Shown: positions 1-53,298 of the stretch, piece by piece
Layout of the letters: the number at the start of each line of letters is the position of its first letter
How positions within the stretch are numbered: position 1 is the stretch's first letter
DNA from: Clostridia bacterium
GTDB lineage: Bacteria; Bacillota; Clostridia; DUPQ01
Direction of reading: 5' to 3'
DNA length: 53,298 nt
Assembly (NCBI GenBank): GCA_016935835.1
Contig: JAFGQE010000150.1
Span: 1 to 53,298 of the forward strand
Notes under the pieces: model-generated
What the model was told of the DNA's origin: nothing
What the model saw: the letters and a program-made list of their open reading frames with translations, nothing else
Database searches by the model: none
Translations under genes and position numbers: made by a program

Positions 1-1794
1 AAAAACAAAAAACTGCTTAAGTGGGTTTCCGAGGTCGAGGCGATGTGCAAACCCGACAGGGTAGTATGGTGCGACGGTTCGAAGGAAGAATATGCCAGGA
101 TGATGGACGAAATGGTCGCCGCGGGGAAGACGGTGAAGCTCAATGAGAAAAAGCGTCCCAACAGCTATGCCTTCAATTCACATCCTTCAGATGTGGCCCG
201 AGTTGAAAGCCGTACATATATCGCTTCCGTCAAGGAGGAGGACGCCGGTCCCACAAACAACTGGATTGATCCCGTCGAATTGAAGAAAACCATGTCCGGG
301 CTTTATGACGGATGCATGAAGGGGCGTACATTATATGTCATACCTTTCTCAATGGGACCGATTGGTTCGGATATCTCAAAGATAGGCATAGAAATCACGG
401 ATTCGCTTTATGTTGTAACAAACATGGTGATTATGACGCGCGTAGGCAACAAGGTGCTCGAAGTTCTTGGCGATGACGGGGAGTTCATACCGTGCCTTCA
501 CTCAATAGGCGCTCCTTTGAAGGAAGGCGAGGAAGACGTGGCATGGCCGTGCGCTCCGATGGAACAAAAATATATAGCCCACTTCCCGGATGAAAACCTC
601 ATATGGTCCTACGGCTCGGGATATGGCGGCAACGCCCTGCTTGGCAAAAAATGCCTGGCACTTAGAATCGCTTCCAATATAGCAAGGCATGAAGGCTGGA
701 TGGCTGAGCATATGCTTATACTCCGGATGACCAATCCCGAAGGCAGGAAATTCCATATAGCCGCCGCCTTCCCGTCGGCATGCGGCAAAACCAACCTGGC
801 GATGCTTCAATCAACGGTTCCAGGATGGAAGGTTGAAACGATCGGCGATGACATAGCCTGGATGAAACCGGAAGCCGACGGACGTCTTTATGCCATTAAT
901 CCTGAGGCAGGTTTCTTCGGGGTGGCTCCGGGGACTTCCGAGGAATCGAATCCGATGGCTCTTGCTTCGCTCAGTGCAAACAGCATATTCACCAATGTTG
1001 TCGTAACGCATGACAAGGATGTATGGTGGGAAGGCATGGGAGTCGAATGCGAAGGCGGAACGGACTGGAAGGGAAACCCTTTCAAACCCGGAATGAAGGA
1101 TGCTGACGGCAAGCCGATTTTGGGCGCTCATCCAAACAGCCGCTTCACGGCGCCCGCATCGCAATGCCCCGTAATATGCCCTGACTGGGAGGACCCGGCT
1201 GGTGTCCCGATTGACATATTCATATTCGGCGGCCGCCGCACGAACACAATACCTCTGGTTCATGAGGCATTTGACTGGGATCATGGCGTTTATCTTGGTG
1301 CGACAGCGGCTTCAGAAGCTACGGCGGCGGCCCTGGACGTCGGCTCATCAATTAGATTCGATCCGTTTGCGATGACTCCGTTCATCGGTTACCATGCCGG
1401 GGACTATATCGCACACTGGTTTGAAATGGGCGATTTGCTGGGTGACAAGGCACCGAGATGCTTCTACGTCAACTGGTTCCGAAAGGATGAAAACGGAAAG
1501 TGGCTGTGGCCCGGGTTCGGCGACAACTCAAGGGTTTTGAAATGGATGTGTGAGCGCGTCGAGGGCAAGGTGGGAGCGCGTGAAACGGCTATCGGCCTTA
1601 TGCCAAAAGAGGGCGATTTAACGCTTGATGGCCTGGATATTCCCGAAAAAGACTGGCAGGAACTGATGAAGGTTGACAAGGAGCTGTTTAGGAAGACAGT
1701 AAATGATGCGGAAGCCTATCTTGCCAAACTGGGCGACAAGCTTCCCGCAAGGCTTACAAAACAACTTGAAGCGCTGAAATCACGTCTGAAATAA
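1..1794 (+). CDS. pckG: Phosphoenolpyruvate carboxykinase (GTP), 5'-truncated by window edge
   Basis: Frame is open from base 1 ([19 protein letters not shown]...). Motifs [45 protein letters not shown] and HPNSRF are diagnostic of GTP-dependent PEPCK. Confidence 0.96.
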
Positions 1795-1882
1795 TAAGGA
1801 CGTCACTGGACAAGGGAAGGCCAGGCGTGCATTCTTTCAATGCTGCCGTTGGCCGAAACAGCCCAGGATAATGTAATTTATG

Positions 1883-1911
1883 AAGCAACCCGCCCAAGGC
1901 GGGTTGCTTTT
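1883..1911 (+). terminator. Rho-independent terminator after pckG
   Basis: AAGCAACCCGCC-CAA-GGCGGGTTGCTT perfect 12-bp stem ending in a T run. Confidence 0.8.
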
Positions 1912-2098
1912 GCATGTGTTTTCCAATCTTGAAATTTTATCAACCCCGTCAGCATTTATACCAATCCTACGAAAGCCGGCATCAACAATAAATTTAAGGC
2001 ATCCCGAAACTGACGGTCATTCAGGGAACATTCAAAGCCGATAATGCGTTTAATTATAGTAAGTAATACGAATGACAATAATAACAAGGAGAATCGGA

Positions 2099-3049
2099 AT
2101 GAAAAGTAAAAGCAAAGCAGTTATAGCTATAATATGTGCGACAGTGGCAATTGGAATGCTAGCCGGATGCAAAAATGACAAAATGGCGGGGCAGGACGCG
2201 CCAACTCCTACGCCCGGGGCATCAGCGGGTCCGTCCACTGAGCCGCCGCAGGGAATAACTGTCAACAAGATAGAATTCAAGGAAGTTGAACCCGGCGATT
2301 TGACCGAAGGACAAATAAGGCAGATAAATGATTTTGCCCTTGTCGGAGGCTATTATCATTGGGTGGATTCAAATGGCGTTTACAGGGTTTTCATCAGTGC
2401 GGGTGAAAAACCGACCGGCGGCCATGGAATCAAAGTGATATCGGTGGAAGACAACGAAGGAATGACCAACATTATCGTCGAGGAAACCTCCCCTGGAGAG
2501 GATGATATCGTTACGCAGGCAATTACATATCCATATGTCGTCGTTGAGATGAAGGGCATTACGGACAGATTCTCAATCACAGGCCTGGACGGCAGGGAGT
2601 TTGAACTGATTGATGAAAATGATATTGAGCTGCATATCGTGGAGTGCATATACGAGGGACAGATTGACAATAACAGCATCGAGGTCGTCGCGGACGGTTC
2701 ATACCTGGTTTTTAGAAACCCCGGAATGACCAATCTTGTATCAACGCTGAAGACCGGCGACCTGATCAGGGTTGTCTATACGATATCCGATGAAGACCAG
2801 CTGATGCTTGCCAGTATATTGCCGGCAACCGGCGGAATCTTGGAAATTCTTTCGGTGGAGGGAGAATTCCAGGGGCTTATAGACAACAACAGCATAGAAG
2901 TCAAAACCGGCGAAACATTCATGGTATTCAAATATACCGGGGCTGCCGGGCTTGTGGAAGGACTGAAGAAGGATGATACCGTCAAAATAAGCTATACGAT
3001 ATCGCCCGAAGACCAGCTCATGCTGATAACAATCGAACGCGTGGAATAA
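2099..3049 (+). CDS. Lipoprotein with PrcB C-terminal-like domain and two tandem ~60-aa repeats
   Basis: RBS AGGAGA; lipobox LAGC; ISAGEKPTGGHGIKV...VTQAITYPYVVV is the PrcB_C pattern; two GxIDNNSIEV...YTISxEDQLML repeats. Confidence 0.75.
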   Translation: MKSKSKAVIAIICATVAIGMLAGCKNDKMAGQDAPTPTPGASAGPSTEPPQGITVNKIEFKEVEPGDLTEGQIRQINDFALVGGYYHWVDSNGVYRVFISAGEKPTGGHGIKVISVEDNEGMTNIIVEETSPGEDDIVTQAITYPYVVVEMKGITDRFSITGLDGREFELIDENDIELHIVECIYEGQIDNNSIEVVADGSYLVFRNPGMTNLVSTLKTGDLIRVVYTISDEDQLMLASILPATGGILEILSVEGEFQGLIDNNSIEVKTGETFMVFKYTGAAGLVEGLKKDDTVKISYTISPEDQLMLITIERVE

Positions 3050-3070
3050 TCCCCGTTTTATAAACAAACA

Positions 3071-3112
3071 ATAAACCTTCTGGGCGACCATTTGTTCCGA
3101 AGGTTTTTATTT
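3071..3112 (+). terminator. Probable terminator after the PrcB-like lipoprotein gene
   Basis: AAACCTTC...GAAGGTTT stem followed by a T-rich tract. Confidence 0.55.
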
Positions 3113-3174
3113 GCGCTGATAACGACATAAAAAATGTTTGCGGCTTTGCCTGCGTAAAAAACCGGATTAAGGAA

Positions 3175-3239
3175 TTAACATAATGTTAACCAACGCTTAA
3201 CACCGCCATAACCCCTGCCGGTCTGCTTCACTGTATAGT
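3175..3239 (+). promoter_or_regulatory. Pho box (four TTAACA-like repeats, 11-bp period) and -10 element of the pst operon
   Basis: TTAACA 3175, TTAACC 3186, TTAACA 3197, ATAACC 3208, then TATAGT at 3234; matches the Bacillota PhoP TT(A/T/C)ACA repeat pattern directly upstream of pstS. Confidence 0.8.
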
Positions 3240-3285
3240 TTTATCGATAGAAAAAATAACAATTATGCAGGAGGTTATCAAACCC

Positions 3286-4278
3286 ATGAAGAAATTACTA
3301 GTACTTGGATTAAGCTTATGCCTTGTATTTACGGCAGTTGCCTGCGGCAATGGATCCAATGGTGAGGCGGAAGCGACCCCAAAAGCATCAGAAGCTCCAA
3401 AACTTGAAGGAAATGTAATAATCGACGGTTCCGGAACGGTATACCCGCTGATGGCTGCAATCGCAGAGGAATATATGACCGGAGTGCAAAAGGATGTCAG
3501 CGTGCAGGTCAGCCGTGCGGGATCATCCGCGGGGTTCAAGAAGTTCATCGCAGGTGAAACCGATTTTTCGGATGCTTCGAGAAAAATCAAGGATTCGGAA
3601 ATTACAGAACTGAAGGACAAGGGATATGAATTCGGCACCGATGTGCTTGAGTTCAAGATGGCTCTCGACGGTCTTACGATTGTAATCAATAAAAACAATA
3701 CCTGGGCACAGGAAATGACCAGGGAGGAAATCATCAACATGTATATCTCGGGCACATATAATTCCGAGGATAAGGTAATGTGGTCCGACATAAGGCCTGA
3801 ATGGCCCAACGAAGAAGTCAAGTTCTTCGGCCCCAATGAAAACCACGGTACATATGAGTTCTTCTGGGAAGTAATTCTTGGCAAGCAGGACTTGGTGAAA
3901 ACGGCGACCCTTGAGCAGGAATATTCCACGCTCGTCGATCTTGTTTCCAAAGAAAAGAACGCAATCGCTTTCTTTGGCTTTGGATACTATGTAAGCAATA
4001 CTGACAAGCTTACGGCGGTCAAGGTTGATTTCGGCAGCGGCCCGGTGGAGCCTACGCTTGCCACAATCGGTGAAACCCTGCCATACGCAGGATTCACACG
4101 GCCGGTCTTCACTTACCTGAATGTAAAGTATGCATTGGACAAGCCGCAGGTGCTGGACTATGCCAAATATGTAGTATCACCCGAAGGAGCCCTGAAGCTC
4201 GCCGGTGAAAAGGGATTCGCGCCGCTGCCGGCCTCGGAATATGCCGCATACGCAGCACAGCTTGAAAACCTTGATTGA
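3286..4278 (+). CDS. pstS: Phosphate ABC transporter substrate-binding lipoprotein
   Basis: RBS AGGAGG; lipobox AVAC; IDGSGTVYP, GSSAGFKKF and DASRKIK motifs; first gene of the pst operon. Confidence 0.93.
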   Translation: MKKLLVLGLSLCLVFTAVACGNGSNGEAEATPKASEAPKLEGNVIIDGSGTVYPLMAAIAEEYMTGVQKDVSVQVSRAGSSAGFKKFIAGETDFSDASRKIKDSEITELKDKGYEFGTDVLEFKMALDGLTIVINKNNTWAQEMTREEIINMYISGTYNSEDKVMWSDIRPEWPNEEVKFFGPNENHGTYEFFWEVILGKQDLVKTATLEQEYSTLVDLVSKEKNAIAFFGFGYYVSNTDKLTAVKVDFGSGPVEPTLATIGETLPYAGFTRPVFTYLNVKYALDKPQVLDYAKYVVSPEGALKLAGEKGFAPLPASEYAAYAAQLENLD

Positions 4279-4306
4279 TTTATTGAAGTAAGAAACTCCC
4301 CCTGGC

Positions 4307-4340
4307 TTAAGATGAGGAGCACCGAGGCTTCTCATCTTAA
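4307..4340 (+). other. Intercistronic stem-loop between pstS and pstC
   Basis: TTAAGATGAGGAGC-ACCGAG-GCTTCTCATCTTAA inverted repeat with no U-tract. Confidence 0.6.
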
Positions 4341-4408
4341 AGCTGTATAAGGGGAAGGAAAGCATGGATTATCAGAAACGCTGCCGATAATGGGAAGGAG
4401 GCATGCAT

Positions 4409-5335
4409 ATGGATGGCAGGATCAATATAAGGGAACTCATAATGAAAAGCGCCGGCGGCGCCCTGCATAGAAGGGCTGACAGAATTGTGTCGGTTTTTCT
4501 GCTGCTCGCTGCATCAATATCGATAATAACATCCATCGGGATAGTATTGACGCTTGTAACGGATGCGGCGCATTTCTTTAGCGAGGTATCCCTGCGGGAT
4601 TTCTTTGGGAAAAACCTGGCGCCCCTTGGGTCGAACCCTTCGTTCGGCGTCCTTCCTTTGATTGTCGGCACACTTGCGTCATCCTTGCTGGCAATGATTG
4701 TGGCCGTGCCGGTCGGGCTCACCGCTGCTATATATATGAGCGAATTCGCACCCGCAGGCCTTCGAAACACGCTTAAACCAATGATGGAAGTGCTGGCGGG
4801 GATACCCACAATCGTATATGGGTTTTTCGCATATTCTTTTGTAACGCCGATGCTGATGAAGATGCTGCCCGGGCTTGAGGCCAAGAATGTATTGAGCGCA
4901 GGACTTGTAATGGGAGTGATGATAATACCGATGGTGGCATCATTGTCAGAGGATGCAATGAATGCGGTGCCGACCGCCCTGAGGGAAGGCGCGCTCGCCC
5001 TTGGCTCCACTAAACTGGAGGTTACGCTGAAGGTGGTTGTGCCCGCTGCAATATCGGGTATAATAGCATCCTTTATACTCGGGATTTCCCGTGCCGTCGG
5101 AGAGACGATGATTGTGGTCATTGCCAGCGGGAGCTCGAAGAAACTGACTTTTGACATAATGCAATCAATGCAGACGATGACATCATATATAGTGGAGTTC
5201 ACAGGGGGCGACGCAGGAAGCGGCACAACCGGATACTACAGCCTCTATGCGGTCGGGCTCCTCCTGTTCATCTTTACCCTCATTATGAATCTTATCGCAC
5301 AGTACATATCGAAAAAATACAGGGAGGCATATTGA
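4409..5335 (+). CDS. pstC: Phosphate ABC transporter permease PstC
   Basis: LAGIPTIVYGFF, REGALALG (EAA loop), SRAVGETM motifs; start chosen from the GGAGG RBS. Confidence 0.93.
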   Translation: MDGRINIRELIMKSAGGALHRRADRIVSVFLLLAASISIITSIGIVLTLVTDAAHFFSEVSLRDFFGKNLAPLGSNPSFGVLPLIVGTLASSLLAMIVAVPVGLTAAIYMSEFAPAGLRNTLKPMMEVLAGIPTIVYGFFAYSFVTPMLMKMLPGLEAKNVLSAGLVMGVMIIPMVASLSEDAMNAVPTALREGALALGSTKLEVTLKVVVPAAISGIIASFILGISRAVGETMIVVIASGSSKKLTFDIMQSMQTMTSYIVEFTGGDAGSGTTGYYSLYAVGLLLFIFTLIMNLIAQYISKKYREAY

Positions 5336-5338
5336 ATC

Positions 5339-6256
5339 ATGGCAAACGGATCCGGCTCTGGCAAATATGAGAAACTTGCAATCGAAGCCCCGTCTTTCCA
5401 AAAGAGAACCAAAAGAAGGATTCTGCTGGACAAGGTTGCGGGCAAGTTGTTCTCGCTGTCAATTTTCTTTGCGCTGGCAGTATTGTGCATCCTGTTGTAT
5501 CAGATAGTTTCCAAGAGCATAGGGTGGCTTGATTTCAAATTTCTTACAGGCAACCTTTCGATGGATCCTTACAAAGCGGGGATAAGGGGAGTCATAATAG
5601 GATCCGTACTGCTCATGGTGGTAGTAATACCCGTGACGCTGCTCCTAGGGGTTTCAACGGCAATCTATCTCGAGGAGTATGCCGGTAAAAGCAGGCTCCG
5701 GTCAATCATAAACACCAACATCTCAAATCTGGCAAGCGTTCCGTCGGTAATATTCGGTTTGCTTGGACTTACGGTGTTCGGAAGGCTGTTCAATCTCGGG
5801 TCCAGCATACTGGCGGGCGGTCTGACGTTGTCTCTCCTTGTGCTGCCGATTGTGGTTGTGGCCAGCCAGGAGGCGATCAGGGCGGTGCCGGGTTTCCTCA
5901 GGGATGCGTCATATGCGATAGGTGCAACAAAATGGACAACGGTTAAAAAAGTCGTCCTGCCTGCGTCGCTGCCTGGAATACTTACAGGCTCGATACTGGC
6001 GATGTCAAGGGCGATAGGTGAAACCGCGCCACTGGTAGTCCTCGGGATACCAACCCTGATCCTCAGGATACCCAATGGCCTTTTGGATGATTTCACAGCC
6101 CTGCCCATACAAATTTATTACTGGACGCTGGATACGGTGCTGACCGCGGAATACGCCAACCTTGCCGCGGCCACCATAGTGGTTTTGCTGGTGCTGCTGT
6201 TCCTGATGAACTCGGCTGCGATAATCATAAGAAACAAGTTTCAGAAAAGATATTAA
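5339..6256 (+). CDS. pstA: Phosphate ABC transporter permease PstA
   Basis: NLASVPSVIFGLLG, SRAIGETAPL motifs; follows pstC. Confidence 0.93.
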   Translation: MANGSGSGKYEKLAIEAPSFQKRTKRRILLDKVAGKLFSLSIFFALAVLCILLYQIVSKSIGWLDFKFLTGNLSMDPYKAGIRGVIIGSVLLMVVVIPVTLLLGVSTAIYLEEYAGKSRLRSIINTNISNLASVPSVIFGLLGLTVFGRLFNLGSSILAGGLTLSLLVLPIVVVASQEAIRAVPGFLRDASYAIGATKWTTVKKVVLPASLPGILTGSILAMSRAIGETAPLVVLGIPTLILRIPNGLLDDFTALPIQIYYWTLDTVLTAEYANLAAATIVVLLVLLFLMNSAAIIIRNKFQKRY

Positions 6257-6267
6257 TTCGGAGGTAA

Positions 6268-7059
6268 GTGGAATTGACTTCAAAGGCTAATGACGAAAGA
6301 AAAAGCGATATTGTTTACGATGTTGACAACCTGAACCTTTGGTATGGCAACGACCAGGCGCTCAGGGATGTCACGCTCGATATAAAGCGGAACGAAGTAA
6401 CTGCGATCATAGGGCCTTCCGGCTGCGGAAAGTCGACTTTTATAAAGACACTCAACAGAATGGTTGAACTTATACCCATTGTCAGGACTTCGGGCGAAAT
6501 TTATTATCACGGGAACAACATATTTGAAAAGACCACCAGGGTGGAGGACCTAAGGACAAAGGTCGGCATGGTTTTTCAAAAACCCAATCCATTTCCCAAA
6601 TCAGTGTTTGAAAATGTGGTTTACGGTCCTAGGATACATGGAATTAAAAGCAGGAAGGTGCTTGAGGAAATAGCGGAAATAAGCCTGAAAAGGGCCGCCC
6701 TGTGGGACGAGGTGAAGGACCGCCTCCATGACAATGCATACGGCTTGTCCGGCGGCCAGCAGCAGCGGCTTTGCATAGCCCGGGTTCTGGCGGTTGAACC
6801 CGAGGTGGTCCTGATGGATGAGCCTACCTCAGCGCTCGACCCCATATCCACATTGAAGATAGAGGACCTCATACATGAGCTGAAACAAACCTACACGATA
6901 ATAATAGTAACCCACAACATGCAACAGGCGGGGCGCATATCCGAGAAGACGGCGTTTTTCCTCAATGGTGAAGTTATCGAATACGACAGGACCGAAATGA
7001 TATTCAGTACGCCAAAAGACAAAAGGACAGAGGATTATATAACGGGACGATTCGGATGA
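6268..7059 (+). CDS. pstB: Phosphate ABC transporter ATPase PstB
   Basis: [42 protein letters not shown]-terminal [10 protein letters not shown]. Confidence 0.96.
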
Positions 7060-7156
7060 ATTGACATACAATGCAAATTGTACCGGTGCGGGATTTCTAA
7101 TAAAATGCTTTCTGATAAGCTTGAAGCGATACTTATTATCCGGCATATCTTTCTTT

Positions 7157-7186
7157 TTGACATTATTACAGGTGGAATCATATAAT
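7157..7186 (+). promoter_or_regulatory. Consensus sigma-A promoter for the diguanylate cyclase gene
   Basis: TTGACA (7157-7162), 18-bp spacer, TATAAT (7181-7186). Confidence 0.7.
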
Positions 7187-7309
7187 GATAACTGTAGTAT
7201 TTGTGCAAAATGCCAAGCGGTAAATCCTAAGGTACGGAATATTTTACCGGCAGCCGCATATCCATTAATACCAATGGCTGCATTGAATTGGTCTGAAAGA
7301 GGTGTTTGA

Positions 7310-8659
7310 ATGAGATTAACAAAAAAGGTATTCACAGACCTGGCAATATATATGGTTGCACTTGGAGTTGCCATAGGCCTGTTGTTTCCATTTTTTTCTT
7401 TGTTGCTTGGTGTTCCTCGTGATGTAATCTTCAAACCATTGTTCTTTATTTCATGTATATTGGCAGGCATCCTGCTGGGAACCATCAATATTATCCTTGC
7501 TAGGAAAACAGTTGGCAGCCGGATAAGCAGTCTGTCCCACAAGATGAAATATGTCAGCAGGATACTTGTTGACAGGAATCAGGGAAATGAATCCGCCCTA
7601 TGCGATTATGAGGATTGTCTGATAAAAGTAGATTCAGAGGACGAACTTGGTGAAAGTGCGGATTCATTCAATAAACTTATAGTAACATTGTCGGAAGTAC
7701 TGGACACACAGACGGACATCCGGCAGTTTTCTCAGATGCTTTCTGCTCACCTTGACTTGGAGGAGCTGACCGAACAAGCATTGATACATCTGATAAAGAT
7801 CACGGGTGCAGGGGGAGGCGCTATTCTTATTGAGAAGAGCGGAGAACTGCAGGTTAAGGCAGTAATGGCTATAAAGGATATAAACCTTCTTGAAAACAAT
7901 TCCCGGGTATTGGGTGTTATGAAAACAATGGAGCGCCAGCTTATACAGTTTCCGCAGGACATATCGCTGGATTGCGTAATAGCGGGGTTTATGCCCAGGG
8001 AACTTTTACTTGAACCGATTATCTACAAGAACGTATTGCTTGGGGTCCTTATGCTCGCGGGCGGGGCTTCGTTCACACCGAAGGCATTGGAGGAATTGAG
8101 TTTGTGCAATCCAAATCTATCAATGGCATTGAACAATGCAATAACCCATAATCAGATGCAGCAGCTGGCTGCACTTGACCCGCTGACAGGACTGTATAAC
8201 AGAAGATTCGGCAACAAGCGAATCCAGGAGGAATTCAGCCGGTCCATAAGGGCAGGTACCCCGCTTACACTCCTGATGCTTGATATAGATCACTTTAAAA
8301 ATGTAAATGACACATACGGACATATGGTGGGGGACAGAATTCTGGTGACTATTTCAAAAACAGTGCTTGGAGCCATAAGAGAAGGGGATGTCCTTGTAAG
8401 ATATGGCGGCGAAGAGTTTCTTTGCGTATTGCCCGGAGCAAACCAGACTGATGCGGCGGCTGTTGCCGAGCGCATACGTATAATGATAAAGGATACGGTA
8501 GTGCGTCATGCGGAACAGGAAATAAGCGTAACCGTAAGCATCGGTGCCGCGACATATCCTCATAAGGATGTCTTGGATATTCATCAGCTTATCAAAATTA
8601 CGGATGAAGCAATGTATGCCGCCAAGGAAACCGGCCGCGACAGGGTGGTATCCGTATAG
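7310..8659 (+). CDS. Membrane-anchored diguanylate cyclase (2 TM, HAMP-like, GAF-like, GGDEF)
   Basis: DPLTGLYNRR, DIDHFKNVNDTYGH, RYGGEEF active site with REGD I-site; two N-terminal hydrophobic helices. Confidence 0.9.
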   Translation: MRLTKKVFTDLAIYMVALGVAIGLLFPFFSLLLGVPRDVIFKPLFFISCILAGILLGTINIILARKTVGSRISSLSHKMKYVSRILVDRNQGNESALCDYEDCLIKVDSEDELGESADSFNKLIVTLSEVLDTQTDIRQFSQMLSAHLDLEELTEQALIHLIKITGAGGGAILIEKSGELQVKAVMAIKDINLLENNSRVLGVMKTMERQLIQFPQDISLDCVIAGFMPRELLLEPIIYKNVLLGVLMLAGGASFTPKALEELSLCNPNLSMALNNAITHNQMQQLAALDPLTGLYNRRFGNKRIQEEFSRSIRAGTPLTLLMLDIDHFKNVNDTYGHMVGDRILVTISKTVLGAIREGDVLVRYGGEEFLCVLPGANQTDAAAVAERIRIMIKDTVVRHAEQEISVTVSIGAATYPHKDVLDIHQLIKITDEAMYAAKETGRDRVVSV

Positions 8660-8761
8660 ATTTATCCCGTCAGGGCAGTCCCTTGGAGTCAGTAATGCAC
8701 CAACTGCATAACATGTCAATATTATGCCATTGACTTAAGTAAAAGGAGAATCATCCGCAAA

Positions 8762-9715
8762 ATGAACAAAAGAAATCTGCCTGTCCTGGCTGGGATTGCG
8801 GTTGCCGTCATCTTTGGATTTTCCTTCACGGTTACAAAAAGCGCACTTGCTTCACTGGGGCTTTTCCACATGCTGGGACTGCGCTTTATGTTTGCGGCGC
8901 TGCTTTTGTGGTTGCTCCGCATCCTGGGCCTTATAAAGATAAGATACTCGGGCAAGAGGCTTCGGACACTGCTTTTTCTGGCGTTGTTCCAGCCTGTCCT
9001 GTATTTTATATTCGAAACAACGGGCATCGGGCTGACCACTGCTTCAGAAAGCGGAATGATGATAGCCTTGATTCCGGTTGTCGCAGCGATTCTGGGGGCT
9101 GTATTTCTAAAGGAAAGACCTGGCCTGGCGCAGTGGATTTTCATCATTATATCCGTAGGAGGAGTATTTTTCATAGCACTCATGAGAAAGACAGAGACGC
9201 AGGGAAGCATAGCCGGGGTAGTGCTGTTGCTGATTGCCGTTATTGCCTCCGGGGCATATAACATTTTATCAAGAAAACTGTCGGTCAGGTTCTCCCCGAT
9301 AGAAATTACCTTCATGATGATGAACACAGGATTCATTGTTTTCAATGGAATAGCCATTACGGGGCATATCGCAAGAGGAGGGCTTGGCGAATATTTTCTG
9401 CCGTTGAAAAACCCGGGAACCCTTTTCTCAATGGCATATCTTGGATTTCTCTCGTCGGTTGCGGCATTTTTCATGGTTAATTATATGCTGTCAAGACTTG
9501 AGGCGACGAAAGTCGCGGTCTTTGGAAACCTTGTAACCGTTGTATCGATAGCGGCGGGCATACTTGTCCTGGGCGAGACACTGCACTGGTTCCATGCCAT
9601 CGGCGCGGCACTGATTCTCATTGGTGTCTGGGGAACGAATTATTACGGGGCGGCCGCAAGAAGAAACGGAAGGGCCGTCATGGAGGAACACATGAGGAAA
9701 ACGGAACGATATTAA
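8762..9715 (+). CDS. DMT/EamA family transporter
   Basis: About 10 hydrophobic segments, two EamA-like halves (IFGFSF..K; LKERP; LGETL). Confidence 0.88.
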   Translation: MNKRNLPVLAGIAVAVIFGFSFTVTKSALASLGLFHMLGLRFMFAALLLWLLRILGLIKIRYSGKRLRTLLFLALFQPVLYFIFETTGIGLTTASESGMMIALIPVVAAILGAVFLKERPGLAQWIFIIISVGGVFFIALMRKTETQGSIAGVVLLLIAVIASGAYNILSRKLSVRFSPIEITFMMMNTGFIVFNGIAITGHIARGGLGEYFLPLKNPGTLFSMAYLGFLSSVAAFFMVNYMLSRLEATKVAVFGNLVTVVSIAAGILVLGETLHWFHAIGAALILIGVWGTNYYGAAARRNGRAVMEEHMRKTERY

Positions 9716-9783
9716 TCTGAATCCGTGCAATGAACAGCCGGCTCGTATATAATATTATGAATCAATGGAAAGGATATGTTGAA

Positions 9784-10269
9784 ATGGAAAATATAACGGC
9801 AACAATTGAAATGGAGAACGGCGGGATAATCAAGCTGGAGCTATATCCGGATACAGCCCCCGGTACAGTCGAAAATTTTGTGTCCCTTGCGAAAAAGAAT
9901 TTTTATGACGGGCTGATATTCCACAGGGTTATACCGGGGTTTATGGTGCAGGGGGGGTGCCCTCTTGGCAATGGCACAGGAGGCCCGGTCCATAACATAA
10001 AGGGCGAGTTCAAAAGCAATGGGGTCGAGAACAATCTCAGGCATGAGAGAGGCGTAATATCAATGGCACGTTCGGGCCACCCTGATTCGGCCGGCTCGCA
10101 GTTTTTCATAATGGTCGCAGGCTCTCCCCATCTTGACGGACAATACGCGGCATTCGGGAAAGTCATGGATGGAATGGATGTCGTCGATAATATCGCAGGC
10201 GCTCGAAGGGATGCCAGGGACAAACCGTATGAGGACCAGATAATAAGGAAGGTTACTGCCGGAGATTAA
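9784..10269 (+). CDS. Cyclophilin-type peptidyl-prolyl cis-trans isomerase
   Basis: FYDGLIFHRVIPGFMVQGGCP, SMARS, SAGSQFFI, HLDGQYAAFG. Confidence 0.95.
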   Translation: MENITATIEMENGGIIKLELYPDTAPGTVENFVSLAKKNFYDGLIFHRVIPGFMVQGGCPLGNGTGGPVHNIKGEFKSNGVENNLRHERGVISMARSGHPDSAGSQFFIMVAGSPHLDGQYAAFGKVMDGMDVVDNIAGARRDARDKPYEDQIIRKVTAGD

Positions 10270-10307
10270 TCGGGACAGCTAATTTTTACAGTCTGGAGGC
10301 GATTAGA

Positions 10308-12725
10308 GTGACTTATGGGATTGAAGGTCGGCAAGGCGGCGCAATTGAAGCAGATTGCATGGAATTCAAGGCGGACGCATCGGGGTGGAGCTTTGTAAAC
10401 AGTGATACCGGCATTGGGATCACAAATGCCCTGCCCGGTCTTTTTATAAATGAAAACTTTTACCCGGCGGAGTTTCCGTATGATTTTTCGGGCGATTTTC
10501 ATAAACAGGTTTCCAAAGACTCCACATTTTTCAAGGGGATAGTGGAAAATGACAACTTTCAAGCCCGGTTTGATTTCAGCCGTATACGCGGCGGCCGTCT
10601 GTCGCTGAATGCATCCGTGGCCAACAATTCCGATGAATCGCTTGTTCTTGGGAAGGTCGAGTTCACAGCCGGAAACGGCTACGGAGGGAAAATTACATCT
10701 TCTTCGGATACGAAACAAATCAAGGTTCTGAATACAACCGGAACCTGTTGCAATGCGGCTTATCCGGTCATGCCGTGCGATATGGCCGGAAACAGCTGCG
10801 TAAGCAGGGTTTTTTCACTTGCCTATGACCAGGGCCTTGGTTTTGGCATAATGACAGGCTTCATGACGTTCGACCGCCTTAATTGTGAAATACATACAAG
10901 TGCCGGGGAAAGCGGACCGGTGGTTTCCGTTTTCTGCGACTTCAACGGATACCGGCTCCCGCCCGGGGAAACCATTGTGAGTGAAACCGTTGTTTTCGAT
11001 GTAAACTACGGCTATGACAGGCTTTTGAATGCCTGGGCGGATTTGACGGCGGACCATTATAAACCCAAGTTTTCCGATAAACCCGCCATCGGTTGGGTAG
11101 GGGGCTGGAATTACCGGAATGCATTTATAGGAGAGGATTCATTCGAAAAGATAGTGAAGGACAATGTCGATGCCATTGAAAGTGAATTCAGGGGCTATGG
11201 CATAAGATATATCTGGGTAAGCATAGGGAACCTCGTCAATGACCTGCCGGGCAATTGGTTTTCAGAGAACAGGAAAAGATTCCCGTCAGGATTGAAATCC
11301 CTAGCCGATGACATTGCATCGCATGGGATGGCGCTTGGGTTTTGGATAGCACCGTTTTGGGTGCCGGACAAATACACGGACATGCATGAAAGATTCGGCG
11401 ACTGCCTTTTGAAATACAGGGGGGAACCGGTTCATTTCAAAAATGCGTGGCGTATCGGGGAAACCGGAAACAGCGGACCTGAAGGAAGGGCAGGATTTTA
11501 CAGTCTTGACGCCAGCCATCCGAAGGCGCAGGAATTCCTGAAGGAAGTCTTCAGGCATTACTCGGAAATGGGAATAAGGTACTTCATGCTTGATTTTTTA
11601 AATGCGGGTGAAGGACCGATGTCCTCCTCATTCATGTATGACGGGTATCATGACCAGTCAATGGTCAACGGCCCCCAGGTTTACCGGAAGGCGATGCGGA
11701 TTATCAGGGAGACCTCCGGTCCCGGGACATATACAGTGGCTTCCACAGGCCCGACCCTGATAAACATAGGGCTTGTCGATGCTGTCCGCACCGGGCCGGA
11801 CTTCGGGGAGGGACGCGAGCCCCTGCCCAAATATCCGTCCTTCTATCCCGCCGCCTGCAAGACCGATGCATGGGGGATGTTCCGCAAGGCGATCAACTAT
11901 TATGCCTCAAGCTATCACATGGACAAGAAACTGTTCCATATCGACTCATTCAATGTCCTCAACATAGACCCGCCGGCATCCGTCAGCGAGATGCAGACCG
12001 TAGTCAGCCTGTTTGCAATGGCCGCGGGGCCTGTGATGCTGGGCGGCGACATCGTTGCGTTGGGGAAATACAGGATTGATGCAATCAAGAAATGCCTTCC
12101 CCAGGCTCAGAAGGGGGCGAAGCCGCTCGATTTGTTCGAACCTGCTTCACCCGAAGGACCGAGCCTGTTTTTGCAAAGGCACTTGGCCGGATGGGATGAA
12201 TGGAGCGTTCTGTATGCCGTGAACACAGGTGCAAAAACAATGTCCGCGCACGTTGATTTTCACAGCCTGGGCGTGGATCCGGACGGGGAATCGGGGGCAT
12301 ACGATTTCTGGGACGAAAAATACCTGGGGACCATGAAAGGCGGAATCGACATATGCGTCCAGCCTTACGGCATCAGGGTGATCAGGCTCTTTCGGCATCG
12401 GAAGCATCCCTTCATCATATCCACCGATATGCATGTGTCGCAGGGGGCGGTGGAACTTCGGGATGTCAAATGGGATGAGGAAGAATATGTTTTGAGAGGA
12501 ACGGCTGTCAGGAACGCGGGATTTGAAGGGGCGGTCGTCGTATCCCTGCCGAAGGGATGGCTCCCTGCGGAGTACAGGGGCATCAACGTCGCCAGGAGCG
12601 AGCTTCATGATGAATCATACATATGGAAGAAGATTGTTTTCGAAACCGATGAACAGGAGTTTGCAATCGGTTTCAGGCCGGAAGACCAAAGGGATGACAA
12701 GGAGCTGGAAGCCGGCCGGATGTAA
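10308..12725 (+). CDS. Alpha-galactosidase-like glycoside hydrolase (GH36/clan D), no signal peptide
   Basis: RFPSGLKSLADDIASHGMALGFWIAPF, LDASHP, YFMLDFL (nucleophile region) and AVRTGPD (acid/base region) resemble GH36; GTG start with GGAGG RBS. Confidence 0.7.
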   Translation: MTYGIEGRQGGAIEADCMEFKADASGWSFVNSDTGIGITNALPGLFINENFYPAEFPYDFSGDFHKQVSKDSTFFKGIVENDNFQARFDFSRIRGGRLSLNASVANNSDESLVLGKVEFTAGNGYGGKITSSSDTKQIKVLNTTGTCCNAAYPVMPCDMAGNSCVSRVFSLAYDQGLGFGIMTGFMTFDRLNCEIHTSAGESGPVVSVFCDFNGYRLPPGETIVSETVVFDVNYGYDRLLNAWADLTADHYKPKFSDKPAIGWVGGWNYRNAFIGEDSFEKIVKDNVDAIESEFRGYGIRYIWVSIGNLVNDLPGNWFSENRKRFPSGLKSLADDIASHGMALGFWIAPFWVPDKYTDMHERFGDCLLKYRGEPVHFKNAWRIGETGNSGPEGRAGFYSLDASHPKAQEFLKEVFRHYSEMGIRYFMLDFLNAGEGPMSSSFMYDGYHDQSMVNGPQVYRKAMRIIRETSGPGTYTVASTGPTLINIGLVDAVRTGPDFGEGREPLPKYPSFYPAACKTDAWGMFRKAINYYASSYHMDKKLFHIDSFNVLNIDPPASVSEMQTVVSLFAMAAGPVMLGGDIVALGKYRIDAIKKCLPQAQKGAKPLDLFEPASPEGPSLFLQRHLAGWDEWSVLYAVNTGAKTMSAHVDFHSLGVDPDGESGAYDFWDEKYLGTMKGGIDICVQPYGIRVIRLFRHRKHPFIISTDMHVSQGAVELRDVKWDEEEYVLRGTAVRNAGFEGAVVVSLPKGWLPAEYRGINVARSELHDESYIWKKIVFETDEQEFAIGFRPEDQRDDKELEAGRM

Positions 12726-12786
12726 CTGATGATTCAAATCCCCGCAAGGACGCGGAGTGCGGGCGCATCAATGATATATCGAAATG

Positions 12787-12828
12787 AAAAAACCATGCGG
12801 GCATCTGAAATGTCCCCATGGTTTTTTT
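12787..12828. terminator. Bidirectional terminator between convergent genes
   Basis: AAAAAACCATGCGGGCAT-CTGAA-ATGTCCCCATGGTTTTTTT; A run on the left, T run on the right. Confidence 0.75.
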
Positions 12829-12869
12829 AATGGCAGCCGGTTCAAGGTCCGGCCGCCTGTATATCCAGG

Positions 12870-13973
12870 CTATTCAAGGATCATGCTTTCCCGCAGATGT
12901 TCCAGAACCTTTTCCTGGAGAGTGACCATCTTGAGATGAGGCAAGCCGTATACGGCCTTGAAATCCTCAAAACTTCCCGATGACGAGTATCCTTCGAAAT
13001 ATGCAGCGACTTCCTCGTCGGTCACCATTATTCCGGCATCCTCGGCGATTGCCTGCAGAATCAGATAAAGGCCGGCGGTATTGGTATTGTCGGCCATCGT
13101 AGACTCGATAAGCCCGTCGATGCCCGGCACGTTCATATAGCTTGTCAGAAACTCGTCCAGACCGACATTGTAGTAATTGGCGTAGTTTCTGTAAAACTGC
13201 AGCATTGTGAATTCCTGGTACTCGAGCAGTATGGGCGGCAGTTCGTCTATAACCGTATTGTCAAGCAAATACTCCTGCAGATAATATTCAATCGCGGTAT
13301 CCCGGAGTGATGACCTGAGTCCTTCCTCCATTTCGGAAACAGTATTCCAGCCATACTGTTCAAGGAGAAATTCAAAAACGAACGCATCCGTCAATTCAGG
13401 AAGTTCCCTGCCGATTATGTAATTGACCGTTATCGCAAAGACGGCGTCCTTCCCGTTGAGCTCCTCATTGCCGTAATCGACCGGGAAAGTAACCTCTATG
13501 TCAAAGGACTCCCCGGGCATGTGCCCTATAAGCTGCTCAAGAAAGTCATCGATATAGCTTGTAACGCCGATTGTGACATCGGTTCCGAGGCCTCCTGTGT
13601 TCCCTCCCTCGAATTCCTTGCCGTCTATGCTGCCGATATAGTCGATGTTGACCGTGTCGCCATCCTGTACGGCCCTGTCCTTGATCCTGATATCCTCGGA
13701 ATAATCAGCCAGGACTTTGTCTATTTCAGCCTGGACATCCTCATCGGGTATCACATGGGTTTCGGCCGGTATGGCGATGTCCTCGTACTCGCACAGGTCA
13801 AGGAGCCGGAGCGCCTTAATGTCCTTCCATATGCCGTTGTCGTCGATTCCATAGCTGTAGGAGAAATCCTCGTCGGTGCTTTCAAGAACCTTTTTCCCGG
13901 AACAGCCGCCCAGCAACATGGTGGAGGCGAGAATAACCATGGTCATTATAGATATGAATTTTAATTTTCTCAT
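12870..13973 (-). CDS. Trigger-factor-like lipoprotein (FKBP PPIase plus TF C-terminal domain, no ribosome-binding domain)
   Basis: Signal peptide with lipobox LGGC; GDTVNIDYIGSIDGKEFEGG, FLEQLIG, VTFPVDYGNEELNGKDAVF are trigger-factor FKBP motifs; no GFRxGxxP motif. Confidence 0.82.
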   Translation of the reverse strand: MRKLKFISIMTMVILASTMLLGGCSGKKVLESTDEDFSYSYGIDDNGIWKDIKALRLLDLCEYEDIAIPAETHVIPDEDVQAEIDKVLADYSEDIRIKDRAVQDGDTVNIDYIGSIDGKEFEGGNTGGLGTDVTIGVTSYIDDFLEQLIGHMPGESFDIEVTFPVDYGNEELNGKDAVFAITVNYIIGRELPELTDAFVFEFLLEQYGWNTVSEMEEGLRSSLRDTAIEYYLQEYLLDNTVIDELPPILLEYQEFTMLQFYRNYANYYNVGLDEFLTSYMNVPGIDGLIESTMADNTNTAGLYLILQAIAEDAGIMVTDEEVAAYFEGYSSSGSFEDFKAVYGLPHLKMVTLQEKVLEHLRESMILE

Positions 13974-14284
13974 TTTTTGGAACCCCGTTAATTTATTATT
14001 ATTTTCAGGCAGGTAAACCAATGAACATCAATGCCGGCAATAACTTTTTCCATTATACCCTGTATTTGAGGGGAAAATATGAAGATAATGTAAATTCTTG
14101 AAAAACAGTCCCTGGAACAAACGGCGGGCCGGAGCCCGGATTATAAAACATTGGCCCTGCCGGGGATTTCCATAACCCGTGTTATAATGATATTGTCAAA
14201 AAAACCAGAGGGGCGGGACCTGCAAGGCAAGAGGCCGGCGGCTTCCCGGGCCCTTTCGCAACTAAAAAACTTCGGAGGTGTTTC

Positions 14285-15124
14285 ATGGTCGATAAGAAAA
14301 ATTACAAAAAGGTCGGGATGGACGGGCGGGAGGTATGGAAGATAAAGAACAAGCATTATGAAGAGGAGCTTGCAAAACTTCAGTATGAGCTTGTCAAGCT
14401 TCAGGAATGGGTGAAAAAAGAAGGACTGAAAGTTGTTGTGATTTTCGAGGGAAGGGATGCCGCCGGAAAAGGGGGCGTAATCAAGAGAATAACAGCCCAT
14501 CTGAATCCCAGGATATGCAGGATAGAAGCGCTTCCGGTTCCTACTGACAAAGAAAAAACACAGTGGTATTTCCAAAGGTATGCCGCAAAACTCCCGGCGG
14601 CAGGCGAGATGGTTCTGTTCGACCGGAGCTGGTACAACAGGGCCGGGGTTGAGAAAGTGATGGGGTTCTGCACCAATGATGAATACATCGAATTCCTTCG
14701 CTCATGCCCGGAATTTGAAAGGATGCTCGTGCGCTCGGGGATAATGCTTATCAAATACTATTTTTCCATATCCGATGAAGAACAGGAAAGAAGATTCATG
14801 GACAGGGCGAACGAACCCATGAAAAGATGGAAGCTGAGTCCCATGGACATCAAGTCCAGGGAAAAATGGGTCGAGTATTCCAAGGCCGCGGAAATAATGT
14901 TTGAAAAAACCGACATAGGCGAGGCTCCGTGGTTCTTGGTAAAGGCTGATATCAAGAAGCACGCAAGGCTGAACTGCATCCACCATCTTCTGCGGCAAAT
15001 AAAATATGAGGATGCCATCGGGGAAAGGATCGAGCTTCCTGAAAGACCCGGCGGAACAGACTATGAGACGCCTTCCCATGAGGGGCTGGAAATGGTTCCG
15101 GAGGTGTACGGCGGGAACGGTTGA
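14285..15124 (+). CDS. ppk2: Polyphosphate kinase 2
   Basis: FEGRDAAGKGG, FDRSWYNRAGVE, WKLSPMD, ARLNCI motifs; extended -10 TGTTATAAT at 14180. Confidence 0.95.
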   Translation: MVDKKNYKKVGMDGREVWKIKNKHYEEELAKLQYELVKLQEWVKKEGLKVVVIFEGRDAAGKGGVIKRITAHLNPRICRIEALPVPTDKEKTQWYFQRYAAKLPAAGEMVLFDRSWYNRAGVEKVMGFCTNDEYIEFLRSCPEFERMLVRSGIMLIKYYFSISDEEQERRFMDRANEPMKRWKLSPMDIKSREKWVEYSKAAEIMFEKTDIGEAPWFLVKADIKKHARLNCIHHLLRQIKYEDAIGERIELPERPGGTDYETPSHEGLEMVPEVYGGNG

Positions 15125-15162
15125 AATTTTCCGTTGATCATATTTTTACATTCATTTGTTTA

Positions 15163-15178
15163 TTAAGCTTATTTTAAG
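15163..15178 (+). promoter_or_regulatory. Possible OmpR-family response regulator site
   Basis: TTAAG-N6-TTAAG direct repeat (11-bp period) upstream of an ABC exporter-type operon. Confidence 0.35.
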
Positions 15179-15217
15179 TTTCCCGGAATATCATTATAGA
15201 AAAACAAGAGGGGAGCA

Positions 15218-16804
15218 ATGCATATGTATATTTTGGGAAATGCGCTGAGGAATTTGATTCGCAACAAGGGAAGGAATATCCTTATGGCCGCAATCATATT
15301 TGCGATCATTGCCACGACAGTTGTTGCCTTGATAATAAACAACACCTCGGACGCGGTTATAGCAAGCTATAGCGAAAGATTCGCGTCGGAGGTTTCAATA
15401 ACACCCGATATGCAGAAGCTCAGGGAAGAGGCCCTAGCCGCCGCGGGGTCCGCGGAAGGCCGGCTGCAGATGATTCGTCCTGAGATTTCACCCGAACTGA
15501 TGCTGGAATTCACAAAGTCAGAAGCATTGAGGGAGAGCGTGGCCTATGCTTCCCTGGGGGCGAATTCCGATGAAATCATTGCCATAGATCAGGCTGAAGA
15601 GACGGAAACCCAGGCGGAGACGGGCGGAAGACTGCCCGATATGGCAATATTCGGAAGTACATCCGCAGGCAATTTCAAGGTGCAGGGAGACTACTGGCAG
15701 GATTTCATCGACGGCAACAGGGCTTTGGATGACGATGGGATCAGCGCCATGCCCGCCATGGACGGCGAGTGCCTGGTAAGCGGAGACCTGGCGGAAGCCA
15801 ATGCGATAGCAGTCGGGGATATTCTTGCATTTTCATCCGTATTTACAATACCGATTCCCGGGGACATGGATACTGAAAATTTCGCAGATGGCGTGATCGT
15901 GGAAATAAATGAAACTGAATATACGCTTTCGGTGAGACAGGACGGTATGTTTACGGCATCTAGGAGTGTCGATTATGATCTGAAGGTGACCGGAATCTAC
16001 ATAGACCTGACCGACGAATATTCAAATTCATTTACACAGGGAAATTCATCGCAAAACAGAAGGAATGAGATACTGACTACGCTCGGCACGCTGCTTGACC
16101 TTAGGAAAGCCGATGAAACCGGAATCAATCTCAGCGTCACATATTATCTTAAGAACCCGGATTTCCTGGGCCAGTTCGAGGCGGAGGTCAGGGCAATGGG
16201 GCTTGACGACATATTCCTGGTATCAACGGATTCGGCCTCATATGAAAAAATTGTAAGGCCTGTCGAGGGATTGAAAAGCATATCCATCACATTCATGATA
16301 GTAGTGATAATACTCGGCGCCAGCATCCTGCTTCTATTGTCATCCATTTCTATTCGTGAACGGAAATACGAGATAGGGGTGCTCAGGGCCATGGGAATGA
16401 AGAAATCAAAGGTAGCCCTGGGGTTATGGACCGAGATCCTGGTTATAACAGCAATATGCCTGATTCTTGGAATAGGTGCCGGGGTGGCCGCCGCCCAGCC
16501 CATAACGGACTCGCTGCTGCAGGTCCAGATAGAGGCGGAACAAGATGATGCTTCGGGCCAGGCGGTTTTTCAAGGCGCCGGCAGCGGAGCGGGGCAGGGC
16601 GGAGGAAGGTTCGGGGGAATCATAAGGAATCCCGAAAGCAGCGCGAATGTTCAGCCGCTGTCCGAAATGAAGGTAACCGTGGGACTTGATACGATTTTGG
16701 AAATAGTGCTCATAGCCTTCGGACTGGCCTCCGCAGCGGGACTTTTTTCAATAAGCAAGATAACGAAATATGAGCCGATCAAGATACTTATGGAAAGGAA
16801 TTAG
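15218..16804 (+). CDS. FtsX/MacB-like ABC transporter permease
   Basis: ALRNLIRNKGRNIL N-terminus, large extracellular loop, IRERKYEIGVLRAMG, terminal EPIKIL. Confidence 0.88.
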   Translation: MHMYILGNALRNLIRNKGRNILMAAIIFAIIATTVVALIINNTSDAVIASYSERFASEVSITPDMQKLREEALAAAGSAEGRLQMIRPEISPELMLEFTKSEALRESVAYASLGANSDEIIAIDQAEETETQAETGGRLPDMAIFGSTSAGNFKVQGDYWQDFIDGNRALDDDGISAMPAMDGECLVSGDLAEANAIAVGDILAFSSVFTIPIPGDMDTENFADGVIVEINETEYTLSVRQDGMFTASRSVDYDLKVTGIYIDLTDEYSNSFTQGNSSQNRRNEILTTLGTLLDLRKADETGINLSVTYYLKNPDFLGQFEAEVRAMGLDDIFLVSTDSASYEKIVRPVEGLKSISITFMIVVIILGASILLLLSSISIRERKYEIGVLRAMGMKKSKVALGLWTEILVITAICLILGIGAGVAAAQPITDSLLQVQIEAEQDDASGQAVFQGAGSGAGQGGGRFGGIIRNPESSANVQPLSEMKVTVGLDTILEIVLIAFGLASAAGLFSISKITKYEPIKILMERN

Positions 16805-16813
16805 GTGATTTCA

Positions 16814-17488
16814 ATGAATGTACTGGAAATGAAAGATGTTAGATACAGGTATGAGGGCACAGACAAGGATGTCCTGAAGGGAATCAGCATTGAATTCAAG
16901 GCCGGGAAAGTGTATACGATCGTAGGCAAGTCGGGATCGGGAAAATCCACCATATTGTCTTTGATCGCAGGACTTGACACATGTTCGCAGGGCGAGATAC
17001 TGCATGGTGGGAGCGACCTGAAAAAAATCGACAGGGACTCATACAGGGCGCGCGACATTGGAGTCATATTCCAAAGCTTCAACCTTCTGACAAATGCGAC
17101 GGCGATCGAGAACATAGTGCTTTCCATGAACATAAGTAAAAACCCGGAAAAAGATAAGAAAGCTTTTGCATATGCGCTCCTGGGAAAACTCGGCATCGAC
17201 AGTGAAACCGCGGGACGCAGGATATTGAAGCTTTCCGGCGGGGAACAGCAGCGTGTCGGGATCGCCAGGGCGATAGCTAACAATCCGGACATCATAATAG
17301 CCGACGAGCCTACCGGCAACCTGGACTCCGTGACCGAAAGTGCCATTTTGGATATATTTACGTCGCTTGCCCATGTTGAAGGTAAATGCGTCGTCATAGC
17401 AACCCACTCCAAGGAGGTAACGGCGGTGGCTGATCAAGTCCTGGGCATAAGCGAAGGCGTGATGACGTCCACTGCGGCGACTGCCTGA
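16814..17488 (+). CDS. ABC transporter ATP-binding protein (LolD/MacB type)
   Basis: GKSGSGKST, FQSFNLL, LSGGEQQRVGIARA, ADEPTGNLD. Confidence 0.93.
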   Translation: MNVLEMKDVRYRYEGTDKDVLKGISIEFKAGKVYTIVGKSGSGKSTILSLIAGLDTCSQGEILHGGSDLKKIDRDSYRARDIGVIFQSFNLLTNATAIENIVLSMNISKNPEKDKKAFAYALLGKLGIDSETAGRRILKLSGGEQQRVGIARAIANNPDIIIADEPTGNLDSVTESAILDIFTSLAHVEGKCVVIATHSKEVTAVADQVLGISEGVMTSTAATA

Positions 17489-17544
17489 ATCGTAATCAAA
17501 GGGTTTGCATGCCTGGGCCAAGGGAACATTGATTAATAACATGA

Positions 17545-17583
17545 GGCGGGTTCCTGCCGATGGAAGGCACCCGCCCTTTCTTT
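17545..17583 (+). terminator. Probable terminator after the ABC pair
   Basis: GGCGGGTTCCTGCC-GAT-GGAAGGCACCCGCC imperfect stem followed by CTTTCTTT. Confidence 0.6.
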
Positions 17584-17736
17584 GATGCATTTTGAATCAT
17601 GGGATGGCTTTTTGTTCGTTTTTATTATCCCCGGTTCATTGCAGGATATTATTGATGGTATACTTGAAAGGGAATCAAAAACGGATTGTCCGGTTTTATA
17701 TACGACGGGCCGATTCGTAATCAAAGGGGTGATTTT

Positions 17737-18573
17737 ATGAAAAAAGCCATTAGCATATGGTCGTTTGGCGACAGAACTGTGAAGTCGGGCATTTTGCTTG
17801 CCGTCCGGGCCGGATTCGACGGGATTGAGCTTGCGCTTGATGAAAAAGGCGAGGTCGGCATGGAAAGCACTCCATCCGAACTGGCGGGAATAAGGGATTT
17901 CGCGCGCGACTCCGGACTTGCGGTGCACAGCCTGGCGACCGGGCTCTACTGGACGTATTCACTGACATCGAATGATATGGATCAACGCCAAAAGGCATAT
18001 AAAATAGCCTTGAAGCAACTGGAAGCCGCTTATGCACTGGAAGCTGACAGCGTTCTTATAGTTCCGGGGGCGGTCGGCGTGGATTTCGCCCCGTCCCTGG
18101 GAATCGTTGATTATGACATTGCATACGAGAGGTCGTTGGAAGCCTTGTCCGGTTTGAAGGACAGGGCCGCGGAGCTTGGAATAAGCATCGGAATAGAAAA
18201 CGTATGGAATAAATTCCTGTTGTCGCCGCTTGAGTTCCGGGATTTCATAGATAAGATAGGAAGTCCGTTCGTCGGGGCCTATCTTGACGTCGGGAACATT
18301 GTTTACGACGGATATCCGGAGCAATGGATAAGGATACTTGGCGGGAGGATCAAAAAAGTTCATTTCAAGGACTACAGGAGGGGAGCCGCCGGGATTCCCG
18401 GTTTCGTCGATCTTCTTTCGGGTGATGTGGACTGGCCGAAGGTCATGGAGGCTTTCAGGCAAACGGGTTATGACTCATGGGTCACCGCCGAGATGCTGCC
18501 GCCGTACACACATCATTCCGATCAGATAATATTCAACACCGCGGCTTCGATGTCGAGAATACTGGGAGGGTGA
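17737..18573 (+). CDS. Sugar phosphate isomerase/epimerase family (xylose-isomerase-like TIM barrel)
   Basis: AGFDGIEL, IGIENVWNKFLLSPLE, YLDVGN, VHFKD, LLSGDVDW metal-site motifs. Confidence 0.88.
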   Translation: MKKAISIWSFGDRTVKSGILLAVRAGFDGIELALDEKGEVGMESTPSELAGIRDFARDSGLAVHSLATGLYWTYSLTSNDMDQRQKAYKIALKQLEAAYALEADSVLIVPGAVGVDFAPSLGIVDYDIAYERSLEALSGLKDRAAELGISIGIENVWNKFLLSPLEFRDFIDKIGSPFVGAYLDVGNIVYDGYPEQWIRILGGRIKKVHFKDYRRGAAGIPGFVDLLSGDVDWPKVMEAFRQTGYDSWVTAEMLPPYTHHSDQIIFNTAASMSRILGG

Positions 18574-18577
18574 AAAA

Positions 18578-19591
18578 ATGATTAGAGTCGGATTGATCGG
18601 GGCGGGGTTCATGGGCGTGATGCATGCCTCATGCTATGGGGCATTGAGGGAAAATGATGTCTTTATAACCGCCGTCGCCGATGTAAGGGAGGAAAAGGCC
18701 AGCAAGATAGCCTCTGCGCACGGCGCAACAGTATACGGAACGGGAATAGAACTCATTGAATCGGCGGATGTCGATATCATAGACATATGCCTGCCGACAT
18801 ACCTGCACTCCGGGCATGCAGTAGCCGCGATGGAAAAAGGCAGGGCGGTCTTCATTGAAAAACCGGTATGCCTTGGAATCGGGGAATCGGAACTGATGCT
18901 GCGGACACAGAAAAAAACAGGGACAAGCGTTATGACCGGGCATTGCATCAGGTTCTGGCCTGAATACATGTGGTTGAAGGAAACGCTTGCCTCAGGTATT
19001 TATGGAAGGATTGTTTCAGCCATATTCAGCCGTGTGAGTCCAAAACCTCTTTGGTCATGGGAGAACTGGCTGCACAGGGTTGAGCGCAGCGGTTCGGCCG
19101 CGCTTGATTTGCATATACACGATTCGGATTTCATAAGGTATCTTCTGGGGGAACCGGAAGGGGTTTCATCAACGGCGGTTCGCGATGACACGGGGGCAAT
19201 ACAGCATATAATGACTTCATATGAATATCCGGATATGCTGGTATCCGCGGAAGGAGCCTGGGACTACCCCCCCGCTTTTCCTTTCCGAATGGAATACAGG
19301 GTGAAGTTTGAAAAGGCAACCGTCGTATACTCTTGCGCAAACAATCCGGCCCTGGTGGTTTATGGCGCGGACGGAAGCGTCCTTACGCCGGATGCAGGAT
19401 CCGTGCTGATGGAGAACAAAGCCGCGGGCGGCAATGTTTCCGGCCTGGGCGGATATTACAACGAACTGAAATATTTCACAGACAGGGTGGCTTTTGGAGC
19501 GGCCGTCGAAGAAGCCACGCTGGAAGAGGGAATCAAGTCGCTTGAGCTTGTTTTAAGGGAAATTGAAAGCGCCGGCGGAATGCTTCCGTGA
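18578..19591 (+). CDS. Gfo/Idh/MocA family NAD(P)-dependent oxidoreductase
   Basis: GLIGAGFMG, ICLPTYLH, FIEKP, DLHIHDSD. Confidence 0.92.
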   Translation: MIRVGLIGAGFMGVMHASCYGALRENDVFITAVADVREEKASKIASAHGATVYGTGIELIESADVDIIDICLPTYLHSGHAVAAMEKGRAVFIEKPVCLGIGESELMLRTQKKTGTSVMTGHCIRFWPEYMWLKETLASGIYGRIVSAIFSRVSPKPLWSWENWLHRVERSGSAALDLHIHDSDFIRYLLGEPEGVSSTAVRDDTGAIQHIMTSYEYPDMLVSAEGAWDYPPAFPFRMEYRVKFEKATVVYSCANNPALVVYGADGSVLTPDAGSVLMENKAAGGNVSGLGGYYNELKYFTDRVAFGAAVEEATLEEGIKSLELVLREIESAGGMLP

Positions 19592-19648
19592 TGGAAACCG
19601 GACTAACCGGGCGCATTGTGGTTTTTGGCTTTTATGGAGGCAATTATT

Positions 19649-20653
19649 ATGATCATGTTGTCAAAGAAGGATATCTATAGGTACACAGGCGATGTTTCGC
19701 AGGTTTTTTATGCAAGGCAATATGCTTTTACGGAAGGAAGGGCCGCAGGGGTACGCGCTGTCGATGTGAACAATGGATCCGGACTGCAATTCACCGTTCT
19801 TGCGGACAGGGCGATGGATATCGGGGCGCTATCATACCGCGGAGTCAACTTCAGCTATATTACGGCGGCAGGTATAACCGCTCCGGCTTATTATGACAGC
19901 AGCAGCCTGGGGTGGCTGAAGACTTTCGGCGGCGGCTTCCTTGCGACATGCGGTCTGTCGCAGGCTGGATCGCCATGTGAATGCGACGGGGAAGAGCTGG
20001 GGCTGCACGGCGATATATCTGCTGCGCCGGCCGAGGAGCTGTGCGTGGATACAAGGATGGACGGGGATGTTCCCGAAACAGTCATCACAGGCAAGATGAG
20101 GACCGGCAGGCTTTTCGGAGGGAACCTTTGGCTTCGAAGGTCGATTACGGTCCGATACGGGGAAAACAGGATATTTCTAAAAGATGTCATAGAGAACAGG
20201 GGAGGAACTGCAAGCCCTTGCATGATTCTCTACCACTTCAACCTGGGCTATCCGCTTCTGGATGAAAGCATACGCTTCGATACGGAAGCTGAGTACCTGA
20301 GACCCAGGGATTCAGATGCTGAAAAGGGGGAGCCGGATCGCCTTGGTTTTTCCGAGCCGAAGGCAGGTTTCCGGGAGCAGGTTTTCTATTACAGGAACAG
20401 GGATTTCGCAAACGGCCTGTGTAATGCCGGGGTATTCAATGAGAAGCTTGGCACCGGGGTCAGGATATGGACGGATCCGAAGCAGCTGCCTGACCTTATC
20501 CAGTGGAAAAACGCAGGTTACGGGGATTATGTCATGGGCATAGAGCCGGCAAACTGCTACCCGGAGGGAAGGATGAGGCAAAAGGAGTACGGTCTTGAAT
20601 ATCTGGGGCCTTCGCAAGTAAAAACAGTTGACATTCAAATTGAAATACTGTGA
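19649..20653 (+). CDS. Aldose 1-epimerase-like protein (DUF4432 type)
   Basis: FTVLADRAMDI, FGGGFLATCGL, GLHG, LYHFNLGYP, YVMGIEP. Confidence 0.8.
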   Translation: MIMLSKKDIYRYTGDVSQVFYARQYAFTEGRAAGVRAVDVNNGSGLQFTVLADRAMDIGALSYRGVNFSYITAAGITAPAYYDSSSLGWLKTFGGGFLATCGLSQAGSPCECDGEELGLHGDISAAPAEELCVDTRMDGDVPETVITGKMRTGRLFGGNLWLRRSITVRYGENRIFLKDVIENRGGTASPCMILYHFNLGYPLLDESIRFDTEAEYLRPRDSDAEKGEPDRLGFSEPKAGFREQVFYYRNRDFANGLCNAGVFNEKLGTGVRIWTDPKQLPDLIQWKNAGYGDYVMGIEPANCYPEGRMRQKEYGLEYLGPSQVKTVDIQIEIL

Positions 20654-20694
20654 TAGAATTATATCCGGCATAATTAATTTACGGGAGTGAATAA

Positions 20695-21738
20695 ATGAAA
20701 AGACGCGACAGGCTGCTGACGACAATCAACCATATCGAGCCCGACAGGATACCGATCGGATTTGATATCCACGACAAGAAGAAAATTGAGATGATGAAAT
20801 ATTACGGGGTTTCGGATTACAGGTATTTCTATGAGAAGACCGGGGTCGAATGCTTCTCGGTATGGGACTGGCCCGCCTGCCTGCCGAAGTACAGGGGTCC
20901 GGTGAGGCCCGGGGTGATATACAAGCATGACAAGGAGATGGCTTCCCACAGCTGCTGGGGAAAGGAAAGCGAGCTTGTATATCCCATGGAGAACGAGAGC
21001 CTGGACTCGTATATATGGCCCGATATAGAGGACTTTGATTTTTCCGGACTTGAGAAGGACCTTGATGAAGTGCACGGGATGGATATGACGACCGCGGCGG
21101 CCCATGCGGGCGTCGGGTTCACGCACCATTATCAGCTCAGGAGCTATGACAAGGCTTTCTATGACCTTATGGACGATGATTGGATGGAGGAATACATGGC
21201 GAGGAACAGGGAGTTCTTCATCGTGTATTTCAACAGGTTGTTTCAATATGCAAACGGTAAGATTGACATAATAAGGGCGGACGAGGACCTTGGGGGGCAG
21301 GAGAACATGTCGATAAGCCCGGCTATGTGGCGGCGGTGGTATAAACCCCTTTGGAAGGAAGTATTCGGAATATGCAAGGCCAACGGAGCGAAGATATGGA
21401 TGCATTCGTGCGGATTCTGCAGGGATGTCGTCGATGACTTCGTTGAGATAGGCGTCGATATCCTCAATCCCGTGCCGGCATATGTAAGGGGAAGCGATCC
21501 CCTGGACATGAAGAAAACATACGGCGATGCGCTTGCCTTCGACGGGGGCGTCGACCAGATCAATGTGCTTGTCAAGGGGACGCCGGCCATGGTGGCGGAT
21601 GAGGTCAGGCTGAGGATCGGGCAAATGGCGAAGGGCGGCGGTTTCATAATAGGGCCTTCCCAGGTATTCACCGATGACATGCCCCTTGAAAACATCGTGG
21701 CGTTTTTTGATGCGGTGCATAAATACGGCGCCTATTGA
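20695..21738 (+). CDS. Uroporphyrinogen decarboxylase/MtaA-CmuA family protein
   Basis: EPDRIP N-terminus, DEDLGGQ..MSISPAMWR, MHSCG, GVDILNPV, FDGGVD, GGGFIIGPS. Confidence 0.85.
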   Translation: MKRRDRLLTTINHIEPDRIPIGFDIHDKKKIEMMKYYGVSDYRYFYEKTGVECFSVWDWPACLPKYRGPVRPGVIYKHDKEMASHSCWGKESELVYPMENESLDSYIWPDIEDFDFSGLEKDLDEVHGMDMTTAAAHAGVGFTHHYQLRSYDKAFYDLMDDDWMEEYMARNREFFIVYFNRLFQYANGKIDIIRADEDLGGQENMSISPAMWRRWYKPLWKEVFGICKANGAKIWMHSCGFCRDVVDDFVEIGVDILNPVPAYVRGSDPLDMKKTYGDALAFDGGVDQINVLVKGTPAMVADEVRLRIGQMAKGGGFIIGPSQVFTDDMPLENIVAFFDAVHKYGAY

Positions 21739-21810
21739 TCGAAGGCCGGATCCCGACTTATCTGGCAAGCAGTGATTTACAGGAAATAATGAGGATAATG
21801 GAGGCTGGCC

Positions 21811-23271
21811 ATGACAAATCCTATCATAATCCATCCGGGCAACAGAAAGATATTCGAATACAAGGGCAAGCCCGTGGTTCTGTTTTGCGCCACGGAACAT
21901 TACGGGGCCGTCATGAACAGGCCCTTCGATTTTAAGGCATACCTTGATTATTGCGGTGCGAACGGACAGAATTATACGCGGCTTTTCCTGCTGTTCCGCG
22001 AGCTTCAGACGCCGCTGAACCCATATTCAACGTGCAAGCCCGAGTCCACCGATTATATATCCCCCTATGTGCGTACCGGTCCCGGTCCAGCCGCTGACGG
22101 ACTTTTGAAGTACGACCTTGACATCTGGAACGAAGAGTATTTCGAGCGCCTGCACGGGTTCATGGCTTGCGCCGAAGAGAACGATGTCATCGTAGAGGCG
22201 ACGCTGTTCTCCAATGAATATACGAACGATCTTTTTTCACTGATTCCTTTTCATCCCGGCGCAAATGTCAATAATACCGGGGATGTTGATTTCGCGGAGT
22301 GGATGAGCAGGAAGAATGAAACCATTTTCGGCTACCAAAAGGAATTCATAAGGAAAATAGTCGGGGAGCTGAACAGGTATCCCAATCTATTCTATGAGAT
22401 ATGCAATGAGCCTGTGTGCTTCAAGCCCGGGCTGGCATCGGCCGATGACATCAACGCATGGCAGCGGGAGTTGATTGACTTCATCAGGATGCAGGAAGAG
22501 GACCTGCCGAATAAACATCTGGTCGCAGTTACGGAATGCTGGACGTTCGATGAGGGCGGCGCGCTGTCGGTAAATACAGACCTGTCCTTTTCAGCGCTGG
22601 CGGCAGACATTGCAAATGTCCACCCGCTTCCCGGCGTAAAGTACGGGGGAAGGACATACGACCTTGGGTTGTTTATGTCAAAGCAGCTGAAGCTTGGACA
22701 GTTGCGCGATTACTGCCTGGATTCATACAAGGAAGGACGGCCGCTCAATCTGGACGAGGACAACATAGCTTCGAGATTCATGGATGAGGAAGCCTGGACA
22801 ATCCACAGGAAGAGGGCCTGGACAACCATATTCTGCGGAGCCCATTATGATTATATAGATTTTTCGATAATAAACCGGCTCCCCACGGGTACGGTGGAAT
22901 CAGGGAAGCATCTGCACAGGTGGTTCTGCAACTTAAGGGAGTATATGGGCAGGATGGACCTTGTCAATGGCAGGCCTTTGAAGAATATTGTGACAGATCT
23001 TCCTGACGAAGTCCTGGAAAGCGTATTCGGAATCCCTGACGGCGATATATTCATCTATCTGGCCGATCAAAGGGAACTGACGGATGAGAAGGCAGGGACA
23101 CCGGTTGAGGGCCGGCTTGCTGTTAATCTATGCCAGGGCGGGTATGCCGTGGAATTTTATTCCCCGGAATCCGGTATGGTCGTCGGCGAATCGAAAACAA
23201 GCGGCGGCAATGCTGTCATCGCGCTGCCCCGGTTCAGCGGGGACATAGCAATCCGCCTTTTTAGAATCTGA
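21811..23271 (+). CDS. Putative clan-A (GH5/DUF4038-like) glycoside hydrolase with C-terminal beta domain
   Basis: NYTRLF, YFERLH, YEICNEP acid/base motif; no signal peptide. Confidence 0.6.
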   Translation: MTNPIIIHPGNRKIFEYKGKPVVLFCATEHYGAVMNRPFDFKAYLDYCGANGQNYTRLFLLFRELQTPLNPYSTCKPESTDYISPYVRTGPGPAADGLLKYDLDIWNEEYFERLHGFMACAEENDVIVEATLFSNEYTNDLFSLIPFHPGANVNNTGDVDFAEWMSRKNETIFGYQKEFIRKIVGELNRYPNLFYEICNEPVCFKPGLASADDINAWQRELIDFIRMQEEDLPNKHLVAVTECWTFDEGGALSVNTDLSFSALAADIANVHPLPGVKYGGRTYDLGLFMSKQLKLGQLRDYCLDSYKEGRPLNLDEDNIASRFMDEEAWTIHRKRAWTTIFCGAHYDYIDFSIINRLPTGTVESGKHLHRWFCNLREYMGRMDLVNGRPLKNIVTDLPDEVLESVFGIPDGDIFIYLADQRELTDEKAGTPVEGRLAVNLCQGGYAVEFYSPESGMVVGESKTSGGNAVIALPRFSGDIAIRLFRI

Positions 23272-23427
23272 CCGATTTCAGGCAAAACCGCAGGAAACGC
23301 CCGGGGATTCTCGCTAACCGGGCTTTTATCATGTCAAATCAAAGATTCTACAATTCATTTTAAATTATAAAAACTCCGTCCAAAGGGAATAATAAGAGAA
23401 AGAAAAGTTTGGACGGAGGACTGGTTC

Positions 23428-24150
23428 ATGACTGGAGAAATATTTTTACCATTGGCCGTTTTCGCTGCGGGATTGCTTTCATTCTTTGCACCATGCATAG
23501 TTCCGCTTCTGCCGGTCTATATAGGCTACCTGTCAAAGGGAGCCGACGGCAGGACCGCCGATGAAACCGGGAATGCCGGCGCAAGGCCTGCATTGATAAA
23601 CAGAAGGCTCGTTGTGCAGACGTTGGTTTTCGTAATCGGGCTTTCAACGGCGTTCGTCCTCCTTGGATTTGGAGCCGGCGCGATAGGCAGGCTTTTAAAC
23701 AACAGGATCGTGCTTATTGTCAGCGGGGCGGTGGTAATATTGCTCGGGCTGCACCAGATCGGTCTGTTCAGGTTCGCATTCCTTGAAAGAACGAAAAAAG
23801 TAGAGGTTGAAAAAAGCAGCAGGGGAGGCGTGCTTGGAGCCTATTTGCTCGGGCTGACATTCAGCCTTGGGTGGACGCCTTGCGTTGGTCCCGTTCTTGC
23901 GACCGTCCTTGGGCTTGCCTCGGGAAACGGCAGCGCTTTGTACGGGGGATTTCTGATGATGATATATTCGGCTGGCCTTGCGCTTCCGTTCATATTGATT
24001 TCCCTTTTCGCGGGATTTTTCCTGACGAAGTTCAAGAAACTCAACAGACATCTCGGCAAGATCCGTATTGCAGGTGGAATACTGATAATAATCATGGGAA
24101 TACTGCTGATGACAAACAGCCTTAATGCCATAAGCGGCTGGTTTGTATAA
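23428..24150 (+). CDS. ccdA: Cytochrome c biogenesis/thiol-disulfide membrane transporter CcdA
   Basis: [18 protein letters not shown] and [10 protein letters not shown] cysteine motifs; about 6 TM. Confidence 0.93.
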
Positions 24151-24174
24151 GCGATAATGAAGGAGGATTTTAAA

Positions 24175-24693
24175 ATGAAAAATAAAACCATATTATTGAT
24201 TGCGATAATTACAGCGCTGGCAATAACGCTTGTGTCCTGTTCGGTCATTGAAACTCAGCAAGCCGGGCCGACAGCGCCCGCAGCGACAGGAACCCCCGCG
24301 GAAAATGAAGCCGTTGACCCGGATAACCCCGCGCCCCTTGCAGCGGATATGAAGACCAGGAATCCGGAGGATATCTTCAGGTTTGAAACAACGGCGCTCC
24401 ATGACCCATATGCCAAAACCATAAATCCCACGGGAATGCTTCTCAACATCGGGTGCGAGGACTGCCAGGACATTTTCTATGCATCCAGATCCCTGACGGT
24501 CGAGGAAGTCAAAGTGAAGATAATGGAGGATTTCGGAATAACCGAGATGGTGTCCGATGAGAATTTCGTAAGGTTCGACCTTCATATAGACCTGGTGAGA
24601 CAACTGGAGATTGAACTTGACCTGATAGCGGCGAAGAAACTGTCGGTGCCTGACGAATACGTCAACATACGGATAATATCCATCAAGCCGTAA
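24175..24693 (+). CDS. Hypothetical lipoprotein with CxxC (CEDC) motif
   Basis: RBS AGGAGG; lipobox LVSC; Pro/Ala/Thr linker; IGCEDC; lies within the ccdA-tlpA-msrAB cluster. Confidence 0.7.
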   Translation: MKNKTILLIAIITALAITLVSCSVIETQQAGPTAPAATGTPAENEAVDPDNPAPLAADMKTRNPEDIFRFETTALHDPYAKTINPTGMLLNIGCEDCQDIFYASRSLTVEEVKVKIMEDFGITEMVSDENFVRFDLHIDLVRQLEIELDLIAAKKLSVPDEYVNIRIISIKP

Positions 24694-24873
24694 AGATAAT
24701 GCCGGCGGTTGCAATTGGCTGCCTCCGTACGGATTTCAACAAGGGTCTGCCCTGATGCAGGCTCCGGGGGCAATGACATAATCAAATCAAAGATTGTCCC
24801 GATAGGATTTGATTTAGCCGGGAAAGGCAAAGGGGCATAATAAACCATGACCTTTATAGAAGGAGTTTTGAAT

Positions 24874-25455
24874 ATGAAAAACAAAAAAATAATAATATTG
24901 ATGGCGTTGGCCATGTCGGCATTGTTCATGTTTACAGCCTGTACGACTGCAGCGGTTCCCGCGGCTTTGCCGGATGTTGAAAACGGCGGCGGTTCTCCGG
25001 CCGGAACGCAGGAGCCTGAAGCTTCTTCATTTACAGGAGATGCATATAATTTCACGCTGATGGATACCGACGGAAACACACATAGCCTTGAGGATTATCT
25101 GGGGAAAAAAGTATATCTGAAGTTCTGGGCTACATGGTGCCCTTCATGCCTGACGGGCCTGGCGGAGCTTGACATGCTTCCCGCGCTTGCCCAGGAGAAT
25201 GATATAGTGGTCCTTACAATTGTAGCTCCCGGATACAGCGGGGAAAAATCGTCTGAAAAGTTCGTGGAGTGGTTCAACGGAAGGGGACATGGTTTCACGG
25301 TTCTGCTTGATGAAGGCGGAAATTCGTTTTATGAGTATGGGATCAGGGCGGTGCCTTCGTCATATTTCATTGATACAAAGGGGAATCTGGCGGAAAGCAA
25401 GCTTGGGCATGTGTCCAATGAACAAATCATTGAAATATTCAATGGGATAAGGTAA
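24874..25455 (+). CDS. TlpA/ResA-like thiol-disulfide oxidoreductase lipoprotein
   Basis: Lipobox FTAC; GKKVYLKFWATWCPSC; AVPSSYFID with the thioredoxin cis-Pro. Confidence 0.9.
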   Translation: MKNKKIIILMALAMSALFMFTACTTAAVPAALPDVENGGGSPAGTQEPEASSFTGDAYNFTLMDTDGNTHSLEDYLGKKVYLKFWATWCPSCLTGLAELDMLPALAQENDIVVLTIVAPGYSGEKSSEKFVEWFNGRGHGFTVLLDEGGNSFYEYGIRAVPSSYFIDTKGNLAESKLGHVSNEQIIEIFNGIR

Positions 25456-25488
25456 GGCGGGAAAATGGACCGGCAAAGGAGGCTTATT

Positions 25489-26649
25489 ATGAAAAAATCA
25501 AGAAATGGAATCGTGCTCGCGGCGCTTATTGTGTCGTTTGCACTGGTGCTTGTCTCATGCGGCGGCGCGGCGACAGGAAATATTGTTCCTCTGGAAACAC
25601 AGCCCGGGACCACGTCTGTTCCTTCAAAGGAACCGGCATCGCTTTTCCCTGACAATCCGAACACAGGGATTGTATTCGATGAAAGCAGGCTGGAGGAAAT
25701 CTGGCTTGCGGGAGGCTGCTTCTGGGGACTTGAGGCTTATATGGACAGGGTGCCGGGTGTCGCGGATGTTGTGTCGGGTTATGCCAACGGAACGACGGAG
25801 AACCCTTCCTATGAGGACGTTGTATACAAAGGAACGGGGCATGCAGAGACAGTGTGGGTGAAATATGATCCGGGCATGATAAGCCTTGATGAAATCCTGA
25901 ACTATTTCTTCAGGGTGATAAACCCGACGATACTCAACCAGCAGGGCAATGATGTAGGCTCCCAGTACAGGACCGGAATATATTATACCGATTCTAAAAC
26001 CGAGCTTCCGGTAATACTTGAATCCGTTGAGAAAGAACAGGAAAATCACAAGGCCGTGATAGTTACGGAGGTTCTGCCCCTTGTTCATTTTTATCCCGCG
26101 GAGGAATACCATCAGGACTACCTGGACAAGAATCCAACCGGTTACTGCCATATTGATTTTGACAAGCTTTATGACGAGGAAGCCATAGAGGTGGATCCGG
26201 ATAAATACTTCAAGCCGGATGACATAGCGATAAGGGCGATGCTGACGGACGAACAATATAATGTGACGCAGATGGGTGATACGGAATTTGCGTTCTCCAG
26301 TGAAATGCACGAGAAGTTCGATCCCGGAATATATGTAGACATAGTTACCGGCGAGCCATTGTTCAGCTCAAGGGATAAATACGACTCCGGCTGCGGCTGG
26401 CCAAGCTTTACAAAGCCGATTGACATCGAGTCCATAATATTCCTTCAGGACTACAGCTACGACATGGTAAGGACAGAGGTCAGGAGCAGGACCGGGAACT
26501 CGCATCTCGGGCATGTTTTCACTGACGGGCCAAAGGACCGGGGCGGTCTCCGGTACTGCATAAACAGTGTTTCGCTCAGGTTCATCCCGTTGGAGGACAT
26601 GGTTGAGGAAGGATACGGATTTTTCCTGCCGGTTGTGCAAGAGCATTGA
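25489..26649 (+). CDS. msrAB: Lipoprotein peptide-methionine sulfoxide reductase MsrA/MsrB fusion
   Basis: Lipobox LVSC; MsrA motifs [19 protein letters not shown]; MsrB motifs GCGWPSF, HLGHVF, RYCINS. Confidence 0.95.
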
Positions 26650-26692
26650 ATCGGTGTAGAATTGAAGCAACGACAGGGCGGGGAATGCTATT

Positions 26693-27469
26693 ATGTATAA
26701 ATTGCTCGTGGTTGATGATGAACCGCTGATCCGAAAGGGAATCATAAGTTTGATTGATTACAGGGAACTTGCCGTCGATGGTGTTTTTGAAGCCGCCGAC
26801 GGCATTTCCGCGCTAAAGATTGCAGGGGATGAGAAACCTGACATAGTTTTGGCGGACATCAATATGCCGGGCATGGACGGCCTGGAGTTGGCGTCAAGGA
26901 TCAGGGAGATGAATCCCGGGGTCAAGATTGCAATCATTACCGGATACGATTATTTCGATTATGCGGTCGCCGCTATAAAGGCGGGGGTGGATGACTTTGT
27001 CCTTAAGCCTGTTTCGAAAGCCGACATAACCGGAATCCTCAGTAAACTCATATATGAACTGGACAGGGATAAAAGCACGAGGGAAGCGGTCGGCTCGATC
27101 GGCAAACTGGCGGACATCGGGGGGGACCGGGGGAATGAATCCGGCTATCGGCGGCAGATTGCCGGGGTCATGGATGAGAAGTACAGGGATTCTGAGTTTT
27201 CGCTCAGGAAACTCGCGGAGGAGGTATCGCTGAGCCCCGGATATCTAAGCACGCTTTTCAAGGATATATTCGGGATAACCTTCCATGATTACCTTACGTC
27301 CCTTCGCCTTGAAAGGGCGAAGATACTCCTTCTTTCCTCGGATTTGAAGAATTACGAAGTCGCGGCACAGGTGGGATTCGAGGATCCCAACTATTTCAGC
27401 ACCGCCTTTAAAAGAAGGTTCGGAAAACCGCCGGGCGAATACAGGGGTTATGCAGGCGGTGGGAAATGA
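26693..27469 (+). CDS. Two-component response regulator, receiver plus AraC HTH (YesN type)
   Basis: VVDDEP, DINMPGMDG, LKP; YLSTLFK, VGFEDPNYFS. Confidence 0.92.
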   Translation: MYKLLVVDDEPLIRKGIISLIDYRELAVDGVFEAADGISALKIAGDEKPDIVLADINMPGMDGLELASRIREMNPGVKIAIITGYDYFDYAVAAIKAGVDDFVLKPVSKADITGILSKLIYELDRDKSTREAVGSIGKLADIGGDRGNESGYRRQIAGVMDEKYRDSEFSLRKLAEEVSLSPGYLSTLFKDIFGITFHDYLTSLRLERAKILLLSSDLKNYEVAAQVGFEDPNYFSTAFKRRFGKPPGEYRGYAGGGK

Positions 27470-29217
27470 GAAAGAGAAAGTCTCCCCGCATTGGTTCCCA
27501 GATATTCATATATTTCCTGCTTTCAACGGGATTGATATTCATCGCCAGCGGAATTCTCCTTTATTTCAATTTTGCAGGCCTGGTGGAAAGTGAAATACTA
27601 AAAGCCACCAGGATGGGCATAGACAGCAGCGGCAAGCAGCTTGAGCTGTACATAGGGCAGGTCAAGGCCATATCCTCAATACTTGCGGGCGACGCAAACA
27701 CATGCAGCTATTTTGAACACGGCCATGACGGCCATGTCGCCGATGAAAACGACAGGAGCGAGATCGAGGGGCTTATCTCCAACATCATGGCAGCCAATGA
27801 AGAGCTGGTTACCGTCGTCATGGTGGGATATGACGGAAAGATCCTGTCAAACGAGCCGGACCTTGGAATGGAGGTTTCGAAGGACATGATGGAGCAGCAA
27901 TGGTACAAGGATGCCATTGCCAACAGCATGCCGGTCCTGACTTCGGCGCGGATGCAGGAATTCACGATGGACAAGGACGAATGGGTTCTGTCGCTGAGCA
28001 GGGAAATTGTCGGCGAATGCGATGAAAACATAGGCGTGCTGCTGATTGATTTCAAATATGATGCCATTGAGGGCATATTGGACGAGCTGGATCTCGGCTC
28101 CAGGGGATACCCCTTCATATTGAACGGCAGGAATGAGGTGGTATACCATTTCGACGACACCTATTTCAGCGACGAGGAAAAAAGGTCTGAACTTGTAGAA
28201 ATTGCAAACATGGGCAGCGACTCGATTGGGGCGGGCAGGCTAATACACAGCTATCAGATCAAGGGAACGGACTGGATGCTCGTGGGAGTGGCATCGACTG
28301 ACGCGGTCAGGATGATGCGGCAGGACATGGTTGTCGTCCTGTGGATACTCGGGTCGGCGGTTTTCATGATTGCGCTGGGAAGCGGCGTCATATTCTCAAG
28401 AAGGGTCGCGTCTCCGCTGAAAAAGCTTGAAAAGGCGATGGAGGAAGTGGAATCGGGCAAGCTTGATCAGACGGTCGACATCAGGGGAAGCCTGGAGGCT
28501 GAAAGCATCGCGGGACACTATGTCTCCATGATGAAAAGGATACGAAAACTTCTCGATGAGATTCAACAAAAGGAAAGATATCTGAGGACAAGCGAACTCA
28601 ATACGCTGCAGAGCCAGATAAACCCGCATTTTTTGTACAATACGCTTGATACCATTCTGTGGGCGGCTGAATTCAGGGACAGCGGCAAGGTAATATCGCT
28701 GACCAAGGCGCTGGCCAGGTTCTTCAGGCTTTCACTTGGCGGGGGCGGGGAGCTTACCTCGGTTGCGGACGAGCTTGACCATGCGGAGCAATATCTTTTC
28801 ATTCAGAAACAAAGGTACGGGGATAAACTCAATTATTCATTTGAATCCGACGATGGGATCGGAGATATCAAAATACCGAGGCTGATTCTTCAGCCTATAG
28901 TTGAAAACGCCATTTATCACGGCATACGCACCCTGGATGACGGAGGAATGATTTCCGTCAGCGCACGCAGGCAGGACGACGGCTTGCTTTTCACCATAAG
29001 GGACAATGGACCGGGTTACGATTTGAACCCGGACAGGGCTGCCGGGGACAGGGAATCCGGTGGAAATGATTCCGTTGGCAAAACGGGCGTCGGGCAGGCC
29101 AACGTAGATAAAAGGATCAAACTTTATTATGGCGGTGGATATGGCCTGAGGATAGACAGCGCCCCGGGCAAAGGAACGACTGTATATATCAGGACAGGTC
29201 TTCAGGTCGACAGCTGA
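27466..29217 (+). CDS. Sensor histidine kinase (YesM/LytS type, Cache plus HAMP)
   Basis: LQSQINPHFLYNTL, LQPIVENAIYHG, DNGPG, GKGT; two TM helices; overlaps the regulator stop (ATGA). Confidence 0.92.
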   Translation: MRKRKSPRIGSQIFIYFLLSTGLIFIASGILLYFNFAGLVESEILKATRMGIDSSGKQLELYIGQVKAISSILAGDANTCSYFEHGHDGHVADENDRSEIEGLISNIMAANEELVTVVMVGYDGKILSNEPDLGMEVSKDMMEQQWYKDAIANSMPVLTSARMQEFTMDKDEWVLSLSREIVGECDENIGVLLIDFKYDAIEGILDELDLGSRGYPFILNGRNEVVYHFDDTYFSDEEKRSELVEIANMGSDSIGAGRLIHSYQIKGTDWMLVGVASTDAVRMMRQDMVVVLWILGSAVFMIALGSGVIFSRRVASPLKKLEKAMEEVESGKLDQTVDIRGSLEAESIAGHYVSMMKRIRKLLDEIQQKERYLRTSELNTLQSQINPHFLYNTLDTILWAAEFRDSGKVISLTKALARFFRLSLGGGGELTSVADELDHAEQYLFIQKQRYGDKLNYSFESDDGIGDIKIPRLILQPIVENAIYHGIRTLDDGGMISVSARRQDDGLLFTIRDNGPGYDLNPDRAAGDRESGGNDSVGKTGVGQANVDKRIKLYYGGGYGLRIDSAPGKGTTVYIRTGLQVDS

Positions 29218-31040
29218 CCCTGTCCCTGATTGTTCTGTTTGCGAAATGCGTCGTCCAGCATGGCGTGGAGGCTTCTCATTCTCATCGCATCGAATTTCAG
29301 CACCTTGCGGTCATATGTGTATATGCCGTTGGTTTCTATCTCAACATCGGACAGCTGGGTGTAGATCGTTCCGCACAGCCCGTATTCAATCAATGGCAGG
29401 ACCTGGCCTTTCAGCAGTTCCTCATAGGCATCCATCAGCATGCCGGTCGTAGGGAAATATTTATACCCGGAAGTGTCGTCATCCCTCCACAGGTTGTCAG
29501 TGAGTATGCAGTTATAGCCACCGTATTCGCTTATCAGATATGCCCTTTTATCGCAATCCGGCGGTCGTTTCAGCTCCTTGATATATGTATGCCTGCTCAG
29601 GAAATCGCCGCAGCCCTGGTCAATCCAGCCCGAAGCATGGTCGACCGCCCTGGAAGGGTCCGTTTCCCTGACTTTCTCATAAATCCTTTTTGAGTCGTAC
29701 TGGCCCCATGCCTCATTGAAAGGGCACCAGACTATTATTGCCGGGGAGTTGTGCAGGTGCGACAGCATCCCCCCGAGTTCATTCTCATAGCCTTCGCGTG
29801 AAGCGGGATCCGACCTCCATGCAAGGGAATGAGTCCTGCCGTTGTTGTCCCTGACAAGATGGCCGGGGAGCCTCGACAGCCTCACCCGCCGCCTGGTGGT
29901 CATGTCCCTTCCCCCGGAAACCATGTCCTGTATGACAAGGATTCCGATCCTGTCGGCATGGTAATACCAGCGGCGGGGCTCGATCTTGATATGTTTTCTT
30001 ATTGCATTGAAGCCAAGCTCCTTCATTCTGCGTATGTCGAATTCCATTGCGGCGTCGCAAGGCGGGGTCAACCCGCTTTCGGGCCAGTATCCCTGGTCAA
30101 GCGGTCCATTAAGGAATACTGGCGACCCGTTCAGCAGCAGCATATTCCTTCCGGAGCTTCCCTTTGCAAATGAAACCGAGCGGATTCCAAAGTACGAGGT
30201 CACCGAATCAATGGTATCCTGACCGGACACAAGGTCAATTTCCACATCATAGAGGAAAGGGTCGGCGGGGCTCCACAGCCTGGGGGATTCAAGGAGTATG
30301 TCAAACGGCTCGTTCGATTTGAACACGGCTGAGGCCGCCGGATGCCCTCCTTCGTATATTCGGGCGCGAACGTCCAGGCCTGATGCCGATGATACCTCGA
30401 TGCGAACTCCGTTGGCCCCGGAAAGGGGAGTCATGCGGAGGCCTTCCACATAATCCTTGGGAACGGTTTCCATCCATACCGTCTGCCAGATTCCGCTCGT
30501 AGGCGTGTACCATATGCCTGACGGATGAAGGCGCTGCTTACCGCGCTGCTGCCAGTGGGTGTCGGATGGATCCGTTACGGAAACAACCAGCACGTTGACG
30601 CCGGGCCTTGAAAGATCCGTTATATCGATTGAAAAGGGAAGGTAGCCTCCTTCATGAGAGCCTGCCATGGTTCCGTTTATAAAAATTTCACATTTCCAGT
30701 CGACGGCTTCGAAATTCAACAGAATGCGATTGGAGGATCCGGTTTCCGGGGCGGGAAAGGAGCGTCTGTAATGAAGCTTCCGGTCGGGCGGGAAGGGCTT
30801 TTCCACACCGCCCAGGGCTGTTTCGAATGAGAAAGGAACCAGGATGAAGCCGTCCGCCGTTTCGGGCATCGGCTCATCAATCCCCGTTACGGCGTATTCC
30901 CAGGGACCGTTCAGGCAAATCCAGTCCCGCCGGACCATCTGGGGCCTCGGGTATTCGCCCAGTGGACAGGTCCTGTCGATGGTTGCACCCCAGATTGTGC
31001 TGATGCCGGAATCCTTCCGTGTTTTTTGTTCTTTGGTCAT
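29202..31040 (-). CDS. Glycoside hydrolase family 2 (beta-galactosidase-like)
   Basis: EYPRPQM, LNFEAVDW, GIWQTVW, GPLDQGYWP, RKHIK, PFNEAWGQ, SEYGG, YTQLSDVE. Confidence 0.9.
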   Translation of the reverse strand: MTKEQKTRKDSGISTIWGATIDRTCPLGEYPRPQMVRRDWICLNGPWEYAVTGIDEPMPETADGFILVPFSFETALGGVEKPFPPDRKLHYRRSFPAPETGSSNRILLNFEAVDWKCEIFINGTMAGSHEGGYLPFSIDITDLSRPGVNVLVVSVTDPSDTHWQQRGKQRLHPSGIWYTPTSGIWQTVWMETVPKDYVEGLRMTPLSGANGVRIEVSSASGLDVRARIYEGGHPAASAVFKSNEPFDILLESPRLWSPADPFLYDVEIDLVSGQDTIDSVTSYFGIRSVSFAKGSSGRNMLLLNGSPVFLNGPLDQGYWPESGLTPPCDAAMEFDIRRMKELGFNAIRKHIKIEPRRWYYHADRIGILVIQDMVSGGRDMTTRRRVRLSRLPGHLVRDNNGRTHSLAWRSDPASREGYENELGGMLSHLHNSPAIIVWCPFNEAWGQYDSKRIYEKVRETDPSRAVDHASGWIDQGCGDFLSRHTYIKELKRPPDCDKRAYLISEYGGYNCILTDNLWRDDDTSGYKYFPTTGMLMDAYEELLKGQVLPLIEYGLCGTIYTQLSDVEIETNGIYTYDRKVLKFDAMRMRSLHAMLDDAFRKQNNQGQGQLST

Positions 31041-31186
31041 GTCAGGCACCCCGCTTATTATTTCCATGAAATTATATCATAATATATTATAATGCAGTTA
31101 TTCCTGACAGCCCCCGGGCTTTGGATCCGCATGAGCATCCGGGGAAATATGATATAATGTCCTGGAGCCGGGAGGCATGGGCTGAT

Positions 31187-32581
31187 ATGAAAAAATATAA
31201 AAGAATTCTGGATATTCTGGCAGGGGCGGCTTTATTCGCAACCATCGCCCTGATATTGCCTGATGGGTTCGCCGCGGAGGCGAAGATAGCCATGGGAATG
31301 ATAGCGATGATGGTTTACTGGTGGATAACCCGGCCGGTGCATTATGCAGTCACCGCATTGGTTCCTTTGGTGGTCAACTCAGTTTATCCAATGATTCCCA
31401 TGGCTGATCTGCTCGGGGAATATGCGGACCCTATAGTTTTGCTGATACTCGGGGCAAGCATCCTGACGGCCGCCTGGACCCTTCACGGGCTTGACAAGAG
31501 AATAGCGCTGAAATCCCTGACATGGATAGGAACATCGGTCAATAAGCAGCTGGCCGTTTGGTTTCTGCTCGCGGTTGGCATGAGTGCATTCCTGCCAAAC
31601 ATGGTTGTAGCCGCGGCGTTGTGCCCGGTGGCGTATGCGATGATGAAATACTCAGGCGGTTCGAATGACGGAAAAACATCAAATCTTTTGCTGCTTGCAA
31701 TAGTATGGGGCGCTGGAATCGGCGGAATCGGAACACCCATGGGCGGTGCGATGAACCTGGTTGTGATATCGAACATAGAAAAGCAAACGGGCAATGAGTT
31801 TCTTTACTGGGAATGGGTTGCGCGGATATTCCCGTTCCTGCTGGTGCTGTCGGCGGTTGTCCTTGCATATATTTTATTAATAAGGAAGGATACCCGTGAA
31901 CTTGAAGGGAGCAAGGAATATTTCAAAACACAGCTTCAGGCCGCGGGTCCATTGAGCAAGCCTGAGGCAGCTGTACTGCTTCTTTTTCTGTTTGCCGTTG
32001 CATTGTCGTTCACAAGGCCTTTTTACCAGGGCTTGTTTCCGGGTTTCACCCCGCCGTTCGCCTTTTTGTTGATGGGCCTTATGACATTCCTGATAAAACC
32101 CAGGGGACATGGCCGGCTGATGGACTGGAATTATACGGCGGCAAATATCAACTGGGGTCTTCTCATTCTTTTTGCGGGAGGGCTGGCAGCGGGCGGATTG
32201 ATAACCGGAACGGGAGCGGCCGAATCCATGGCAGTGATGTTAAATGACAACGGCTCTGCCGGAGTGATTGGTGCGGTCATGGTCATTGCGGCAGTAGGTA
32301 TGTTCCTTGCAAACGCTTCAAGCAATACTGCCGCGTGCGCGGTTCTGGTTCCCATGGTGATTACCATTGCGGTCGGAATGGGCCACGACCCGCTGCCATA
32401 TGTGTTCCTGACCGCCGCGGCATGCAACAGTGCATATGCGCTGCCGACGTCAATCAGGGCGGTTCCGGTCGGATACGGACTGGACACAGGCTTTATGTTC
32501 AGGAAGGGTATGATTGCCATTCTGATATCATATGCGGCCCTTGTTTTGTCGGGATACGCATATATATTGCTTTTGGCATAG
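31187..32581 (+). CDS. SLC13/DASS family anion (sulfate/dicarboxylate) transporter
   Basis: GIGGIGTPMGGAMN, INWGLLILFAGG, SSNTA motifs; many TM segments; extended -10 TGATATAAT near 31150. Confidence 0.85.
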   Translation: MKKYKRILDILAGAALFATIALILPDGFAAEAKIAMGMIAMMVYWWITRPVHYAVTALVPLVVNSVYPMIPMADLLGEYADPIVLLILGASILTAAWTLHGLDKRIALKSLTWIGTSVNKQLAVWFLLAVGMSAFLPNMVVAAALCPVAYAMMKYSGGSNDGKTSNLLLLAIVWGAGIGGIGTPMGGAMNLVVISNIEKQTGNEFLYWEWVARIFPFLLVLSAVVLAYILLIRKDTRELEGSKEYFKTQLQAAGPLSKPEAAVLLLFLFAVALSFTRPFYQGLFPGFTPPFAFLLMGLMTFLIKPRGHGRLMDWNYTAANINWGLLILFAGGLAAGGLITGTGAAESMAVMLNDNGSAGVIGAVMVIAAVGMFLANASSNTAACAVLVPMVITIAVGMGHDPLPYVFLTAAACNSAYALPTSIRAVPVGYGLDTGFMFRKGMIAILISYAALVLSGYAYILLLA

Positions 32582-32593
32582 GCGGTGAGTCTT

Positions 32594-32824
32594 ATGAAAG
32601 AAAATGCCAGGATGCTGGATTGTTTCGGGGACATGTGTCCCTTGCCCTTGCTCAGAATAGAGGCTGAAATTCCCAGGACCGGGAAAGGGGACAGCTTTGT
32701 GGTTGTCACTGACCACAGCTGCGTGCTTGAATCAATAAAAGACAAATACAAGGACAAGAACATAACGATGGAAATAGAGGAAGTTATGAACGGCGTATGG
32801 GAAATTACATTTACGAAGCTATGA
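32594..32824 (+). CDS. TusA/SirA/YeeD family sulfur carrier
   Basis: LDCFGDMCPLP (CPxP motif), GDSFVVVTDHSC, WEITF. Confidence 0.85.
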   Translation: MKENARMLDCFGDMCPLPLLRIEAEIPRTGKGDSFVVVTDHSCVLESIKDKYKDKNITMEIEEVMNGVWEITFTKL

Positions 32825-32870
32825 AAAGAGTATTCACAGGCCTTTGCCTGATATATATATGACGCTTGCC

Positions 32871-33770
32871 TCAGCAGAATGATTTCGTTCCTTTGCTTAT
32901 GAACCAGGATATGAATTCCTCGACCTGGCGCGAATGGCTTTTCTTAAACAGAAGTATCATCTCGAGGTCCATGTTGAAATCAGGTACCTTTATTTGCTTG
33001 AAATCCTTTTTGTACAGCTCCTCCTTCACGGAGATATACGGGAGAAATGCAAGCCCGTAATTCCTGGATATCATGATCTTGGCGCCCTCTATCCCCTCGA
33101 CCTCCATGTGGCAGTTGAGGTTGTCCCTGGCGTAACCGAGTTTCTTAAGGTTGTTCATAAGGATATCGTTGATATCATTCCTTCCTGTAAATGTTATTAT
33201 ACAGGCATCCAGGAGTTCTTCGATTGACAGGACGTCCGGGTTGGACGGAATGTTTTTTCCCGCCAGTACGATATTGTTTATTCCTGTCTTGATCGAAACC
33301 ACATCCTTGGGAAGCCGGAGGGGACCGGTGAAATATGAAAAGCCTATATCGCAGATATTATTGACGACATCCGTGGCGATATCCGTGGAAAGACGGGATT
33401 TCAATTCGTACTTGTGCGACGGAAACTGCTTGTTGGCGAGCATGAGGGTGCATGGGAGCGCATAATTGGCTATGGCGCTGCATGCTTCTATCTTGATCAG
33501 CTCCCCGACGCCGCCCTGTGTCTTGATTTCATCAAGCATCTCATCATAGGTGCGTATTATATTTTCAGCGAACTTATAGACTGTCTCGCCCGCAGGGGTC
33601 AGAACCACCCCTTTGTTGCTTCTTTCAAGCAGCTTGCAGGACATGTCCGCCTCCAGCTTGCTTATCTGCTGGCTCAGGGCGGATTGCGAGATATGGGCTT
33701 CACCCGCTATGCTGCTTATGCTGCCCGCGTTTGCAATCTTATAAAAGAATTTCAAAGATTCTATATTCAT
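32871..33770 (-). CDS. LysR family transcriptional regulator
   Basis: HISQSALSQQISKLE...LLERSNKGVVLTPAG HTH; about 300 aa; divergent from the yeeE operon. Confidence 0.93.
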   Translation of the reverse strand: MNIESLKFFYKIANAGSISSIAGEAHISQSALSQQISKLEADMSCKLLERSNKGVVLTPAGETVYKFAENIIRTYDEMLDEIKTQGGVGELIKIEACSAIANYALPCTLMLANKQFPSHKYELKSRLSTDIATDVVNNICDIGFSYFTGPLRLPKDVVSIKTGINNIVLAGKNIPSNPDVLSIEELLDACIITFTGRNDINDILMNNLKKLGYARDNLNCHMEVEGIEGAKIMISRNYGLAFLPYISVKEELYKKDFKQIKVPDFNMDLEMILLFKKSHSRQVEEFISWFISKGTKSFC

Positions 33771-33834
33771 ACCAGGCTCCGTTCGGCATTTTGTTGAGTG
33801 CGGCCGCAGGTGTAAATTATATCACAGCTCTGCC

Positions 33835-33869
33835 ATAAAAAAAACTTATACTGCATAAGCAAAACGGAT
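33835..33869. promoter_or_regulatory. Tandem LysR T-N11-A boxes
   Basis: ATAA-N7-TTAT (33835-33849) and ATAAGCAAAACGGAT (33855-33869) in the lysR/yeeE divergent region. Confidence 0.65.
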
Positions 33870-33948
33870 ATATCCATTTCCCGTGCATATGTTAAAATCG
33901 TTAAGGAATGTTAATTTATTAACAAAGTTTTGGAAAGGATGTGAAAAA

Positions 33949-34641
33949 GTGACTGAAGGAGTGGAAAGGAAATCCTCAAGGGCTTCGGCCGGGGGAGCCA
34001 AGCGAAAGAAAAAGAACCAGCTTCCGATTGCGGTTGTCATTTTCGTCGTCATAGCAGGAATAGGCGTATGGCTTGGCTTCAGGGGTGAGAACCTTCTTTT
34101 GTACTGGCTGCTGGGCCTGGCATTCGGGTTTGTCCTGCAAAGGTCAAGATTTTGTTTCACGGCTTCCATGAGGGATCCGTATCTGACGAAAAGCACATCG
34201 ATAACCAGGGCGGTGCTGATTGCGTTCGCGTTGACAAGCATCGGGTTCACCGCGATAAAATACGGTTATTTCGCGAACGGTCTTGCCATACCCGGGCAAA
34301 GCTTCGTCGCCACGATAAGCATAGCGACGGCCGTAGGCGCAATAATGTTCGGAATAGGCATGGTCATAGCGGGCGGATGCGCATCAGGAACGCTCATGAG
34401 GGTCGGCGAGGGTTTTTGGATGCAGGTTATATCCCTTTTCTTCTTTATCGTGGGATCCCTCTGGGGAGCGCATGATTTCGGATGGTGGAAAAGAACTTTC
34501 ATGCTGAAAGGATTCGAGGTGTTTTTACCCGATTACCTTGGATGGCTGGGCGGACTGGGCGCCAACCTGCTTATAATAGCGGTCATTTATGTCATAGCGC
34601 ATAAATGGGAGAAAAAGCACAGCAACGAGCTGTCGCACTAA
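33949..34641 (+). CDS. YeeE/YedE thiosulfate/sulfur transporter, N-terminal half protein
   Basis: GFVLQRSRFCF and FGIGMVIAGGCASG motifs; GTG start after AAAGGA. Confidence 0.9.
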   Translation: MTEGVERKSSRASAGGAKRKKKNQLPIAVVIFVVIAGIGVWLGFRGENLLLYWLLGLAFGFVLQRSRFCFTASMRDPYLTKSTSITRAVLIAFALTSIGFTAIKYGYFANGLAIPGQSFVATISIATAVGAIMFGIGMVIAGGCASGTLMRVGEGFWMQVISLFFFIVGSLWGAHDFGWWKRTFMLKGFEVFLPDYLGWLGGLGANLLIIAVIYVIAHKWEKKHSNELSH

Positions 34642-34663
34642 AAAATAATTGGAGGAAATTGAA

Positions 34664-34894
34664 ATGAGTAAAGAAGTTGTATTGGATTGTCTGGGAGAGG
34701 CTTGCCCGATCCCCTTGGTCAAGAGCGAGAAAGCCATTGAGAAAATGGCTGTCGGCGACGTGCTTGTAGTACAGGTTGACCACAGTTGCGCGATGAAGAA
34801 TGTTCCCGAGTGGGCCAGGAAACAAGGATATGAAGTTGAAGTCGAGGAAGTCGACGACGGCGAATGGGAAATCATAATAGAAAAGACAAAATGA
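34664..34894 (+). CDS. TusA/SirA/YeeD family sulfur carrier
   Basis: LDCLGEACPIP, GDVLVVQVDHSC, NVPEWA..GY, WEIIIEK. Confidence 0.9.
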   Translation: MSKEVVLDCLGEACPIPLVKSEKAIEKMAVGDVLVVQVDHSCAMKNVPEWARKQGYEVEVEEVDDGEWEIIIEKTK

Positions 34895-34928
34895 CAAACC
34901 GGTAAAATTCTGCAGGAGGTGAAAGGCC

Positions 34929-35477
34929 TTGAAGGCATTTTTCGAAAAAATCAAAGAGAACGAATTTTACAAGCTTTGGTTCAAGGATGCGCTGCCGTAT
35001 GTAACCGGTGCGGTTCTGCTGTCGGTTTTCCAGATCGTGACGTTTGCGACGACAGGCAACCCATGGGGAGTTTCCGGGGTTTTCGCGGAGTGGGGCGCAT
35101 GGATCTTTGAATTGTTCGGCGGCTCGGTTGACAAATGGTATTATTTCAGTTCGCCTGGGGCACAGGCGACGCTGAATGCCGGAATTCTGAACCATGCCCC
35201 GACATGGAGAAACCTGGGGATAATCGCCGGCGCATTGTTCGCCGCCATGATGGCCTCCGGTTTCAAGATCAAGAAAATCAAGTCCTACAAGCAGGTGGTC
35301 GCCGCGGTCCTTGGAGGTTTGCTCATGGGCTATGGAGCAAGGATTGCGTTTGGCTGCAACATCGGCGCGCTTTACAGCGGGATAGCGTCGCTGTCGCTTT
35401 CAGGATGGGTTTTCGCGGCATTCATGTTCGTGGGAGCGATCATCGGAAGCAAGCTGCTTGTAAAATATTTTATGTAA
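34929..35477 (+). CDS. YeeE/YedE transporter, C-terminal half protein
   Basis: PWGV, GGLLMGYGARIAFGCNIGA motifs; TTG start with AGGAGG RBS. Confidence 0.9.
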   Translation: MKAFFEKIKENEFYKLWFKDALPYVTGAVLLSVFQIVTFATTGNPWGVSGVFAEWGAWIFELFGGSVDKWYYFSSPGAQATLNAGILNHAPTWRNLGIIAGALFAAMMASGFKIKKIKSYKQVVAAVLGGLLMGYGARIAFGCNIGALYSGIASLSLSGWVFAAFMFVGAIIGSKLLVKYFM

Positions 35478-35492
35478 GAAGGAAGTATTGAA

Positions 35493-36713
35493 ATGGATAG
35501 AGAAAAAATCGTGGAAAAGTATGACGTCGTTATTATCGGCGGAGGAGCTTCAGGGCTGACCGCAGGGATATACTGCGGACGGGCGAGGCTGAACACCCTT
35601 GTGCTCGAGGAATCGCTCGTAGGAGGAATTGCCACGAATACCTGGGAGATTGAGAATTATCCCGGATTTCCCGAAAGTATCTCGGGCACCGGGCTTATGA
35701 ACCTGTTCTACCAGCAGGCAAAGAAATTCGGCGTCAAGTTCAAGCTGACGAATGTCAAGAATGTTGATTTTTCAGGCGATGTCAAGATAGTCGAGACGTT
35801 CAGGAACAGATATGAGGCAAAGGCCGTAATAATCTGCAACGGAAGCAAACCAAGGCTTACCAATGCTGAAAATGAACAGCAGTACATCGGCAAGGGCATA
35901 GCCTTCTGTGCGACATGCGATGCCGCCTCATGCACGGGGGAGGAAGTCCTGGTTATCGGGTCAGGCGATGCGGCCATCGAGGAGGGAATGTTCCTTACCA
36001 AGTTCGCAAGCAAGGTCAAGGTATCCATCATTCATGACGAGGGAATCATGGACTGCAATGCGATTGCAAAATCGGCGGCCCTTGCAAACCCGAAGATGGA
36101 GTTCCTGCACAACACGGTTGTCGAGAGATTCGAGGGCGGGGAAGAGATGAACAGGGTAATCCTGAAAAATCTAAAGACCGGCGCACTTGTTCCGGTCGAC
36201 TGCTTCAGATGTTTCCTTTTCATCGGTTATATACCTAACACATCCCTTTACAAAGGCATTATCGATATGAGCGGGAAGGGCTATATACTTACCAATGAGA
36301 ACATGGAAACCAACGTTCACGGCGTGTTCGCGGCGGGCGACGTCAGGGAGAAATTCCTGCGCCAGGTTGCGACTTGCGTCGGCGATGCCGCGACGGCGGG
36401 TGTAATGGCGGAGAAGTACATAGCCGAATCCGAGATATTCGAGAATATAATTATGAACGGCAACGGCATCGCGTATATATATGATGCGTCGGATGCGGAA
36501 CACAGGGAGTTCCTTGAGGAGATAGAGAAGCTTGAGGCCGAGTATGACGAATACTGCTGCCATAAGGTGGACACATATAAATCCCAGGGACTTGCCAAGA
36601 GACTGTGCAAGACCGGGCACTGTCCTTCCGTCGTAATCATCAAGAATGGAAAAATCGTCAAGGTGATTGACGAGGAGCACCTTAGCAAAAAGAACATAGA
36701 GGAAAATCTGTGA
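35493..36713 (+). CDS. trxB: Thioredoxin reductase-like flavoprotein with C-terminal degenerate thioredoxin-like domain
   Basis: IIGGGASG, IENYPGF, CATCD, GVFAAGDVR, RQVATCVGD; about 95-aa extension ending PSVVIIKNGK. Confidence 0.85.
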   Translation: MDREKIVEKYDVVIIGGGASGLTAGIYCGRARLNTLVLEESLVGGIATNTWEIENYPGFPESISGTGLMNLFYQQAKKFGVKFKLTNVKNVDFSGDVKIVETFRNRYEAKAVIICNGSKPRLTNAENEQQYIGKGIAFCATCDAASCTGEEVLVIGSGDAAIEEGMFLTKFASKVKVSIIHDEGIMDCNAIAKSAALANPKMEFLHNTVVERFEGGEEMNRVILKNLKTGALVPVDCFRCFLFIGYIPNTSLYKGIIDMSGKGYILTNENMETNVHGVFAAGDVREKFLRQVATCVGDAATAGVMAEKYIAESEIFENIIMNGNGIAYIYDASDAEHREFLEEIEKLEAEYDEYCCHKVDTYKSQGLAKRLCKTGHCPSVVIIKNGKIVKVIDEEHLSKKNIEENL

Positions 36714-36736
36714 TTTTTATGAAAGGAAGGGAGCAA

Positions 36737-37633
36737 GTGAAAAAAACTGTTTTATTGATTACGCTGGTCCTGATGATCACAGTCATGCTGTCCGGATGCG
36801 GAAGCTTTGATTTCGCGGAAACCGGCGGATATATCGTAACTCCCAAGGAAGCCCTTGAAATGGCCGGCAACGGTGCAATACTCATTGATGCGCAATCGGC
36901 GGCGGACTACGGTCTCGCCCACATTGAAGGCGCGGTCAATATACCGATGTCGGAACTGGTGGTCAACGAACCTTATGCGAACATGCTTGCCGGTTCATCA
37001 CAGATCGAGCAATGCCTGGGTGCAGCGGGAATAACTGAAAATGACATGCTGCTGGTTTATGACAATAGTTCGAACATGGCGGCTGCAAGGGTGCAGTGGA
37101 CCCTCAACATGTACGGCAATTTCAATGTTCGCGTCGTAAGCGGCGGAATAAACGCATTGAAGGATGCAGGGGCGAAGACCACCATGGCGGCCGTGGAATT
37201 GCCTGAGGCCGAATACAAGGCCGGCGACACGCAGAAGAACCTTATAGTTACGCTTGATTATATCAAGTCGCAGCTCAACATGCCGGACGAAAACACGGTT
37301 ATCATCGATACAAGGAGCTTCGAGGAGTACAGGGCCGGCACGATACCGGGATCGGTGCACATAGAGTATATATGGAATAATTACGCCACGGGCGAGTACA
37401 AGAGCGTCCGCGACATACAGATTACCTATCTTGACAAAGGCATCATGCCGGAGATGAAGCTGATCCTTTTCTGCAAGACATCGGTAAGGGCGGCGCAGAC
37501 CTATACGGCATTGAAAAACGCAGGCTACAGGGATGTAAGGATTTATGACGGGGCATGGCTCGAATACGAGGACGTTGAAAATCCTGCGCCTCCGTCTGAA
37601 GATACGCCTCCTGAACCACAGGATGCGTCATAA
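36737..37633 (+). CDS. Tandem-domain rhodanese/sulfurtransferase lipoprotein
   Basis: Lipobox LSGC; AHIEGAVNI, IDTRS..EY..GTIPGS, catalytic FCKTSVRA, YDGAWLEY. Confidence 0.9.
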   Translation: MKKTVLLITLVLMITVMLSGCGSFDFAETGGYIVTPKEALEMAGNGAILIDAQSAADYGLAHIEGAVNIPMSELVVNEPYANMLAGSSQIEQCLGAAGITENDMLLVYDNSSNMAAARVQWTLNMYGNFNVRVVSGGINALKDAGAKTTMAAVELPEAEYKAGDTQKNLIVTLDYIKSQLNMPDENTVIIDTRSFEEYRAGTIPGSVHIEYIWNNYATGEYKSVRDIQITYLDKGIMPEMKLILFCKTSVRAAQTYTALKNAGYRDVRIYDGAWLEYEDVENPAPPSEDTPPEPQDAS

Positions 37634-37648
37634 GGAAAGGAAATATTT

Positions 37649-39241
37649 ATGAAGAAACTATTAGTTATTTTAATTGCGCTCGTGATGATTTTCACGGCTG
37701 GATGCGCCTCAACGGGGTCCGTGGAGGATGCCGCGACAAAGTATTTCGCGGAATATCCCGGCAACCGCATAGTTGAATGGGCGGATGTGTTTGCGAAGAT
37801 GGATGCGGGCGACGAGCCTTTCATCCTGAGCATAAGGTCCGCTGAGGATTATGCAAAGGCCCATATCAAGGGGGCTTACAACGCCGCATGGGGCGCGGAC
37901 CTCGCAGGCAAGGTTGCGATGCTTCCCACCGACAAGCCCGTCTATGTCTACTGTTATTCGGGACAGACCGCAGGCCAGGCGATCGCCCTGATGAATATGC
38001 TTGGAATCGAGGCATATTCAATTAAATCAGGCTTCAACTACGGTGCGATGAAAATCAGCGGCTATGAGGCTTATGTCGATACCTCCGCAGTAACCCTTCC
38101 AGATGCCGGGGCAAAGATGGACAAGAAGATCCTTGAGTTTGTCGAGGGATACTTCAGCACGGTTGCAGACAACGCCAACAACATCATTGCATCCGCTGAT
38201 GCGAAACCCCTAATTGAAGCAGGCGATGTTCTGGTTGTCGACATCAGAAGTGCAGCCGACTACGAAAAGGCCCACATAGACGGGGCTGTCAGCCTCCCGT
38301 TCGGAGCCGGAATGCAGGGGAAATTTGAAAATCTTCCAATGGATAAAAAACTTATCGTTGCCTGTTACTCCGGGCAGACAGCAGGACAGGCCGTTGCGAT
38401 TATGAAAGCCCTTGGTTACAATGCGGTATCCCTGAGATTTGGAATGGGGGACAACGGCTGGGCGGGATTCGTCAAGTCAGCGGCCGCGAACAACTATTTC
38501 GCTGATTATCCGGGGAACAGGATAGTTGCATGGGAAGATCTTTTCGCAAAGATGGACGCAGGCGAGGAACCATTCATACTCAGCATAAGGTCGGCTGAGG
38601 ACTATGGCAAGGGACACATCAAAACCGCAATGCTTGCCGCCTGGGGACAGGACCTTGCGGACAAGGTCTCCATGCTTCCTACGGACGAAACGGTATATGT
38701 GTACTGCTACTCCGGCCAGACGGCGGGACAGGCAGTGGCCATGTTCAATATGCTCGGAATAGATGCAGTATCGGTAAAAGCAGGCTTCAATTACGGTGCG
38801 ATGAAGATAGAGGGCTATGAAGCCTATGTAACTACCGATGCAACGGAACTTGCCGATGCGGGTGCGGATTTTGACGCGGTCATGCTCAATGAAGCGGTCA
38901 AATACTTCGCCGGAATAGCTGACAATGCAAGTTATAAGATCGGCTGGGACGACACGCTTGCAGCCGTGGAGGCAGGCGAGGCAACCGTAGTTGACATCAG
39001 GAGAGCCGAGGACTTCGCGGCGGGCCATATCCAGGGAGCCGTAAATGTTCCTTTCGGCGAAGGTATGCAGGAAAGCTTCGGTACTCTTCCTTCAGGCAAA
39101 CTGATAATCGCATGCTACACGGGACAGACGGCCGGTCAGGCTACGACGGTTCTCAGGATGCTTGGCAAGGATGCCGTGTCGCTTCATTTCGGAATGACGG
39201 CGGGCTGGGTGGCCAACGGATATCCTGTTGTAACGGACTGA
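37649..39241 (+). CDS. Four-domain rhodanese lipoprotein (internal duplication)
   Basis: Lipobox TAGC; four rhodanese domains with CYSGQT (three) and CYTGQT (one); two ~251-aa halves. Confidence 0.88.
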   Translation: MKKLLVILIALVMIFTAGCASTGSVEDAATKYFAEYPGNRIVEWADVFAKMDAGDEPFILSIRSAEDYAKAHIKGAYNAAWGADLAGKVAMLPTDKPVYVYCYSGQTAGQAIALMNMLGIEAYSIKSGFNYGAMKISGYEAYVDTSAVTLPDAGAKMDKKILEFVEGYFSTVADNANNIIASADAKPLIEAGDVLVVDIRSAADYEKAHIDGAVSLPFGAGMQGKFENLPMDKKLIVACYSGQTAGQAVAIMKALGYNAVSLRFGMGDNGWAGFVKSAAANNYFADYPGNRIVAWEDLFAKMDAGEEPFILSIRSAEDYGKGHIKTAMLAAWGQDLADKVSMLPTDETVYVYCYSGQTAGQAVAMFNMLGIDAVSVKAGFNYGAMKIEGYEAYVTTDATELADAGADFDAVMLNEAVKYFAGIADNASYKIGWDDTLAAVEAGEATVVDIRRAEDFAAGHIQGAVNVPFGEGMQESFGTLPSGKLIIACYTGQTAGQATTVLRMLGKDAVSLHFGMTAGWVANGYPVVTD

Positions 39242-39257
39242 TTTAAATTATTAATCC

Positions 39258-39288
39258 AAAGCCCCCGGATATGCCGGGGGCTTTTTTT
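39258..39288 (+). terminator. Rho-independent terminator ending the sulfur operon
   Basis: AAAGCCCCCGG-ATATG-CCGGGGGCTTTTTTT. Confidence 0.9.
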
Positions 39289-39306
39289 AAATCATATTAT
39301 GTAATA

Positions 39307-39412
39307 GGGAAATCATCCCTGGGATAAAAGGTCGAAAATGGGGAAATCATCCCAGGTATGAAAATCATCCCAGGGATAACTTTCCGAAAATGGGAAATAA
39401 ACCAAGGAATGA
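39307..39412. repeat. Tandem ~52-bp duplication containing four ATCCCWGGGAT-like palindromes
   Basis: AAATCATCCCTGGGATAA, AAATCATCCCAGGTATGA, AAATCATCCCAGGGATAA, AAATAAACCAAGGAATGA, with the linker CGAAAATGGG present twice. Confidence 0.8.
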
Positions 39413-39448
39413 ACTGCCGGTATGGGTTTTTCTTGATATCGGCCTGCG

Positions 39449-41011
39449 ATGATTTATAATTGGAGCATGGAAAAGCTTATGCGCAGGATAAAATCCATTG
39501 ACACGGCCTACTGGTATATATCGGCCTACTTTCTGGTCAACCTGATTTTTTTGACCCGGTTTCCTTTCATGCATTCCGATGAATCCTGGCTGTCCGGACT
39601 TTCCCGTTCAATGCAATCCGGGGGATTGGGCACGACCGAGACCTTCTTCGACCTTTTTCCGAGGCATCCCCATGCAATAAAGATACTGTTTCATATGGTA
39701 CAGATCGGATTTGAAAGTATCCTCGGCTACAGTCTTTTCACTTTCAGGCTTATATCGCTTATCGCTGGCATCGCCGTACTGGTGCTTTTCTATAAATCAG
39801 CCCGACTATTACTGAAGACCCGGATGGATGCCTTCCTTGCGACCGCGGCGCTTTCACTTTGCATCCAGTTCATATATGCGTCGCACTTCGCCCGGCAGGA
39901 AATAATCATTCTCGCCGGCATGACCGGAGTACTGTACTTCATAATGAGCAAAAGCATGGAGTGGGGCTATTGGAAGGATATTGCCGCCGCACTGGCTACA
40001 GGGGTTTTCGCAGGGGTTCATCCCAACAGCCTTATCATAGCGCTGGCAGCGGGCTCCCTGTATCTTTACTATATTGTCAGGAAGCAGGGCATGCGGATAT
40101 CAAACCTGCTTGTTTATATTTTTTCCACAGCCCTGACAGCGGGAATTTTCATAGGCATCAGCTTCATGTTCGACGGAAACTTCATATCGAATTATCTGTC
40201 ATACGGAAGCGGACTTGGTGTTTCCGATTCCCTGGCGGCCAAATCCGGGGGCATTCTGAGTTATTATCAAAAACTTTTCAATGGCGTCAGCGGAACTTAT
40301 TATACCCCCGGCATCCGTGCGGCCCTTATTTTGTTCGCGGTATCGCTGGCGGGGGGAACCTTTGCATTTTTCCGGGACAAAAACCTGGCAAGGCTTTTAA
40401 TGCCTATTGCAGCCGTCAACATCGGATTCATTTTGATAGGCAGGTTCTCACAACCCGGGGTGGTGCTGATATTTCCGCTTTGCATCCTATTGCTTTTTTG
40501 CCTTATCGGGAAAATCGCAGGGAGCAAGTCATGGATGGCCGCGGTCGCGGTATGCCTTTGCCTTGCGGTAAATTCAGCCATCGGAATAATTCCATATTCG
40601 GGCAATGAATACAAGGAGTACCTTGATGAAATAAAATCCACTGTTCCGGGCGACTCCGTGGTTCTTGCGAATCTCAATGCGGAATACGCATTCGGGCCGG
40701 GCGGACTGTACGACTACAGGAATCTCGCGTATCTCGGCGACGCCGGCCTGGATTTCGCAGGATACATTGAATCAAGGAATATAGAATATATAATTTATCC
40801 CGCGGAAATGGATTTCATATATGAGCGCAGGCCGGTATGGAACGTGGTATATGGAAACCTGTATCCATATTATGGGCAGATGCAGGAGTTCCTTGATCAA
40901 AGATGCAGGCTGATATATGAATTCAACTCGCCGTATGCTATGAGAATCGTGCGCTTTTCGTACGAACGGGAGTGGCCGGTCAGGATATATGAGGTGATTG
41001 CGGATGAATAA
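39449..41011 (+). CDS. ArnT/PMT-like (GT-C fold) membrane glycosyltransferase
   Basis: First TM followed by HSDESW (DE motif), RLIS, FARQE, many TM segments; start codon uncertain. Confidence 0.78.
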   Translation: MIYNWSMEKLMRRIKSIDTAYWYISAYFLVNLIFLTRFPFMHSDESWLSGLSRSMQSGGLGTTETFFDLFPRHPHAIKILFHMVQIGFESILGYSLFTFRLISLIAGIAVLVLFYKSARLLLKTRMDAFLATAALSLCIQFIYASHFARQEIIILAGMTGVLYFIMSKSMEWGYWKDIAAALATGVFAGVHPNSLIIALAAGSLYLYYIVRKQGMRISNLLVYIFSTALTAGIFIGISFMFDGNFISNYLSYGSGLGVSDSLAAKSGGILSYYQKLFNGVSGTYYTPGIRAALILFAVSLAGGTFAFFRDKNLARLLMPIAAVNIGFILIGRFSQPGVVLIFPLCILLLFCLIGKIAGSKSWMAAVAVCLCLAVNSAIGIIPYSGNEYKEYLDEIKSTVPGDSVVLANLNAEYAFGPGGLYDYRNLAYLGDAGLDFAGYIESRNIEYIIYPAEMDFIYERRPVWNVVYGNLYPYYGQMQEFLDQRCRLIYEFNSPYAMRIVRFSYEREWPVRIYEVIADE

Positions 41012-42128
41012 GATAAAATTCAACAAACCGTTTTATGACGTCGGGGAGATCGAAAACCTCAGGAAATATTTGCTTGGGGGAGTGGATTTCAGGCAGACCG
41101 TTGCCGGCCATCTGAAAAGAGCCACCGGCGCTGTGAAGGTTATTCCGACCGCCGGCGCCGCGGCGGCTATGGATGCTTATTTCGCCGCGATGAATTTCCC
41201 GTCGGGGGGAGAGGTGGCCATGCCCTCATTTACTTTTCCCTCCGCGGCCAATTCAGTGGTCAACGCAGGCCTGAGACCGGTTTTCACAGACATCGACCAA
41301 AGGACACTCGTCATGGACCAAGGGTGTCTTAAGGAGGGTTTATCTAAAAGGACCGTGTGCATAATGCCTGTTCACTATGGAGGCGCCTCGATGGATATGG
41401 ACTCCCTGATGGAAATCTCGCTCGAATACGGCATTCCGGTTTTCGAGGATGCGGCGCTTTCATACGGGGCTTTTTACAAGGGACGGCATCTTGGAACCAT
41501 CGGGGATGCGGGGGCGCTGAGTTTTCATGCCACCAAGAACATATCGGGCGACGGAGGCGGGGCGTTGCTTCTAAATGGCATGAATGTTGATGATGCATTT
41601 GAAGAGATACTTGCAGACGGCACGGACAGGCCCGCGTTCAATCGAGGCGAGGTAGCTGCATATACATGGCGGCGGGCGGGCAGGGGCGGCGCCATGACCG
41701 GCCTGACCGCGGCAGTGCTGGCGGCGCAGCTTGAAAAAGAGGACGACATCCGCCGCAGGCGAAAAATCGTGTGGGATGCATATTATTCGGGTTTGAAGAA
41801 ACTTGCCGGATCAGGCGTATTTGAGCTTCCGTCCATACCTCCGTACAACACCAACAATTATCATGTTTTCCATCTGGGATTCAAAGACAGGAAAGCGCGG
41901 GACGTCGTCGCCGGGGAACTGGCGGCGGCCGGGGTCGAGGCTTTCATACATTATATGCCGCTGCACTCATCCTCAATGGGAGCCAGCCTTGGCTATCGCC
42001 GCGGCGACCTTCCGGTCACCGAGTCGGCCGCATCCGGCCTTCTTCGCCTTCCCATGCACGCATGGCTTGACTCCGGCGACGTTGATGGAATCTGTAAACT
42101 CATTGCACGGGCGGTGGCGCATGTTTGA
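41004..42128 (+). CDS. DegT/DnrJ family nucleotide-sugar aminotransferase (WecE/RffA-like)
   Basis: MPSFTFPS, PVHYGG, EDAA, LSFHATKN (PLP lysine), HYMPLHSS, LLRLP. Confidence 0.9.
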   Translation: MNKIKFNKPFYDVGEIENLRKYLLGGVDFRQTVAGHLKRATGAVKVIPTAGAAAAMDAYFAAMNFPSGGEVAMPSFTFPSAANSVVNAGLRPVFTDIDQRTLVMDQGCLKEGLSKRTVCIMPVHYGGASMDMDSLMEISLEYGIPVFEDAALSYGAFYKGRHLGTIGDAGALSFHATKNISGDGGGALLLNGMNVDDAFEEILADGTDRPAFNRGEVAAYTWRRAGRGGAMTGLTAAVLAAQLEKEDDIRRRRKIVWDAYYSGLKKLAGSGVFELPSIPPYNTNNYHVFHLGFKDRKARDVVAGELAAAGVEAFIHYMPLHSSSMGASLGYRRGDLPVTESAASGLLRLPMHAWLDSGDVDGICKLIARAVAHV

Positions 42129-42867
42129 TTGCAGCGTGTGCGTGGTTATACCGGTATATAACGGCTCGAGGCATCTGCCCCTGCTGATTGAAAGGACAGT
42201 GTCGGTTCTTTCGAATTTCAAGGATGGCAGGATCATAATGGTCGACGACAACAGCACAGACGTGAGCTATGGGATCATCAGGACGCTGGCTGACGGGAAT
42301 GACATCCTGACGGGAATCAGGCTTGACTCAAATTATGGCCAGCAGAGCGCCATTCTGTGCGGCCTTAATCACTGTGATTGCGATTATGCGGTCATAATGG
42401 ACGATGACCTCGAAAACAAACCGGAGGATATAACAAGGCTGTATGAAGCCGCGGCCAAGGGCCATGACGCGGTGTATGCGATTAATTCACGGCCTGGAGA
42501 CAAAAATCTTTTCAGGCGGTTCGGTTCAATGCTCAGGGATGCCACATTCAGCCTTCTTACGGACAAACCGCGCGGGATCAAGGTGTGCAGTTTTCGCATC
42601 ATCAACAGAAAGACGGTGGATGCGATAAAAGGCGCGGACAGGCGTTTTGTATATATATCGATGGAGATTCTGAAAAAGACGACCAGCATCGGCAATATCA
42701 CCGTGGAATACGGTCCAGCGGGCAGAACGGGGCACAGTCCGCAAAAACTCATCAGGCTGCTGGCAAATATTTATGTATATTATTCCGGCTGCAAACTTTT
42801 GGAAAAACTGGCGAAACCGGGACCGGCATATAAGGTCCTTGAAAAGACAGGGGATCATGGCTTATGA
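42121..42867 (+). CDS. GT2 polyprenyl-phosphate glycosyltransferase (ArnC/GtrB-like)
   Basis: VVIPVYN, VDDNSTD, NYGQQSAI..G, MDDDL; ATG at 42121 overlaps the preceding gene. Confidence 0.88.
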   Translation: MFDCSVCVVIPVYNGSRHLPLLIERTVSVLSNFKDGRIIMVDDNSTDVSYGIIRTLADGNDILTGIRLDSNYGQQSAILCGLNHCDCDYAVIMDDDLENKPEDITRLYEAAAKGHDAVYAINSRPGDKNLFRRFGSMLRDATFSLLTDKPRGIKVCSFRIINRKTVDAIKGADRRFVYISMEILKKTTSIGNITVEYGPAGRTGHSPQKLIRLLANIYVYYSGCKLLEKLAKPGPAYKVLEKTGDHGL

Positions 42868-44123
42868 AGGTAATGGTTCTTGGCGGCGGCGGCTGCCAGA
42901 TGAACATGATAAGGCGGCTGAAGCTGCAAGGACACGGGATTGTACTCGTGGATTATTTGTCCGGCTGCCCGGGAAGCGCGCTTGCCGATGAACATTATAG
43001 GATAAGCACGTTTGATTCCGTCGCGGTATCGGAATTGCTGGAATCCACTAAGCCGGAGGCGATCATAACAATGGGCACCGACCAGCCTGTACTGACCGCG
43101 GCCGTCTGCGCAGGGAGGGCGGGACTGCCTTTTTATCTGACTCCGGGGCAGGCTCTTTTAGCTACTAATAAAAGGATAATGAAGAAAATTTTCAAAGACA
43201 ACGGCATACCGACGGCGGAATACAGGCTCGCAGGGATTGATTTCAATGATGATGAAATAGCAGGCCTGCGCTTTCCCGCGGTACTGAAACCTGTTGACAG
43301 CCAGGGCCAGAGAGGGATATTCAAGGTGGCCGACGCGGATGAAGCCAGGAAACACATCCGTGAAACTTTGTCCTATTCGAGGGAGGACAAGGCGCTTTTG
43401 GAAGAATATTATGAAAACGACGAGATAACAGTGAACGGCTGGGTGGATGAAGGCAGGGCCCATATTCTTTCTGTAGTCGACAGGGTGACGATGGAGGCGG
43501 GCGACAGGATCGGAATATGCATGGCGCACAATTGCCCGTCGCTTCATCTTGCCGGAAACAGGGATGAAATCCTGTTCCTGACGCAGAAGATAACCGAGGC
43601 ATTCGGTTTCGGGGAAGGTCCGCTTTACTATCAGTTCCTGATCGGGGCGCAGGGAATAAAGGTCAATGAAATAGCCATGAGGATAGGCGGGGCGTACGAG
43701 GATATCACAATTCCGTTGATCAGCGGGGTCGATATACTCGGAATGCTTATTGAGAGTGTTCTGAAAGGGCGGTGCGGCAAGGAGGCTTTGCGTGCGCATG
43801 ACGGCAACCTTTCCAATTCATTTGTAACAACGCAGATGTTTTTCATCCGTCCCGGAAAAATCCAAAGCTTAACGCCGCTGTCCGGGATCACCGGGGAGAC
43901 ATATGTCATGGACGCAAGGTACCTGATATCCGAGGGCATGGAATCAGGGGAAGTGGAGAACGCCACAGCGCGCGCGGGGTATTTCATAGTCAGGGGAAAT
44001 GATTTCAACGACATGCTTGAAAAATCCGATGCGATATACGAAAAAATAAAAATACTTGACAGCAAAGGCCGTAACCTCCTTATAAAATACAAGGACTACA
44101 GTAACAAATACAAATTCCTCTAA
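42864..44123 (+). CDS. ATP-grasp domain ligase
   Basis: LGGGGCQ, NKRIMK, LKPVDSQGQRG, LLEEY, NEIAMRIGG. Confidence 0.85.
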   Translation: MKVMVLGGGGCQMNMIRRLKLQGHGIVLVDYLSGCPGSALADEHYRISTFDSVAVSELLESTKPEAIITMGTDQPVLTAAVCAGRAGLPFYLTPGQALLATNKRIMKKIFKDNGIPTAEYRLAGIDFNDDEIAGLRFPAVLKPVDSQGQRGIFKVADADEARKHIRETLSYSREDKALLEEYYENDEITVNGWVDEGRAHILSVVDRVTMEAGDRIGICMAHNCPSLHLAGNRDEILFLTQKITEAFGFGEGPLYYQFLIGAQGIKVNEIAMRIGGAYEDITIPLISGVDILGMLIESVLKGRCGKEALRAHDGNLSNSFVTTQMFFIRPGKIQSLTPLSGITGETYVMDARYLISEGMESGEVENATARAGYFIVRGNDFNDMLEKSDAIYEKIKILDSKGRNLLIKYKDYSNKYKFL

Positions 44124-44137
44124 TCCCCCATATAAAT

Positions 44138-44399
44138 CAAACAGTTGCCCAAGGCAACTGTTAAACAATCGCATAAACCATGCATAAAAACCAAACAGTT
44201 GCCCAAGGCAACTGTTTGAAAAATCAACGACCAAAATTCAACCATCAGATAAATAAAGCATTTTCAGCCACTATTTGAATAATTGTAAAAAGTTCACGGC
44301 TAAAAACAGTAAAAACATCAAACAATTGCCCAAGGCAATTGTTTGATGTTGCATAAACCATGCATAAAAATCAAACAGTTGCCCAAGGCAACTGTTTGA
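44138..44399. repeat. Array of four REP-like palindromes (CAAACAGTTGCC-CAA-GGCAACTGTTTG) arranged as two units
   Basis: Copies at about 44140-44162, 44192-44218, 44314-44350, 44371-44399; the spacer GCATAAACCATGCATAAAAA occurs in both units; unit period about 180 bp. Confidence 0.9.
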
Positions 44400-44452
44400 G
44401 GCAATGGTTTGCATGAGGAAGCATGGGTGTTATTCGTGATAATCAGGGCCTG

Positions 44453-46705
44453 TCAATAAAAGATTGCAATTGCGTGCGCTTCCCGGTAATCGGGCAGATG
44501 AACGCATATGCAGCCGTTTTCATATTTATGTGCGCAGGCTTCCATATCGAGCCTGACATCCGGGGATTCAGGTGCATGTATCCTGATGTTCATTGCGGGG
44601 GAAGGTGCGCGAAAGCCGTTTTTGTAGGATGCCGCCGAAACCATTACGCGTATGCCCCGGCTGTCCGCAATGCATGAAACCGGAATCTCAACCCACCGGC
44701 CATCCCTGTAGTCAAGGGTAATACCGTCGTCGTCATATATGGTGAATGATGATTCGCCATCCGGGAAAATGTCCAGGGTCAGCTCGTCGACAGGTCTTTC
44801 ACCCACATAGTTCATCACGGGCTGGCTTGGGATGATCGCCCCGGACCTGACGAAAAGACCGCCCCCCTTGCCTTTTGGGAATTCGTATTTGCCTGAATAA
44901 GGCCCCGTAAATTCCCTGCCGGTAAAATAATCAATCCATTTTCCTTCGGGAAGGTAAAGGTCGTCGGTGAAGCAGCTTACCAGGAAATTGTCGCCGAGCA
45001 TATATTCGGTCTTGATGTCGTCTGCATGCCCGTCTTTTGGAAAAACAAACGGAAGCGGACGCATGACCGGCATGCCCTTCAGATAAGCCTGATAGGCGGT
45101 GGAATAAATGTACGGTATCAGGGAGTAGCGCAACCGGGCATAATCCTTGAAGATACCCTCCAGTTCCGTTCCGAGAAGCCACGGATGCCTCCAGTAGGCC
45201 CAGCTGCAAAGCTGCGACCATGACTGAAGGAAGCCGAAATGGATGCCCTCTTTGGTGAAAACCAGCATGTCGCAGCTGGTGTTGACATGGCCCGACATGG
45301 CGTGATTGAGCATGGAAAGCAACGGCTTTGGGCCGCCGCCCGTATCGCCGGCCCATGTAGCCGCATATTTCTGTATGCCTGCAAAACCTCCCGATGAATA
45401 AATCATGGACCTTCGGCCGGTATGTTTTGAAAATCCCGTGCTCATTTGCTTGGAAAGCAGGAGAGGATAAAGGTTGTGCATCTGCACATCGTCCATTCCG
45501 TTGCCCCATTTTCTGTCGGGATGCTCGTTTACCTGCCAGGCGCCGTCCATCTTGAACGCGGATGCGCCCATATCCACGAATTTCTTCAAATGCTCGAAGA
45601 ATCCCTGGTCCTTTACGGTGAATTCATCCATTTTAAGGGGCTCGTGCCCTATGTTCATGTCCTGCTCAAAGTCGTCCTTGGACGGAAGGCAGTCCGTCTT
45701 TTCCTCATGAATGAAACCCGGAGGCGGAATCAAGGCGTTGCGTTCTTCTTCAAATCCCAGGTCGTAATCGCAGCAAAGCCAAAGGCTGAGCTTGAAGCCC
45801 AGGCGCCTGATGGCTCCGAAGAATGTATTTTCAAGGCCTTCCCGGGTGTCCGAGCACCAGGGCGGGATATAGAAGCGCTCCTCGTCGAATTTCTTGTTCA
45901 CGGACTTGTCGTAATAAGTTTCCATCCACTTCGGCTCAAGCCCCACGACATCGCACGGAATCTCCCGGTTGCGGAAATTCATGCAATCGTCAAACATTTC
46001 CTTGGCGTTGGCCTGCATGTTGCATACGAATGTAAGCCCGTAGCCGAATTTGGGCAGCAGGGACGGGCGGCCCGAAACAGCCGTATACTGGTCAAGCAAA
46101 GACGCATATCCGCTTCCCGTGAAGAAAAGGAAATCCATTTCACCGTAATATCCAAAAACCTTCAGCACATTTGGGTCCGTGGCGCAGATGTCGAAATTAT
46201 GACGGAATGTGGTGTTGCAAAAAAGCGCCCAGCCGGCGCTGCTCATGAGAAACGGAATGGGCACATAGCTCTTGACATTCCTGACCCATATCTGCTCGAC
46301 GGATCCACGGCGTTCAAGCGTCTCCCTGTTTACGTCGCCGAGGCCGTAGAACTTCTCGTCGCCGCCCACGGCCAGCTCAAGCGAGAACCCGCCTTCCCTG
46401 CCGGCCCATAAAGGCGCGGCTGATTTTATAAGCTCTTTTCCTTCCGGGTCCATGACCGACAGAAGGGACATCCCGCGGTTTATGGCGATGCTCATCCCGG
46501 ATGTCGCGATCATTTCAACGCCGTCGACAGATGATGTTCCCACGGAAGCGCCGTTCCCCGAAAAATCAAATATTCCATACCTTGCATACGGATTGGTTTC
46601 CCTGAAATCCTTGTCCATGGACATTCGAAGCCGAAAGCATGTTTCGGTCAGGACATCGATTTTAAGGGAAAAACCGTTTTTTAGTTCGATAGCAGCCATT
46701 TCCAT
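44453..46705 (-). CDS. Glycoside hydrolase family 31 (alpha-xylosidase/glucosidase-like)
   Basis: FYGLGD, IPCDV, FKMDG, MHNLYP, WAGD, LRYSLIPYIYS, GMPVMRPL, YLPEGKWIDY. Confidence 0.9.
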   Translation of the reverse strand: MEMAAIELKNGFSLKIDVLTETCFRLRMSMDKDFRETNPYARYGIFDFSGNGASVGTSSVDGVEMIATSGMSIAINRGMSLLSVMDPEGKELIKSAAPLWAGREGGFSLELAVGGDEKFYGLGDVNRETLERRGSVEQIWVRNVKSYVPIPFLMSSAGWALFCNTTFRHNFDICATDPNVLKVFGYYGEMDFLFFTGSGYASLLDQYTAVSGRPSLLPKFGYGLTFVCNMQANAKEMFDDCMNFRNREIPCDVVGLEPKWMETYYDKSVNKKFDEERFYIPPWCSDTREGLENTFFGAIRRLGFKLSLWLCCDYDLGFEEERNALIPPPGFIHEEKTDCLPSKDDFEQDMNIGHEPLKMDEFTVKDQGFFEHLKKFVDMGASAFKMDGAWQVNEHPDRKWGNGMDDVQMHNLYPLLLSKQMSTGFSKHTGRRSMIYSSGGFAGIQKYAATWAGDTGGGPKPLLSMLNHAMSGHVNTSCDMLVFTKEGIHFGFLQSWSQLCSWAYWRHPWLLGTELEGIFKDYARLRYSLIPYIYSTAYQAYLKGMPVMRPLPFVFPKDGHADDIKTEYMLGDNFLVSCFTDDLYLPEGKWIDYFTGREFTGPYSGKYEFPKGKGGGLFVRSGAIIPSQPVMNYVGERPVDELTLDIFPDGESSFTIYDDDGITLDYRDGRWVEIPVSCIADSRGIRVMVSAASYKNGFRAPSPAMNIRIHAPESPDVRLDMEACAHKYENGCICVHLPDYREAHAIAIFY

Positions 46706-46808
46706 ACACCCCCGAATAAGATAACCTGATTATACAACAAATCGACTTCACCAAAGCCGGATATATTGTATACTATTAATAAATAATTCATAACAGGGGG
46801 TCTTTCGG

Positions 46809-48695
46809 GTGATTGATATAATCAAATGGGACGAAGTCGGGTCAAGGATAAAAAATGATGCGGATGCAGGCGCATTTTACAAGGATATGATGGAAAAGCT
46901 GGACAGGTTCATCGGGACCTACCATGACGAGGCTTCAAGGGTCACAGGCTGGTTCCACCACTACAATTGCGAAAGATGCCAGGGAAGGCTTATTTTCAAC
47001 ATCGACAATTCAAGCGAGCATATCTGCTCCGTATGCGGCCATGTAAACAAAAGCGAAACGCTTAGCAGGGTCTGGTACAACATGTACCGCAGCCAGGCGA
47101 ACTCAAGCATATACAGCTCGGCGGCCGCCTACAGGCTGACCGGCGACATGAAGTATATAGGGCACATTGAAAGGATACTGGATTTCTATTCAGGGAACTA
47201 CGACGATTTCGTCAGCGACCCAATCGCAAAGCGGTTCGAGGGCAAGCTGATGAACCAGCACCTTGATGACGCGACGTCCATGATGACGATACTGCTCGGC
47301 CTGGATATGGTCAGGGAATGCTTCAGCGTGGAAAAGTTGAAATACTACTATGAAAAGCTTTTTAAAAGTGAAGCCGAAATGTTCGACTTCTTTGCCAACA
47401 GGATATACAACATACCCGTATGGATCAAATGCGCACAGGCCATGACAGGCGTCTTCTTCAACGAAAAGGAGCATATTCAAAAGGGCATATACGGCGTATA
47501 CGGCGTCCTCGACCAGCTTAGGAAGGGCGTCACCGCGGAAGGAATGTGGTACGAAGGCTCGATGCACTATCACTTTTATACACTGATGCCCATCGCATAC
47601 CTTATGTTCATCTGCCGCCGCATGGAATTCGACATACCCGAGATGCCGTACATATATGAAACGGTCGAAAAGATGTTCGAATATCCGCTGAAGATGATGT
47701 TTTCCAGCGGCAGGCTTCCAAACCCGAACGACGCCCACCCATATCTCGAGATATCCATGTACAGGAATCAATACGAATACGCGGCGGCGATATATGAAAA
47801 TCCTCTCTTCAAAGGCCTGTGCTCCGGGTTCAGAAGAGACCGCACCAGGCCGGGAACCCTGGCGGGGCTTTTGCTGAATGTTTGGGATGGTGATGCCGTA
47901 AAAATGGATTTTGGAACCGTCGTCAATCCCGGATCATGCACGGCGATGCTGAGAAAAGACAAAACGGAGGTTTTCTTCAAGTTCGGCACACTGACGCACC
48001 TGCACAGGCATCCCGATGTCATGAATTTTGAAATGGCATTCGACGGCGACGTCGTTTCCTATGACATAGGCAACGGGGGCTACGCCTCGTCCCTGTTCGT
48101 GGAATGGCAGAGAAAGACGCTTTGCCACAACACCGTGGCCGTGGACCAAACGGATCAGTACCGGATGAGCCTCCCGTTTGGGACAGTGGAGGAGTCGGAT
48201 CCTGAAAACGCATATATAAAGGCCAAGGCCAAGGCTGTCTATGAGGCGACTGACTATACAAGGTCGTTCCGGGTGTCCCGTGACAGGGTCGAGGACGAGT
48301 TCCTGGTCAGGAACTGGGACACGCATGACGTCGATTGGTTCTTTTACTGCAAGGGCGAGCTGTCATGCCCGTATCCGACCGGGGAAGTTGAAACGCTGGC
48401 GTCTAGCTATCTGGCCAAGGGCAGCCCCGGCGACAGGGAATATCAGGCGGAAAGGGAAGCCGGCTACCAGCATTTCAAGGACATCAGGAAATTTGAGACC
48501 GACGGGGACTGGTTCGTCGATTTCGTATTGCCCGGCAAGAAGATAAGGGTTTCCATGAAGGGCGAACCCGGCACGACGGTTTATCGCGTGAACAGCCCGA
48601 CCTCCGACAAGGAAAACATGAGAAGGGGCCTAATAGTCAGAAGGGTTGCTTCAACGACGACATATGCGGCGGCGTACGAATGCATCCGGGACTGA
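46809..48695 (+). CDS. Heparinase II/III-like polysaccharide (oligo-uronate) lyase
   Basis: GMWYEGSMHYHFY, LPNPND, HRHPD, HNTVAVD motifs; N-terminal CERC...CSVC; no signal peptide. Confidence 0.78.
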   Translation: MIDIIKWDEVGSRIKNDADAGAFYKDMMEKLDRFIGTYHDEASRVTGWFHHYNCERCQGRLIFNIDNSSEHICSVCGHVNKSETLSRVWYNMYRSQANSSIYSSAAAYRLTGDMKYIGHIERILDFYSGNYDDFVSDPIAKRFEGKLMNQHLDDATSMMTILLGLDMVRECFSVEKLKYYYEKLFKSEAEMFDFFANRIYNIPVWIKCAQAMTGVFFNEKEHIQKGIYGVYGVLDQLRKGVTAEGMWYEGSMHYHFYTLMPIAYLMFICRRMEFDIPEMPYIYETVEKMFEYPLKMMFSSGRLPNPNDAHPYLEISMYRNQYEYAAAIYENPLFKGLCSGFRRDRTRPGTLAGLLLNVWDGDAVKMDFGTVVNPGSCTAMLRKDKTEVFFKFGTLTHLHRHPDVMNFEMAFDGDVVSYDIGNGGYASSLFVEWQRKTLCHNTVAVDQTDQYRMSLPFGTVEESDPENAYIKAKAKAVYEATDYTRSFRVSRDRVEDEFLVRNWDTHDVDWFFYCKGELSCPYPTGEVETLASSYLAKGSPGDREYQAEREAGYQHFKDIRKFETDGDWFVDFVLPGKKIRVSMKGEPGTTVYRVNSPTSDKENMRRGLIVRRVASTTTYAAAYECIRD

Positions 48696-48916
48696 TGCCG
48701 GCTCTATTGCATTGAACGGTGTCCGCCCTGGGATTACGTCGGCCGGCGGGTATTTTTTAAAGCAGGGGCATCCTGCCGATTTGTTCAAATGTAAACAATT
48801 TATTAACAAACCCCGGTCAGGGGGCATCCCGGCTGCCTGTGTGATAAAATTTATTTGCATTCAAGCGATGATACGCTTCATTATGGCGTCCATATGGACG
48901 GATAAGGAGGTATTCA

Positions 48917-50488
48917 ATGAAAAAGGCAGGAATTTTCGTCATTGTCATAATACTGGTGCTCGGCGGATGCGGCCGGGGGGAGACGAATACATCGAAAAAT
49001 CCGGGTCCGTCCCTTAGCTTGCCTCCCTCGGCATCGGCGACTGTGGATCCCGAAAAACCAACGGGCCTTCCTTTGCCGGATTATTTCGAGGAAGCGGACG
49101 CACTGAGGATATACCAGCCTGTATACTCCGGCGGCGTCTACTATATGCTGAGCGACTGGCAGGACTATATCCGTGAAAAATTCGGGATTGATGTCTTTGT
49201 ATACCACCAAAGCACTTACCGAAGTGAATCCGGCAGCGACGTAATAAAATATCTTAATAATCCTGACGATATGTTTTTCGGATACAATGCGAATGTGCTC
49301 ATGGACTGCAATGAAGAGTCATCCTACGAACTCTCGCCGTATTATGAAAAATACGGGTGGTACGATTACATCGGTCAGGATTACATAAGCGCCCTGACCG
49401 TGGGCGGCGAAATCTACGCCGTTCCCGCGGAAGGAGGCAGATATATAATGCCCAGGTTTTACAACAGGCAATACCTGGAATCGACGGGCGTCGATGTACC
49501 GGAAACAGTCCTTGATTTTTATGATTTTTTAAAGAAAGCGAAGCTGCAGAAAGCCGGGGATGACTCATTTTTCCCGATGTGCTTTCCATTGCGGTACACC
49601 ACGAAAGCTACATCCGACATATTCAGGGCCTATGGGGTCTTTGTTAACACCGAGTTCAATTCAATGGCTTCATACAATCCGTCCACCGGGTCGTTTGAAG
49701 ACTGCGTTTTCTCTGAAAATATCGTACCTGCCCTGGAAATGATCAGGGCGCTGCAGACGGAAGCCCTCGTTTCTATCATCGGACAAGGTTTTTCAAATTC
49801 GACGGATGTTTTCAGCGAGGATATTTATTCGATTGACAAGAACTTTGCGACGGAATACATGAGTGTATACAGGCCGGAACGCAATAACTTCATTCATGGT
49901 AAATCGCTTGTTCCCGACTATGAATATGAGAAGGGATATTATCTTGCCGGCCCCAATACTGAGAACATCTGCGAGGTCAGGAATGAACTGGGCTTTTATG
50001 TCTTTCCGAAGGATATAAACAACATCAACGGCGTCGTCGACATTTTCAACCGGGTCCTTTCCGACAGATCATTGTATCCCGATTTCCACTATGGAATCAT
50101 GGGCATTGACTACACCATCAAAGACGACCGGATCGTGCTCAATCCGCCCGAAATGGGTACATTTGTGGACCTGAGGCTTATCAAACCCGCGGCGGAGCAG
50201 GATTCTTCAAAAATATCGGATGCGGAAAGATTCATTGGATCCCTGGACGCCGGGCAATGGTTTGAAAAAAATGTCTTGAACGGAATGACTTTCTATTCGC
50301 ACGCGGACCAGTCGATTAAGCCGGATATCAACAATCACTATTTTGAAGTGCTGTTCAATCCGAATATATCCGTCGGGGATGCGATCGATGAATATATCGC
50401 CGAATTCAAAAAAACGGGCAGGCTTGACGCCATCGACAAGCTCAACAAACGGACAGGCGCCGCAACAGCATATGACTATGGGGATTGA
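48917..50488 (+). CDS. Extracellular solute-binding lipoprotein (ABC carbohydrate type)
   Basis: Lipobox LGGC; GEIYAVP, YNRQYLE..GVDVPETVLDFYDFLKK, YGIMGIDY. Confidence 0.72.
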   Translation: MKKAGIFVIVIILVLGGCGRGETNTSKNPGPSLSLPPSASATVDPEKPTGLPLPDYFEEADALRIYQPVYSGGVYYMLSDWQDYIREKFGIDVFVYHQSTYRSESGSDVIKYLNNPDDMFFGYNANVLMDCNEESSYELSPYYEKYGWYDYIGQDYISALTVGGEIYAVPAEGGRYIMPRFYNRQYLESTGVDVPETVLDFYDFLKKAKLQKAGDDSFFPMCFPLRYTTKATSDIFRAYGVFVNTEFNSMASYNPSTGSFEDCVFSENIVPALEMIRALQTEALVSIIGQGFSNSTDVFSEDIYSIDKNFATEYMSVYRPERNNFIHGKSLVPDYEYEKGYYLAGPNTENICEVRNELGFYVFPKDINNINGVVDIFNRVLSDRSLYPDFHYGIMGIDYTIKDDRIVLNPPEMGTFVDLRLIKPAAEQDSSKISDAERFIGSLDAGQWFEKNVLNGMTFYSHADQSIKPDINNHYFEVLFNPNISVGDAIDEYIAEFKKTGRLDAIDKLNKRTGAATAYDYGD

Positions 50489-50584
50489 GCAAAGCCATCA
50501 CCTGATTACGTATGATTCAAAAACTGGTGCCAAGTCCGCCGCGTTGGTATATAATCTATATTAATATCCGGCACGGAGGAACTG

Positions 50585-52117
50585 ATGAAGCACGAACTAG
50601 TTTTGGTCCTTGATTTCGGGGGGCAGTACAACCAGCTCATAGCGCGGCGCGTGAGGGAGGCGGGGGTCTACTGCGAGATGCTCCCGTATTCGGCGCCAAT
50701 CGAAAAGATAAGGGATAAAAAGCCCATCGGCATTATTTTCACGGGAGGCCCCGCATCCGTTACGGACAAGGGGGCTCCTTTCATTGACGAAGAAATATTG
50801 GCCCTTGGCATTCCGATACTTGGCATCTGCTACGGAATGCAGCTTATATCGGCTTTGTGCGGAGGCACCGTCAGAAAAGCCGCCCAGCGCGAATACGGCC
50901 GTGTGGGGATAAGCCTTGGGGACAGCGGTTTGTTCCGGGGATGCGAAAAGGAAACCGTTTGCTGGATGAGCCACACATATCATGTGGACCGGCTTCCCGC
51001 AGGCTTTTTGACAACAGCCTTCAGCGCAAACTGCCCGGCGGGAGCCTTTGAAAACAAAGAGAAACGCCTTTACGGCGTTCAGTTCCATCCCGAGGTCAAC
51101 CATACGCCCGAGGGCAGGAAGATTCTTTGGAACTTCCTTTACGGCATATGCGGCGCGAAGGGCGACTGGAGGATGTCGGCGTATGTCGACGATATGATAA
51201 CAAAGATAAGGGATAAGGTAGGGGACAGGAAGGTTCTCTGCGCTATGTCCGGCGGGGTTGATTCATCCGTCGCCGCGCTGATGGTGCACAAGGCGGTCGG
51301 CAGGCAGCTGACATGCATATTCGTGGACCACGGCCTGCTCCGTAAGAACGAGGGCGACCAGGTTGAGGAAGTTTTCAACCGCCAGTTCGACATGAAGCTG
51401 ATAAGGGTGAACGCCCAGAGGCAGTTCCTCGACAGGCTGGCCGGGGTATCCGATCCCGAAACAAAGAGAAAGATAATCGGCGAGGAATTCATAAGGGTCT
51501 TCGAGGCCGAGGCCAGGAAAATAGGAAAGGTTGATTTTTTGGTACAGGGAACCATATACCCTGATGTGATAGAAAGCGGGCTTGGCGACGCGGCGGTCAT
51601 CAAAAGCCATCACAATGTAGGGGGTCTGCCCGACATAGTGGATTTCGAGGAGATAATAGAGCCTCTGAGGGATCTGTTCAAGGACGAGGTGAGGAAAGCC
51701 GGCCTGGAGCTTGGAATGCCGGAGCACATTGTGTGGAGGCAGCCTTTCCCGGGTCCCGGGCTTGCCATCAGGATCATTGGCGAGATTACAGACGAGAAAC
51801 TTGATATCCTGAAGGACGCCGACTGGATATTCCGCGAGGAAATCAAGGCGGCCGGGCTTGGGAATGAAATAAACCAATACTTCGCGGTGCTGACCGGGAT
51901 GAGGAGCGTCGGCGTCATGGGCGACGAGCGCACTTACGACTACACGCTTGCACTGCGCGGCGTCACGACTACGGATTTCATGACCGCGGACTGGGCGAGG
52001 ATACCTTACGACGTGCTTGAAAAGGTATCGAGCCGCATAGTCAACGAAGTAAAGGGAATAAACAGGATCGTTTACGACATAACCAGCAAGCCTCCCTCGA
52101 CCATAGAGTGGGAGTGA
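50585..52117 (+). CDS. guaA: GMP synthase (glutamine-hydrolysing)
   Basis: [51 protein letters not shown]. Confidence 0.98.
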
Positions 52118-52119
52118 TC

Positions 52120-52965
52120 ATGACCGGATTCAAGCCTGGAGGAAAAGGAACGGCTAAAATATTGTTGATATTGCTTGCCTTCGTGCTTGCGGCCGCAGGG
52201 TTTTTGGCCTATGTGTTTTTCATCGAACCGGTCTGGCTCAAAACAACGGAATATACGATATATGATGAAAAAATCCCCGCGGAATTCGACGGGTATGAAA
52301 TTGTCTTTGTTTCGGACATACACCACGGGCCATTTGTTTCTTATGAAAGGGTTGAGGAACTAAAGGAACGCATCAACTCCATGGAACCGGACCTTGTGCT
52401 TCTGGGCGGCGACTATGTTCACCGCGGGCCGGCGTATGTGGCCCCCGTATTCCGGGCACTGACCGGTTTGCAGGCCGCGGACGGGGTGATGGGCGTGCTT
52501 GGAAACCACGACCACTGGGACGGCGAGCAGGAAACAAGGGATGGTTTTGCCATTGCGGGGATAACGGACATTGACAACAGGAGCGTCTTTATTGAAAATG
52601 GTCATTCCATGATCAATGTTTCCGGTGTCGGCGACTTCGATGAGGATGTCCAGGTTTTTGTCCGGGATGAAGATGTCTTCACAATCCTTGTATCGCATAA
52701 TCCCGACTATATTTCAAAACTTGATGCAGACAGGCCCGACCTGATGCTGAGCGGGCATACCCATGGCGGGCAGGTCACTTTATTCGGGCTCTGGGCGCCG
52801 TTCATCCCGTCTGAATTCGGCAATCGTTTCAGGTACGGCGAAATCACATATAATGACATTACGCTGATAGTGACAAGCGGCGTGGGTACGATAACCCCAC
52901 CTGCAAGATTTTTCGCAAGGCCCGAGATTGTCAGGATTACGCTCAGAAGCGGGAACGGGGATTGA
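52120..52965 (+). CDS. Membrane-anchored metallophosphoesterase (YkuE-like)
   Basis: SDIH, GGDY, LGNHD, SHNPD, SGHTHGGQ. Confidence 0.9.
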   Translation: MTGFKPGGKGTAKILLILLAFVLAAAGFLAYVFFIEPVWLKTTEYTIYDEKIPAEFDGYEIVFVSDIHHGPFVSYERVEELKERINSMEPDLVLLGGDYVHRGPAYVAPVFRALTGLQAADGVMGVLGNHDHWDGEQETRDGFAIAGITDIDNRSVFIENGHSMINVSGVGDFDEDVQVFVRDEDVFTILVSHNPDYISKLDADRPDLMLSGHTHGGQVTLFGLWAPFIPSEFGNRFRYGEITYNDITLIVTSGVGTITPPARFFARPEIVRITLRSGNGD

Positions 52966-52966
52966 T

Positions 52967-53298
52967 ATGAAGGTGAATTATCATTTCCACAGCGGGGTAT
53001 CGGTCGAGGCGGACGGCAGCCTTTTCATTTTCGATTATTACAAAAAAGGGCCCGACGATTCTATTTTTGGAAATTTTGAATTTGTCTATGTTTTCGCATC
53101 CCACGGCCACAGGGATCATTTCGACAAAAAGATACTCGAATGGGAAGAAATCCATGATAATGTGAGATATGTCTTTTCATACGACATACCGGTTCAGTCC
53201 GGCACGGCGACGGTCGTCAGGCCCGGGGAGTCCATAAGAGTCGGTTCGGTCGGGGTGTCTGCGCTGAAATCCACGGACGAAGGAGTGGCGTTTGTCGT
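52967..53298 (+). CDS. MBL-fold metallo-hydrolase, 3'-truncated by window edge
   Basis: Own translation, absent from the ORF track: MKVNYHFHSGVSVE...IFDYY...FASHGHRDHF...STDEGVAFV, with an HxHxDH motif. Confidence 0.85.
   Translation, partial: MKVNYHFHSGVSVEADGSLFIFDYYKKGPDDSIFGNFEFVYVFASHGHRDHFDKKILEWEEIHDNVRYVFSYDIPVQSGTATVVRPGESIRVGSVGVSALKSTDEGVAFV

Follow-up and report, generated by a model that had tools for sequence, protein, structure and literature searches.

The genes described here look like a seemingly widespread machine of anaerobes that would capture reactive sulfur, e.g., that of thiosulfate, at the cell surface, take it up and reduce it to sulfide. They lie in a stretch of 53,298 nucleotides (the window) from a Clostridia bacterium whose genome is 90.6% complete. 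An initial annotation had recognised nine of them, all of which are present at the places and with the identities it gave (ORFs, Pfam, NCBIfam). It ended the unit at 39288, and there it fell short, as the conserved unit is larger: four genes at 39449–44123, encoding a GT-C glycosyltransferase, a WecE-like aminotransferase, an ArnC-like GT2 and an ATP-grasp ligase, share the same conserved neighbourhood and travel along (Table 1). No other partner accompanies the rhodaneses as constantly as this glycosylation module, then overlooked.

The analysis established what the genes are, which residues are conserved, how the proteins fold, and which genes occur together or alternate; from this we infer every step of the chemistry, which way the sulfur flows, what reduces it and how the arm is modified. 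The best reading, on balance a probable one, is a system of two modules, one at the surface and one for import and reduction. Outside the membrane the rhodanese lipoproteins R2 and R4, the latter with four catalytic domains, would strip thiosulfate or polysulfide of its outer (sulfane) sulfur, the sulfite staying outside, and the flexible C-terminal arm of R2 would act as a carrier like that of SoxY, with its own cysteine in a few relatives. The split YeeE channel, with all three functional cysteines kept, would bring the sulfur in, TusA2 would receive it, and the TrxR-like flavoprotein would reduce TusA-bound sulfur to H2S, which may supply CysK or give fermentation an electron sink.

Table 1. 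Features of the conserved unit and their positions in the window
Feature	Position	Strand	Support
DASS/CitMHS-type anion permease	31187-32581	+	PF03600 145 bits, PF00939 122 bits
TusA-like protein 1 (TusA1)	32585-32824	+	PF01206 43 bits
LysR-type regulator	32871-33770	-	PF00126 + PF03466
YeeE/TsuA N-terminal half (YeeN)	33949-34641; ORF opens 33883	+	PF04143 positions 1-155
TusA-like protein 2 (TusA2)	34649-34894	+	PF01206 91 bits
YeeE/TsuA C-terminal half (YeeC)	34929-35477	+	PF04143 positions 163-310
TrxR-like flavoprotein disulfide reductase, C-terminal thioredoxin-fold domain without CxxC	35493-36713	+	
R2, tandem-rhodanese lipoprotein with Pro/Ser/Thr-rich C-terminal arm	36710-37633	+	PF00581, two stretches
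R4, four-domain rhodanese lipoprotein	37649-39241	+	PF00581, four stretches, 176 bits
Terminator-like hairpin 3' of R4	39258-39284	+	11 pairs, 8 G-C, then T run
GT-C-fold membrane glycosyltransferase (ArnT/PMT_2/oligosaccharyltransferase-like)	39449-41011	+	fold + ESM Atlas
DegT/WecE-like sugar 4-aminotransferase	40998-42128	+	PF01041 223 bits
GT2 glycosyltransferase, ArnC-like	42124-42867; ORF opens 41803	+	PF00535
ATP-grasp ligase with L-amino-acid-ligase C-terminal domain	42864-44123	+	PF13535, PF18603, PF01071

Constancy of the neighbourhood

How constant is this company of genes? In the main count set, 43 GT-C-anchored loci each of at least 20 kb (long loci), R4 is found in all 43, the ATP-grasp ligase and GT2 in 42 each, LysR and any YeeE in 39 each, R2 in 36 and DegT in 35. 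A separate set of 77 loci anchored on the TrxR-like gene, in which flanks were 8 kb and many of the contigs short, yielded 71 YeeC, 66 YeeN, 57 LysR and 55 TusA1 sequences and carries ATP-grasp in 49, GT2 in 43, GT-C in 30 and DegT in 24. The genes were thus found to be co-conserved, as the initial annotation had asked to be checked. An ATP-grasp query retrieved 10 loci, and all nine informative ones carry LysR, YeeN, YeeC, GT-C, R2 and R4, the first three adjoining the ATP-grasp gene each time. The hairpin after R4 is the strongest terminator-like site in the region.

Not every gene is a constant member. In the wider set of 77 GT-C-anchored loci the TrxR-like gene occurs in 27 and TusA2 in 31, and in Erysipelothrix and Entomospira (three loci) a YeeE-TusA-TrxR cassette stands without rhodanese or glycosylation genes within 8 kb, so the modules are separable. 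The DASS permease (ORF opening at 31121, its ATG at 31187 preceded by GGGAGG; TIGR00785 149.8, below the cut-off of 198.6), in an operon with tusA1, is a lineage-specific accessory present in 10 of the 77, and the pair cannot be counted as a general part; among the long loci eight have DASS and 21 an NMT1-type ABC binding protein, none having both.

Surface rhodaneses and the glycosylation genes

At the N-terminus, R2 and R4 each have a signal peptide and a lipobox (..MLSGC and ..FTAGC). Lipobox Cys30, catalytic Cys255 and Arg260 of R2 are invariant in 24 sequences, and each of the four single rhodanese domains of R4 has a CY(S/T)GQTA active-site loop; by a loose pattern for that loop, 53 of 86 R4 orthologs have two, 28 four and five one. 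Loose patterns applied to complete ORFs detected a lipobox in 54/79 R2 and 63/86 R4, and a hydrophobic N-terminus without lipobox in a further five and 20; by the same loose expression a signal pattern is absent in 20/79 and 3/86. The R4-type protein of H. congolense has a signal-like N-terminus from which the lipobox cysteine is absent.

The R2 of the window ends in QDAS, and a D-x-S end after a Pro/Ser/Thr-rich linker is found in 77 of 79 orthologs. Among the best 120 database homologs of R2, 104 end in D-x-S, six in N-x-S, nine in GGCGG and one in GGGGC. GGCGG is described as the sulfur-binding end of SoxY; the ten homologs with GGCGG or GGGGC carry the SoxY carrier-arm motif, and the window protein has D-x-S in its place. 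When ends are tallied against the same locus, D-x-S goes with GT-C in 78 cases and lacks it in one, where the contig ends, and none of four cysteine arms has GT-C. The latter contrast comes from one genus, Mariniplasma, in four MAGs (completeness not given) in which neither a GT-C ortholog nor an ATP-grasp match was found. Mariniplasma may lack the glycosylation genes for another reason; its order is wall-less.

What might the module do where the arm has no cysteine? The GT-C protein had no match in Pfam and NCBIfam searches, but its nearest ESM Atlas clusters are PMT_2/PMT (score 1.00, 229/256 features), and the top Foldseek matches of its AF2 model (pLDDT 89.2, pTM 0.90) are all GT-C enzymes: AglB, STT3, ALG12, ArnT 5F15, PglB, Emb, DPY19 and Pmt4. 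HSDE.W is invariant in 18 sequences, and genome_contigs holds 382 relatives. The aminotransferase (NF008687 321, below the cut-off of 375) has as best PDB match 4PIW, a dTDP-4-amino-4,6-dideoxygalactose transaminase, at 220 bits; GT2 scores 106 against NF007986 (undecaprenyl-phosphate Ara4FN transferase; cut-off 529), and for the ATP-grasp ligase the PDB offers distant relatives alone, PurD at 36.6 bits and L-amino acid ligases at about 25. Together the four probably attach an N-acylated 4-amino-6-deoxyhexose to D-x-S arms, as in the window and most relatives, or to the surrounding envelope.

That they decorate the envelope generally, e.g., teichoic acids or many lipoproteins, with linkage reflecting co-regulation or a shared need and D-x-S serving, e.g., in docking to R4 or YeeE, is possible though rather doubtful. 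GT2 and GT-C pairs are common in envelope glycosylation, GT2 is ArnC-like, ArnT and Emb, whose substrates are lipids and glycans, are among the fold matches, and the genomes without the module are all from one genus. However, GT-C lies right beside R2/R4, in most cases divergently, in Halanaerobiales, Clostridia, Christensenellales, Anaerolineales and Spirochaetes MAGs, even though the loci are rearranged. Arm type co-varies with the module, and the best fold matches are oligosaccharyltransferases that glycosylate proteins.

Proposed passage across the membrane and reduction

By alignment, the cysteines that match Cys22, Cys91 and Cys293 of S. thermophila YeeE 6LEO, the thiosulfate transporter of solved structure, are all retained in the two YeeE halves. 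YeeN aligns to residues 7–129 of 6LEO with QRSRFCF and AGGCASG kept (their cysteines in 66/67 and 67/67 sequences) and YeeC to residues 221–319 with GCNIG kept (its cysteine in 72/72). TusA2, encoded between the halves (NF041048 TsuB/YeeD 50, below the cut-off of 147.5), has a mean column identity of 75% in 23 orthologs and cysteines C14 in 83/85, C19 in 85/85 and C47 in 85/85.

The description of the flavoprotein as an atypical TrxB is upheld. It is below the cut-offs of TIGR01292 (294 bits; 343.45) and TIGR03143 (315; 687.65), keeps CATC (77/77), and has at its C-terminus an additional thioredoxin-fold domain that lacks CxxC, residues 325–405 being beta-alpha-beta-alpha-beta-beta-alpha in the AF2 model (pLDDT 87.1). 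Cys188 is present in 76/77 and Cys240 in 73/77, tail cysteines in only 4–5 of 77. Its best Foldseek match is the thioredoxin reductase 2Q7V, whose NADPH arginine motif HRRDTLR is replaced by HDEGIMD, a change which, read from this one motif, suggests that the enzyme may prefer NADH. Two ordinary trxB genes are elsewhere in the genome.

Among the 43 long loci, 19 have the TrxR-like gene and 15 a fusion of CoA-disulfide reductase and rhodanese (CoADR-rhodanese), 33 having either and just one both. Compared with PDB entries, the fusion reaches 510 bits against CoADR-RHD 3ICR, 452 against 3NTA and 429 against the CoA-persulfide reductase 8A56; since the source genome has a CoADR-rhodanese homolog elsewhere (43% identity), the alternation is per locus and not per genome. 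This near-exclusive alternation, with the cysteine-bearing GGCGG arm of some R2 homologs, favours the outside-to-inside relay that had been proposed. Overall, the earlier reading is partly supported.

Could the locus be simply for assimilation? According to PMC11582611, the YeeE of known structure passes an intact thiosulfate ion along by hydrogen-bond contacts with its cysteines, with no covalent relay, which makes plain thiosulfate import possible; YeeD is described as essential to YeeE-mediated uptake. In such TsuA/TsuB (YeeE/YeeD)-type uptake TusA2 would decompose the ion and the flavoprotein only regenerate TusA2, with rhodaneses and glycosylation genes as loosely linked helpers and no carrier arm. 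The kept transporter cysteines, the matches, though below cut-offs, of both YeeE halves and TusA2 to TsuA/TsuB models, the presence of cysK with no other YeeE in the genome, and the stand-alone cassettes are all in its favour. We nevertheless judge it unlikely: imported thiosulfate would leave sulfite inside, while the 90.6%-complete genome showed no NIR_SIR sulfite reductase domain, in keeping with sulfite being left outside, and the near-constant rhodanese pair beside GT-C, the D-x-S and GGCGG ends and the alternation with a persulfide-reductase-type enzyme would go unexplained.

The direction of flow could also be the opposite, with NAD(P)H electrons passing DsbD-like from flavoprotein via TusA and YeeE cysteines to the surface rhodaneses, and external polysulfide or reactive sulfur species being reduced or detoxified without sulfur import. 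There is a cysteine chain from cytoplasmic reductase to surface proteins, and a CcdA/redoxin/MsrAB set, also within the window, indicates that extracytoplasmic thiol chemistry occurs in the organism. Yet this is highly improbable, as known YeeE-family proteins import, the cluster is without a thioredoxin-like surface partner, and alternation with CoADR-rhodanese, of soluble persulfide-reductase type, fits cytoplasmic reduction. As described in PMC10812762, split YedE1E2 sped zero-valent sulfur uptake in E. coli, import and not export being faster, with both conserved cysteines required, whereas full-length YedE3 did not; this also speaks for the import step of the best reading.

Regulation, selenium and physiology

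Two cysteines of LysR, which is divergent from the yeeE operon, do not vary in 58 sequences: C107 and C299, the latter at the very end of the protein. TusA1, which converges on lysR, is present in 31 of the 77 GT-C-anchored loci, adjoining LysR where found, and has motifs DC.G..CP.P and DHSC (C13 in 54/56, C18 and C46 in 56/56); together the two may sense sulfane sulfur.

Selenium handling of the YedE/YedF/LysR_Se kind, the alternative raised originally, is the least probable of the readings. The best NCBIfam matches are indeed selenium-linked (NF033796 YedE/FdhT about 104 bits for both halves, NF040786 LysR_Sec_metab 144 bits, TIGR03527 YedF 50), but far below the cut-offs of 350, 250 and 110. 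YedE and LysR_Se are reported, in PMC5322559, only in SelD-containing organisms. In the 90.6%-complete source genome selD was not found, and of 14 other genomes with a TrxR-like ortholog only two have it above the cut-off and 12 do not, which makes such a role unlikely.

The electron-sink role that had been suggested fits the published physiology of Halanaerobium and Fusibacter, assimilation being the other possible use of the sulfide. This YeeE and TusA1 and TusA2 are the genome's only YeeE and only two TusA genes. For the R2/R4 pair of H. congolense (three N-terminal peptides), metagenome proteins beginning with these peptides are 99.67% and 100% identical to WG8 rhodanese queries; by this near-identity, a study of sulfide formation from thiosulfate had the orthologous pair of Halanaerobium among its rhodanese queries, though which ID is the pair's in its proteome table is ambiguous. 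That study describes thiosulfate-dependent sulfide production and three rhodaneses, which may or may not include the R2/R4 pair, as more abundant with thiosulfate. Fusibacter species are likewise described as reducing thiosulfate and S0, and four Fusibacter loci carry the cassette.

Extent and conservation of the gene cluster

The genes that the initial annotation named in 31187-39288 are all present there, as judged from ORFs, Pfam and NCBIfam. Its description of the two rhodaneses as lipoproteins also holds, since R2, with tandem domains, and R4, with four, each open with a signal peptide and lipobox cysteine, and no terminator-like hairpin in the region is stronger than the terminator it proposed, which closes a six-gene operon. 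The cluster is real, but its extent was drawn too small: directly past the terminator are four further genes that are in the conserved unit.

Features of the cluster and of its surroundings
Feature	Positions	Strand	Remarks
Row of genes upstream	23428-26649		CcdA/DsbD-type membrane protein, 178-aa family-less protein, AhpC/TSA-redoxin, MsrA-MsrB fusion
Flanks of the cluster	29202-31067, 44453-48695		GH2, GH31 and heparinase II/III-like genes
DASS/CitMHS permease			runs toward the lysR 3' end
tusA1	32585-32824		runs toward the lysR 3' end
lysR			divergent from the six-gene operon
yeeE N-half			operon of six
tusA2	34649-34894		operon of six
yeeE C-half			operon of six
TrxR-like flavoprotein	35493-36713		operon of six
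R2, tandem-rhodanese lipoprotein	36710-37633	+	operon of six
R4, four-domain rhodanese lipoprotein	37649-39241	+	operon of six
Terminator-like hairpin	39258-39284		closes the operon
Three ATCATCCCWGGKAT copies	39311-39377		R4 terminator to GT-C gene
Glycosylation module	39449-44123		the four genes below
GT-C			520-aa membrane protein, directly past the R4 terminator
WecE-like sugar 4-aminotransferase (DegT)			after GT-C
ArnC-like GT2			after GT-C
ATP-grasp ligase			after GT-C; L-amino-acid-ligase C-terminal domain

How constant is this company of genes? Linkage was tested from three anchors, the TrxR-like protein, the ATP-grasp ligase and an alignment of GT-C orthologs. Flanks of only 8 kb, many on short contigs, gave for the 77 loci of the first anchor 71 YeeC (the C-half of the split YeeE), 66 YeeN (the N-half), 57 LysR, 55 TusA1 and, as some loci carry two tusA2 genes, 84 TusA2 sequences, together with ATP-grasp in 49, GT2 in 43, GT-C in 30 and DegT in 24. 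The second anchor yielded 10 loci, and all 9 informative ones have LysR, YeeN, YeeC, GT-C, R2 and R4. With the third, 382 GT-C relatives were found among species genomes, and the 77 new loci kept hold R4 (65), ATP-grasp (63), GT2 (63), R2 (61), LysR (55), DegT (52), YeeC (52), YeeN (45), TusA1 (31), TusA2 (31), TrxR-like (27) and DASS (10). Where these loci are at least 20 kb long, 43 in number, R4 is in all 43, ATP-grasp and GT2 in 42 each, LysR and any form of YeeE in 39 each, R2 in 36 and DegT in 35. Carriers include Halanaerobium species, Dethiosulfatibacter, Fusibacter, Clostridium, Geosporobacter, Desulfitobacterium and MAGs labelled Anaerolineales or Spirochaetes, and the window's own gene order is found in Christensenellaceae MAGs. 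Gene order and strands vary among lineages, so that the linkage exceeds inherited synteny. The DASS permease itself falls short of the TIGR00785 subfamily cut-off (149.8 against 198.6) and passes the Pfam cut-offs for CitMHS and Na_sulph_symp. It is present in 8 of the 43 long loci and an NMT1/SsuA-type ABC transporter in 21, and as the two are never in one locus, DASS is a lineage-specific stand-in and not a core part.

The LysR protein has two invariant cysteines, Cys107 and, as its last residue, Cys299 (58/58 each). An invariant terminal cysteine is unusual among LysR proteins and the pair suggests thiol-based sensing, of a persulfide or through a disulfide. A motif common to the cluster's three promoter regions was sought. 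ATCATCCCWGGKAT, with the core palindrome ATCCCWGGGAT, has 4 matches in the window at up to 2 mismatches where 0.71 would be expected by chance. It was dropped as a LysR site because there are 14 exact copies genome-wide, often paired, and inspection by eye of the upstream sequence shown for 10 related loci revealed none; it could be a short repeat dispersed in the genome or a target of another regulator.

Transporter, sulfur carriers and alternative reductases

Both YeeE halves pass the PF04143 gathering score (102 and 122 bits, cut-off 27), covering its positions 1-155 and 163-310, and they align, N-half and C-half respectively, with residues 7-129 and 221-319 of the Spirochaeta thermophila YeeE structure 6LEO. 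Cysteines equivalent to its Cys22, Cys91 and Cys293 are kept, with conservation of 66/67, 67/67 and 72/72 in the ortholog alignments. The halves reach neither the TsuA equivalog NF041049 (70.7 and 33.9 against 645) nor the cut-off of 400 of NF052577 (73.6 and 53.9). PF01206, the TusA fold, is matched by TusA2 with 91 bits and by TusA1 with 43, and their CP.P cysteine is conserved in 85/85 and 56/56 sequences; the TsuB/YeeD model NF041048 is not reached (50 and 20.6 bits against 147.5). An ordinary TusA has a single cysteine. TusA1 and TusA2 each have three that are invariant or nearly so, in the motifs DC.G..CP.P and DHSC, that of DHSC being the third, and TusA2 retains an average identity of 75% across distant taxa.

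The likeness to TsuA/TsuB (YeeE/YeeD of E. coli and S. thermophila; 6LEO, 8J4C) lies in the two common families, PF04143 and PF01206, and in the transporter's three cysteines, the CP.P cysteine of TusA and an adjoining TusA-like gene, all kept here. However, in the window the transporter is two genes with tusA in between, the scores are far below the cut-offs of both the TsuA and TsuB models, TusA has three conserved cysteines and not the usual one, and the system is coupled to its own flavoprotein, LysR regulator and surface rhodaneses. With PmpAB of Serratia and YedE1E2 of Cupriavidus the shared feature is a YeeE made as two genes with one essential cysteine per half, and for split YeeE of that type zero-valent sulfur import is reported in PMC11582611 and PMC10812762. 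Their halves, though, are ~130 aa with four helices and mostly proteobacterial, whereas those of the window are ~230 and 182 aa and jointly keep all three cysteines of full-length YeeE; the partners are PDO or ArsR-type regulators there and TrxR-like and LysR here. Would sulfur then be relayed covalently? That the solved YeeE is described in PMC11582611 as transporting intact thiosulfate counts against this. In its favour, PMC10812762 reports that import of zero-valent sulfur was faster with split YedE1E2, though not with full-length YeeE of this family, and needed the cysteines of the split form.

The TrxR-like protein keeps the redox motif CATC in 77/77 orthologs and has the TrxR fold (Foldseek match to 2Q7V, E 4e-37, TM 0.89 normalised to target), with a C-terminal thioredoxin-fold domain that in the AF2 model (pLDDT 87.1) is without CxxC. 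It is below the cut-off of the TrxB equivalog TIGR01292 (294 bits against 343.45), which two ordinary trxB genes elsewhere in the genome pass with 402 and 349.5 bits. The HRRxxxR arginines of TrxR bind the 2'-phosphate of NADPH; that motif is absent here, HDEGIMD standing opposite HRRDTLR of 2Q7V, and all of 26 sequences compared share H181, D182, E183 and G184.

The reductase is not the same in all loci. Among the 43 long ones, 19 have the TrxR-like gene while in 15 its place is taken by a fusion of CoA-disulfide reductase and rhodanese (CoADR-RHD), with either in 33 and both in 1. Close relatives of the fusion in the PDB are B. anthracis CoADR-RHD 3ICR (510 bits), 3NTA (452) and the CoA-persulfide reductase 8A56 (429). 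3NTA is the Shewanella loihica NADH-dependent persulfide reductase; its PDB title reads only 'FAD-dependent pyridine nucleotide-disulphide oxidoreductase'. Loci with the fusion have no tusA2, and their YeeE is usually of full length. Such a pattern would be expected of two sets, TrxR-like with TusA2 and CoADR with its fused rhodanese, that share one job, the reduction of carrier-bound sulfane sulfur. Each is a flavoprotein disulfide reductase plus a sulfur-carrier domain, though the fusion is of another flavoprotein subfamily and has a rhodanese attached instead of a separate TusA, the window having the TrxR-like form. Against a strict alternation is a CoADR-rhodanese homolog off the cluster in the window's own genome (contig C3:897-2552), 43% identical to that of the Clostridium MAG locus L099. 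In L099 and five other Clostridium MAG loci (L101, L103-L106; ~2100-5300), a split YeeE pair, without tusA2 and the TrxR-like gene, is arranged back to back with the fusion and a YeeE of full length, so that some genomes hold two YeeE systems side by side.

A role in selenium metabolism had been offered as an alternative to one in sulfur metabolism, and the nearest NCBIfam names are indeed selenium-linked. Nevertheless, it is unlikely: all matches to the selenium models are below cut-off (NF033796 ~104 against 350, TIGR03527 50 against 110, NF040786 144 against 250), no selD above cut-off was found in the window's 90.6%-complete genome and, in a class-wide sample of 399 scored genomes with 15 carriers of a TrxR-like ortholog, only 2 of the 14 other carriers have one. 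The YedE/YedF/LysR_Se selenium system is reported solely in the company of SelD, and it is this scarcity of selD that makes selenium handling unlikely.

The arm of R2 and its neighbouring glycosylation genes

R2 matches the rhodanese family PF00581 with 114 bits in two stretches, and its lipobox cysteine, Arg260 and catalytic Cys255 are conserved, the last invariantly; R4 does so with 176 bits in four stretches that have four CY(S/T)GQTA loops. Beyond its domains R2 has a Pro/Ser/Thr-rich tail, here termed the arm, with a median of 8 such residues per last 22, and 77 of the 79 orthologs with an intact 3' end from the collected loci finish with D-x-S (QDAS 24, QDGS 16, QDNS 14, SDGS 9, GDAS 6, and others). 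The R2s without it are one frameshifted fragment and one stand-alone secreted H. congolense rhodanese. The latter, encoded by a second gene of R2 type in H. congolense DSM 11287, has neither the arm nor the neighbourhood and was set aside. Among the 120 closest database homologs of R2, 104 end with D-x-S, 6 with N-x-S, 9 with GGCGG and 1 with GGGGC. Among the matches listed for 50%-identity representatives D-x-S is limited to the best-scoring proteins of ~300 aa, with 14/150 having it and 1/150 a cysteine arm. Two high-scoring R2-like representatives, P0123 and P0125, end ..EEPGGG and ..AAPGG, Gly-rich with neither Cys nor Ser; they could represent a third type of arm, unless the models are truncated.

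The carboxy-terminal GGCGG of SoxY is a sulfur-binding swinging arm, according to PMC6067878 and PMC5336275. The ten close R2 homologs with GGCGG or GGGGC have it past a flexible Pro-rich linker and resemble SoxY also in being extracytoplasmic and in involving thiosulfate chemistry, but their arm is joined to a rhodanese and not to a SoxY fold, and the setting is a reductive or assimilatory one in anaerobes and not the oxidative one of Sox. The window's own R2, ending QDAS, has no arm cysteine. Among the papers listed in a literature search without subscription journals, GGCGG was met only in the context of LbpA and SoxY.

What accompanies the two kinds of arm? The four cysteine-arm loci fetched, all from Mariniplasma MAGs, have the order LysR, yeeE-N, tusA2, yeeE-C, TrxR-like, R2 (GGCGG) and R4, and no glycosylation genes, with full 10 kb flanks in one of them, L188. 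Genome-wide, these four MAGs, which come without a completeness figure, have no ATP-grasp match and only two 28-bit matches to the GT-C profile, both in one genome. Per locus, D-x-S occurs with GT-C in 78 cases and without it in 1, where the contig stops just past R4 and another contig of the same isolate has GT-C; a cysteine arm is with GT-C in 0/4. The simplest account is of the arm as a carrier, with the forms that end in D-x-S in need of the glycosylation module. However, the cysteine-armed side of the contrast is a single lineage, and a fair rival is that Mariniplasma is without the module for a reason to do with its envelope.

The GT-C protein has no family in the Pfam and NCBIfam libraries, its alignment profile has no match among PDB sequences, and a PMT_2 label comes only via its ESM Atlas neighbours. 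Its AF2 model (pLDDT 89.2), though, has as its top Foldseek matches GT-C enzymes (TMq 0.41-0.60; 37 at E <= 0.001), AglB, STT3, ALG12, ArnT, PglB, Emb, DPY19 and Pmt4 among them, and D44-E45 within HSDE.W, a candidate for the acidic motif expected in the first outer loop of such enzymes, is invariant in 18 sequences. Of its partners the aminotransferase is below the WecE equivalog NF008687 (321 against 375) and the GT2 well below ArnC NF007986 (106 against 529). The substrate of the ATP-grasp ligase is not readable, as its solved relatives are only distant ones. No RmlB ortholog adjoins the module in the window's genome, which elsewhere has only epimerase/dehydratase-family genes of 28-29% identity. 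A set of 4-aminotransferase, ArnC-like GT2 and GT-C recalls ArnB/ArnC/ArnT and Gram-positive GT2/GT-C surface glycosylation, but every score here falls short of its family cut-off, the set has an ATP-grasp ligase in addition, its acceptor is only presumed, and the constant neighbours are rhodanese lipoproteins instead of lipid A or teichoic acid genes.

Within the sulfur route proposed below, that the GT-C module modifies the R2 arm is a tentative proposal, possible and yet on balance doubtful. A further step seems distinctly improbable, namely that the C-terminal serine of R2 bears a post-translational glycan prosthetic group which itself carries sulfane sulfur. Such a group could be an N-acylated, perhaps cysteinyl, 4-amino-6-deoxyhexose, which would need the aminotransferase, the ATP-grasp ligase and GT2 for its assembly on a lipid carrier, and GT-C for its transfer to R2 outside the cell. 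There it would pick up sulfane sulfur at the rhodanese active sites and deliver it to the YeeE channel, a stand-in for the plain cysteine of SoxY and the GGCGG-ended relatives. Sulfur metabolism would then have a swinging arm based on sugar, without counterpart in the literature searched, and Cys-aminosugar chemistry of the mycothiol or bacillithiol kind would be fixed on a protein; a glycan-borne thiol on the arm would make a carrier group of a new type.

Sulfide formation and the proposed route

By converting thiosulfate to sulfide, Halanaerobium and other fermentative anaerobes make oil and gas wells sour. Many gut and sediment Clostridia also reduce sulfur compounds without a known respiratory reductase, and how sulfur is handled at the surface of such anaerobes has been vague. 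A protein termed RdlA, from work of Ravot in 2005, is said to go with the Halanaerobium model of thiosulfate reduction by rhodanese. According to PMC5497025, sulfide production by Halanaerobium is thiosulfate-dependent, and three rhodaneses and AsrA were more abundant with thiosulfate. Orthologs of R2 and R4 match two of its rhodanese queries: metagenome proteins in its supplement open with the three N-terminal peptides of the R2/R4 pair of H. congolense (L179), and are 99.67% and 100% identical to WG8 queries 11115 and 11116. The same two sequences stand beside the IDs 10591/10592 in its other sheet (Tables S2, S3). The mismatch may stem from rows displaced in the file as published, and due to this conflict the abundances are not usable as evidence for R2 and R4. 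In both cases fermenters making sulfide from thiosulfate are involved; however, that model, with rhodanese and anaerobic sulfite reductase, is set out in the passages covered with no word of a surface location ('lipoprotein' and 'signal peptide' have 0 occurrences in the main text), of YeeE, of GT-C or of any carrier arm, while in the window's genome no sulfite reductase domain was found.

That genome (2.34 Mb, 180 contigs, 90.6% complete) has cysK, no NIR_SIR sulfite reductase domain and no YeeE or TusA other than those of the cluster. With no sulfite reductase, it would suit the organism for sulfite to be left outside. Fusibacter species, which have the cassette, reduce thiosulfate and sulfur, and PMC9751042 describes this as relieving hydrogen inhibition rather than conserving energy.

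The reading to which we incline, by a modest margin of belief, has R4 and R2 capturing sulfane sulfur at the cell surface, its import via the split YeeE, its hand-over to TusA2 and its reduction by the flavoprotein to sulfide, which would go to cysteine synthesis and/or serve as an electron sink. We infer all of the transfer steps; they are built upon the gene identities and folds observed, upon residue conservation, and upon the linkage and alternation of genes. The parts are all of known kinds, YeeE/TsuA-TsuB, rhodaneses, TrxR-type flavoproteins, GT-C/GT2 glycosylation and LysR, though most window proteins score below the curated cut-offs of named equivalogs, and only under one reading, that of a modified arm carrying sulfur, would there be something categorically new. 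Literature lacking most subscription journals had no published link of the rhodanese pair to YeeE, a GT-C module or a carrier arm; among the papers listed in a search without subscription journals, there was no ATP-grasp connection and one unrelated glycosyltransferase mention (Bacteroides fragilis BmoR, PMC6158253).

The appeal of the locus is as a concrete parts list, comprising surface rhodaneses, one of which has a presumed carrier arm, a dedicated module for glycosylation, a YeeE channel in two halves, a TusA carrier, either of two interchangeable flavoprotein reductases and a cysteine-bearing LysR. The natural swap, of a GGCGG arm for a D-x-S arm with glycosylation genes, is a clean genetic contrast.

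As for the organism itself, the best DNA match for the window is a sediment metagenome, no RNA data set is listed for 33800-41000, and from the flanking GH2, GH31 and heparinase-like genes it looks like a polysaccharide degrader. The row of genes that begins with the CcdA/DsbD-type protein looks, by its gene content, like an extracytoplasmic methionine-sulfoxide repair set.
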